From assembly GCA_963575745.1 (NCBI GenBank), contig CAUYUJ010000163.1, positions 62,001 to 117,397 on the forward strand: a DNA stretch of 55,397 bases, given 5' to 3'. The position numbers and the translations under genes are program-made. Shown piece by piece: positions 1 to 55,397 of the stretch (position 1 is the stretch's first letter; every line of letters begins with the position of its first letter). The notes under the pieces were generated by a model that saw only the letters and a list, made by a program, of their open reading frames with translations, was not told the DNA's origin and searched no databases. Origin of the DNA: Prorocentrum cordatum (Eukaryota).

Positions 1-137
1 TGTTCCCAGAACACAATTCCCAGGCCACATTTTGAATGCCCGGAGCCAACTGTAGGCCACTTCGTGTTCGTCGTGTTCCCAGAGCGCTCTTCCTGGCACG
101 TATCCACTGGAACGCACCCCTGGGCGCTTTACTCTGA

Positions 138-386
138 AACGAGGACGCTGGCCGCACGGGCGTGTCGGACGAGCAGTGGTGGCTGCGCCTCTACGTCGTG
201 TTCTCCCGCGCCACGTGCGTGCGGAACATGCTGATCCTGCGGCCGCCGCCGCGGGAGTTCCTGGAGCGAGGGCCGCCGGCGTCCTTGCGGAAGGCGCTGC
301 TGGAGTTCGACAAGAGAGCGGTTTTGTCCAGGGCGGAGGCGGAGCAGTTCGCGGCAAAGCTGGGCTTCGTGCCGCCTCCCGCCTGA
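138..386 (+). pseudogene. C-terminal fragment of a probable PIF1/Helitron-type SF1 helicase
   Basis: The frame reads NEDAGRTGVSDEQWWLRLYVVFSRATCVRNMLILRPPP...*; YVVFSRA resembles SF1 helicase motif VI (YVALSRA). Upstream motifs are not in the window. Confidence 0.5.
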
Positions 387-987
387 GCGTGGCTGCGCCC
401 CGCTCGAAGCCCGCGGGGTTGTCCCAACGGTTTGGTCTTGCGCGCCAGCGGCTCGCGGGGTGGCCCCGACAGCTTGGCCCGCGGGGTTGCCCCGGCGGCT
501 GCGCGACGCGGCCATCAGAAAACGCGCCAGTCCAGTGCTGGCCGAGGCGGCGACGGCGCCGAGGAACATCGACTTGCTTGCCCCGCCCAGGGGGAGGGGG
601 AGGTGCACGTAGAGAAGCGGCAGGAGGAAGATGAGGAGGGGGAGGGTATGGGGGAGGGCGATGATAAGGAGGAGGTGGAGAAGGAGGAGGGGGAGGTAGA
701 CGGAGGGGGAAGGGAGAAATAGAAGAAGGAGGGGAAAGAGAGGGCAAAGGAGAGGGCGAGAGGAGGGTGTTTGCCATGGCCAGGACGAAAAGGAGAAGGG
801 CACGCAAAACAGACTATCATGTGGGGTCCTTCCGTCGGAGAATTTGGGATTTTTTGTGTATTCTTGGGGCATTGTTAATTTAATCGCTTCAATCATTCCG
901 CCGGCCAGGATTGTGCCCTCGCTGGCGTTTGGGCTTTTGGGGGCCTTTGGGGGTCCTCGTTGGGGGTTTCTTGGGGGCCTCGTGGGA

Positions 988-1085
988 TGGTTTGTGCTTG
1001 CACGTGAAGGAAGTCAAGAGGGGGTTTTCAATCTGTCGCCCCTTTGGCTCCGCTCTTTCTTGCATCACATTGCTTCTCTGGTCCC
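988..1085 (+). repeat. Split direct repeat A1 (partner A2 7396-7493)
   Basis: tggtttgtgcttgcacgtgaagg...ctctggtccc occurs twice, 96/98 identical. Confidence 0.95.
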
Positions 1086-1092
1086 GAGGCTG

Positions 1093-1538
1093 ATGGCCGC
1101 GGTCGCCATCCCTGGCGGGGCGGCCGCGTTGCCGGCCTGGGCAGTGCTGGCTCTGGAGGCGCGGCGTTTTTCGCGCCGGGCTGGGGCCGGGGGCGGCCGA
1201 GCTGCCCAGACCTCTCGTGCCCTGCCTGCCCGGCGTGCCCGGAGGCGGCGGCGTGCGCGGCCTGCCCGGAGCTGGCGGTCTGCGCCGCCTGCCCAGCCTG
1301 CGAGCCGCCGCCGTTCGCGGCGTGCCCGGCGTGCGAGCCGCCGCCGTGCGCGGCCTGCCCGGCCTGCGAGGCTCGGGCGTGCCCTGAGCCGACGGCCGGG
1401 GAGAAGGCTGTGGAGAGGCTAGTGGGGGCGTTGCTGGGCGGCCTGGTGCACTGGCTGGTGGCAAAAATCGTCGGCCGCCGTCATGGCGGCACTCGTGGCG
1501 TGGCTCCGCGGCGACGCGGGGCGGGAGTGGTGGACTAA
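1093..1538 (+). pseudogene. Element ORF1: small Cys/Pro-rich protein with two hydrophobic segments (one frameshift ~1160)
   Basis: ATG 1093 gives MAAVAIPGGAAALPAWAVLALE, then a frame change to AFFAPGWG..CPDLSCPACPACPEAAACAAC.. (15 Cys) ..LVGALLGGLVHWLVAKIVGRRH; overlaps the gag-like start. Confidence 0.6.
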
Positions 1539-2925
1539 GGCGCTCCCAGGCGAGCGCGTGGTCTGCCGCCTCGCCGACGAGGACGTTGACCACGAGCTGG
1601 TGCTGACGCACTACCCGGGGAGCGGACAGTGGTTTGTCCTGACCCCGGGCGTGGACATCTACGCTGAGGACCTGAGCTGCAGCGACCCAGAGAGCAGGCC
1701 CTCGCGGGCCCTCCCCTTGGCGCTGCGTGCTCGCAGGATGAGGAGGCTGTACCGCTTGCGGGAGCGACTGGGGCCCGACGAGCTGGGCGACGCGCGGCAG
1801 CGCGGTCGTGAGACGGCGCTCGAGCGGGACGCCACCCTGCCCGAGCCGAGGGAGGCCTCGGCCGCTGACGGCCAACAGGTCATCTGGCAGGAGGCCGCAG
1901 GCAGGCTGTCGGCCGGGAGGCGTGCCCGCTCGCTGCGCCTTGGCTCGGCCATGGGCCAGATGGGCGGGCGACGGCTGGAGGCCCCAAGGGCAGGACAGGC
2001 CTGGATCGCCCTCAGCGGTGGGCCGGGCATCGCGATCGGGACGGAGGTGGACGTGGCGAACACAGACGGCGTGAGCTTCGAGGACGGGGTCGTGCCGTTC
2101 GGCGTTTTGAATAACGCTCGTACTCTCTGGGTCGACTACGACGAGCAGGGAGAGTGGTTCAGGCGATGGACAGTCGTCGTGGGCGAGTCGTGTCAGGTGT
2201 GCCACCCCGACGTGAAGGTGGACGGGCCGCCCGGGGCTCTCCACATGAGCAAGCACGTGGAGAGGCGTGGGGGCGACCCTCGGCTCTGGCTCGACGTCGT
2301 CGTCCGCGCGAAAAGGCTCGGCCAGGGAGATTGCGAGACCATCGTGGAGGCCCTGTGTCAATGCGGGGTCTACGACCAGCTGGACATGGGCGGCCTGATG
2401 ATGGTGGAGGTGATGACGCGCCGCGTGGTGGCGGTGGTGGATGCCTACGCGGGCCCGTTCAAGCCGAGCGGGACGATTGCGCGTTTCGTCGAGGGCGCGA
2501 GCTCGGAGGAGGACGTCTCGGGGCCCAAGCTCAGGGGCTACGTCCACCGGCGGGTGAAGGGGCGGCACGAGATGGAGCAGGTGCAGAACTGGGCGCGGAC
2601 GCCGCGCGGGGCGCCTCCTGAGGCAGTCGAGGGAGCAGAAGGAGCTGGAGGTGACGCGGCTGGTGCGGGGCGTGGTGGCGGCCGAGGCGGCCGCGGACGC
2701 GTCCGGGCCAGGGGCGTCGCCTCCGCGGGGCCATGGCGGCCCCAGGGCCCGGGGGCTCCAGCCCCTCCCCCGGGCCCTTTTTGCCGGGGCACGACGGTGG
2801 CCGCCTGCCGCCCTCGCGCGGAGCCCGCAGTTTCCTGCCGCTCCCGCTGTTGGGTGACGCAGGCCGCCGAATTCGCAGCAGGTCTTGCCGGGCCAGGCAT
2901 TTCGGGCGGGGGGCTCGGATCTTGA
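1483..2925 (+). CDS. Gag-like protein of the YR retrotransposon
   Basis: 480-aa ORF immediately before and overlapping pol; helical-looking core (GVYDQLDMGGLMMVEVMTRR) and RGG-rich basic tail (GRGGGRGGRGR). Assigned by position. Confidence 0.65.
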   Translation: MAALVAWLRGDAGREWWTKALPGERVVCRLADEDVDHELVLTHYPGSGQWFVLTPGVDIYAEDLSCSDPESRPSRALPLALRARRMRRLYRLRERLGPDELGDARQRGRETALERDATLPEPREASAADGQQVIWQEAAGRLSAGRRARSLRLGSAMGQMGGRRLEAPRAGQAWIALSGGPGIAIGTEVDVANTDGVSFEDGVVPFGVLNNARTLWVDYDEQGEWFRRWTVVVGESCQVCHPDVKVDGPPGALHMSKHVERRGGDPRLWLDVVVRAKRLGQGDCETIVEALCQCGVYDQLDMGGLMMVEVMTRRVVAVVDAYAGPFKPSGTIARFVEGASSEEDVSGPKLRGYVHRRVKGRHEMEQVQNWARTPRGAPPEAVEGAEGAGGDAAGAGRGGGRGGRGRVRARGVASAGPWRPQGPGAPAPPPGPFCRGTTVAACRPRAEPAVSCRSRCWVTQAAEFAAGLAGPGISGGGLGS

Positions 2926-5010
2926 GCGAGGTTAACGGGATCGTCGACGCCATCAACTGGATGTCGGGTTACGATTCGCAGCCAGGCCCTGCCAATGGCA
3001 TGCAGCGAGATGTACTTGCGCGCTTCGAGGGCCTCGTTCGGGGCCGGCAGCCGGACGCCAAGTTGCACGAGCCGCAGGCGGCCCTCCGGGAGCTGCTGCG
3101 GGGCCGCTCGCCCTATGACGGGCGCATCGGCCCGACGACGGTCGCCTCCTACAGTGCAGGGCTTGTCAGCATGCCGACGGACGTGAGGGACTGCCCACGT
3201 CTCGAGGACCTGTTGCCTGGCGAGGCCCTTGCCTTCCTGCAGGAGCGCCAAGAGCGCATGCTACGACCAGCACCTTTGCCGACCGACATCGAGCCGTATT
3301 TCGACTCGGTCCTCAAGTTCAACCGCAAAGAGTACCGCGGCCTGGTGCGCCGGCTGCTGTCGGCTGGCATGCTGGGGTGGACTCTATCACCGAAGGAGAG
3401 AATCGGGATGTTTTGTGTGGAAGGATGGGCGACGGCGACTCCGCCTCATAGTCGACGCCCGCCGTGCGAACGCCCGCTTCAGGGACCCCCCTGGGGTGGG
3501 GCTTTTAAGCAGCGAGGGCCTTGCCAGGATCGAAGTGCACCTGCCTGAGGAGGGGCTCTCGAACTACGAAGACCTCCGCGTCGCGCTGGAGGCGCAGCAG
3601 GTGTACATCGGCATGGCGGACATGAAGGATTGTTTTCACCGAGTGCGGATCGACGCAGCTCTCTCGCGAAGCTTCTGCCTGCCTCCTGTCAAGGCGGGGG
3701 CCTTCGGCGTTTCCGAGGTCGAGGGGGCCGAGGTGCAGGCGTCGACGGCGATCTACCCGTGCTGGCAGGGGCTGCCCATGGGCTTCAGCTGGTCGCTCTA
3801 CTTTGCCCTGCGGGCCAACGAGGAGGTCAGCCGCCGCGGCAGCCCGCTCCTGAGGGAGCCTGGTCTCTCGGACCACGGGCCGCCGCTCGTGTTCGCGCCT
3901 GGCCGGGCGCCCCCGGAGATCAGGCACTGCGTCTACGTCGACGACCTGGGGGTGTTCTCGCTCTTCTCCCAGCTCGTGAGCGGCGTGGTGGACCAGCTGA
4001 CCGGCGAGTTCACCGAGCTGAACCTGCTGCTGCGCAAGGACGAGCTGGTGTCGGGGATGGCGGTGGCGCTCGGTGCCGAGATCAACGGCGGGCGGCTGCG
4101 CGCCCGGGTGACCGGTGATCGGTTCTGGCGCTGCCGCCAAGCCGTGCGGGGCCTTCCTGCCCGCCGCCGAGTCAAGGGCTGGGCAGTGGAAGCCGTGATG
4201 GGCCATCTGACCTTCTGCGGCCTCTGCTCGCGCGGCACCCTGTCGGCTTTCGATTCAGTGCACGGCTTCGCGCGGGCGCGCTACGACGACGCGGCCGTGC
4301 TATGGGCCGAGGCGCGGCGAGGGCTGGCCGCCTTCAGCTCCCTGATGTACTTTTTAGAGTCAGACTGGTGGCTGCCTTGGAACCCGATGGCGCAGCAGTC
4401 GGATGCCAGCCACCACGGCTACGGACTGGCGAGGGCCTTCTGGCCGCGGGAGCTGGTGGAGTCGGTCGGGCGCGTGCCTGAGCGGGCCCGCTTTCGCCGG
4501 CGCTGAGCGCGCAGCGCTCGGGAGGCCGCGCTCTGTGCCGCCGGCTTCGGTATGAGCGAGAGTGGAAAGTGGGGACTCAGGGGCCTGCCCGACGATGAGG
4601 AGGAGCTGAGCCAGTGGGACGTTGTGGGGGACTTTCCAGAAGTGCCCGCCCAGGGGCTCCGCGCAAGCCTGTGGGGGCCCTGTTTCGCTAGAGCCTGGCA
4701 GCACCCCGAAGGGATCCTCACCCTTGAGGCCCGGGCCCTGGTCAGCAGCATCCATCGTATCGCCACCGCGGTCTTCGGGTCCCACATGCGACAGCTCCTG
4801 CTATGTGATAATATGTCGGTCGTGCTAAGCTTCAATCGAGGCAGAAGTTCGTGTTTCAACCTGTTGATCCAGATTCGTCGATTTCACGCAGTCTGTCTGA
4901 GCCGTAATATCCGCTGTTCGATTCGATGGATACCCAGCGAGCTCAACTGTGCCGACCTCCCCTCGCGGCTGTTTGACCCCGACGGCGCAAAGTCCACTCT
5001 TCTGGCTGAG
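2733..5010 (+). pseudogene. Reverse transcriptase-RNase H (pol), disrupted
   Basis: RT: RLIVDAR, ADMKDCFH, LPMGFSWS, YVDD (3934-3945). RNase H: SDAS, LEARAL, CDNMSV, WIPSELNCADLPSR. Frameshift near 3415-3420 (IGMFCV/WKDG) and in-frame TGA at 4504-4506. Confidence 0.92.
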
Positions 5011-5529
5011 TTGTTGGAGCTCGAGCTTTCACGAGTGGGCCCAGGGCGGGGCCCCGCTTGGCCCGCGCCCGAGCGCGCGCCCGGGAGCGCCGCAGCCCGC
5101 GATGCCGCCCGCGCGCCCCCGAGCACCGGGCGTGCGTGGCCGCCGCTCTCGGAGCCCTCACCGGCGCCCCCGCCAGCTGGCGCCGTCTCGGCCGGAGCCC
5201 GGCCCGCAGGCGCCGGCGGGCAGCCAGGGGGCGTGGCGCGGCCGGCAGCGAGTCCCTGCTCCGCCGATAGAGCCACCGCCGTTGCTGGTGGCTCGGCGGG
5301 AGCGTCAGCTGAGCGAGTCGAGGCACTTGAGGGCGGCCGTGTTGGGCCGTCCTCATCCACGGAGCCTGGGGACCTGGCGAGGCTGCCTGTGCCGGCGGAG
5401 CCCGCGCGGGGAGTGCCAGAGAGCGTCGGCTCCTCCGACAGCGGGAGCTCCGAGCCCGAGGTCGTGACCGGCGCCGCGCGGCGGCGCAGGCTCGCGCAGT
5501 CGCAGCCGCGCCGAGCCCGCCACTACGGT

Positions 5530-6540
5530 ATGCCAGCCAGCGAGGAGGGCCTCTCCCTCCTGGAGCGGGAGGCGGTGCGGGCCCCGACGCAGCGCGAGTA
5601 CCAGCAGGCCTGGGACGGCTGGCGGGACTTTGCCCGTCTAAGCTGGCCCTTGGTGGTCGTCGAGAAGGTCGTGAAGGGCTGGGGCGACCCCGTGGTAGAC
5701 CCGGCGCTGGTGACCTACCTGAGCGGCTTGTACCAGGCCGGGGCCCACCTCTCCTGGGCCGAGAAGTTGATGGCGGGCGAGCTGCGCTTCAACCCGGACT
5801 TCTCAGGCTATGGCGCCCGGCGCCTCCCCCGGGCCTGGAGATGCCTCCGGGCCTGGCGGCGCCCGGGGCCGCCGCGGACGAGGCAGCCGTGGGCGCTGGC
5901 GATGTGGTGCGCGATGGCGTGGCGCATGCAGGCTTGGGGCAGCCTCCAGATGGCGGTGTTCACCTCGGTAGCGGGGGGCGTGTGCGGCCGCCCCAGCAGC
6001 CTCCTGCTCCTGAAGCCGACCTACCTGGTGCCGCCGGCTGTGGGCGCGTGCGAATTCTGGACCTTGAGACTCTTCCCGAAGGAGGAGGACCGGCGGGGCA
6101 AGACGGGCCTGGGCGACGAGGCTCTGGAGTTAGACTTGCCCTGGATTCGCTTCTTGGACCCCGTGCTGCACCGGCCGGAAAAGGAGGGGCGCCCCGAATG
6201 CCTGTGGAACTTCATGTACCCCGAGTACTGGCAGAGGTTCAGCCTGCGCCTGCAGGGGCTGCAGGTGAAGGCCAAGGTGGTGCCGCATCAGATGCGCCAC
6301 TCGGGGGCCTCACTAGACATGGCGAGGAGGTGGCGGCGGTTGGCCGACGGGCAGACGCGCGGCCAGTGGAAGACCACCCGCAGCGTCGCCCTCTTCGAGA
6401 ACCATGCCCGGCTGGCGACCACACGGGCGACGCTGAGCAGCGCCCCGCAAAGCGTGTTCCTGGTCTACGAGGCTCAGCTCGCGGACATCATTTTGGGTCG
6501 CGCCTCGCCGGTCGACTCGCGGGAGCTCGGCCCCGCCTGA
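5530..6540 (+). CDS. Tyrosine recombinase domain (in frame with RNase H via a Pro/Ala-rich linker); catalytic Tyr position reads Phe
   Basis: R (GRPSSLL), K (GKTG), HxxR (HQMRH 6286-6300), W (GQW) and SVALFEN with TTC at 6394-6396 where Tyr is expected. Confidence 0.88.
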   Translation: MPASEEGLSLLEREAVRAPTQREYQQAWDGWRDFARLSWPLVVVEKVVKGWGDPVVDPALVTYLSGLYQAGAHLSWAEKLMAGELRFNPDFSGYGARRLPRAWRCLRAWRRPGPPRTRQPWALAMWCAMAWRMQAWGSLQMAVFTSVAGGVCGRPSSLLLLKPTYLVPPAVGACEFWTLRLFPKEEDRRGKTGLGDEALELDLPWIRFLDPVLHRPEKEGRPECLWNFMYPEYWQRFSLRLQGLQVKAKVVPHQMRHSGASLDMARRWRRLADGQTRGQWKTTRSVALFENHARLATTRATLSSAPQSVFLVYEAQLADIILGRASPVDSRELGPA

Positions 6541-6551
6541 CCGGCCGCTAC

Positions 6552-7289
6552 ATGGCGGACTGCTTCAGCGGCAAGGGGGGCGTCGGGCGCGCCGCGATGG
6601 CGATGGGAGTGCCGGTCAGGTTCTGGGACGCGCTGCACGGGCCAAGCGGCGACCTCACCACGCGGTCAGTCTTGAGAGGCCTGTGCTCGGACATCGCTGC
6701 GAGCCGCGTCCTGGCCGTAATGCTTGCCCCGCCGTGCGGGCCCTGGGCCACCGCAGCCGACCGAGCGGGTGCCATCCGTTCCGCCTCGCAGCCTTGGGGG
6801 CCCCCGCGGCATCTTCTGAGTGAAAAGCAGCTGGCCCGCCTGGCGTCTGGGAACAAGACCATGCGGGCCGCGTTGGCCATCATCAGATGTTGTGAAAAGT
6901 TTAGGGTCCCTTGTATACTCGAGCACCCAGTGAATTCACGCGTGTTTTTTACGAGAGAGGTTCAGGGGGTTATAGGTCGGGGGACCATTGTGAGATGTCT
7001 CGACCAGTGTCAAGAAGGGGCCCGTTGGCGGAAACGAACCAGATTCCTGCGTCTCAACGTTGGTGTTCTGGACAGCAGTTGTCTCGACCGTAGGTGTTGT
7101 CAGATTAACGGAATTTGCTCCAAGTCTGGCCGTCATCACATCGTGCTTGAGGGCAACGCCCCGAATGGTGCGAAATGGACGGCTATCGCCGCTGCTTATC
7201 CGCCGGCCCTCAATAGGAAGCTAGCCAAAGTCCTCTTGAGCGATTGGCGCGCGTCTTTATATAATCGCCCTTGCCCGCCCACCCAGTAA
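6552..7289 (+). CDS. C5 cytosine DNA methyltransferase-like protein
   Basis: Motif I DCFSGKGG (6558-), motif IV PPC (6729-6737), motif VI-like LEHP (6918-), motif VIII-like CLDQC..RKRT, C-terminal AAYPPAL. The ORF is uninterrupted and its frame stays open upstream across YR. Confidence 0.8.
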   Translation: MADCFSGKGGVGRAAMAMGVPVRFWDALHGPSGDLTTRSVLRGLCSDIAASRVLAVMLAPPCGPWATAADRAGAIRSASQPWGPPRHLLSEKQLARLASGNKTMRAALAIIRCCEKFRVPCILEHPVNSRVFFTREVQGVIGRGTIVRCLDQCQEGARWRKRTRFLRLNVGVLDSSCLDRRCCQINGICSKSGRHHIVLEGNAPNGAKWTAIAAAYPPALNRKLAKVLLSDWRASLYNRPCPPTQ

Positions 7290-7309
7290 ACATTCTTGGG
7301 AACGGCTTG

Positions 7310-7651
7310 GGTTGATGGTGCCTCTCTGCTGAGCGCATGGACGCGCAGCCGATCGTTCATCCGTGTCCCCGCCTTGAAAAGATCTCGGGACGTCCTGGTT
7401 TGTGCTTGCACGTGAAGGAAGTCAAGAGGGGGTTTTCAATATGTCGCCCCTTTGGCTCCGCTCTTTCTTGCATCACATAGCTTCTCTGGTCCCCCGCCCC
7501 CCCGAACCCTCTCAAGCATGCGTGTGCGCATCTCTGCATTTACTTTGTCTCATTTTTCTCTCTATGGTTGATGGCGCCTCTCTGCTGAGCGCATGGACGC
7601 GCAGCCGATCGTTCATCCGTGCCCCCGCCTTGAAAAGATTTCGGGACGTCC
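7310..7651 (+). repeat. 3' terminal block B1-A2-spacer-B2
   Basis: The B1/A2 junction gggacgtcc|tggtttgtg (7395/7396) reproduces the element's right end joined to its left end. Confidence 0.95.
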
Positions 7652-7759
7652 TTCTGTTGGAGCCTCTTTGGGGTTTCTTGGAGCTCTTTTGGGAGCATTT
7701 GGGAGCATCTTGGGGCTTCTGGGAGCCGCTTGAGAGTCGGTCGGGAGCTTCTTGGGGGC

Positions 7760-8800
7760 CTCGTGAGGGCCTTTTGGGGGCCTCCTGGGACTTGAAAGGG
7801 GCCTCTTGGCGCTTCCTGGGGGCTTCTTAGGGCCGAGGGCTCGATATGTTGTTTCGTGTCCCCCCTCTTGGGCTTCTCTTAGAGCGTTCTTGGGGCCCTC
7901 TTGGGCCGTCTTGGAGGCCTCTTGGGCCGTGTTGGAACCCTTTTGGGCCGTCTTGGGGCCCTGTCGGAGGCCTCTCGGGCCTCTTAGGGCGATCTTGGAG
8001 GCCTCTTGGGCCGTCTTGGGGCGTCGCGATGCCGAAAAGGTGGGAACGCCAAAATCCCCCCAAAACCTAAAGAAGAACAGTGAATTGTGCCTCTTGGGGC
8101 CCTCTTGAGAGTGCTCTTGAGAGCCTCGTGGGGCGTCTGGGGGCTATCTCGAGGGCTTTTTGGGGGCCTCCTGGGGCTTGAAAGGGGCCTCTTTGCGCCT
8201 CCTGGGGGCTTCTTAGGGCCGAGGGCTCGACATGTTGTTTCGTGTCCCCCTTCTGGGGCTTTTCTTAGAGCGTTCTTGGGGCCCTCTTGGGCCGTCTTGG
8301 AGGCCTCTTGGGCCGTGTTGGAACCCTTTTGGGCCGTCTTGGGGCGCTGTCGGAGGCCTCTCGGCCCTCGTGGGGCGATCTTGGGGGCCTCTTGGGCCGT
8401 CTTGGGGCGTCGCGATGCCGAAAAGGTGGAGAGACGCCAGAATCCCCCCAAAACCCAAAGAAAAACATTGAATTGTGCCTCTTGGGGTCCTCTTGGGGGT
8501 GCTCTTGAAAGCCTCGTTGGGCGTCTGGGGGCTATCCCGAAGGCCTTTTGGGGGCCTCCTGGGGCTTGAAAGTCGCCTCCTGGCGCCTCCTGGGGGCTTC
8601 TTAGGGCCGAGGGCTCGTCTTGGAACCCTTTTGGGCCGTCTTGGGGCCCTGTCGGAGGCCTCTCGGGCGTCTTAGGGCGATCTTGGAGGCCTCTTGGGCC
8701 GTCTTGGGGCGTCGCGATGCCGAAAAGATGGGAACGCCCAAATCTCCCCAAAACCTAAAAAGAATAACGAAGAATTTTGCTTCTTGGGGCTCTCTTTGGA
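7760..8800 (+). repeat. 386-bp tandem units inside the TCTTGG-rich element (also ~42660-43870)
   Basis: Landmarks such as cgtcgcgatgccgaaaagg recur at 386-bp spacing (8022, 8408; 43011, 43397). Confidence 0.85.
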
Positions 8801-10328
8801 GTCTCTTGGGGCTCCTTGGCGGCGTCTTGGGGCCCCCAGGGCCTCTTGGGGGGCTCTTGGAGGCTTCTCAGGGCGGGAGGGGGGGTAGTCGATTGCGGCT
8901 CCCCCCTCGGAGGCCACGATCCTCGTGAAGGGTGTCGAAAATGGCCCTCCACTGGAGTGCTCTGGTTGATCCTCCCGGGACCTTGCCGGGGTACTTTTCG
9001 TCCGGGGACCCCCAGGGGCCGCCCCGCGCGCGCGAACTAGAACTATCGTGAACCAGTTACCGGAGATCTTAGCACGCCTCTGGCCCGTTGGGCCGGCGAA
9101 TTTTTCGCTGGAAATCCCCCTGCAGGGGGACAGGCCCGACTTAATATTAGCTTGCCTATAGGCCTACCAAAGAATGTTCTAAGAACCTTTTGTGGTCTGC
9201 AGGGAATGTTATCAGAACATTTCTGGCTGAATCTGTCGCACCGGGCATATGTAATATGTTCTAAAACATTGTTTTTGTTCCTAGGACATGGGTTCTAAGA
9301 ACATGTCGTTAGGCCTATAGGAATGCCAGGACGGTCGGTCCTTGCTCAAAGAGCGCCGGATCCTGCATGACCCGCAGGGTCCTGCAGGATCCTGCAGGAC
9401 AGGGCGCAGGATCCAGTGTAGGATCCTGCGGGATCCTGCCGAGCTCGGTTGACCCGGATCTGCATTGACCCGGGTCAGCAGATCCCCGATTCACTGGAAA
9501 CCTTTCGAGTAAGGGCCAACAGCTCCTCGGACTTCCTGCGCGCCGTACATCCCTGTGGCAAGCCAGGGGGCCCCAGACCCCCTCGCGACGTGAAACAAAA
9601 ATCAGGACGGACGGTTTTTCGTAGTTTTCGGCCCCTGGGGGCCCTCGCGAGGCCTCGCGGCCGTCGAAAACTTGCTCGGAGAAACCGGTCCCAGGGAATG
9701 GGCCGAGACTTCTAGGGATCGCGCATGGAAATTAGCCTGGCGAAGGACCCAACCATCTGCAGTTGTGAGTACCGGAATTGTGAATATCTTTTTCGGTTGC
9801 GCTGCTCCCTATGGGGCCATGAACCGTATGAGGGGTGCGCCGAATTTCGTGGCGGGGTACACAACACGAGCGAAGACGATAGGTCTAATTACGAGAAACG
9901 GAGCGCGGGGGAGTCTGAGCGCGAGTGAGTTTGAGTGTGAATGAGTCTGTGTGCGAGTGTGTATAGTTGCATGAATTCGAGCATGGCCACGCCTGGTGTG
10001 TGTATATATATATATATATGTTTATATACATATACGAATGTGAATGGTTCACGTATGCCTGACCCTGAGTACTCGTTACACTGAGCGTGGCCGCCGCAAG
10101 AAACTTCCCCTGGAACCCCGACAGCAGCGCCCGCACGCCGCGACGCCCATGTCGGCACGCTCCTCACGAGGATCGCGCCCGCTTCCTTCCCGTTCTTTTT
10201 CTCCCTCTTTGCCCGTGCGCGCCCATGTCCAAGGCTGCGGGCGCGGCGCTGCACGGAGTCCCCGCGACGCGCGTTGGTCGCCCTCGAAGGGTCCCGGCGA
10301 CGCGCGCGGGTCGTCCGCTGCGCGGAGC

Positions 10329-10360
<32 letters not shown>

Positions 10361-10579
10361 CTAGCTGGCTGGCTGATAGCGGGCAAGGCTGTGGCCGCTG
10401 GGCAAAGCGACGACGGGGGCGAGCGAGGCTCTGGGCAGAGCGCAGCGCGGAATTCCCGCGACGCGCGCTGGTCGCCCTGAGAGGGTCCCAGCGACGCGCG
10501 CGGGCCGCCCGCGGCGCGAGGCCAAACAGTCATACCGTCGAGAGACGGCGAGGCTCTGGCGCGCCGCTCCTCAGGTCAA

Positions 10580-12252
10580 GTCTCCCTGTTGGGGCCACGA
10601 AGCGTGTGAGGGGTGTGCCAAAATGGGGCGGCGGCGCCATGCGAACTGCGCCATTGGGACGTTAGGTGGAGCTCCTTACGGGGCCACGAAACGTGTGAGG
10701 GGTGTGCCAAATTGAGCGGCGGCGCCATGCGAAAAGCGCCACTGGGACGTTCGGTGAAGCTCCATATGGGGCCAAAAAGCGTGTGAGGGGTGCGCCAACA
10801 TGGGGCGGCGGCGCCATGCGAACTGCGCCGCCGGGACGTTCGGTGGAGCTCATTGTGGGGCCACGAAACGTGCGAGGGGTGTGCCAAAATGGGGCGGCGG
10901 CGCCATGCGAACTGCGCCATTGGGACCTGCGGTGGAGCTCCTTACGGGGTCACGAAGCGTGTGAGGGGTGTGCCAAACTGGGGCGGCGGCGCCATGCGAA
11001 CTGTGCCATTGGGGCGTTCGGTGGTGCTCCTTCTGTGGCCACGAAGCGTGTGAGGGGTGTGCCAAACTTAGCCACGCAGCGCGTGAGGGGTGTGCCAAAA
11101 TGGCGCGGCGGCGCCGTGCGAACTGCACCAATGCGACCTTAGGTGGGGCTCCTTACGGGGCCACGAAACGTGTGAGGGGTGTGCCAAACTGGGGCGGCGG
11201 CGCCATGCGATTTGCGCCAGTGGGACGTTTGGTGGAGCTCCCTGTGGGGCCACGAAACGTGTGAGGGATGCCCCCAAATCGGGCGGCGGCGCCATGCGAA
11301 CTGCGCAACTGGGTCGTTAGGTGGGGCTCCATGTGGGGCCACGAAACGTGCGAGGGGTGTGCCAACATGTGGCGGCGGCGCCATCGAACTGCGCCATTGG
11401 GACCTGCGGTGGAGCTCCTTCTGGGGTCACGAAGCGTGTGAGGGGTGTGCCAAACTGGGGCGGCGGCGCCATGCGAACTGCGCCACTGGGACGTTCGGTG
11501 GAGCTCCCTGTGGGGCCACGAAACGTGTGAGGGATGCCCCCAAATGGGGCGGCGGCGCCATGCGAACTGCGCCACTGGGTCGTTAGGTGGGGCTCCCTGT
11601 GGGGCCACGAAACGTGCGAAGGGTGTGCCAACATGTGGCGGCGGCGCCATCGAACTGCGCCATTTGGACCTGCGGTGGGGCTCCTTTGGGGGTCACGAAG
11701 CGTGTGAAGGGTGTGCCAAACTGGGGCGGCGTCGCCATGCGAACTGCGCCATTGGGGTCTCAGGTGGAGCTCCCTATGTGGCCACGAAGCGTGTGAGGAG
11801 TGTACCAAACTGGGGTGGCGGCGCCATGCGAACTGCGCCACTGGGACCTTAGGTGGAGCTCATTGTGGGGCCACGAAACGTGTGAGGGGTGTGCCAAAAT
11901 GGGGCGGCGGCGCCATGCGAACTGCGCCACTGCGACCTTAGGTGGATCTCCCTGTGGGGGCCACGCGGCGTGTGAGTGGTGTGCCAAAATGGAACGGCGA
12001 CGCCATGCGAACTGCGCCACTGGGACTTTCGGTGGAGCTCCTTGTGTGACCACGGAACGTGTGAGGGGCGCGCCCAAAGTGGGGCGGCGGCGCCATGCGA
12101 ACTGCGCTAGTGGGACGTTCGGTTGAGCCCCCTGTGGGGCCACGAAGCGTGTGAGGGGTGTGCCAACATGGGGCGGCGGCGCCATGCGAACTGCGCCACT
12201 GGGACTTTGGGTGGGGCTCCTTGTGGGGCCGCGAAACGTGCGAGGGGTGTAC
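10580..12252 (+). repeat. ~89-bp satellite, about 19 copies, with a local 3-mer higher-order repeat
   Basis: Consensus ggtggagctccctgtggggccacgaaacgtgtgaggggtgtgccaaaatggggcggcggcgccatgcgaactgcgccactgggacgttc; an isolated remnant occurs at ~9803-9850. Confidence 0.95.
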
Positions 12253-12758
12253 CGACACAGAGACATCATGAAGGCAAGAACAAGGACTTGGACACGGGAG
12301 GGGGGGAGGGAGGAGGAGGAGGAGGAGGAGGAGGAGGAGGAGGAGGAGGAGGAGGAGGAGGAGGAGGAGGAGGAGGAGGAAGAGTATGAAGAGGAGGAGG
12401 AGGAGGAAGCGGGAGGGAGGGGCGCGGGGCGCTGTCTCTTCAAAACGAGGGCCCATCACCACAGGATGGTTGGGACAAATCAGGACGTCGCATATCTGGA
12501 GCGGCGAATCAAGTGGCCTTCGCCACATCCCGCCACCGCGCCAGCGATGATCAGGAGAGGGAGGGGGAGGACGAGGAGGAGGAGGAGGAGGAGGAGGCCT
12601 CTTGGATGCCTCTTTGGACTTCCAGGAAACCTCTGTGGTGCCTCTCGGGGGCTGTCGGAGGGAGTCGTCCTGGGCGCCTCGTGTCCTTCTCGCGCTACCC
12701 CCTCGCGTGCGGCCACCAAATCCTGGCCTGGCCCGTTTTCGCTCGTCGTCTAGGGTTA

Positions 12759-12921
12759 AATCGGGCTTGTCCCTCTACAAGGGGGAATCTCCAAACATAG
12801 TTAAACAAATAGTCAGTGGACGATGTTTTTTTGTTCAACACCGTGTTTGACTAGTTGTGTATGTCTGGGGTATGTTTAAGTCATATTCCAAACATCCACC
12901 TGTAGAGGGACACGCCCGACC
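12759..12921. mobile_element. MITE family with TIR (a)gtcgggcctgtccctctacagg (other copies ~15639-15771, 19678-19910, 38974-39142; single ends ~9120-9141, 46310)
   Basis: Paired ~22-bp inverted ends about 130-230 bp apart, with short TA/TAA-like flanks. Confidence 0.75.
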
Positions 12922-14663
12922 TAAACCAAATCTTGACCTGGCCCGTTTTCGCTCGTCGTCTAGGGGCCATGTTGGGTCGGAGGGCTCCGAATCGCAGTTC
13001 CAGTCCCCCTCTTGAGCTTCCTCTTGTGTGCCTCTTGGGAGCCCCCTGGATCCCTCTTGGGAGCCTTGGAGCTATATCGGGCGCGTATTCGGGGCTTTTC
13101 GGGCCGTCGTGGGCGCTCTGAGGGCAGCCACGCGCAAGACCATCTACATTCACACAACAAGCGTACTTGAGTCGTTTAATGAGTTTGCCCTCTCGGGCCC
13201 ACACCCAGTGCCTCCAAGACGACCCAAGAGGATTTCAACATAGCGGTCCTTAGGGCTACCAAGAGCTTTGAGCCTCCTCGAGCATTGCTTGGAAGTATAT
13301 CGGGAGATGTTAGAGTCCGCCTTGAACTTCTGGCAAGCTTATGGTCTGTACCTTCAGGAATCTGACACTCCCTCTGACGCCTACATCTGAATGGGCCTCG
13401 GAGTACTCCACTTCGTGGTGAAGGCACGGTGATGGATTTCAGGGCGCCTCGCATGCGCAGTCCCTCCCAGACAGAACGCATGGCGGGCAGGCATGATGTG
13501 GTTTACCCATGGTCAAGTGAGGAAGCATGCTCGGGGGGCCACGGAGCGCTCGGGGAAGAGAGGACAAGTGGAATCTGGGATCAGGGTTGCCCTGTACACC
13601 AACAGAGAGGACTACGCCTTGCCTGGTGTTCCTCGGCGCTGTTCCTGCCTCGTTGCCATCTCCGCTGCCCAGGGCTTTCTCTTCTTCAGAACATCTGGCC
13701 GCAGTCCCTGAGGCCATCGGCCAAGCGCGTACGGCGAGATGCGAGAGCACGCTACCTCCGACTTTCCTCCCGCCTCATCCCTTGCCGTCCACAGTTCTGC
13801 AATGTGAATATATAATCTCCTTTCTCCCATGAAGACGGCTGTGGAGTTGTCCGCCCCTTTCCGTTTTTTTTTTTTTTTTTTTTTTTGTTTTTTCTTTTTT
13901 TCCTTTTTTATGCTTACACACATGTCATCATTATTTGATCTGGCTCATGTTTCTTTTACTCGGAACGTCTTCGGTTTCTCAAAACGGTGCTGCCACTGCA
14001 GCGCGCGGTTCATGTTAGGATCGGCGCTCTGTTCCTCTCGTTCAGACTGGCGGTCTCGCCCAAGCGCGGGCCACTTTTCTGGAGCTGAGTTATTCCTCGT
14101 CGTTGTCGGCACGCTTCGCTCCCTCCCCCCGCCTTCCCCTGGTCACCCTGCTCCTCCCACTTCTCCCACTCCAGCTCCTGCTGCTGCTGTTCCTCCTCGT
14201 CGTCCTCCTTCATACTCCTCCTCTTCCTCCTGATTATCCTCCTGCTCATTCGCCACCTCCTTTTCCTCCTCCTCCTCCTCCTGCTCGTCCTCCTCCTCCC
14301 ATGTACGCAGCTCCCCTTTGCCGACTGCACATGGCACGATAGGGGTCCTTTTTGGAATTTCAGGTCCGCCATGGCACGCGCTGTCAAATCGAAACAAAAC
14401 TATGCGCAAGGGGAAGGGCTGGGTGGGAGGCGTCGGATGTCGCACATGGCGCGAGCGCACCTAGCTGTTTTTCCCGCTGTCATCATTTTTTGTTTGACTT
14501 GCGGCCCCGCTACGCTTCCTCGCGCAAGACCCGCTCTTTGTTGTCGCCCAGGCGTCGCGCAAGCCGTAACGATTTGGGCCCGGAGCTTCTGGCGTAATCA
14601 AGCGGCGCCGGAGGCAGACGCCCAAGTTTCTCACCTCTCGCGTTCAGCTTCCCCTCCTCCTTG

Positions 14664-14787
14664 GCATCGCTCGGACGTGTGCATCTTTCCTTCGGCGAGG
14701 ACCATCGAGGAGCATCCTTGATCACTCGGCGACAAAACCACGCACGAGACCAAAAGACAAACACGGGGAATGGACGCCCGAGCGATG
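14664..14787. mobile_element. ~125-bp MITE (catcgctcggacgt...acgcccgagcgatg); second copy ~54942-55063, expanded copy ~44648-45214
   Basis: Inverted termini and dispersed similar copies. Confidence 0.7.
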
Positions 14788-17007
14788 GCCGGACTCGCGC
14801 CCTCCCTCCACGCGTGCTCTCCCTCCTCGGACGCGAGCTCGCCCATCCTGTTGGCGCCTGCCGGTGCGCCACCCGGCGCACGGCTGCCCGACCTGGCCTG
14901 GCCACTTCCGCAGAGCGCCGCACGGGCCCGGCGCGCGGCGCTCGCTCCGCCCCGATGCCGGCCTCCAGCTCTTGCTGCTACCGTCCCTCCTCGTCCTCCT
15001 CCTCCTCCTCCTCCATGCTCCTCTTCCTCCCGCTGATCCTCAGTCCTGCTCCTTCGCCGCCTCCTCTCCCTCCTCCCCAGAGATCTGGTGTCGTGATTTT
15101 TTCAATGCGCGGTCCCCGGAAGTCTCGACCCATTCCCCAGCACCGGTTTTTCATCCCGAGTCGTTTTTTGACGCTCCCGAGGCCCGGCGAGGGCTCCTAG
15201 GGGCCGACATTAGCGAAAAACGTCCGTCTTGCTTTTTTCAATGCGTTGGATCTCTGGGTCCTCCCGTGTGCGCAGCTCCCCTTTCTGCCGCTGGCGCAGG
15301 TCCCGTGCGCCTCCCGTCGCGGCGGCGCTCTCGTGCGGCGCTCTCGGGCGGGCCCCCGCCCTCTGACACACGTTTTGGTGCGCTGGCTACGGCGCCGGGG
15401 CTGCGCGGCTGGCTCGGGCCACGCGAAGGGGGGGGGGGGCTCCAGGGGGGGGGGGGGGCGCATCGGGCCCCGGGGGGGGGGGGTCCAGGAGGGGGGGGGG
15501 AGGCTCTGGGGGGGGGGGGGGGGCGGAGAGGCTCCAGGGGGGGGAGAGGCTCCAGGGGGAGAGGCTCCAGGGGGGGCAGAGGCCCTATAGGAGTGGGGAG
15601 GGGCTCCGGGGGGGGGGGGGCATCGGGCCCCCAGTCTCAAGTTGGGCCTGTCCCTCTGCAGGAGGACTACTCAAGGATAGCTCAAGCATAGTCCGGGGCG
15701 GATTTTTTTCGGCCGAATTTCTGCTACCCTTGCATTTGGCCCAACATTCCGCGTGTAGGGGGACATGCCCGACGCAAGCTCAGAGGGGGGGAGGGGCATC
15801 GGACCCCGACCCAAGCTCAGGGAGGGAGGGGGTGGGAGGCATCGGGCTTCCACCCGACCATGCATCGCCGGTGGGGGGCCCGAACGCCCGCCCCGCCAGG
15901 GGATGTGCGGGTGTGCCATCGCATCGCCCCCTTCGCGTCCGCGCGTCCCTGGCGCGCGCACCCCCTCTCGACGCCGCCGCCTCGTCCCATTCCATTCCAT
16001 GCGAGGAGGAGGAGGAGGAGGAGGAGGAGGAGGAGGAGGAGGAGGAGGAGGACCTTTCTCTTGTTCCTCCCCCACTTGCCCCTGCGCCTCCACGTCGCCC
16101 GCCCGTTTGTCGCAGCTCGCGTGCCCGTGCCCCTGCGCCCGCCAAGAGCGGGCCGTGGGCACTCTGAATGCCGCTCTTGTCGCGGAGTCCTCGGCTTCGC
16201 GAGCTTGCTGCGGTTGACTCTGGGCACGCGGGCGTGAGACAAATGCCGCGCGTGAACACAAACTGTGCCACCGTGGCGAAGAGGGCTTGGCGGCTGTACG
16301 GCTGTCTACGATGCGAGACGCTTTCCCCTCGCGTGAACTTCTGACTCCACGCCAAGTCAGGCAACATGGCCTGACAATCAGGGAGAGGTTTGACGCTTAG
16401 GGGTCGAGGCGTCCACCACGCCTGTAATCCCGGGTGTGGGCCGATCTCAGTCGCTTCGCAGTGGGCGTCTCCCCGGGGACTGCCCGACTCTCCGTGGGTT
16501 AATCCCCGCAGGTCAGTGCAGGGTTTCGGGGATGCCAGTGCACACCAGACCGAATTCTGTGGCCACGCCCACGACAAAAAAAATCGTCGGACACGATCGG
16601 GAATTCTCGTAAATCCCACGGTGTAGGGTCGGTACAGCCGCGTTCTAGTTGGATCACTCAATCTTGCCCCGACCAGGAACCGATCGTCACAGACCAATCG
16701 ATTTTTCTGTGTCTTCCATCCTCCTTCGTCTGTCTTCCATCTCCCGTTTTCATCCACCCTTCCTTCTCTCCACTCGTCTCTCCCTCGTCCCTCATCCTTC
16801 TCCCTCCTCCTCCTCCCCCTCCCCTCCCGCCTCTCCGACCTCCTTCCTCCCTCCGACCTCCGCTCAGGCAGGCCGGGTGCCGCCCGAGGATCCGACGAGA
16901 GCACGGCCAAAACGCCAGCATGTCACCAGCTGCCGCCACCTCCATCCGCGCCCGGTCCAGAAACGCCTCCCGGCCATCGGTCCTCGCAGGTGGCTGCCCA
17001 TCGGGAC

Positions 17008-17202
17008 TCGGGGGCGGAAAAGAGGGGGGTGACGACTAGGGGAGGGTGGATGTCATGGCGGGGGCCATGATGTTTCCCCAGATCTCATGGCGCCTCTTCT
17101 TGTTTCATTCTGTCCCTGGCCCCCCCGCTGGGCCGCGCACACGCCGCCGGTCATGATTTGCAACCCCCCCCTCTTGGACACCCCCCTCTTGGCCGCTCCC
17201 GA
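17008..17202. mobile_element. ~194-bp MITE, termini TCGGG...CCCGA, 5-bp TSD (copy 1)
   Basis: TIR tcgggggcggaaaagaggggggt / accccctcttggccgctcccga; TSD gggac on both sides. Confidence 0.9.
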
Positions 17203-17964
17203 GGGACTCTGGCATCCAGATCTATGTTTTGTGGTCCGGCTTGCTGTGCACAGGGCAGACCAGCAGTTACGCTGCACGTCCGTTTGAACAGTATGGGCTG
17301 TCATCTCATGCGCTGAACACTGTTGAACACTGTTGAACACTGTTGAACGAATCGTGGGCGTTGCATATCAGCATGCCGATGGGGGGACTCTGACGTGTAG
17401 ATCCACGTTCCGTGATCCACGTTCCGTGGTCCGACAAACTATGCTTGGTGGTCCCCAAACGTGGTGGTGAGAACACCCGGTGGTGAGTTTTGGGCGATTT
17501 GGGTAATGGTTTTCGAGCGCTGGCTGGCCCAGGAAACGCAAAACCTCGTGGCGACCGCGCGTCCCCAAACCCGGTGGTGACCCAGAATTATTTCTGTGGG
17601 GAATCGGGGTCACCACCGGGTGTCTCACCACCTGGTTTGGAGACCACCAATATGCGCAGGACAGGCCGTCACTTGCACTGCACATCTCGCTGCCGTGCCA
17701 CTTTCGCCCTCGTCGTCCTGGCCCTCCTTGTCCTGCCGGGAAGGACGAGGAGGAGGCGGAGGAGGAAGTGGAGTGTGGAAGATGACGCGGAGGCAGTGGA
17801 AGGGGAGGAATATGAGGAGGAGGAGGAGGATAATGTGGGCAGTGGAGGAGGAGGAATATGAGGAGGAGGAGGAGGAGGAGGAATATGAGGAGGAGGAATA
17901 GGAGGAGGAGGAGGATAATGTGGGCAGTGGAGGAAGGAGGAGGCAGGGGAGCGAGAGGGAGAGG

Positions 17965-18649
17965 GATGGTAATGATGCTGCCGCTGCTGATGGTGATGAT
18001 GCTGCTGATGATGGTGATGATGATGGTGATGACGATGATGATGATGGTGATGATGATGGTGATGATGATGATGGTGATGATGATGATGATGATGGTGATG
18101 ACGATGATGATGACGATGACGATGATGATTTCGATGATGATGTTGGTGCTGTTGCTGATGCTAACGATGATGCTGGTGCGGGTGATGGTGATGATGACGA
18201 TGATGATGACGATTATGGTGGTGGTGGTGATGCTGTTGATGATGACGACGACGAGGATGAGGATGATGCTGATGGTGCTGATGATGACGGTGATGATGAT
18301 GCTGATGCTGATGATTGTTATGGTGGTGATGATGATGACGATGACGATGATGATGATTATGATGATGATAATGATGCTGATGATGATGACGATAATACTG
18401 GCGATGATGACGACGATGATGATAATGATGATGTTGATGATGTTGATGCTGATAATGCTGATGATGATGCTGCTACTGATGATCATGACTATGATGATGC
18501 TGATGCTGATGATGCTGATGATGACGATGATGACGATGACGATGGCGACGATGATGCTGCTGATGATGGTGATGCTGCTGATGATGACTATGCTGATGAT
18601 GATGTTGGTGATGCTGATGCTGATGCTGATGCTGATGCTGATGCTGATG

Positions 18650-18723
<74 letters not shown>

Positions 18724-18835
18724 AATGACGGTGATGATGACTATGCGGATGTTGCTGCTGCTGATGATGATGATGATTATGATCACGATGATGAGGGATA
18801 TGGGCGATGAAGCGAATGAGGACGAGGATGACGAT
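17965..18835. repeat. Degenerate (GAT)n trinucleotide expansion; other microsatellites: (GAG)n at 12309, 16003, 21069, 33246, 44310, (GAT)n 33648, (GT)n 37918 and 44662
   Basis: Simple repeats visible directly. Confidence 0.95.
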
Positions 18836-19998
18836 AATCCGCCCGCAGGACCTGGACTTCTCGAGCGTCGACGACGTCTTGCCGAGCCAGGAGATCGATC
18901 TGGTGGAGGCCCGCCCAGCCCGCCGCTGGTCTCTTGCCTGGTCAGGTCGACGTCCCCCCAACATACTCTAACTACGAGTTCGTCGCCTCCCCAGGGGGCG
19001 ATGCGCACAGCGAGAAGCCTCACAGAATATGCTCCGTGGCGGGCGCCTCTGGGCCATACCGCTCGGGAAGCGATCAAGGAACGTGCTGAGAACCCTCTGT
19101 GGTCTGCACGAAATTTTCTCAGAACCTTTCTGGCTAAGTCGTTTTAGGACCTATCATCGGGATTCTGTTCTAAGAACAATTCCGGGCTCTACGAACATGT
19201 CGTGGTAGGCCTCTAGGAATGCCAGGATGGTCGGTTCGTGCTCAAAGGAGGGGACAAAGACGCACGGACACAGTGTCATCGCCCAATCCCAAGAGCATGT
19301 GGGAAAGCATGGGCAGGGTCGAAGAGACGTAAGAGTGACCTTTCGCCGGAGTGACCTTTGGTGCGGGCCCAACGGGGTCCCGCGATCGCGCGCTTGTGTT
19401 TGGCCCCCCGCGGCCCCCAAGAAGCCGCGCACCAAAGGTCACTCTCACCAAGGGTCACTCTTGCGTGTAGTCGATAGGGGGGGAGGGAAGACGAAGGTCC
19501 AAAGCATCTGGAAGAATCTATGGGGGGATCCTGGGATTTGTGTGCGCGCACTCCTTCGTGTGTGTCCCTGGGCCCCCCTGACGCCGGCATCGCGCGGCAG
19601 CAAGTCCCGCCTCGAGCTCGGGAGGGGCTCCAGCTTTCGGGCCGGTCTTGGGGTCTGGCGCAGGGGGCCCAGGCTTGAGTCGGGCCTGTCCCTCTACAGG
19701 AGGAATATCCAGAAGTCAAAAAAATAGCCTGGGGACCATTTTTGACAATTTTTTGGGAGTATTTTCGAACATTCCTGGGGTATTCAATTTTTCGTCCAAA
19801 ATCCGCCTGTAGGGGGACATGCCCGACCTAAGCCTTGGCTTTTCTTTTGAACATTCTTGGCGTATTGAATTTTTCGTCCCAAATCCGCCTGTAGGGGGAC
19901 ATGCCCGACCTGAGCCTTGGCTGTTCTCGGCGTGGCCACAAGAGCGACTCCATGCCTCACGACGGCTCCGAGGACCGAGGCTTGACCCACCTCCCTCA

Positions 19999-20153
19999 GG
20001 AGGGACAAAAAACACAGACACAATTAATCGTCGATTCCCAAGAATATATGGGAAAGTATGGGAAGTGGGGGGGAAGACAAAAACCCAGAACATATGAGAA
20101 AATATGGGGAATCTTTTTATTTGTGTGCATTTATTTGTGTGTCCCAGGGCCCC
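19999..20153 (+). mobile_element. ~150-bp dispersed element GG...CC with TTCA-like 4-bp flanks (Kolobok-like, non-autonomous); copies 50330-50484, 52654-52796, ~52913-53076, ~36281-36436, interrupted copies ~21563/30449 and ~38343/38735
   Basis: Shared body ggagggg-aaaaaacacagacac...tatgggaagtggggggaagac...gtgtcctggggcccc; ttca flanks both ends of the 50330 and 52654 copies. Superfamily is inferred. Confidence 0.75.
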
Positions 20154-21345
20154 TTCAATCCCTGCTGGCGCCCCCACTCCACGAGGGGCCAGAGCTGGGG
20201 GGCATGGCTCCTCCTTGGTGAGAAGCTCTCGTGGCTGGCCATGCGCTCCTCGGTTGCCTGCTGCGGGGCAGCTTCGCTGCCGTCGTTCGCGGCCCCCTGA
20301 GCTCGTGGAGGCACCGCTATACTCTCCAGCTGCGGTGATAAAAAACAGGGGCCGAGCACAACGCTGCTTAGCTTGGTTTTGGCCCCTGTTCTGTTTCTCG
20401 TGTCGTGTTTCGCTGTCGTTCCATCGCGCCGTCCGTCTTTAGACGTTCGGCCCCGTTTCGGTGTTCGTTCTGAAGCGCCAGCGCGTTTTCTGCGTCGTTG
20501 TCCTCGGTCGCCGGAACAAGAAAAGCCCTGGCCCTGGGCGCCCACAGGGGAAGGCAGCAGCAGGAGCCTGGACACAATATCGATCGCCGACTCCTCGACG
20601 AAGAGAAATCGGTCATTGAGCATACAGTGGAAACCCATGCCAAGAAACACCCTGCTTACCTCCAGGGTGCCCTGGGTTTCTTGGGTTCCGATGGTCTTGC
20701 TATGGGAAGCGCGACGTTCCCATGCCCAAATCAGTGGACGTCCTGGGGTCTCAGGGCTGGGTTTCGTGTCGAAGCTTTCTTGTGGACTGGCCCCCACTGC
20801 GGCAGGCTCGCGTCGTGTCGACCAGCGGCGACCCCGCCAGCGGCGTTCAGCTTTGAACGCGGCAGGCGACCCAGAATCGTTCGACGTGGAACGACTCGGA
20901 CGTTTCGGAGCTGGCCGATCGTTCAGAGTTTGAACGATCCCCGCGGTGTCAGGAACCGACGCCGGAGTCGGCACGACACGAACCTGCCGTAAGCTTCCGG
21001 ACGTCTGCTCGGACCTCTTGGGTCCACGTTGGGCCCCCTCTCTGCCCGCAGGTGCGGGCAGAGAGGGGGAGGAGGAGGAGGAGGAGGAGGAGGAGGAGGA
21101 GGAGGAGGAGGAGGAGGAGGAGGAGGAGGAGGAGGAGGAGGAGGAGGAGGAGGAGGAGGAGGAGGAGGAGGAGGAGGCGGAGGAGGAGGAGGAGGAGGGG
21201 GAGGGGGAGGAGTCCGAGGTGGCCGCGTTGGGCCCCCTCTCTTGGCGGCGGCTCTGGCGCCACCCCTCGTGCCCGCGGAGCGCGCTCTTGGGGCAGGGGG
21301 CCTGGCGCCGATCCAAGAAGTGCCGCGCTGACCTCCGAAAGTTTG

Positions 21346-21539
21346 TCGGGGGCGGAAAAGAGGGGGGTGACGACTAGGGGGGGGTGGATATCATGGCGTG
21401 GGCCATGATATCTCCCCAGATCTCATGGCGCCTCTTCTTATTTCATTACGTCCCTGGCCTCCCCGCTGGGCCGCGCACATGCCGCCGGTCATGATTTGCA
21501 CCCCCCCCTCTTGGGCACCCCCCTCTTGGCCGCTCCCGA
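21346..21539. mobile_element. ~194-bp MITE, copy 2
   Basis: Same family as 17008; TSD gtttg. Confidence 0.9.
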
Positions 21540-21702
21540 GTTTGTGCCGAGGTTGTTTTTCTGGATGAGGGGGGGGGGAAACACACACATCGGCACAAGG
21601 AATCGTCGTTTCCCCCGAAGACGTGGGAAACTATGGGAAGTGGGGGGGGAAGACGGAAATCCCCCTATATATAACATGTATACATGTATATGTTATATAT
21701 TT

Positions 21703-21733
<31 letters not shown>

Positions 21734-22211
21734 GCTCGGTCCCCCCCCAGCGACCCCCCAGCGCCTATGATCTTCATCCTCCTCCACGTTTGCAGAGCCA
21801 GGCCGCCTATTGGTGGCGAGACTCTGGGTTTCTTATTGAACGTTGCCTGATAAGCCCACCTCTTTTTACTCTCCTTCTATTCGTTCATTCTCTTCCTTCG
21901 CCCCCTGCATGCCCCCTCCTCTCGCTCCTCGTCACGCTTCTCCTCCCCTCTCCTCTTCCTCCTCCTTTTGCTCCTCCTCCTCCTCATCGTCATCCTCCTC
22001 CTCTTCCTCATCTCCCCTTCTCTTCCCTCGCCCCTTGTATGCCGTCCTACTCCTACTCCTCGTCGCGCTTCTCTTCGCCCCCCCATTCTCCTCCTCCTCC
22101 TCCCCCTGTCATTTCTCTGTCCCTCTCTCTTGTTTTGCCCCGCTCGTTTTCGCCCGTCATTCTCACTTCTCTTCGTCATCAGCCCCTCTTGGCTCAAGTT
22201 GGCTTGTCATC

Positions 22212-22914
22212 ATGCCTGCCTCTTCGGAGGAAGCGCTTGACAGGAAGCGCACTGCCAACAGAAACAGGGCGCGGGTCAGAGCGGTCAAAAACTTCCTCAA
22301 CAAGCCTTGGGTGAGGGAGTCGTTGAAAGAAACGGTGGCGCAGTTCAAGTGGAAGGCACACAGGGCCCTCTGCGACGCGCTAGCCGACGCAGCCAAAAGC
22401 TCCAACAAGTGCCTAGACCGCCTCTACGAGAAGAACAGGGTGTTGAGGGGCTTGTTTTCCACCACCACCCATATGTTGGAGGAGGAGGGGGAGGGCGAGG
22501 ATAATGAGAAGGCGGGCCCCCTCTCCCTCCATTGTATGGTAGTGGTAGTGCAAAACAGAACACGCCCACCAGGTGCTCATGGAGAAACTGGAGGCGACGG
22601 GCAAGAGAGAGCTGGAGCTGGAGGGCGAGCTCAAAGGCTTGCGGGGCGCGAAGCAGAAGCTGACTGCTGAGAACGGCAAGCGGGCGCAGCTCCTGGGAGA
22701 ACTTCAGGCCGAGCTTGACCTAGCCAAGACTGCCCTCGCCACCTTCCGCTCGAAGCAGGCGCGCTTCAACCACTGGGCGACGCCCAAGGACAAGAAGCGC
22801 TGGGCCTGGCTGGCCCTGGGCCCCAAAAAGTGGACCGCGAGGGGCAATTCATCCTTGCGGGATGGTTGCATGGGCGCACAGCGAGGTGCGCGCGCGTTCT
22901 CGCGGCCCCGCTAA
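22212..22914 (+). CDS. Two-exon basic coiled-coil protein (189 aa), unknown function
   Basis: Exons 22212-22439 and 22573-22914 are joined in frame by a GT-AG intron; heptad-like L/E/K pattern; ttggctcaag ends 13 nt upstream of the ATG. Confidence 0.65.
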
Positions 22915-23723
22915 CGAAAGCAAATGCTGACGCATTATAGTCCGCCTGTTGTCATGTGCGTCGGCATTGCGTCAGCGCCGAGCGAAACCAAACCGAACTT
23001 CACCACCGTGGCCGCAGCAGTGGCCAACGAGGGGGATCTTATTCAGGATCCCCCCATCTCACGACAAAGAAGACCGGCGTTGGCGCGCTGGTTTGAAACG
23101 CGGTTTGGCGACGTGCGATTATAAACGAGACAGCGTCGCATGTCGTTGCCGTGCCCACAGCAGTGGGCGTGGATATTGAATAATATCCCCCCATCTGACG
23201 CGTGCCTACTTAGCTAAATGTATATGGTAGACTGTAGCTAGCGACGACGACGGCGTCGTACGAGTCGCTCGCCTTTGCGCGGGCGCTGTGCCAGACACTG
23301 GCGCGCGCTCTGGGATTGCCAGCGCACGTTGCGTCAAAACCAAAAGAGAACGCGTTGGGCCGTAACCAGAAGAGGACGCTTTGGGAACCCATTTTTGGGG
23401 TTCCCATGTCTGGCGGTTTCGCGAATGACATTAACCTTAAGTTTTTCATATCCGCAAGGGCTTCGCCCCCTGCCGCCGGCCCCCTCTCTCGGAGAATGGG
23501 CCATGGAAGAGCTAAGTCATGAGGCTTTGGCGCTGTCGTGCAGCAGTGTCGGAACTTCATGCGAGGCCGATTCGCAATCGGCAAAACCAACTGATCACAA
23601 GAGGGGCTACCGCACAGGGCGATTGGTAAGACGTGTATGGTTTACGAGCTTGGTTACCACACCTTGGGATTTAAGGGCCGAGGGAGTACTCGCAGTTTGG
23701 GTTACCACGCCTTGCGATGGATG

Positions 23724-24495
23724 TGCGTGAGGGGTGGCGCCGAATTTCAGAAATGTGGCAAATCCATTGTGTTTTTGGACCCTGACCCCGCGGATCTGCG
23801 TGAGGGGTGGCGCCGGATTTTCAGAAATGTGGCAAATCCCTTGTGTTTTTGGACCCTGACCCCGCGGATCTGCGTGAGGGGTGGCGCAGAATTTCAGAAA
23901 TGTGGCAAATCCCATGTGTTTTTGGACCCTGACCCCGCGGATCTGCGTGAGGGGTGGCACCGATTTTGAGAAATGTGGCAAATCCCATGTGTTTTTGGAC
24001 CCTGACCCCGCGGATCTGCGTGAGGGGTGGCACCGAATTTGAGAAATGTGGCACATCCCATGTGTTTTTGGACCCTGACCCCGCGGATCTGCGTGAGGGG
24101 TGGCACCGAATTTCAGAAATGTGGCGAATTCCTTATGTTTTTTGACCCTGACCCCGCGGATCTGCGTGAGGGGCGGCACCGGATTTTGAGAAATGTGGCG
24201 AATCCCATGTGTTTTTGGACCCTGACCCCGCGGATCTGCATGAGGGGTGGCACCGAATTTCCCTGACCCCGCGGATCTGCGTGAGGGGTGGCGCCGGATT
24301 TTCAGAAATGTGGCAAATCCCTTGTGTTTTTGGACCCTGACCCCGCGGATCTGCGTGAGGGGTGGCACCGAATTTCAGAAATGTGGCAAATCCCTTGTGT
24401 TTTGGCGCGGATCTGCGTGAGGGGTGGCGCCAGATTTTGAGAAATGTGGCAAATCCCATGTGTTTTTGGACCCTGACCCCGCGGATCTGCGTGAG
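23724..24495 (+). repeat. 73-bp tandem array, ~10-11 units
   Basis: Unit tgcgtgaggggtggcaccgaatttcagaaatgtggcaaatcccatgtgtttttggaccctgaccccgcggatc; starts at 23724, 23797, 23870... Confidence 0.95.
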
Positions 24496-25078
24496 TGGTG
24501 TTGATTTCGAGCCCCCCCAGCAATTCAGACAACGCGCCCAGGTGAGGCTAAAAGTCTTGTTTGCCCCCCCCCCCCCCCCTCGCGCGGTCAATCAATTAGT
24601 TACAGTAACCAGCAAGAAGTCAACTAGTTACAGTAGCCAGCAATAAGCAGAACTGTAACACTGGAAACTACAAACTACGACTGGCACAGGAAACTGCGAA
24701 TCACGTGCCTCGCAGCCTGGTGGCCCCACAAGGGGGCCGGCGGATATTAAATCATGTAGTCGTCGCCACCGCCTCCGCTCGCCTTCCTGCCCCGTCCGCT
24801 CCCTGTTGCCACTGGCGTTCAGGCCTTCCAGGGTGTTCAGACCCCCAGTAAGGTTCCCCGATGCAGGTTTGATCGCGTGGCTTTCGAATATGCGTTTGTG
24901 CCGCGCGCCATGCCTGGCCGCGTTGGCGACGTCGTTCCGCCCGACGCGGCGCGGCGCAGGGCGGGGCGCTTGCAGGCTCAGCGCTTGGCTGCTGGCGAGG
25001 ACTAGCAGGCGAAGGGCGGGGGGCGGGGAATGGAGTTTTGGAATGCATTGCCCCGTTTGCATCTAGTTTGAAAAGCAA

Positions 25079-25745
25079 TTGCGTTTGCCCCAGGATCGGT
25101 TCAACGTGTGCGTGTGGCCCGTGAACGTTGAAGTGGGGGACAGCGGCGACCCGTTCCTGACCCCTGGCTTTCGCGGCAACCGGTGGGTGGCGAACGATCT
25201 CGCGTTCGGCGACGTCATCGTCCGTCAGTGCATGTGCACGGAAGTTGTGGCCCTTTGCGTTGGATGCGATTATCGCGTGCGCGCCTCGTTAGCCGCGGTG
25301 CCGCGATCGTTGTTCTCCTCCGCGATCAGCCCGATCGGTCTGCCGAAAGCGGTTGGAGATCGACAGCCCTCTCCGCGATCGGCTCGAACGATCTGTCGCG
25401 GATCGTGGCCCGCTCGATAGCGACGCGGGTTTCCGACCTGCGGCGGGCTCCGAGGGGCGCGCCTGCACTGTGGCTTTCACTTCCCCTGATTTCCCTGGGT
25501 GGGGCGACGTGGCGGAGGTTTCTTGGACGACGACTTGGGGCTTCATGGAGCGGGTCGCGATGGCGTCGCTCATGCTGCCCCGCCATCGCGACGTGGTTTT
25601 CGACGTGGGCGGCGGTGAGCTGTCCAACCGACAGCGCGTTGGCCCGCCATTCGGCCCGCGCGCTTCGGCGTTCCGCTACTTCCGAGGCGCAGAGGGTGAG
25701 CGGCAGCATGGCGCTTCTCTTGGGCGATTATTTTCTACGCGGTAA
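25079..25745 (+). pseudogene. Probable frameshifted cargo gene, unknown function
   Basis: Two overlapping ORFs (25079-25420, 25353-25745) with globular, non-low-complexity composition. Confidence 0.35.
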
Positions 25746-26000
25746 GAAAGGGCGCGCGCGCGCGCGCGCTGAGCACCGCGGGATAAGATCGGAGTTCGCG
25801 TTGGCGGTTCGCCCATTTCCTTTGACAGACGGCCGTTGCCCGATCTCCCCCCCCCCCCCCCTAGTAGTCGTAGTCGTAGTCGTGGTCTCAGAAGTCACAG
25901 TCGGGCAACCAGTCTTTTCGCTGCGCCCTGACAATGCAGCTCTACGTTGGCTCAAGACCTGGCAGCGCGACTGCCGCGTGGCCTCCGATATCTTTCGCCC

Positions 26001-28156
26001 GTGGCTCCCAAGGGAGTTGCCGAGGCGCCCGACGTGCCGGCGCAGGGGGCGAAGTACTTGGAGCTGTGGCTCGGGAAGGCCGATCACTCGAGAGGAAGTG
26101 TGGAACCATGCTAAGACTAAGGAGAAGGCCGTCGTCCTCGGCAAGCCCGACGTCCAGGGCGACTTGAGCCGCGACCCCGTCGGGTCCACGTCGTTGTTCG
26201 GCCTGCCATCAAGCAGTGGGTGTACAAGCCGAGGCAATGCACTCGGCGCGTTGTCGACGTGATCACGGGCGCCATTGGCTTGGGCGCCGTGGCGTGGGAT
26301 GCTGTGAAAAAAAAGATCATGGCAGTGGGCAGGCGCAAAGTCTTGCCGCCCCCGCTCGGCTACAATGACACTGAGGACGAGCTGCCTTGCACGCTGAACA
26401 TCTTGATTTGCAAGCATCCCTCAGAACCAGGGCCACGCGTCATTGTGAAGCACTTTTCGTTTCCCGGAAAGGGCCACGCCATGTGCGCGGTCAAGGAGAA
26501 CCTCGTCCAGGGCGACCCTTGCACGATCGATTGCAAGCCAGATGTGTTCAACAGTTTGCGCGCGTTCCAACTTATGATCGAGCGGCTCGGCGGGTTATTG
26601 TTCCGCTATTGGAGGTTCGAACGCCGAGGTTCGCTGAGCGTGCCTCTCGGAGGGCGACGTGGCGCAGAGGAGGGGGGGGGTTTGCCGACGGGATGCAGCG
26701 CGTCAAAGACGAGGCGCCGCGCGCGAATTGGGACGGCGAGCAGTTGTTATGGGTGGAGCAGGAATACGTCGACCCAGACTTCCCGCTCCAGCACGTGAAG
26801 AAGGAGTTCGTTTGCAAGGTTCTCCAGATTCTCAAGGACCGCGACCACTTCGCGGCCAAGGAGACGTACTACCCCTTGTTGAAGGGGGGCATTCGGCCCG
26901 AGTACCAGCCCGTCGTTGACAAGATCATCCGCGCGCTTCTCGGCAGCGCCGCCCTCCTGATTGGCGAGGCCAAATTCGGGGAGACCCCTCTGATGTATAT
27001 TATGGCCATGGCGCTGGCCAGGTACCATGCAGACTGCGCGAACGAGGCGCGCGGCCGCGCGGTTGCCGCCCTAGCAGTGCGCGTGGCTTCCGAGATGGAC
27101 TTCTTCAGGGGAGAGGTCAGAGGGATTTGAGGATTATGACCATTGCACTTCCGCACCTTGGTCGGAAGCGCAACCCTGTTTCGCCAGAGCCCTCTGGAGG
27201 TCGGAGGGGCGCGCCCCCCCTGCGTCTTCGACGACGGGGGCCTGGCTGACCAGAGGCCCCGCGTGCTGAAGGCATTCTTCGACCCAACCCAGGTCGAGTC
27301 GAATGTATGCGTCCGTTGGGGCGCGGCTAAACTCAAAAGGAACCAAGCGAGCTTCGGCAGCGACAACGAGTATGATGCCGCCGCGGAGCCGACGCCGACT
27401 GATGGGGCCTTCGCCGCGACTTCAAGGAACAAGGAGGCCCGCACTACGTCCTACCACGTCGTGATGGTCAAGCCCGCGTTCCCAAATAACCTCTCCCTGA
27501 GCAACATTGGCGCCATGCTCAAACGTTGCAACATCCTGCTCAACACGACGCAGAACGTTTACTTCCGCCCAGCGGGCGCGATCGCCGTCGTGGAGAAGGT
27601 GCCCCTCAAGGGCGGCTACATCACGCCTGAGGCGGGCACGTGCCTCCAGAACTTCTTGCGGAACAACGCGCGGCGCAACCAGGAGGACTTCGACAACCTC
27701 TTGGCTTTCGAGAAGCGCGACATGTTGAAGCTCATGGGGGAGGCCAGAGCGCAGTATAATCAGGGCGGGGCCGAGCCCGCCGAGGAGCCCGCCGCGGAGC
27801 CCGCCGCGGTTTCGCCGCAGCCCGCTGCGTCGCCCAATCCCGATGGGGAAGAGCATGGCTTGGGCTCAATGTTCCAGGAGGAGGGGGAGGGCGCATTTGG
27901 CTTCGGCGGCGGCATGGGCGCCGCGCCAGAGGCGATGCCAGCCCCCCCCCCCCCCCACCAAGCCAGTGAAGGCGGGCCAGGCGTGTGGAAGCGCAAGTTG
28001 AGCGGCGGCGGCGGAGTCATCAATCTGTGTTCTCCGTCACCGAAGAAGGTCCGCGTGGGCGCAAATAAGTCTCGGGGGCAAGAGAAGGCCAAGCTTGACG
28101 GCTTGATCTCGCAGTTCTCGGACGGCGTGGCAAGCGGCGCCGCGTCGAGCTCGTGA
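26001..28156 (+). pseudogene. Large protein with a C-terminal SF3-like P-loop helicase; frameshifted
   Basis: Walker A-like ALLIGEAKFGET (G..T 26963-26986, GAG for AAG), DFFRGE|VG across GT-AG intron 27116-27199, Walker B CVFDD (27221-27235), motif C-like ..SDN and AMLKR. The 5' part (GTG-APKG at 26001) is broken by several frameshifts. Confidence 0.6.
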
Positions 28157-28429
28157 ACTTGCGAGGGGAGGCGTCGGCAGGGGCATGCTATCATGCGCGT
28201 TCGCATTATTAACATTCCATTGTTTGTGAGGTGATTTGCATCTGGCCGCGGAAATGCTGGTTCGCGCAACTTGTTCTCAGTCCAGCGATCGTCTTATCAT
28301 CCCGTTGTCTTGGCTTCCACATATGTCAAGAGGCCCGCCGACCATGTCCGCGGCGATTTCGTCTCGAGAGGTTCGCTGTTCAGCTGCCGAACGCGTCGCG
28401 CGGCCCGCGCGAGCTGCGAGCTGGTGGCG

Positions 28430-29490
28430 ATGGGCAAGGCGTTGCCTGCTGCCAAGAGGGGCAAGGCCCGCGCTGCCGCGCAATCTCAGGTTACCGCCAG
28501 GAGGCCAGCGGCGGCGCCCTCCGTCTTGAAGATGCCAGCGGCTGCCGACCAGCTCGGCGCGCCCAAGAACGTGCCGTGCGTGCGCCGCGGGGCCCCGACC
28601 AAGAATATTTGCCATGCGCAGGCCACGTGGGCGAGGTCCCTCAAGGATTTCGTGCACATGCCCGCGAAGACTATCATCGACAAGCTGACGCACGACAAGA
28701 TCCTCCCTGCTTGGAAGGGCGTCGCGTGCCCCTATTGCGGGAAAGGCACTCTTGGCTCTCTGAAGCACTACGCCGATTCGAATGGAGGGTGGGCCTACCG
28801 CTGCAACAGCAACGAGTGCAAGCGCCGCGTGCCCCCGCACGCTTTCCACCCCCTCTTCAAGTGCGGTGCGGGGCAGTCGCGCGTGAGCTTGGCAGATCAA
28901 GCTTCTGTGCTCTTCTGCTCAATTGCGAAATGCTCGCAGACTTCCGTGCGTTTTCTCTCGCGGAAGAATCATCAGTTCACGGGGGGCATCTGCGAGTCCT
29001 TGCACGCGGTGCGCGCCAAGAGCGTGGTCCAGCACGAGAAGAACATCAAGTTCGGCGCCGGCTTGCCCTGGGCGGACGTAGAAGCCGACGAAGTGGACAT
29101 CGCCAAAGGAGAAGACCCCAACACAGACACTGCGACTGACAACCCTATCATCTGGGAGCAATGGGGCGGCATGGTTCAGCGCGGAGACCAGAAATCCCTA
29201 GTCTTGTTCAAGCTGGACCCAGCGAAGACAGAGGCGGGCGCCAGGCCCAGGCCCGACCCGCAAGCGCGATTGGAAGCCTCTGGCCTACAAATGGGCCCAC
29301 AAGCGCAACATCGTACTGCACGCGGACGGAGCTGCGGAAACACCTAGGGACTAAGAAGACAGTGAACACCAAGATGCTGACTGACAAGATCCGCTCATAC
29401 CAGTGGTTGTACTGGCACAGGGGCGAGGATTTGTGGCTGGCAACAGGGAAGACGCTGGAGGAGGCCTTCCTCAAGGAGCACTGCCAGTGA
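28430..29490 (+). pseudogene. IS1595/Merlin-type DDE transposase, frameshifted and internally deleted
   Basis: Zn-ribbon CPYCG...YRCNSNEC, VEADE (29078-29092), WGGMVQRG, then in another frame RAPGPGPTRKRDWKP...NIVLHADGA (D 29325-29327), then a third frame to stop 29490; the third catalytic region appears missing. Confidence 0.78.
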
Positions 29491-29529
29491 GCGGCGAGCG
29501 CTGTAGTCCCCGAAGAGTGCAGCACAACG

Positions 29530-30150
29530 CCTGCCACGCAGCGTTTCCTTGCTCCGAGGCCCATGCGCGGCGTTTCGTTGATTCCCAGATGAGATAACTT
29601 TACAAACCTGTCATACACAGCGCTTTCTTCGTCCGAGGCCACGAAACGCTGTGTATGACGTTTTTTTTGGGGGGGCCTGGTCTTGGTATCGACGAAACGC
29701 TGTGTATGGCAGGTGCTTCTAGTTTTTCTGGTTTTCAGGTGCCGACAAAGCGGGGGGGGGGGGGTGCGGTGGGGTGACGCCGCGGCGAGCATTCCAGCTC
29801 TAGAAACCAGAAAAAAACAAAAACACCTTGTCATGCAGTGTTTCGTTGATTCCCAGACCAGAAAAACCAAACACAACTTGTCATGCACAGTGTTTTCTTG
29901 CTCGGAGACCACGAACCGCTGTGTAAGTAAGTTTTTTTTTTTTTTTTTTTTTTTTTTTTGTGGGGGGGGTTCTGGGTTTTCATGCGCCGACAAACAAGGG
30001 GGGGGGGGGGGGGGTGCGGTGGGGTGAGGCCGCGGCGAGCATTCCAGCTCCAGAAACCTGAAAAAACCAGAAAAACCTGTAATACACAGTGTTTCGTTGA
30101 TTCCCAGACCAGAAAAACCAGAAAACATGTAATACACAGCGTTTCGTGGC
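29530..30150 (+). repeat. Degenerate ~250-bp subterminal repeats of the large element
   Basis: gtttcgttgattcccaga recurs at ~29572, 29840, 30091; ggtgcggtggggtga.gccgcggcgagcattccagctc at ~29763 and ~30013. Confidence 0.8.
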
Positions 30151-30346
30151 CTCGGCCGAAACCGATATGCTTGCGCGCACGGTGCCCGTGACGGATGGGC
30201 CGAGCGGATGAGTTCGTCAGCCTGGATGGCAGGCCAAAGGTGAGTTGTGAAAAAAACGAAGGGCTTCAACGAAGCGATTCTGTGGATTCGTGCTTTGGGC
30301 GCTCTGGGGGGTCGCTGGGGGGGGGGGGGGGGGGGACCGACCATGC

Positions 30347-30391
<45 letters not shown>

Positions 30392-31502
30392 AAGACGATG
30401 GGGAATCCGCGGATTTGTGTGCATTCATGTGTGTGTGTCTCTGGGCACCTTCACTGGAGTCTTCCGCCCCTCTGTTCCCTCCGTCCTTCCTGTACTTTGG
30501 CCCCTCCTTCCTGCGCCTTTTCGCCTTTTACCCGCCTGGTTCTTTCAGGGTTCTTTTCTCCTCGCTTGCGCATCCTCCCTGCTTGCCTTCTCGATCTCCT
30601 CGAGCAGTCCATGCTCTTGTCGCTCTCTTCCCTTTTCCCCCCCGCCTGCGCTGCTTTCCTTGCTTGTTGTCTCAGGGCTCTTCTCTCCTTGCCTGTGTGT
30701 CATCCCTGCTTGCCTCCTCGATCTCCTCGGGCAGTCCCTCTTGCAGTCGCTCTCCTTCCTTTCCCCCCCCTGCCTGCCTCTTCCCCTTCTGCTCGGCCTG
30801 CTCGCCCTCCCTTGCCTCGCATATCCGCTCTGCTCCTTCCTCCCGGCCGCTTCTCCCTCCCGCCGTGGCCCTCCCGTCCCCTCAACGTTGCTCCAGGAGG
30901 AGGAGGATGATGATGATGAGGAGGAGGAGGACGAGGAGGAGGACGAGGAGGAGGAGGAAAAGGACTTGAAGTGATATGGCTTCGGGGCGCCTTAACCCCA
31001 TGGGCGGAGCCAGTAACCTGGTAGTACCACCCTTGTACACTTCAAGGTCAGGACCTCTCTGGGGCAAAGCGAACATCTGTCTGGAGGGCGTCCCACAAGA
31101 CAACGCCGGCTTTGTTCAACAAAGCTTGCCCTCCCTCGAGTGCGACAGCCCAGCATGAACGCAGCGCCCGATGGGATGGTGCAGTCAGGGCGGATAGAAC
31201 CTGAAGGCCCCTATTGGTTCAAGCTGGATTGTCGGAAAGACCGAGGAGGGTCCGGGTCCTCAGAATGAACCGAAACTCAAGTAATTTCCCCCCCCCTCCT
31301 CTGAGCATGGGCTAACCTGCTCATGCTTCGCAAAGCCTTTTTGGGTTCCTCTTAGGACCCGCTCGGGTCCTCGTTGGCCCTTCTTCAGGGCTCCATGGGT
31401 GGTGACTGCCGCGCCCGCAACGACAATCTGGCCTTCCCACGGCCGCCTAATCGGGTTCAAGTTTTCACATGCCAAGGAAGGACCCCCCCATTTCTGGGTG
31501 GG

Positions 31503-33040
31503 GGATGCCCCTACCTGTCCATCGACAGGGATGGGCATCTTAGCTTTAGGCAATTTGGCACCGTCAGTGCCGTAGGTGATGAAAGGGGGGAGCCCAACCT
31601 AGCGCCCGCGGGCAAGGTCCGCGCCTACTCAATCGGGCTCCACACCATCTGCGACCAGGGCCCATGACCCCGCCGCTATGCCTGTCCCTCCCCCAGTCTG
31701 CTGCGTTCGGCGGCCATGGGCTGCGCCCTCGCCTGTGACCACGCCAAGTCCTGAGTGGCTCTTGAGAGGGTGCTAGGGAGGAGGGAGGGGTTGGAAGGCT
31801 CCTCAGCTTCTGGGGATGGGGTCGAGAGCCATGACAGACAGTGCGCAGGCACCGTCTTGCGACCCACGCCCAGCCGAGCACCGCTGGGATTTGCACAGTT
31901 CTCGTACGCCAAGCAAGCTCCCATTTTGGGGAAGGGATGCCCATGCCTGTCCATCGATAGGGATGGGCATCCTAGCTCGAGACACGATGCGTGGATTCCA
32001 ACACCTGTCCATCGACAGGGGTGGGCATCCAGACAGGAACGGCGCCTATTTGACACCCTCGGTGCCGGAGGCTGCCGCGCTCGCTATGGCAACATGGCCT
32101 TTTTGCGGCCATTACGAGAGCCGTGGCTTTCATGTGCCTAGCAGCACCCTCGTAGCGAGAGTGGGATGCCCATGCCTGTCCATCGACAGGGATGGGCATC
32201 CTAATTCGAGGCTCGATGGGCGGATGCCCATGTCTGCTCATTGACAGGGATGGGAACCCAACCCAATACGACGCCGATTGGCCACCTTCTATGTGTAAGG
32301 CTGCCTTACCCGCAACCGCGAAAGGCCGTCCCACGGCCATGGTAGCGGGTCACAGTTCTCGTATGCCAAGCAAACCCCCATTGCGAGGGTAGGGTGCCCA
32401 TGCCTGTCCACCGACAGGGATGGGCATCCTAGCGTTAGGCCCGAGTTTAAATTCGGTCCATCGACAGGGGGGGCGTCCAGATCAAAACGGCGCCTTCCTG
32501 ACATCGCCAATGGCGAAGGCTGGCGCACCCGCAACAGCTGTTTGGCCGCTGGACGGCCCTGGGAGCGGGCCATAGCGTGCGTAGACCAAGTAACCCTCAG
32601 GTACGATGGAGGTGATGCCCATGCCTGTCCATCGACAAGGTTGGGTATCCCAGAATACGCCACGAACAACGGGCGCCCGCTCCTGCTCATCGACAGGGGT
32701 GGGCACCCAAGTCGGCACGGCGCCTACGTGAGACCGACGAAGTCGAGGGCTGCCGTGCTCGCAGTGGCAGAGGGGCCGTCGAACGGCCACTGAAGCGGGT
32801 CACAAACAACCAGTGGCGCGCTAGCCGGAGCTAACTTGACGCCACCCGCTTGCCCGACCAGTTAACTTGTGGATGTGTCCAGAGGTCGGAACGCTGCCTC
32901 CTCAGAAATCGCGCCTTGTTGGCGCGTGGTGCCGCGCCTGCAGAGGCAGCGTGACCGACTCGGGGCCACCTAAGCAGGCCAATGATTAGCTTGTAAATGG
33001 ATGCCGCCGCCTGTGCATCGACAGGCACGTGCATCCCAGC
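31503..33040. repeat. Array of ~10 38-bp palindromes
   Basis: GGATGCCCATGCCTGTC-CATC-GACAGGGATGGGCATCC-type copies at 31503, 31935, 32164, 32392, 32613, with degenerate partners at ~31993, 32222, ~32445, 32671 and 32999. Confidence 0.85.
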
Positions 33041-33645
33041 TCGCACCTCGCGGAGGGTCTCAAGAAGACCCAGCGGCGGTGCAGTGGGGGGGCCTGCACG
33101 CAGGCTCCCATGCCATTGTCGTCCCTCTGTTCACTCCACGGGCGGCTCGCTTGGGGTGCTCATCGGAAGTGGATGTCCCACAACCTTAGTGGCGCCCCGT
33201 GCGTCCCCTGGCGATGCGCCCCCCGAGAAGTACATTTGGCACGGGGAGGAGGAGGAGGAGGAGGAGGAGGAGGAGGAGGAGGAGGAAGAAGAGGAAGAGG
33301 AGGAAGAGGAGAAGGAGAAGGAGAAGGAGGAGGAGGGTAAGGAGGAGGAGGAGGAGAAGGAGAAAGAAGAGGAGGAGGAGGAGGGGGGGAGGAGGAGGCT
33401 GGGGAGGGGGAGGAGGCTGGGGAGGGGGAGGGGGAGGAGGGGGGGCGGGAGCGGGGGGGGGGAGGAGGGTAAGGAGGGGGAGGAGGGGGATGGGGAAAGG
33501 GAGGGGGAGGGGGAGGAGGAGGGAGAGGGGGGGAGGAGGAGGAGGGGGAGGAGGAGGAGGAGGGAGAGGGGGCGGAGGAGGAGGGGGGGAGGAGGGAGAG
33601 GGGGAGGTGGAGGAGGAGGAGGAGGAAGAGGGAGGTGGGGTGGGG

Positions 33646-33753
<108 letters not shown>

Positions 33754-33754
33754 C

Positions 33755-33787
<33 letters not shown>

Positions 33788-34319
33788 GGAGGAGGAGGAG
33801 GAGGAGGAGGAGGAGGAGGAGGAGGAGGAGGAGGAGCAGGAGTTGCCCTGTCCCGCCCCTTCGTGCCGTTCCTGTCGCGCGGCCCACCTGTCGACAGTTG
33901 CTCCCCCCCCTGCGAGCGGCCGAGGACTTCCACGGGGCGGTGCAGCACCCGACGCGCGTGACCCGCTTCGTGAACGTCCCCGCGCCCCGCCCCCAGACGG
34001 CGGCGCCCGGCGAGGGGTCTGCAGGGTGTGCCGGTGCCCCGATGGGTCGGGTCTGCGTTGCGTTCACGCCCCAATTCGAAGAAGAAGCGACTGAACTTAT
34101 TTCAAACAGTGCAGAAGATGACTGGCGGCCAGGGCGGTAGGTAGGGGCATGCGGTGGCACGTCATTGTTGTCATTGTATTCCATCGCATTTTTGCTCCGT
34201 TTGCTCGTGTGGTTGAGCAGGCCCTAGGGCAGAGTCCCGATACGCAACCATGGGGGCGAGCAGCACAAAATACAGAGCATACATTGAGTCTTGATTCTCA
34301 TTCGCTTTTTTTGTTTTCC

Positions 34320-34521
34320 GAAGAAGAAAACACGGCATAAACATGAATTTTCGACGCCCCGCGCGGATTTCTTGCATCTGTGCTGGGCCCCCCCCCCGGC
34401 GGCGACTCCGGCGCCGCCCCTGGCGCGCGCTCCACGCGCCGGGGAGGGGTGTCCAGCGCAGATCCAAGAAGTCCGTGCGGAGCGGAAACGAAGTATGTAT
34501 GATGCATGTCTTGTTTCTTCT
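34320..34521. mobile_element. ~200-bp MITE-like foldback; related copy ~54028-54211, partial ~21240-21560
   Basis: ccgcgcggatttcttgcatctg...cagatccaagaagtccgtgcgg inverted arms, shared between copies. Confidence 0.65.
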
Positions 34522-36122
34522 AGGTATGCCGATGATGATGGGTCTGCGGTGTGTTCACGCCACAACGACGCCGACGTATCGCCGACGTCGCGGCTGTATC
34601 GCTGATGCATCGGTGATGCCTCGACGAAACGTCGCGATCCTCCGACCCCGCTTGCTCGGACTCCAAGTTTGGATGCCTCTATCGACCCTCATGCGAGGCA
34701 CCCTGCCACGCATGCTGAACGACTTTCACTACGGTCGGACCGAGGGACAAGATCGAGGTCGGTTCGGGGAGGGTCCCCTGATGTTCTTCGTGTTTGTGGG
34801 ATGTTCTTGTGCCTCCTGGAGGAGGGCACCCTCGAATGTTCACTTAACATACTTCTGCTATCTGCGCGTCGCCCCTCGGGGGCGCTGCGCGCACCGAGAA
34901 ATCATATAGTATATGCGTCGTGGTGGGCGCTTCTGGCCACACCGCTCGGGAAACGATATACTGCAAGATGAGTGTACTATATGTTCGGGTCGGACGCGCG
35001 CTTCCAAGGAGGACATATAGTACTAGTATGTCTTTGTGCCTCCCAGTAATGCTTAAGCGTATGTGGTATTCAGTTGGCGTTGGAAAGATACCTAGACCCC
35101 CTCGCGTTGTGACAAGCTCACGGCGGGAGGTTTTTCGCTAGTTTCAGCCTCCGGGGGCCTTCACGGGACCTCGGGACCGTCAGATAACGATTTAGGATGA
35201 GAAGCCGGTCTGGGGAAGGGGTCGAGACTTCTGGGGGTCGACGTTGCGACAAAAATCATGACGTCGGGGGTCTGGGTAGCGTGCGATGCGGCGCCGCCGG
35301 CCCGCTTACAGTCGGGGCCCTGAAGAAGGAACCCTTTTCGTTGGGGAGGGGCTCCGTGTTCCTTGATAGTTTCGCAGCTTGCCTTAGGTTTTCCTTAGGT
35401 TTTCGATGTGAAATCGAAGTTTAATTTATCGAAAATAGGGGCCTCGTTCCTTGTTTAGGGTTCCTTAGGTCAACGCCCCGACTGTATTGCACGCCATCCC
35501 TCGCCCTTGGGATAGCTTGCGCCAGAGAAGCCCCGGCAGGGGGACGGCGTGCGCAGAAGGGGGCTCTCTCGCAGGGGGATCGCCTCGCAGGGATGGCGAG
35601 CTTCTCGGCTGTCGGTGCAGCACGCTATGTTTCCAGCGCCGAAGCGTATGCAATGTTGGGGCCCCCGGGCGGCGGGGGCGTGCCCGGGGGTTGTCCCGTG
35701 GTTGTCCCGCGGTGGTCCCGCCGGCCGTCCCCGCGATTCTTTCCCGCGGTTGTTCCGTGGTTGTCCCGTGGTTGTCCCGTGGGTTGTCGCGCGGTTGCCC
35801 GCGGTTGTCCCGTGGTTGTCCCGTGGTTGTCGCGCGGTTGCCCGCGGTTGGCCTGTGGTTGTGCCGTGGTGGTCGCGTATGTAGATAGGTCGTACGACTG
35901 GTTTCCAGGTAATGAGGTCGACAAGGAGAGATGGGGAGATGGAGCGGTAGAGAGATAGAGAGAGGTCGACCGAACGATCAGATGATCGAATGATCTCGGA
36001 GGATGCCGAGTGTCCGAAGGTGGGGGGATCGAATTATATACACAGCTCGGGAGATCATGGTCGATCCGACATCAACCACAAACCGAAATTCGAATGGTCT
36101 CTTACATGGTCTCTTACACGTT

Positions 36123-36456
36123 TCAGCCACGCGCGCAAGGGGGTGGGGGGAGGGGGGGGGCTTCTTCGAAGCACCCCTGCTTCTTAGAAGGCGCGGGCCT
36201 GTCCATAGATGTAAGGCCCCGCCCTCTAAGAAGCAGCCTGCTTCTAAGAAGCCCCCCCCCCTCCCCCCACCCCCTTGTTCAGGAGGGTAAAAAACACACA
36301 GACACATTTAATTGTCGATCCCCAGGAAACTATGGGAAAATATGGGAAGTGGGGGGGAAGACGAAAATTCAGAAAATATGGAAAAATATTGGGAATCCTT
36401 TTATTTGTGTGTATTTATTTATGTGTCCTGGGCCCCCCCCTTGCGCGCGTGGCTGA
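36123..36456. mobile_element. MITE with TCAG...CTGA termini and 5-bp TSD, containing a nested ~150-bp element; related copy ~52079-52572
   Basis: TIR tcagccacgcgcgcaaggggg / cccccttgcgcgcgtggctga; acgtt on both sides. Confidence 0.75.
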
Positions 36457-37791
36457 ACGTTCACCCGCGCTGTCTCCCGCAGGGCCGCCCGCATGGTCGC
36501 CCGCATGGTCTCCCGGTATGGTCTCCCGGCGTATGGTCTCCCGCATGGGCTCTCCCGCACGGTCCCCCGCAAGGTGTCCCGTAGGATCGTATTCATTACT
36601 CCAAATTTCGTAATAAAGGGAGGGGGGTCTCATTTCGGGGGGGGGTCTCTTCCAGGCTGCCTTGGAGGGCCTGGGGGGGTCTGGGGACGATGTTTTGGAG
36701 GGTTCTCCCACGGGGGAGGTCTGAAATGGCTTGTCTTGGAGGGTCCAGACCCCCTCCCTTTAATTACGAAATCTGGAGCATTCATTATACAGTGCCGTTT
36801 TTAATACATGTTCCGCGTGCGGATCATGAATAAAAACTGCAGGGATTTAGTATCAAAAGCAACGATGAGTTCATGCATAACTTTATTCCTAACTTAATCA
36901 TGTATTAAGAATCAGTTTGTTTGTGATGCTTCCTCCTTTTTTGTTAAAAACTATGTATTAAGAACTGCCCTGTACTCTCTCTTGGTGCGCGCGCTGGTAT
37001 TCGAAAGCGTTGCTCAGCAGATTCTACCGCCAAGGGTTGTTTGTGGTAAGTCGGGTGTGTGTGTGCGGCGCCGAGGCGAGAGTCCCGTTTTGGGAAAGCG
37101 ACCCGCCCTCCATTCTCCTCCCTCCTCCCTCCTCCCTCCTCCCTCCTGCCTCCTCCCTCCTCCCTCCTCCCTCCTCCCTCCCTCCTCCTCCCTCCTCCCT
37201 CCTCCCTCCTCCCTCCTCCCTCCTCCCTCCTCCCCCCAGACTGGTCGCGGTGCGAACGTCTCAGACGAAACGCCCAGTCCGCCCTGACGACACGTCTGGT
37301 TGCGCGACAGGGAGGATATACTCGTCGGCAGGAGGGACGCAGTACGGTCGGACCGAAGTAGAAGATCGAGGTCGGCTTGGGGAGGGTACCCCAGTGTTCA
37401 TCGGGCTTGTCGCATATCCTGGGGAAGGGTACCCTCGGGGATCCTATGGCTTGGGGTGTTTGGGCCGGCGGAGGGTCTCATGTTCTTGAAGGATGTTCTT
37501 TTGTTTCTGGTCTGGCTGTAGGAGAGGCAGGGCTTGGACGAGGATCAAATCCGTTCCAGGGCGTTCCGGAACGCTCTGCAACGCTCTGGGAAGGCCGCGG
37601 CGCCCGAGACATCCACTAGAGCCGCCAGGTCTCAGAGATTCCCGATGTATCTTCACCCGGATGTATCTTTGTCCTGGCTTCGTCTCAAGGGAAGTCAACC
37701 CGCATAGTGAGGATGAGCGTTTTTCCAAGGGTGCCCTTTCGCAGGCCCAGAGGTTGACACCAACACCAAGATCGGCGGTGTGCCTCCACCA

Positions 37792-37890
37792 AGGGAAGAC
37801 GATCCCGATCTCGGTGATGGTGGTAATATTCTGGCTTCCGAGGTGGCCAAACTATTACCACCAACACCGACATCTAGGATCGTCTTCCCC
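37792..37890. repeat. ~100-bp foldback hairpin
   Basis: gggaagacgatcc..tcggtgatggtggtaata / tattaccaccaacaccga..ggatcgtcttccc. Confidence 0.75.
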
Positions 37891-37964
37891 CTGCGGAGGC
37901 CCCCCCCCCCTGCGTTGGTGTGTGTGTGTGTGTTTTTCCCACTGTTTTCCCCCCCCCCCCCCCA

Positions 37965-38032
<68 letters not shown>

Positions 38033-38423
38033 GTGTGTGTGTGTGTGCGTGTGTTTTTTTTTTTTTGTTTGTGTGTGTGTGTTTTCCCACCGTGTGTGTT
38101 ATTTTGTGTGTGTGTGTTGTGTGTGTGTGTGTGTGTGTTTTGTGTGTTTTCTGTGCTGTTTTCCCACTGTGTGCGCTTTTTTCCCCCACAGAGCGCTTTT
38201 CCACGGGTGCCCTTGCAGCCTCGCCGCCGCCACTCCGGGCCCCGCCTTGGCCGCGCTCGCCGGCCGAGGCCCGCCCGCAGAGCGTCGGCAATGGCCTTCT
38301 TCCGAGGGCCCTTGCGGCCTTGTCGCGCGTCCTTTGTGATCAGGAGGGACAAGACACATTGACACAACTTATCGTCGACCCCAGGGAAATAACCCCAGGA
38401 AATAACCCCAGGAAGCATATCCG

Positions 38424-38476
<53 letters not shown>

Positions 38477-41106
38477 GCATCATCATCAGCATCATCATCA
38501 TCATTATCATCATCATCGTGTCCGGGTGCTACAGCTATCGTTCGGTTATTTCGGCTCTTCGGAATATCGAATAAAAAATGTGGTGCTACGATATCGCTGG
38601 GGGGGTTCTTAAATGCTTCCTGGGGTTATGGTAAACCATGGATGGGAGGGGGGGGGGAAGACACAAGCCCAGAAAATAGAGGGAAATAGAGGGAATCCTG
38701 TGATTTGTGTTAATATTTGTGTGCCCCAGGGCGCCTTCATTTCATACGGGTTGATTGTAGGAGAGGCTGGGCTTGGATGAGGGGGAGGGGGGGCAGCAGG
38801 GAGTCGACGAGGGCTGCTTCGATCGGGCCGTCTCCCTCGCTGGCTCGGGTGCGGATCCCGAAGATTTCGAGGACCTCTCTTGCAAAGGGTTCCGAGGACC
38901 CCCTGACCTCCCAGGCATTTTTTTGGTTCGTCGCAGCGCGGCAGAGGCGATCCGTACGCGCGCTCTGGTATGAAGTCGGGCCTGTCCCTCTACAGGAAGA
39001 ATAACCCAAAACAGTAAAAACATAGTCTGGGGACGACTTTGTTTCTCTCTCTCTCTCTATTTTTGCTGATGTTTGGTGTATTGCTTGGGGTGTATTTTAG
39101 AGTTGTCGTCGACACTCCACCTGTAGGCGGACATGCCCGACCTAAGTCCAGTGGGCCAGGAGCGGGCGACCTGCTTGTCGGGCTGCGAGGGCCCAGGCCT
39201 CCTCTAGATGGGGTCGGCGCAGACGGGGCCGCGGAGGATCGCGCCGCACCGCCGAGGCACCGCCGACGCGGCTCGACGCGGAGCCCGCCTTTCGGGGGCG
39301 GACAGGACCCTCAACAGTGACGCGTCGATTGGTGAATGGTCCGTTTTCGCTCTTCGAGAGGGCGCCGCGGCCGCGATTTTCCGGGCTTGCGCCCGCCAGG
39401 TTTGGGCCTCAGGTCGTTCTCACTAAACCACGTTTTACTGAAGGGAGGTCTGTCCATCCCCGAGACTTGCTTCACGCCGACGTCGCCGATGCATCCGGTG
39501 CATCGCCGGTGCATCGCCGATGAAATCGCTGATGTGTCGGCGATGCGGCGCGGTCCTCCGGCCCCATCTGCTCCGACCCCATCTACCCAGACCCCCGACG
39601 TGATGATTTTTTCATTACGTCGACCCCCAGAGGTCCCGACCCTTTCTCCACGACCGGCTTTGCATCCCGACTCGTTTTTCGACGCTCCCGAGGCCCGGTG
39701 AGGGCCCCCGGAGGCCGAGAATGCAGAAACACCTCCCGTCATATGATTTTTTCATTGCCCGAGGGAGTCTGGGTAGGAGGCCTCCCAGAAGGGGGGAGAA
39801 GGCGGCTGCGAGCGGTCGCGGAGAGCGGGCGGGGGAGGAGGGCGCCCACCGCACCGAAGAGAGCCTCGGCAGGAGCGGCCGGGGGGCAGCCAGGCGCTGC
39901 GGAGGCGCCCTGGCAGTGGACGCGGGAGCGGCACCTGCCACGCCTCCCAGAAACATCCGACGCCGTGTTTTTGTTCGCAGCGCGGCTTTTGACTAAGTTA
40001 CACTGGTGTATGGCCTCGAGGGCGCGAACCTGGTGTAATTTGCAAAGGTTTCTGGCCTCGGGGACGCGAGCATGGCGTAATTTGCGGAAGCTCCTGGCGT
40101 CGAGGACGCCAACGTGGCGTAATCTACGGGAGTTTATGGCCCCGGAGGTCTAGGCCCCTTCCGAGGGGCCGGCTCTTCATCCCGAGTCGTCTTGGACGGC
40201 CCCGAGGCCCGGCGAGGCCCCCTGGGAGGACCACGCAGCCCAAGATGTGGGGAAGCTTGCCGTCGTGTTCTTTTCGCAGGAGGGGAAAAACACAGAGACA
40301 CAATGAATTGTTGACTCCCAGGAAGATATGCGAAAATATGGGAAGTGGGGAGGAAGACGAAAACATTGAAAATTTGTGAGACTATGGAGAATCCTGGTAT
40401 TTGTAGTTATTTTTTCAATTCGACGCCCCTGAGGGGGCAGACACCGCCGCCCCACCATCATTTTTGGAACGCGAAGTTTGAGACGGCCCGACAGGGTCCA
40501 AAACGACGTGGAAAAGGTCCGAAGAAAGGCCCCCCAGAGGGGCCCAAGAGGCTCCGAAAACGGCCCAACAGGGTACCCAAAGGTATCGAAACAGCAGACG
40601 AAACCGAAGAGGGATGCGGAGAGGCAGAAAGCAGCAGTCCCACTTAGTTCTGTGGCCTCAGAAGCGCCTCTGGGGACCCCCTGGGCGCGCCCAAGACAGC
40701 CCAAAAAGGCGCCTAAAGGCCGGCCAGAGGGCCCAAGATGGGTCCGAGAGGTTGTCAGGACCGTCGTAGAGAGCATGCCCAGGTTCTAAGATGGCCGCAA
40801 GAGCCAGCGGGGATGCACGGGAGCTCCGAGAGAGGCGCAAGGAGGAGTGCGAGAAGGCCATAATCACCAACATCCTATGTGTTTTACGCTGTTTCTTGCT
40901 TGTTGGGGTGTTCTGGTGTATGCGGCTCGAAAAGACGAGGAAAGGCATTCGGAACGGCTCAGAGTGGCCTGAAGGAGGGTGAAAACGAGCCCAGGAGAGC
41001 CTCAGGAGGCCCGAAAGCCGGCCCAGTGGGCGCCTGGAGATGGCGGCCAGAAGGCGCCCCGGCCGCAGCGGGGGCCACCGGGCCGGCGGAATGAGCGAGG
41101 CGTGGG

Positions 41107-41300
41107 TCGGGGGCGGAAAAGAGGGGGGTGATGACTAGGGGGGGGTGGATATCATGGCGTGGGCCATGATATTTCCCCAGATTTCATGGCGCCTCTTCTT
41201 GTTTCAATACGTCCCTGCCCCCCCCGCTGGGCCGCGCACATGCCGCCGGTCATGATTTGCACCCCCCCCTCTTGGACACCCCCCTCTTGGCCGCTCCCGA
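41107..41300. mobile_element. ~194-bp MITE, copy 3
   Basis: Same family as 17008; TSD gtggg. Confidence 0.9.
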
Positions 41301-41699
41301 GTGGGGAGGACCCTAGGAGGTGTTGCGAGGGCTCAGAGGCAGGGGTAGGTATGAAAGGCGCGCTGGAGAGAAGACTTACACACAGCACTACTGAAGACCC
41401 TGCTGTGGAGCTCACACGCCGTACCTGTTGGGGCTTCGGATCGCTTCGCTCATTCCGCCGTCCCCTGTCTCATCCCCTTGGTGCGTGGTGGTGTGCGCGT
41501 GCCCAGGGGGACTGGCAGGTCAGGCAGGAACTTCCGTCAGGAGATCGATGGAGATGCGGGTTCCAAGAGCGCTCAACAAGGCTTCTGTATCACCGAAGAG
41601 CGCCAGTAGATCGCTCGAGAGGGCGCCAAGACGGCCGAAGAGAGCTCCAGCAGAGGTCCCAGACTCGCTCAAACAGTCCATGCGGGTGCAAAAGTTCTC

Positions 41700-44083
41700 A
41701 GGAGGCCTTTTGGGGGCCTTTTGGGTACCTTAATGGGGGCCTCTTTGGTGCCTTTTGGGGCCCTCTTGGGGTTTCTTGGGGGGCTCTTAGGGGTTTCTTG
41801 GGGCCTTCTGAGGGCGTCCTGGGGCCGAAGGCTCGAAGTGTTAGCTCGGGTGCCCCCTCTGGGCTCCCTCTTGGGGCAGTCCTGTGGCTCTCTTGGGCCG
41901 TCTTAGGGGGCTTCTGGGGCCGTCTTGGGGCTCTCATGGGTTCGTTCTCTTGGAGCCCTCTTGGCGGCCTCTTGGGCCGTCTTGGGGCGATCTTGGAGGC
42001 CTCTTGGGCCGTCTTGGACGTTGTGAAAGCCGAAGAGGCGAACCTGCAAAAACGAAACATTTTCCGAAGAGAAGGGGACGACTTTTGCCTCTTGGGGCCG
42101 TTTTGGGAGGCGAGGCCTCTTGGGACCGTCTGGAGGCCATCTGGGACGTCTTGGAGCGGTCTTTGGGCGACTCGGAGCCTCCTCAGACCTCCTTGGGGCG
42201 CTCCTGGGGTGATCCTGGAGCCGCCGGAGCTGGGCCCAGGAGCCCTCGGAGCCTCGCCCGAGAGTTCTGGCATCCTTGAGACCACCTTGCCGGGAGTCGC
42301 CCGGGGTACTCTTCGTCTGGGGGCCCCCAAGGGCGGCCCCGCGCGCGCGAACTCGAAACGTTCGAAACCTCCTGCCAGAGACCTTAGCACGCCTCTGGCC
42401 CGTTGGGCCGGCGAATTTGTGGGGAATCCTGGGATTTGTGTCCATATATTTCATCGCTTCGCTCGTTGCGCCGGCCCGCATTGTGCCCTCGCTGGCGTTT
42501 GGGCTTTTGGGGGCCTTTTGGGGTCCGCGCTGGGGGTTTCTTGGGGGCCTCTTGGGTTTCTGTTGGAGCCTCTTTGGGGTTTCGTGGAGCTCCTTTGGGA
42601 GCATTTGGGAGCATCTTGGGGCTTCTGGGAGCCGCTTGGGAGCTTCTTGGGGGCCTTGTGGGGGCCTCCTGGGGCTTCAAAGGGGCCTCTTGGCGCCTCC
42701 TGGGGGCTTCTCAGGGCCGAGGGCTCGAAATGTTGTTTCTTGTTCCCCCTCTGGGGCTTCTCTCAGAGCGTTCTTGGGGCCCTCTTGGGCCGTCTTGAAG
42801 GCCTCTTGGGCCGACTTGGAACCCTGTTGGGCCGTCTTGGGGCCCTGTCGGAGGCCTCTCGGGCCTCTTACGGCGTTCTTGGGGCCCTCTTGGACCGTCT
42901 TGGAGGTCTCTTGGGCCGTCTTGGAACCCTCTTGGGCCGTCTTGGGGCCTTGTCGGAGGCCTCTCGGGCCTCTTAGGGCGATCTTGGGGGCCTCTTGGGC
43001 CATCTTGGGGCGTCGCGATGCCGAAAAGGTGGAGACGCCCAAATATCCCCAAAACCTAAGGGAAAACAATGAATTGTGCCTCTTGGGGCCCTCTTGGGAG
43101 TGCTCTTGAAAGCCTCGTGGGGCGTCTGGGGGCTATCTCGATGGCCTTTTGGGGGCCTCCTGGGGCTTGAAAGGGGCCTCTTGGCGCCTCCTGGGGGCTT
43201 CTCAGGGCCGAGGGCTCGAAATGTTGTTTCGTGTTCCCCCTCTGGGGCTTCTCTTAGAGCGTTCTTGGGCCCCCTTTGGGCCGTCTTGGAGGCCTCTTGG
43301 GCCGTCTTGGAACCCTCTTGGGCCGTCTTGGGGCCTTGTCGGAGGCCTCTCGGGCCTCTTAGGGCGATCTTGGGGGCCTCTTGGGCCATCTTGGGGCGTC
43401 GCGATGCCGAAAAGGTGGAGACGCCCAAATATCCCCAAAACCTAAGGGAAAACAATGAATTGTGCCTCTTGGGGCCCTCTTGGGAGTGCTCTTGAAAGCC
43501 TCGTGGGGCGTCTGGGGGCTATCTCGAGGGCCTTTGGGGGGGCTCCTGGGGCTTGAAAGGGGCCTCTTGGCGCCTCCTGGGGGCTTCTTTGGGCCGAGGG
43601 CTCGACATGTTGTTTCGTGTCCCCCCTCTGGGGCTTCTGTTAGAGCGTTCTTGGGCCCCTCTTGGGCCGTCTTGGAGGCCTCTTGGGCCGTCTTGGAACC
43701 CTCTTGGGTCGTCCGTCGCGATGCCGAAAAGGTGGAGACGCCAACATCTCCCCCAAACCCAAGGGAAAACAATGAATTTTGCCTTTTGGGGCCCTCTTGG
43801 GAGTCTCCTGGGGCTCCTTGGCGACGTCTTTGGGGCCCCCAGGGCCTCTTGGGGGGCTCTTGGAGGCCTCTTAGGGCGGGAGGGGGGGTAGTCGATTGCG
43901 GCTCCCCCCTCGGAGGCCACGATCCTCGTGAGGGGTGTCGAAAAATGGCCTTCCCCTGGAGTGCTCTGGTGGCTCCTCCAGGGACCTTACCGGGGTACTT
44001 TTCGTCCGGGGACCCCCAGGGGCCGCCCCGCGCGCGCGAACTAGAAATACTGTGAACCAGCTACCGGCGATCTTAGCACGCCT
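41700..44083 (+). mobile_element. Two adjacent TCTTGG-rich elements (3' part ~41700-42418; near-complete 42449-44083)
   Basis: Same termini and 386-bp units as 879-9101; contains the empty YR target site. Confidence 0.75.
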
Positions 44084-44824
44084 GTGTGTCCCAGGGCCTC
44101 TTCGTTCGGGTCGACCCAAAAGGGGGTCCAGCGACAAGGTGGTGGTGCAGTAGATTTGGTGCAATAGGTTTGGGGGGTGCAATACACTTGAGACGTGCAA
44201 TACATTTCCGAGGCGCAAATGTATTGCTGTATTTTCGCGTGCGCTACATAACTTGCAACACAATGCAACGCAATTCTCCGGCGCAATACATTTGAGGCGC
44301 GTGGCGGGGGGAGGAGGAGGAGGAGGAGGAGGAGGAGGAGGAGGAGGAGGAGGAGGAGGAGGAGGAGGAGGAGGAGGAGGAGGAGAGGAGGGAGGAGGAT
44401 TCGCAATACAAGCTGGACCCCCTTTTGGGTCACCCCAGTTTGTTTCCTCGCGACGCGAGGCCTCCTGGGCTCCGCGGGCCTCCCCTCGGCGACCTCGGGC
44501 CAGCGAGCGGCGGCAGCGGCGGGCCTCCGAGAGCAGCTCCGCTCCGCGCCGCGGCGCGCCGCGCAGGTCACCCAGCTGGCGCTGCTCTTCCCCGCCCCGC
44601 TGGGCGGCGACCGCGTCAGAATACACTGGATAGGCACGGCGGCCTGGCATCGCTCGGACGCGTGTGCGTGTGTGCGTGTGCGTGTGCGTGTGCGTGTGCG
44701 TGTGCGTGTGCGTGTGCGTGTGCGTGTGCGTGTGCGTGTGTGCGTGTGTGCGTGCGTGTGCGTGTGTGCGTGCGTGCGTGTGTGTGTGTGTGTGTGTGTG
44801 CGTGTGTGTGTGTGTGTGTGTGTG

Positions 44825-44942
<118 letters not shown>

Positions 44943-45256
44943 TCGGCGGGGGCTATTGAGGAGCATCCCGGATCATCCTGCGAGAAGATTTTCGGGGCTG
45001 GACAGACCTCCTGCCCTGACACGTCGATTACGGAATTGGCCGTTTTCGGTTCGCGAGAGGGCATCGCGGCCGTCATTTTTGCGGGTCCAGGTCCGTCGGT
45101 TTCGGTCCCAGGCCGTTTTCATTAAGGGGAGGTCTACTAAAGGGAGGTTTGTCCACCGCCGAGAAAAGCCTCGCACGAAACCCACAACACACAGGGGATG
45201 GACGTCCGAGCGACGGGGAGGCGGCCTGCTCAGCCTGCCTGCGTTCTCTGGGCCTC

Positions 45257-45484
45257 AGGCCTCCCAGGTGGGGTCGGAGCAGATGGGGTCGGAGGATTGC
45301 GCTGCGTCGCCGATGCATCTGAGATGCGGCTCGATGTGGAACCCGACTTTCTCCGCCCGGGCGCCGCCGACGCATCGCCGACGTCGCCGATTCATTGGTG
45401 ATGCATCGACGATGCCTCGGCGATGCATCGACGATGCAGCGCGCTCCTCCGACCCCATCTACTCCGACTCCACCTGAGAGGCCT
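45257..45484. mobile_element. MITE-like foldback; related copy ~39205-39586
   Basis: ggggtcggagcagatggggtcggagga / tcctccgaccccatctactccgactcc inverted arms. Confidence 0.7.
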
Positions 45485-48400
45485 CTGCGTTCCCTTCGAG
45501 CGTGGACGTTGCCCTGGCGTGCTTCAGCTCCACGTCCGCGCATGCTGTCGGGTGCGGCCAAGGATGGGGTGCTGACTAGGGGAGAGGGGTGAAAGGGGCA
45601 CCACGGCGGGGGCCACGAGGTCTCCCCCGATGTCGTGGCCCCCTTTAACTTCTTCTTCCGATGCCCACCCCGGTCCCCCGCATCGTCGATTCACGTACCT
45701 CGAGCCATGCTTCGCGACCCCCCGTTTGGGGACGCCCCCCCTCGTGGACGCCCCCGGGCATGTGTGTTCGAGGCATTTTGTCTGCAGTGCCTGCCCTCCT
45801 CCTCCTCCTCCTCCTCCTCCTCCTCCGCCCTGTGCCTCCTCCTCCTCCTCCTCCTCCTCATCCTCATCCTCATCCTCATCCTCATCCTCATCCTCATCGG
45901 GTGATCCCACGTCGGGGGCCAAAACAAACGCCCGATCGGTTCTCCATCAGTCGCGCCTCGCCGGGAGCATCCTGAGGGCGCTGGTGTCGCCATGGAAAGC
46001 CTCTTGAGGCCAAGATTCCAGACCAAAAGCTGACACGTTTTTGTCCTACCTGCGATCCACACGGCCGACATGCTTGTCCTACCATGACGAACGGGAGGAT
46101 CAAGAGAGACAGGACGAGGACGAGAAGAATAATGACGATGATGAGCAAGAGAAGGAGGAAGAGGAGGAGGACCCGCACGTATCATGAGGAGTTCCGGACT
46201 CCTTGATGCATTGTTGCTGCCAGCTTGAGCTGAGCGTGGCGGCATCGGGATTCTGTACCATCGCGGAGGAGGCGGGAGGACAGTGGAGCGCTACCCCACC
46301 AGGCTTTTAAGTCGGGCCTGTCCCTCTACAGAGGGAACGTGCAAAAATAGTCAAACAACAGGCTGGGGACCATGTTTTGAGCATTTCTGCGCTGTGTTTG
46401 AACATTTTTGGGGTATTGGCACCGTAGGGGTATAAACTTTCCAGCTCCCCAGGGGCAGGTGTCTCCGACGGCGGAAAGTTTCTGTTATACCGTTCTTCGC
46501 CCGCTGAATGCATCACCACGTTTTTTTCTGACACCTGGTTTGCCAGACTTCTGGAATTTCTTCGCGCGCGCGCATTGCATCATCACCTCATCAGCGCCAT
46601 CGCATCTCCGCCGGTACCGTCATTGCCAATCGCCGTCAACGTTGCCATTATCGTGACCATCACGATCACCTCCATCACCGACACATGCATTATCATCGCC
46701 ATAGTTGTCACCAGCATCGGCGCCGTCATTGACCTTGCCGTTGTCATCGGCAATCATCGGCACCACCAGCGCTATTATCATCCTCGTTGCCGTCGTTATC
46801 CACGTCACCATGGTATCGAGCACGCCAAAGTCGCCGACCTGCACTGAAGCGCTCACGTGTGTGCGTGGCCATTGAGATGCGCTAGGAAGGTTATATCGGT
46901 AAGCGCCATCGCGGCCGCATCAGTTGTGCCAAGCCATGTGTACGCCTTGCGCGAAAGAGCGCACTCCCCAGCGTGGCGGAAGAGACGCGCTAGCAAGTTC
47001 CAACCGGGAGCCGCAATCGTGGCCGAATGGGTTTAACCAAACAAGTTGCGGTTACGTGTGTGGGATTGACGGCCAACTGATTAATTCTCATTGCCCAAAA
47101 AGAATTTGATTCTACCCCCCCCCGGGATTATCGACACCCCTTTTCGTATGCAATTTACATATGATTCTGCCCATCGTCCATCCGAAATAGGAACTCAGGC
47201 CGGTATCGACACCCCCCGTCATCTTCCTCCAAAACATTCTATGCGCGCGCAGTCGTTTATCAAACATCATCATCAATTTCCAAGAATACTTGGTCAAAAG
47301 CATGGGACGAAGTGCGCAAGCGCGCGTTGTCGCGCGCGCATGCCGACATCTTTCGAACACTTTAGGTTTCGTATGTCATAATCGAGTGTCGAATCAACAT
47401 ATAGGAACACGTTGTTTCGCAACGCGAAGTTTCAAAAAAAACATGCGCACGCGCTCTTGCGAATCTGGGATAACACCACCAGTTCTTCAACAGCTTGAAA
47501 CAATACTACCAAACGGGCTTCGCTCGCGCGTGTCGAAATCGCTCGAACGCCCTTGCGCTCGTGTTGTCGCGAAAGTCCTTTGCAACAGATGGGACGAAGT
47601 GCACGCCCGCGTCGTCGCGCGCGCATGCCGAAGTCTTTCAGAAGCCTTAGGCTTCGTAAGGGATTCAATATTGAATGTCCAAAAACATGTCAACCACATG
47701 GTTTCGCAACATCAGTTTTCAGGAACGCTTGCACGCTCTTGCGAATATTCAAGAAACCCAGTTTTTCCTTTCATCTTCATCGAATTCTACCGAACGGACC
47801 TCTCGCGCCGCATGCCAACATCATTCGAACGCCCTTGTGCGCGTGTTGTGGGAGCACGATCCGTGTCAAGTAATACCATGCGGGTCAGTCGTGCGCGTGG
47901 GCAGCGCGCGTATATCGAACTCCTTCCAAGACCTTCACCACCGACGCGAGGACGCCGTCATCGTTGTCGGCGTGATCAGCATCGGCGCCGTCACTGTCCG
48001 TGCCGTCGCCGCTGTCATCATCTTCGCCATCACCGCTACTAGCATCATCGTGTCTACCGTTGTTGACACTGCCATGATACCGCGCCGCCCAAGTCGCCGA
48101 CTCGCAGTGCAGTGCCCGCTGGGATGTGCCCAGAGGTCAGCGCCACCGCGGCCGCGTCGGTCGCGCCAAACTTGCTGGCCGCCGCGCGCGCGAGCATGCG
48201 CGGGCTAGCGCGGCCGCAGAGATGCACCAGCCAACACCAAACACTCATCGCAGTCGCCGCCGCATGGGTTTTGCACTCCCAGTTGCGGGTGGGTGGGTGG
48301 GATGATAGCGCGAGCAGGTGAGTTGTCAAGTCACGACGAACAGCAATTCATGTTACCACGTAGCTTGATCCACGTAGTTTGCACCACCTACAGGCACCAC

Positions 48401-49040
48401 AACAAGTAATGACGATCGACACCCCACGGGGGCCCTTGCATCCTTGCCTCTTTGGTCATCTTCGGTCCATTACCATTCACTTCCGATGGCCAGCCCCGCT
48501 CGCACGGGCGTCCAAGGCCTTTGCATCCATTCGCGCATCTCTATTATCAGCTCTTTTGTAGCTTGCACCGCGTAGATTGCATCACGCAGCTTGCGCCACG
48601 TAGCTTGCGCCACATAGCTTGCGCCACATAGCTTGCGCCGAATAGCTGGCGCGACGTGTATTGCGCAAGGAAGGTTGCACCATATAGTTTGCGCCGCGCA
48701 TGTTGCGCCACATGGCTTGCGCCACATAGCTTACACCACGCTGTTGTTCAACGTAGCGCGCACATCCACAGTGCAATGACTTACTGTACTGTTGTGGGCC
48801 CGCGCTGCGCTGGCTGGTGGTTGGTTGAGCGTGCTGGGTTTTCAGCTGGACCCCGGTTGGTGGGCGCCACTGGGCGCCTCTTGGGCGCCTCGTGTTGGGT
48901 GGGTGTGCCTTGGTTTCGCCTGGTTTCCCGCCCGTGGGCGCCTCGTGGGCGCCTCGCGCGCTGGGTGGGTGTGCCGAGGTTTCGCATGGTGCCCGGCCGT
49001 GGGCGCCTCGTGGCGCCCCCCGGTGCCCGCAGGGCAGCCA

Positions 49041-49062
49041 TCCGTAGCCGTTTTGGCTCGAG
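49041..49062 (+). other. Relict dinoflagellate spliced-leader sequence
   Basis: TCCGTAGCCGTTTTGGCTCGAG vs DCCGTAGCCATTTTGGCTCAAG: 20/22, ~90 nt upstream of the channel ATG. Confidence 0.92.
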
Positions 49063-49152
49063 AGCGGGGTCGGGGGGCGCCTTGGGCGCTGCGGGCCTCC
49101 CGCTTGCGCCCTCGCGTGTTCCTGGCGCGAGCCGTTGGCCAGTGCATGCGGC

Positions 49153-52100
49153 ATGGGGGTGGCCCCTGGCATGGCCTGCCGTCGCCTGCCCCCGGACGTC
49201 GCCAAGGGGGCGAAGGGCCTAGCAGCTCCCGCTCTCCTCGTTGCGGCTCTGCTGTCGCTCCTCTACCTGGTGGCCAGGTATCTGAACACGTACCAGGCTT
49301 GGTCTGTCCTGTGGATGGCGGGGTGGTTCGTGGGCGTGTGGGCGGCCTTCGTGGCCGCGCGGGCCGTGCGGGATCTCGTCGGCCTGGGTGGCTGGAGGGG
49401 CGCTGGACTGCGCAGGAGGCTGCGGCTCTGGGTGTACATGGCGGGGATGGCAGGCACGAGGAGCACCGGAGAGGTGGTGGACCTCGTGGTCACGTGTCTG
49501 TCGCTGGCCTCGTGCGCCATGTACGTCCTCGAGACCTACATGCCCTACCTCGCGATAGACACCGGCTGGCTGGTGGCGGAGGCGGCAGTGTCCGTGGTGC
49601 TCTTGGTAGACTACCTCTTCCGCTTCTTTCTAGCCGCTGACGGCTTGAGGTACGTGTTCTCGTTTGTCAGTGTCGTCAACGTCCTGACCATCGCGCCCGT
49701 GCTGGCCAACACGTGGTACCATCTCAGCACGCCCGGGTCCAGCACTTGCGGGGGGACCGCCACCGCGGATTCCCCCGCGGAACTCACCTATTTCAGGCTC
49801 CTGAGGATGCTCCGGGTCCTCAGAGTACTCAGAGCGCTCAACCTTTTGAGGAGCGCGCCCACAGAAGACCTGAGGCGCGAGGTGTTCACGCTGGTGTTTA
49901 TATAAGGGGCGGCGCCATATGCCGTCCGCCCTCCAGGTCAGCTTCGGGCTATCATGGAGGCATATTTGGGCTCTCTTTTGAGATCGTTGGGCTATCTGGG
50001 GGCCTGGGGGCATGTTTGTTTGGGGCCTTTGGAGGCTACGCTTGGGCAAGCTTGGGCAATCGAGGGGCGATCTCGAGGTGTCTGGAAGCGACCTTGGAGC
50101 CTCCTGGCATCTTGGTTGGGGGCATGCTGGGGCTTCGCCATCTTCGGTGCCCTTGGCCTTGTGGAGAAGTATTGAGACCATCTTGGTAAACCTAGGCGGC
50201 CTTGGGGCCCTCTGGGGCTGTCTTGTGGTAATGCTTGGAACATGTTGGGGCTCCCTCCTTGGCCTCTGAGGCTCTGAGGGCTGTCCCCAGGCCTTATGAG
50301 CTGCTTTAGCTGTATGCTGCTGTCCTTCAGGAGGGGGAAAAACATATAGACACAATTAATCGTCAATCCTCTGAAAATGTGCAAAAATATGGGAAGTGGG
50401 GGGGAAGACGAACATCCAAAAAATATGGAAAAGTATGGGGAATCCTGTTATTTGTGCGTATTTATTTGGGTGTCTCAGGGCCCCTTCAGTCTTTGCGGGT
50501 ATCCTGAAGAAATTTGGGGCGGCTGGGAGCTTGGCTCACAACCCCCCCCTGGTGGCTTTGGTTTTTGCGCCGTGTGCCCACGTAGTAGGCAGCAGCAAGC
50601 AGACAGGATTAGAGAGACAGGAAGCAGGAGGAAGGAGACAGGACAGGACAGAGAAGACAAGAGATATCAGCAAGACAGAAGCTCAGCAATGTCTCTCTCA
50701 GCCTGGTGCCCCAGGGTGGACTGGCGGACTTCCGTGGGCATTGTGTTCGCGTCTGCTGGCTTGTACCAATGGCTGACGAACAGCGACCGTTGCTTCAGCT
50801 GTAGTTACAGAAACACCATGTCAGACGAGAGTTACGACGACTACGTGGAGGTTGATGAATGCGTGCACTTCCACTGGGCTTTGTACTGGTGCACAATATC
50901 TGCCCTGAACCGGCCACGCTTGGAAATGAACAATGACCTCACCGTCTTGATGGTGATTTTCCTGGTCGCCATCACATGCGTCGTGATCCCCCTCCAGCTA
51001 AGCAAGATCTATACAGTGATGCAGCAAGGCAGCAAGTCTCAACGGGCAGAGTACATTCCTAGCTCAAGTGAGGCAAGGCACGTCGTGTTCACGGGTCACT
51101 TGGAGCTCGCGGCGCTGAACATGCTGTTGTACGAGTTTTTCCATCCAGATCGCTTCGAGCAGGCAGTGCAGGACCTTTGTGGGCCCCGGAAACGGCAGGG
51201 CCGTTTTTTCACCGTTTCCCAAAAAATGTCTTTTGAAAATGGAAACGGCAAAAAAACGGCGACCAGAAACTGCAAAAAAACGGCTCCAGGATTGGAACCG
51301 GCGTCGGAACCGATCAAAAATCGGCAAAACGGAACCGGTAAGAAAACGGTCCTGTCGTTTCCAGGGCCCACTAAGTGCAGGACGTCGTTCTGCTCTTCCC
51401 GAACAGCCTCGACCACGGCGTGGAGGTGCTCCTGTCTCACCCGGAGTACGTGGGCCACGTGACCTACGTGCAGGGCTCCCCCCTGCGAGAGAGCGACCTG
51501 GTTCGGGCGGGGCTCCACGCGGCGACGGGCGTCATCCTGCTGTCCAACAAGGATCCGCTCCTCGTTCCCCTTCTCCTCCTCCCCTCCTCCTTCCCCTCCT
51601 CCCCCTCGTTCCCCTCCTCCTCCCCTCCAGCGGGGCCAGGACGAGGAGAAGTCCGTTCCGCAGCGTCCCGGAACGGTCTCCTGGGTATCGTTCGGACGTT
51701 TGCACTTTTTCTTGGCGGGGATTATTAAGGGGAGCATCCTGGACCATCCTGGGAAGAACACGCACGAAAAAGGAAAAAGCACAGGGAGTGGACTTCCGAG
51801 CGATGGCCAGTTTCAGAGCGTTCCAGATTGCTCTGAGAAGGCCGCGGCGCCCGAGGCGTCCTCCAGAGCCGCCGCAGTTCAGAGATTCTCGATTTACCCT
51901 CGCCCGATGGTGTCCTCGTCCTGGCGCCGTCTTACAGGAGGCCGCGGATCCCAGCTGGCACGACTCCGAGCTGGTGGCCTGTGCGCAGTCCATGAAGGCT
52001 CTGTGGCTGAAGCTGGAGTCGAGGCGACCGCGCGAGGATCTACAATCCGTGCTCAGCCGGTACAGCCGCCCGCGCATCTCGGCCACGCGCAGGGGAGGGC

Positions 52101-54459
52101 AGCGGGAGGGGGGAAGGCTAGGACCGGAGGCTGCCAGCAGGGTTCGTTGGACAAGGTTGGTTTCGCTGGACTCGAGGTCCTCCCAGCCTGACCTTAGGCA
52201 CTCCAGCACGACCTGAGGCGCCCCAGCAGCCGTCGTAATCACCCTTCTTGAACCAGACCTTCTCGCCGCCCTCGATGGGAGCATCCCTGCTTCTCAGAAG
52301 GCGCGGGCCTTGTCTGTAGATGCAGGGCCGGCGCCTTCTGAGAAGCAGGGGTGCTTAATCAGGGCTAGGATCGGGATAAATCGCTCCAGAGCGTTCCGGA
52401 GCGCTCTCAGAGCGTTCTGGAACGCTCTGGAGCGGCCGCGGCGCCCACTACATCCTCCAAACCCGCCGATTCTCAGATTCTCATCCCGATCCGATTTTGT
52501 CCCGATCTTCGCGTCGTTTTAGGTGCTTCTAAGAAGCCTTCCTCCCTCCCCCACCCCCTCGTGCGCGCGGCCCGCGCGTCGTGGTGCAAGTGCTAATGCC
52601 GGAGACGAAGCAGTATCTCGTGGAGCTGCCAGGCTGGACCAGGGAGGACTTCAGGAGGGGAAAAAACACAGACACAAATAATCGTCGACGCCCAGGAAAA
52701 TATGGGAAGGGGGGAAGACAGAAACCCAGAAGATATGGAAAAATATAGGGAATCTGTTTATTTGTGTGTGTATTTATTTGTGTGTCCTGGGGCCCCTTCA
52801 GGACTCGAAGCACAGACAATCGCACGAAGCTTAACTTCTCGGGGGTGCGCGCGGGACTTCCTGGATCGACGCTGGAGCCCCCGTCGCGGCGCCTCCGTCG
52901 CCGATCCACTCAGGAGGGGAAAAAAGCACACAGACACAATTCATCGACGATCCCCAGGAAAATATGAGAAAATATGGGAAGTGGGGGGGAAAGACAAAAG
53001 CCTAGAAAATATCAGGAAATATGGGGAATCGTTTTATTTGTGTGTGTGTGTATTCATTTGTGTGTCCTGGGGCCCCTTTATCCACGAGATCCGCGCGGAC
53101 CCCAGTGAAGTCATGCTCACGCAGTCTTGTGTTCGTCTGAGGACGTGGTCATTGTCTGCAGCGAGTACGTGTCCTGGATGCTCGGGATGGCAACGCTGGC
53201 CAGGTCGGAAACTGGAACATCTACAGTACCAGTGGCGGGCTGTCTTTCAATCCCAGGACTCTCTGAGGGTCGCGGACGACGTCGGGGTGGTGCGGTGTCT
53301 ACTTTTTCCCCCGCTTCCTGGGGAAGCAGCGAACAAAATTTCACACCAGGATCCCGCATACGCCAGGACCCGCTTTCCTGGGCAAATTCCAGTGCAGGGC
53401 CGCAACAAAAGCGTCGGTGGGTAGAGCTGGGTTCCCATCCCAGGGGCATGGCCACCGTGGTCTTCAACCTGACGAGCCACAGCGAGCGCCGCGAGCACCC
53501 CCCCGGGAGCTGGCACCAGCAGTACGAGGAGGGCGCCCACCAGGGCCTGTACTCCGTGAAGGTCCGACCGGGCCACGTGGTCGGGCTCGATTTGATGGCG
53601 GCCGCCCAGCGAAGAAGACCAAACGGCACTGCACGGGTGATCGCTTTCTTCCGAGCATTTTCTTTGGGTGGAGGGGAAGGGGTGAAATTTGAAATGCCGT
53701 TTCGATGGAGTTTCGATATTTGGATCTGCAAAGGGTGAATCACAATTTCGAGGTGCAGAAGCCCATATGGATTTCGCCCTGAGCCCTCCACCCTGAGAAA
53801 ATGCTCAGTTCTTGTTCGTTGTTTTTCCGATCGACGCGGGCCCTCGCCCCCCCCCCTCCTCCCCCCCGTGAAGCAGATCTTGGCTGTTTTTGGCGCCCGT
53901 TTCGAGCAGTTGGAGTCCCTCCCCCACGGGACGCGCTGCTGCAAGCAGGCGCACCATGAGCAGAGGTCCAGGGCCATACCCCCCCCACCCCCTTCCCCCT
54001 CCTCTTCCGCCCAAGGTCGAAACGCCGAAGAAGAGAGCGATGATTAAGCTTTCGGCACTCCGCGCGGATTTCTGGGATCTGCGCTGGCCCCCCCTGGCGG
54101 CGCCTCTGGCGCCGCCCCTGGCGCGCTCCGCGCGCCAGGGAGGGGTGTCCAGCGCGGATCCAGGAACTCCGCGCGGAGTTCCGAAGCTCATGCCTGTGCT
54201 GTGTGTTCTTCCTCTCGCCCAGAAGCTGGCGTGCCACGACGTCCTCTTGATAGCCGTTGAGTCCCAAGACGGCGGCAGCCATTCGGGCTTCCACCTGTTC
54301 CCCGGCCCGCTGGGCTTCGAGCTGCGTGAGGGCGACCGCCTCGTCTGCGTGGCGCGCAGCAACCTGAGGCTGCACGCCGCGGTCGAGGAGCTCCTGCACG
54401 CCCGGTCGAGAAGCTCGCTCAGGATTGCGTCCGACCTGGCCACGAAGAGCAGCTCGCAG
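49153..54459 (+). CDS. Slo/BK-like 6TM channel with RCK domain, multi-exon, probably continuing 3'
   Basis: Approximate exons 49153-~49895, ~50715-51171, 51381-51551, 51938-52075, 52578-52646, 53142-53203, 53444-53609, 54223-54459. S4 FRLLRMLRVLRVLRAL; RCK hallmarks HVVFTGH, LYEFFHPD, YVQGSPL..SDLVRA, VILLSNK, RVVVQVL, GMATVVFNL, YEEGAHQGLY. Some junctions are unresolved. Confidence 0.85.
51175..51375. mobile_element. 201-bp TIR element forming an intron (Introner-type)
   Basis: TIR ctttgtgggccccggaaacggcagggccgtttt vs reverse complement cttagtgggccctggaaacgacaggaccgtttt; 8-bp TSD tgcaggac; removing GA...AG 51172-51380 restores the frame. Confidence 0.9.
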
Positions 54460-55397
54460 GTGGTCAGAGGAGGCAAAGGTACCGATACATCGCCAGCCTT
54501 CCCTCGTTTTGGCTTTTTCCAGCCTCCTGGGAGGCCCTCGCCGCCACGGCTGGCTTCGCCTCAAGCTTCTGGTCAGAGCGCACCGCGGGAGAGGTCCCGG
54601 CGGGTAGCGGTATCGGTAATTGCAGGGCTCGGCCTAAACGGTGTGTTGACGATGTTGTGGGCCGCAACGGCGGACCACGAACTCCAAGCGGAGAGAACGT
54701 CACAACATAACGACACTGAGTCTCAGTGCCTGAGAAGCACTGTTTATTGCCAGCCTGAAACACATCCCTGTCCCTGTGCCTGGCACTGCCTCATCTCGAT
54801 GCCGATCTGAAGGATCATCTTGGTTTCTGAGGGCGCACCCCCAGGATCGTCGTCGCCTTTCGGCTTGCCAGTCTGGGGAGAGGGATGCACTGGAGCTTGG
54901 CTGGTTTAGGTCGAGCCCTGGGCAACTCGTCTTTGTCTTGGCATCGCTCGGACGTGCGCATTTTTCCTTCGGCGAGGCCCATCGAGGAGCATCGTTGATC
55001 ACTTGGCGAAAAAGCCACGCACGAAACCGACAAAAAGCACAGGGAATGGACGTCCGAGCGATGGACCCCCGTCGGCCTCCTCCTTCCGCCTCTTGTTTTT
55101 CCCCTCCTCCTCCTCCTCCTCCTCCTCCTCCTCCTCCTCCTCCTCCTCCTCCTCCTCCTCCTCCTCCTCCCCCATCTCCTCCTCCTCCCCCATCTTCTCC
55201 TCCTCCTCCTCCTCCTCCTCCTCCTCCTCCTCCTCCTCCTCCTCTCGTCGCTGTGGGCTCTCCAGGTGGGGGAGCAGGTGGAGGTCCTGGGCGACCGCAG
55301 GAGCGGCGGGGGGACGGGTCGGACGCGGGATCGAGGAGTGAGGTCGGAGGGTCGAGGGTCGAGGAGCGAGGGAGGAGGAGGAGGAGGAGGAGGAGGA

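What the first reader, a model, noticed from the sequence alone, without database searches (positions are those of the whole stretch)
21666..30389. Large (TA)n-flanked TIR element coupling an IS1595/Merlin-type transposase with an SF3-like helicase and cargo genes
Seen: ~30-bp inverted ends, (TA)n on both sides, and outer flanks that rejoin into one ~150-bp dispersed repeat, so the block behaves as a single insertion. Inside, on one strand: coiled-coil gene, 73-bp array, unknown ORFs, P-loop gene, DDE transposase, subterminal repeats. Known: typical Merlin elements are simple, begin with GG and make 8-9-bp TSDs, while SF3 helicases are typical of viruses and virus-like elements. Inference: a multi-gene, possibly self-replicating or virus-derived transposon class that I cannot match to a described family. 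This copy is decayed.
Basis: partly seen in the sequence, partly recalled or inferred. Interest (0 to 1): 0.85.

Follow-up and report, generated by a model that had tools for sequence, protein, structure and literature searches.

The report
Dinoflagellate transposon pairing transposase with Rep-like helicase
This is a broken copy of a mobile DNA element from a dinoflagellate alga that carries, between matching inverted ends, both a cut-and-paste transposase and a virus-style replication-initiator helicase gene, a pairing I did not find described in print.

Summary
An 8.7-kb block (21666-30389) with G/C-rich inverted ends and (TA)n on both sides interrupts a ~160-bp dispersed repeat. Three uninterrupted copies of that repeat lie elsewhere in the window.

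The block carries, on the + strand:
- a coiled-coil gene;
- a separate, very abundant repeat holding the 73-bp array;
- a decayed P-loop gene;
- a decayed Zn-ribbon/DDD transposase.

The transposase family is a remote IS1595 relative: NCBIfam NF033547 hits 24 of 47 members, best E 1.6e-9, below the curated cut-off.

The P-loop protein matches no Pfam family. Its high-confidence model resembles CRESS-DNA-virus Rep proteins (Foldseek BFVD best E 3e-8). Its N-terminal domain weakly resembles HUH/origin-binding domains, but the HUH pair is absent and this lineage lacks the Tyr.

The pairing recurs:
- three Prorocentrum cordatum gene models fuse both genes in the same order;
- 25 of 31 metagenome loci with at least 2.5 kb upstream carry the Rep-like gene upstream of the transposase on the same strand;
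- four loci show both ends, with the same (TA)n-G(G/C)..C6-8 terminal theme, the smallest 4.6 kb.

Verdict: a real, apparently undescribed two-gene TIR transposon family. This copy is dead. What the Rep-like gene does (transposition helper or replication) is not shown.

The parts
21545..21665 (.). Left half of the interrupted ~160-bp dispersed repeat (the target)
   Evidence: Joined to 30390-30480 it aligns across the junction to 19999-20157, 50330-50488 and 36282-36426
21666..21733 (.). Left TA-rich tract ending in (TA)n
   Evidence: TRF period 2, 35.5 copies. The same tract type (11-21 nt) abuts the termini of related elements
21734..21765 (.). Left terminal inverted repeat GCTCGGT-C8-AGCGACCCCCCAGCGCC
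   Evidence: Pairwise alignment. 17-nt core found only at the two ends. Terminal-motif regex hits only here and at the right end
21890..22110 (.). CT-rich low-complexity tract between the left end and the coiled-coil gene
   Evidence: The same arrangement follows the left end of L028
22212..22878 (+). Coiled-coil gene, broken in the middle (two frames)
   Evidence: tblastn of the intact 175-aa L028 ORF: aa 1-88 on 22212-22472 (56%), aa 78-174 on 22576-22878 (55%). Relatives are few; one is in P. cordatum
23202..24786 (.). Separate abundant repeat holding the 73-bp tandem array (23719-24512), probably nested
   Evidence: TRF. Summed contig depth in the thousands in runs X1-X3 here, against single to double digits over most gene bins
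26022..28156 (+). Rep-like gene (HUH/OBD-like N-domain, helical linker, SF3-like ATPase), decayed. Frame breaks near 26205 and twice in 26640-26690. Walker A GKT reads GET at 26963-26986. Walker B at 27221-27238
   Evidence: tblastn with P0001 and P0005. 69% identity to P0005. Model and fold searches
27116..27199 (+). 84-bp GT..AG intron in the Rep-like gene. It holds both in-frame TGA codons
   Evidence: Removing it gives FFRGE|VGGARPPCVFDD, the same length as P0001 FFRGEVGQRWVPCIFDD and P0006 FFRGEVGEPGAPCIFDD
28430..29517 (+). IS1595-like Zn-ribbon/DDD transposase, decayed. Frame break at about 29229-29234. About 71 residues missing near 29333, including the third catalytic Asp
   Evidence: Contigs of X1, X2 and X3 carry two extra letters after 29229 (table 4). 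Family evidence
29560..30160 (.). Right subterminal repeats (about 250-bp units with 35-50-bp sub-repeats, one copy inverted)
   Evidence: Other copies skip 29519-29885 (table 5)
30298..30346 (.). Right terminal inverted repeat
30347..30389 (.). Right (AT)n tract
   Evidence: TRF period 2, 22 copies, 95% matches
30390..30480 (.). Right half of the interrupted dispersed repeat

Best explanation
The block is one decayed, non-autonomous copy of a family of dinoflagellate TIR transposons with two core genes on one strand. The upstream gene encodes a Rep-like protein: an HUH/origin-binding-like N-domain, a helical linker and an SF3-like ATPase. The downstream gene encodes an IS1595/Merlin-related Zn-ribbon DDD transposase.

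Shown here:
- the block is an insertion into a dispersed repeat;
- it has inverted ends with a terminal theme, (TA)n followed by G(G/C).. and a C6-8 run, that is shared with relatives;
- the gene pair is kept in order, strand and spacing in most relatives, and lies inside the ends.

Inferred:
- The transposase excises and inserts the element by cut-and-paste at these ends.
- The Rep-like protein is an element-encoded partner. It probably binds element-end DNA through its N-domain and uses its ATPase to open the easily melted TA tract. This would either prepare the ends or target for the transposase, or copy the excised element.
- In this lineage the N-domain lacks the catalytic Tyr, so it is more likely a DNA binder than a nickase.

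This copy cannot move by itself. The transposase has lost the third catalytic region and its reading frame. The Rep-like gene has at least three frame breaks and a Walker A Lys-to-Glu change.
For: Insertion and ends.

Transposase family:
- Invariant D288, D368 and D429 (P0002 numbering) and a nearly invariant CxxC..CxxC.
- NF033547 (IS1595 family) hits 24 of 47 members at E<=0.01, best 1.6e-9.
- PF12762 hits 5 of 47 at E<=1, the family most members match.
- One relative is named 'ISXO2-like transposase domain-containing protein' by UniRef.

Rep-like protein:
- 257 representatives at E<=1e-3.
- Walker A G..GK, Walker B DD, then R, R, N conserved.
- Model pLDDT 88.
- Foldseek BFVD: 278 matches at E<=1e-3. 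Every named row of the top 50 is a Rep or replicase of a CRESS or other circular ssDNA virus; many rows carry no name. Best E 3.3e-8.
- ESM Atlas: nearest named clusters carry Rep_OBD plus RNA_helicase (scores 0.96, 0.95), followed by Cressdnaviricota Reps.
- N-domain alone (pLDDT 90.5): all of the 16 best of 48,161 PDB chains are replication-initiator or HUH-type domains (E1, nanovirus and circovirus Rep, SV40 OBD, RepB, and the HUH transposase TnpA-REP at rank 16), Z 5.2 to 3.5.

Coupling:
- P0001, P0007 and P0009 (P. cordatum gene models) hold the Rep-like part followed by the transposase.
- Of 80 metagenome loci fetched with the transposase, 31 hold the Rep-like gene: 30 upstream on the same strand, 1 downstream, 0 on the other strand.
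- Among loci with at least 2.5 kb upstream, 25 of 31 have it. The gap between the genes has a median of 602 bp.

Ends in relatives:
- L006, L045 and L052 have TIR pairs of the same theme; L033 carries the left- and right-end motifs at its two ends (regex). Element sizes are 4.6 to 7.0 kb. L052 has room for little beyond the two genes.
- The right-end motif lies downstream of the transposase in 21 loci and elsewhere in 2.
- The left-end motif lies upstream in 8 loci and elsewhere in 0.
- Wrong-orientation controls gave 1 and 0 in 413 kb.

Decay of this copy.
Against: - No curated model is passed. Pfam finds nothing in the window ORFs or in 34 Rep-like relatives at E<=0.01, apart from three marginal hits. 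The NF033547 scores stay below the 75-bit cut-off.
- Against solved structures the ATPase core does not single out SF3. Foldseek PDB has a best E of 1.1e-3. VIA Z values of 8-9 are tied among DotB/PilT, PCV2 Rep, AAV Rep68, IstB, RadA/RAD51 and DnaC.
- The N-domain matches are weak: Z<=5.2 and a best BFVD E of 0.023.
- The HUH pair is absent. The Tyr column is Tyr in only 19 of 36 sequences, and is Ile or Leu in this lineage.
- 6 of 31 loci with enough upstream DNA lack the Rep-like gene. L028, L040 and L075 look like transposase-only or coiled-coil-plus-transposase forms. The gene is therefore not indispensable for every element.
- The strict right-end motif is seen in only 21 of 56 loci with at least 300 bp downstream.
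- Many loci come from a few metagenomes, and some are near-duplicates (L048/L049, L022/L024).
- No TSD could be read.
- Nothing here shows activity, expression or any biochemical role.
Confidence: 0.8

Rival explanations
1. Transposon-replicon hybrid. After excision, the element is copied as an episome by its own Rep-like initiator helicase. The TA tracts at the ends act as the unwinding element and the subterminal repeats as initiator binding sites.
For: The domain order is that of a replication initiator. Self-complementary, easily melted (TA)n tracts lie at both ends of the window element and of L006, L045 and L052; 21 loci carry the right-end motif and 8 the left-end motif. Iterated repeats sit next to the right end of the window copy.
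Against: No joint linking the right end to the left end was listed among contigs of four runs, but the tables were cut. The HUH pair is missing and this lineage lacks the Tyr, so rolling-circle initiation by nicking is unlikely here. No polymerase or primase gene was seen. Compact relatives such as L052 have no room for subterminal arrays.
Confidence: 0.2
2. The ATPase is not a Rep/SF3 helicase in function. It is a transposition regulator of the IstB/TnsC/MuB kind, which picks or shapes target DNA and switches the transposase on.
For: IstB scores Z 8.4-8.6 over 145-147 residues, tied with the Rep ATPases. The ATPase and transposase genes are tightly linked on one strand. PMC11208146 (abstract seen in the listing) says that many transposases rely on dedicated AAA+ subunits.
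Against: In the full-length BFVD search, every named row of the top 50 is a Rep or replicase. The ESM features point to Rep_OBD plus RNA_helicase clusters. The N-domain list is made up of initiator and HUH domains.
Confidence: 0.15
3. Chance or secondary juxtaposition. A Merlin-like element and an endogenised Rep-bearing virus or plasmid happen to lie side by side or nested here, and the 8.7-kb block is a composite.
For: The block does contain at least one unrelated abundant repeat, 23202-24786. Transposase-only forms exist.
Against: The same order, strand and spacing recur in 30 loci and three P. cordatum gene models. Both genes lie inside one TIR pair in the window, L006, L033, L045 and L052.
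Confidence: 0.05
4. Domesticated host gene pair, no longer mobile, kept for a cellular function.
For: PMC8101967 (passages) reports preserved Merlin-related ORFs in Symbiodinium and Perkinsus without detectable TIRs or TSDs and raises domestication. Many relatives have long open frames.
Against: Conserved termini sit in the right place and orientation. There is an insertion relative to three uninterrupted repeat copies. Copies are multiple, diverged and often broken.
Confidence: 0.05

Closest known systems
Merlin superfamily / bacterial IS1595 family (DDE_Tnp_IS1595)
   Same: Remote but significant similarity of the catalytic domain (NF033547, 24 of 47 members). N-terminal zinc ribbon as in most IS1595 groups (passage of PMC8101967). 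TIR element. Left termini often start with GG after the TA tract.
   Different: There are two core genes rather than one. The triad is DDD, not DDE. Curated cut-offs are not reached. Termini are (TA)n plus G(G/C).. plus a C6-8 run, and right ends start with GC. An 8-9-bp TSD was not demonstrable. PMC8101967 does not contain the word helicase (0 occurrences).
Rep proteins of CRESS-DNA viruses and related plasmids (HUH endonuclease, oligomerisation helices, SF3 helicase)
   Same: Same order of domains. Best fold matches and nearest language-model clusters. The N-domain resembles their nuclease and origin-binding domains. The domain plan is as described in PMC10288648 (passages).
   Different: No Pfam Rep or helicase model is matched. 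About 580-700 residues, against 300-450. HUH is replaced by K-H, and Tyr is missing in this lineage. The gene sits inside a DDE-type TIR transposon, not in a small circular genome.
Papillomavirus E1 / SV40 large T antigen (inactive HUH-fold origin-binding domain plus SF3 helicase)
   Same: The top N-domain match is the E1 DNA-binding domain (Z 5.2, 118 residues). SV40 OBD scores Z 4.3. E1 helicase is among the Foldseek PDB rows. Both have a nuclease-dead N-domain joined to an SF3-type motor.
   Different: Similarity is weak. There is no evidence here for origin melting or for recruiting a polymerase.
IS21 (IstA/IstB), Tn7 (TnsB/TnsC), Mu (MuA/MuB): DDE transposase with a dedicated ATPase
   Same: A DDE-type transposase is linked to a P-loop ATPase gene in one element. 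The IstB fold match is tied with the Rep ATPases.
   Different: The ATPase here has an initiator-type N-domain and matches viral Reps best. Those systems are prokaryotic. The gene order differs (from my recall of IS21).
Helitrons and Replitrons (eukaryotic Rep-mobilised transposons)
   Same: Eukaryotic mobile elements that carry a Rep-class protein (PMC10288648, passages).
   Different: In those elements Rep is itself the transposase, and there are no TIRs and no DDE enzyme. The Helitron helicase is SF1B and Replitrons have none. The words dinoflagellate and DDE do not occur in that paper.
Teratorn and AcademH (DDE transposons that carry viral or helicase genes)
   Same: They set a precedent for a DDE transposon joined to replication-type genes. 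For Teratorn (PMC10175614) I saw only the abstract in the listing. AcademH is recalled; only papers mentioning it were listed.
   Different: Teratorn is a 180-kb piggyBac-herpesvirus fusion. AcademH belongs to another superfamily with another helicase class (recalled).

Membership tests
IS1595 / Merlin superfamily | Catalytic domain homologous to DDE_Tnp_IS1595 | tested here: met
   NF033547 hits 24 of 47 family members at E<=0.01, best 1.6e-9. P0002 scores 5.9e-5 over profile positions 15-169 of 215. PF12762 hits 5 of 47 at E<=1, best 0.03.
IS1595 / Merlin superfamily | Score reaches the curated family cut-off | tested here: not met
   P0002 scores 23 bits against a 75-bit cut-off. No Pfam match for the window ORF or P0001-P0003.
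IS1595 / Merlin superfamily | DDE catalytic triad present | tested here: not met
   The family has invariant D, D, D: D288, D368 and D429 in GTQIIDRxW. The window copy lacks the third region altogether.
IS1595 / Merlin superfamily | N-terminal zinc ribbon (IS1595 groups other than IS1016) | tested here: met
   C172, C175, C195 and C198 are nearly invariant. The window has CPYCG..CNSNEC. PF12760 hits only 2 of 47.
IS1595 / Merlin superfamily | TIRs with terminal 5'-GG (Merlin) | tested here: inconclusive
   After the TA tract, left ends read GGTAC.. in L045, L052 and L070, and GGTCAC.. in L075. Most right ends read GCTAC... The window has GCTCGGT and GCATGGTCGGT. Whether the TA tract is itself part of the TIR is unknown.
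IS1595 / Merlin superfamily | 8-9-bp target site duplication | tested here: inconclusive
   Both flanks are TA repeats, which are self-complementary, so TSD and TIR cannot be told apart. Tracts are 13/13 nt in L045 and L052 and 15/15 nt in L006. The uninterrupted paralogues read A(G/A)AA(A/C)ATAT at the site.
IS1595 / Merlin superfamily | Single transposase gene | tested here: not met
   A Rep-like gene lies upstream in 25 of 31 loci with at least 2.5 kb of upstream DNA.
SF3 helicase / Rep-class replication initiator | Walker A, Walker B and a following Asn (motif C) with conserved Arg | tested here: met
   G319, G324, K325, D376, D377, R404, R416 and N421 are nearly invariant in 41 sequences. 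D385, D386, R413 and N430 are invariant in A4. The window copy has GET in place of GKT. The motif names are from recall.
SF3 helicase / Rep-class replication initiator | Fold and domain order of Rep (N-terminal HUH/OBD domain, helices, SF3 ATPase) | tested here: met
   BFVD: 278 matches at E<=1e-3; every named row of the top 50 is a Rep or replicase, best E 3.3e-8, 410-560 aligned columns. ESM Atlas points to Rep_OBD plus RNA_helicase clusters at 0.96 and 0.95.
SF3 helicase / Rep-class replication initiator | ATPase core closer to SF3 than to other ASCE ATPases among solved structures | tested here: inconclusive
   Foldseek PDB best E 1.1e-3, a mix of MCM and SF3. VIA Z 8-9 tied among PilT/DotB, PCV2 Rep, AAV Rep, IstB and RadA.
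SF3 helicase / Rep-class replication initiator | Match to Pfam Rep or SF3 models (PF00910, PF01057, PF01719, PF02407) | tested here: not met
   Of 34 relatives, none matched at E<=0.01 except one marginal Parvo_NS1 hit (0.0099) over the P-loop only. Nothing for the window ORFs.
SF3 helicase / Rep-class replication initiator | HUH (or HUQ) metal-binding motif and catalytic Tyr in the N-domain | tested here: not met
   Columns in 36 sequences: K147 in 32, H148 in 24, no second His or Gln two residues on. The Tyr column is Y in 19 and F in 5. It is I or L in P0005, P0001 and the window. Placement of the motifs on the model is my inference from the aligned ranges.
SF3 helicase / Rep-class replication initiator | N-domain has the HUH / origin-binding fold | tested here: inconclusive
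   All of the 16 best of 48,161 chains are initiator or HUH-type domains, but Z is only 5.2-3.5 and only 2 chains reach Z>=5. BFVD with the domain alone: no match at E<=1e-3, best 0.023, and the named rows are again Reps.
AAA+ transposition regulators (IstB / TnsC / MuB) | Fold of the ATPase like IstB | tested here: inconclusive
   IstB scores Z 8.4-8.6 with 145-147 aligned residues, tied with many other ATPases.
Helitron / Replitron | Rep is the only transposase; no TIRs, no DDE enzyme | tested here: not met
   TIRs and a DDD transposase are present.

The most novel reading that the evidence does not exclude
This is a eukaryotic cut-and-paste transposon that carries its own viral-type replication initiator. 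The Rep-like helicase loads at the (TA)n-flanked ends and copies the excised element. The family would then be a living link between IS1595/Merlin transposons and Rep-encoding plasmids or ssDNA viruses, and a possible driver of repeat expansion in the very large dinoflagellate genomes.
Probability: 0.2. Interest if true: 0.9.

Novelty: new variant of a known kind. Interest (0 to 1): 0.78.

Why it matters
DDE transposons of eukaryotes are generally described as one-enzyme elements. Rep-class proteins are known as the engines of viruses, plasmids, Helitrons and Replitrons. A family that keeps both in one TIR element, across several dinoflagellate lineages, is a new architecture.

It offers a testable case of how a transposase and a replication-type motor cooperate. 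It also gives names to two sizeable groups of 'hypothetical' dinoflagellate proteins: 257 representative clusters for the Rep-like protein and at least 84 for the transposase. It supplies a terminal signature, (TA)n-G(G/C)..C6-8, with which these elements can be annotated in genomes where repeats are poorly classified.

Six literature searches and targeted reading of four papers found no description of this pairing. Subscription journals and Repbase were not searchable.

Tried and rejected
- Pfam on ten window ORFs (one search failed on a frame error and was corrected) and on P0001-P0004: nothing useful.
- PDB sequence searches with P0001, A1 and A2: only P-loop or zinc-ribbon noise.
- Own genome: none is held, so copies in the source assembly could not be counted.
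- Earlier findings of this scan: none.
P0005 alone found no relative in viral contigs.
- Sequencing runs: no RNA holder was listed, so nothing can be said about expression.
- Contigs of four runs: parts of the block with little or no cover are not interpreted. No contig joining 21665 to 30390 (empty site) and none joining the right end to the left end was listed, but the tables were cut.
- Complex prediction, P0001 residues 45-648 against 960-1344: no verdict, score 0.00, alignments not used, controls not run.
- TSD: flanks beyond the TA tracts of L045, L052 and L006 share nothing. The paralogous empty sites are too diverged to read a duplication.
- Search for the coiled-coil gene in the other 79 loci: only L028 has it.
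- Rfam and tRNA scans of 21000-31000: nothing.
- I considered that the two TGA codons marked a dead gene. I rejected this in favour of an 84-bp intron. The frame breaks near 26205 and 26640-26690 remain, but those next to the G-run could be assembly errors.
- A bZIP-like reading of the basic region plus coiled coil in the small gene is only a recalled resemblance. Pfam gave no bZIP hit.

Full report
THE BLOCK IS A SINGLE INSERTION

The window is about 60% G+C and eukaryotic. No whole genome is held for it.

- At 21734-21765 and 30298-30346 lie inverted ends that read GC(..)GGT, a C-run, then AGCGACCCCCCAG(AG)CGCC.
- Their 17-nt core occurs only at these two places in the window, in opposite orientation. 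Shuffles predict 0.08 matches.
- Outside them lie TA tracts at 21666-21733 and 30347-30389.
- The sequence outside the tracts belongs together. When 21545-21665 and 30390-30480 are joined, they align without a break across the junction to three uninterrupted copies of a ~160-bp dispersed repeat, at 19999-20157, 50330-50488 and 36282-36426 (E 6e-18 to 4e-13). The score is 96, against at most 26 in 500 shuffles.
- At the junction those copies read A(G/A)AA(A/C)ATAT.

The 8.7 kb in between therefore entered as an insertion. It may have grown later.

WHAT LIES INSIDE

All recognisable genes are on the + strand.

1. Coiled-coil gene, 22212-22878. It is split between two frames. It is 55-56% identical to an intact 175-residue ORF in metagenome locus L028.
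2. Region 23202-24786, which holds the 73-bp array. When Logan contigs of three runs are laid on the block, this stretch and the unrelated 197-bp repeat at 21345-21541 collect summed depths in the thousands. Most bins of the gene parts collect single or double digits. I read it as a separate, abundant repeat nested in the element. Depth from contigs is not a copy number.
3. Region 24787-26020. Nothing was recognised here.
4. P-loop gene, 26022-28156.
5. Transposase, 28430-29517.
6. Right-end repeats, 29560-30160. Their unit number varies in other copies: contigs in three runs skip 29519-29885.

A tblastn of all 242 proteins collected up to that point hit the window only between 26022 and 29517. 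There is no Rfam family or tRNA in 21000-31000.

THE TRANSPOSASE

The window ORF has a CPYCG..CNSNEC zinc ribbon and DVEADEVD. After a frame break it reads RAPGPGPTRKRDWKPLAYKW..VLHADGAA. About 71 residues are then missing, before a C-terminal SYQWLYWHRGEDLW. The missing part holds the third catalytic residue.

Contigs of runs X1, X2 and X3 (one contig each) carry two extra letters just where the frame breaks. That break is therefore private to this copy or its close kin.

Relatives are many. I found 84 clusters at E<=1e-3 in the length band searched. The few that carry a name come from Polarella, Symbiodinium, Durusdinium and Prorocentrum. The best match to the window is only 50% identical.

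In an alignment of 47 members, D288, D368 and D429 are invariant and four Cys are nearly so.

Pfam gives little: PF12762 in 5 of 47 and PF12760 in 2 of 47, at E<=1. NCBIfam NF033547 (IS1595 family transposase) matches 24 of 47 at E<=0.01, best 1.6e-9, always below the curated cut-off.

I conclude that this is a remote branch of the IS1595/Merlin superfamily with a DDD triad.

PMC8101967 reports Merlin-related ORFs in Symbiodinium, mostly without recognisable TIRs or TSDs, and never mentions a helicase. I read passages of it; a term search gave 0 occurrences of 'helicase'.

THE P-LOOP PROTEIN

I read the window gene with X at two TGA codons to make P0004. It finds 257 representative proteins at E<=1e-3. 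The best is a P. cordatum protein at 69% identity.

None of 34 relatives has a Pfam domain at E<=0.01, apart from three marginal hits.

Conserved columns are G..GK, DD, R, R, N and R.

An AlphaFold model of P0005 is confident (pLDDT 88). It shows three parts:
- an alpha/beta N-domain (1-205);
- three helices;
- a P-loop domain with a beta-hairpin between the Walker B strand and the strand that ends in the conserved Asn.

Fold and feature searches gave the following.

- Solved structures. The signal is weak and not specific. Foldseek has a best E of 1.1e-3, with MCM, Vientovirus Rep, AAV Rep68, poxvirus D5/E5, E1 and B19 NS1 among the rows. VIA Z values of 8-9 are tied among PilT/DotB, PCV2 Rep, AAV Rep68, IstB, RadA/RAD51 and DnaC.
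- Predicted viral structures. The signal is clear. There are 278 matches at E<=1e-3, and every named row of the top 50 is a Rep or replicase of a CRESS or other circular ssDNA virus (many rows carry no name). The best E is 3.3e-8, and alignments span 410-560 columns.
- ESM Atlas feature search. The nearest named clusters carry Rep_OBD plus RNA_helicase (0.96, 0.95; Bacillota), followed by Cressdnaviricota Reps.
- N-domain folded alone (pLDDT 90.5). Its 16 best matches among 48,161 chains are all replication-initiator or HUH-type domains: E1 DNA-binding domain, nanovirus and circovirus Rep, SV40 OBD, Vientovirus Rep, SIRV1 ORF119, B19 NS1, RepB and TnpA-REP. Z is only 5.2-3.5. Foldseek on BFVD gives no match below E 0.023.

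I therefore call the protein Rep-like with good support for the whole. Support for the fold of the N-domain is only weak but coherent.

The catalytic signature is not kept. There is K-H instead of HUH, in 32 and 24 of 36 sequences respectively. The Tyr column is Tyr in 19 of 36, and is Ile or Leu in P0005, P0001 and the window. In this lineage the domain is more likely a DNA binder, as in E1 and large T antigen.

State of the window copy:
- The two TGA codons lie in an 84-bp GT..AG intron (27116-27199). Removing it restores FFRGE|VGGARPPCVFDD, the same length as in P0001 and P0006.
- Real damage remains: a one-base loss near 26205, two frame changes next to a G-run at 26640-26690, and Glu in place of the Walker A Lys.

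THE TWO GENES BELONG TOGETHER

- Three P. cordatum gene models (P0001 of 1344 aa, P0007 of 694 aa, P0009 of 1202 aa) run from the Rep-like part into the transposase, as in the window.
- A scan of JGI metagenome contigs with the transposase alignment gave 91 relatives, of which 80 loci were kept.
- Thirty-one of these loci also hold a Rep-like gene: 30 upstream on the same strand, one downstream (L057), none on the other strand.
- Of the 31 loci with at least 2.5 kb upstream of the transposase, 25 have it. The six without are L038, L040, L042, L054, L075 and L077.
- The gap between the two genes is 113-1315 bp, median 602.

Many loci come from a few metagenomes, and some are near-duplicates, so these are copies, not independent species.

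THE ENDS ARE A FAMILY TRAIT

- L006, L045 and L052 have inverted pairs that enclose the two genes. They read (TA)6-7 followed by CGGTCAC7 or GGTAC8 on the left and CTCACTC6 or GCTAC7-8 on the right. L033 carries the left- and right-end motifs at its two ends (regex).
- The elements measure 7.0, 5.2, 5.6 and 4.6 kb. In L052 there is little room for anything but the two genes.
- A strict pattern for the right end (G6+, up to 12 nt, (TA)4+) is found downstream of the transposase in 21 loci and elsewhere in 2.
- The left-end pattern is found upstream in 8 loci and elsewhere in 0.
- The same patterns in the wrong orientation occur 1 and 0 times in 413 kb.
- By the strict pattern, 21 of 56 loci with at least 300 bp downstream show the right end.
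- In the window each pattern occurs once, at the ends of the block.
- TA tracts at right ends are 11-21 nt, mostly 11-13. They are equal on both sides in L045, L052 (13/13) and L006 (15/15). This argues that most of the tract is set by the element or by a fixed duplication, not by a pre-existing microsatellite. Because TA repeats are their own complement, I cannot separate TIR from TSD.

VARIANTS

L028 (58.9% G+C) has an AT-rich stretch, then GCCCGC14TGTGATCAT, a CT-rich tract, the coiled-coil gene, and then the transposase directly, with no Rep-like gene. The coiled-coil gene with its CT-rich leader is therefore a recurring left-end module of a Prorocentrum-type lineage. Its few relatives include a P. 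cordatum protein at 85% identity.

L040 and L075 look like short or transposase-only forms. The Rep-like gene is therefore common but not universal.

HOW IT MOST LIKELY WORKS

Shown: an insertion, family-wide termini, a DDD transposase of IS1595 type, and a conserved Rep-like partner gene inside the ends.

Inferred: the transposase does the cutting and joining. The Rep-like protein binds element DNA and opens the TA-rich ends with its ATPase.

Whether that serves the transposition chemistry or target choice (as IstB, TnsC or MuB serve their transposases), or serves copying of the excised element, cannot be decided here. A complex prediction between the two P0001 parts gave no verdict.

COMPARISON AND NOVELTY

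The transposase places the element next to Merlin/IS1595. It fails several Merlin criteria: a single gene, DDE, and the curated score. Others remain open: terminal GG and the 8-9-bp TSD.

The partner protein is closest in plan to CRESS-type Reps and to E1/large T. Helitrons and Replitrons use Rep as the transposase itself and have no TIRs (PMC10288648, passages).

Searches of the held library found no paper that describes the pairing:
- IS1595, Merlin or 'SF3 helicase' combined with transposon and dinoflagellate terms;
- dinoflagellate with Rep, CRESS, endogenous and helicase;
- 'superfamily 3 helicase' with 'DDE transposase', which returned 2 papers, on Teratorn and casposons;
- Symbiodinium with transposase, TIR and helicase.

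The P. cordatum genome paper does not contain the word transposase. The broad DDE survey preprint mentions neither helicase nor dinoflagellates. Repbase and subscription journals could not be searched, so a prior description there is possible.

VERDICT

The window copy is a dead relic. The family it reveals is a new variant of a known kind, and worth following up.

Noticed in passing
window 21345-21541, 41106-41302, 17008-17203: A 197-bp dispersed repeat (94-96% identical copies) with inverted ends (21346-21395 against 21490-21539, 82%). Short direct repeats seem to flank each copy, for example TTTGT at the first and GGACTC at the third. It looks like a MITE and is extremely abundant in contigs of three runs. 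It is not part of the element.
   Followed up: partly
window 23202-24786: An abundant repeat with a 73-bp tandem array (units 73, 41, 115 and 63 nt) and a 28-nt doublet at 24592-24647. Many contigs end at about 24745. Its own boundaries and nature were not worked out.
   Followed up: partly
window 27116-27199: An 84-bp intron in the Rep-like gene. Its two borders repeat GGAG|GTC(A/G)GAGGG. This recalls the 'introner elements' that the P. cordatum genome paper describes (PMC10666404, passages).
   Followed up: no
window 21063-21212 and 30895-30958: Long (GAG)n/(AGG)n microsatellites lie outside both sides of the block, and CT-rich tracts just inside and outside it. The window holds 20 C-runs and 20 G-runs of 8 or more.
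   Followed up: no
window 29418-30249 (table 5): Contigs in runs X1 and X2 join 30249 back to 29418 with 18 other letters between. Other copies therefore carry a different arrangement, perhaps a tandem one, of the right-end region.
   Followed up: no
window 23035-23066 and 23170-23200: Two similar short palindromic motifs, each followed by ATCCCCCCATCT(C/G)ACG, lie just left of the abundant repeat.
   Followed up: no
L057:29-2886: The only locus where the Rep-like gene lies downstream of the transposase (same strand). It may be the start of a neighbouring element.
   Followed up: no
P0061 and P0206: A Rep-like protein and a transposase from ENA both list a longest contig of 223,634 bases, perhaps the same contig. 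This could not be checked.
   Followed up: no
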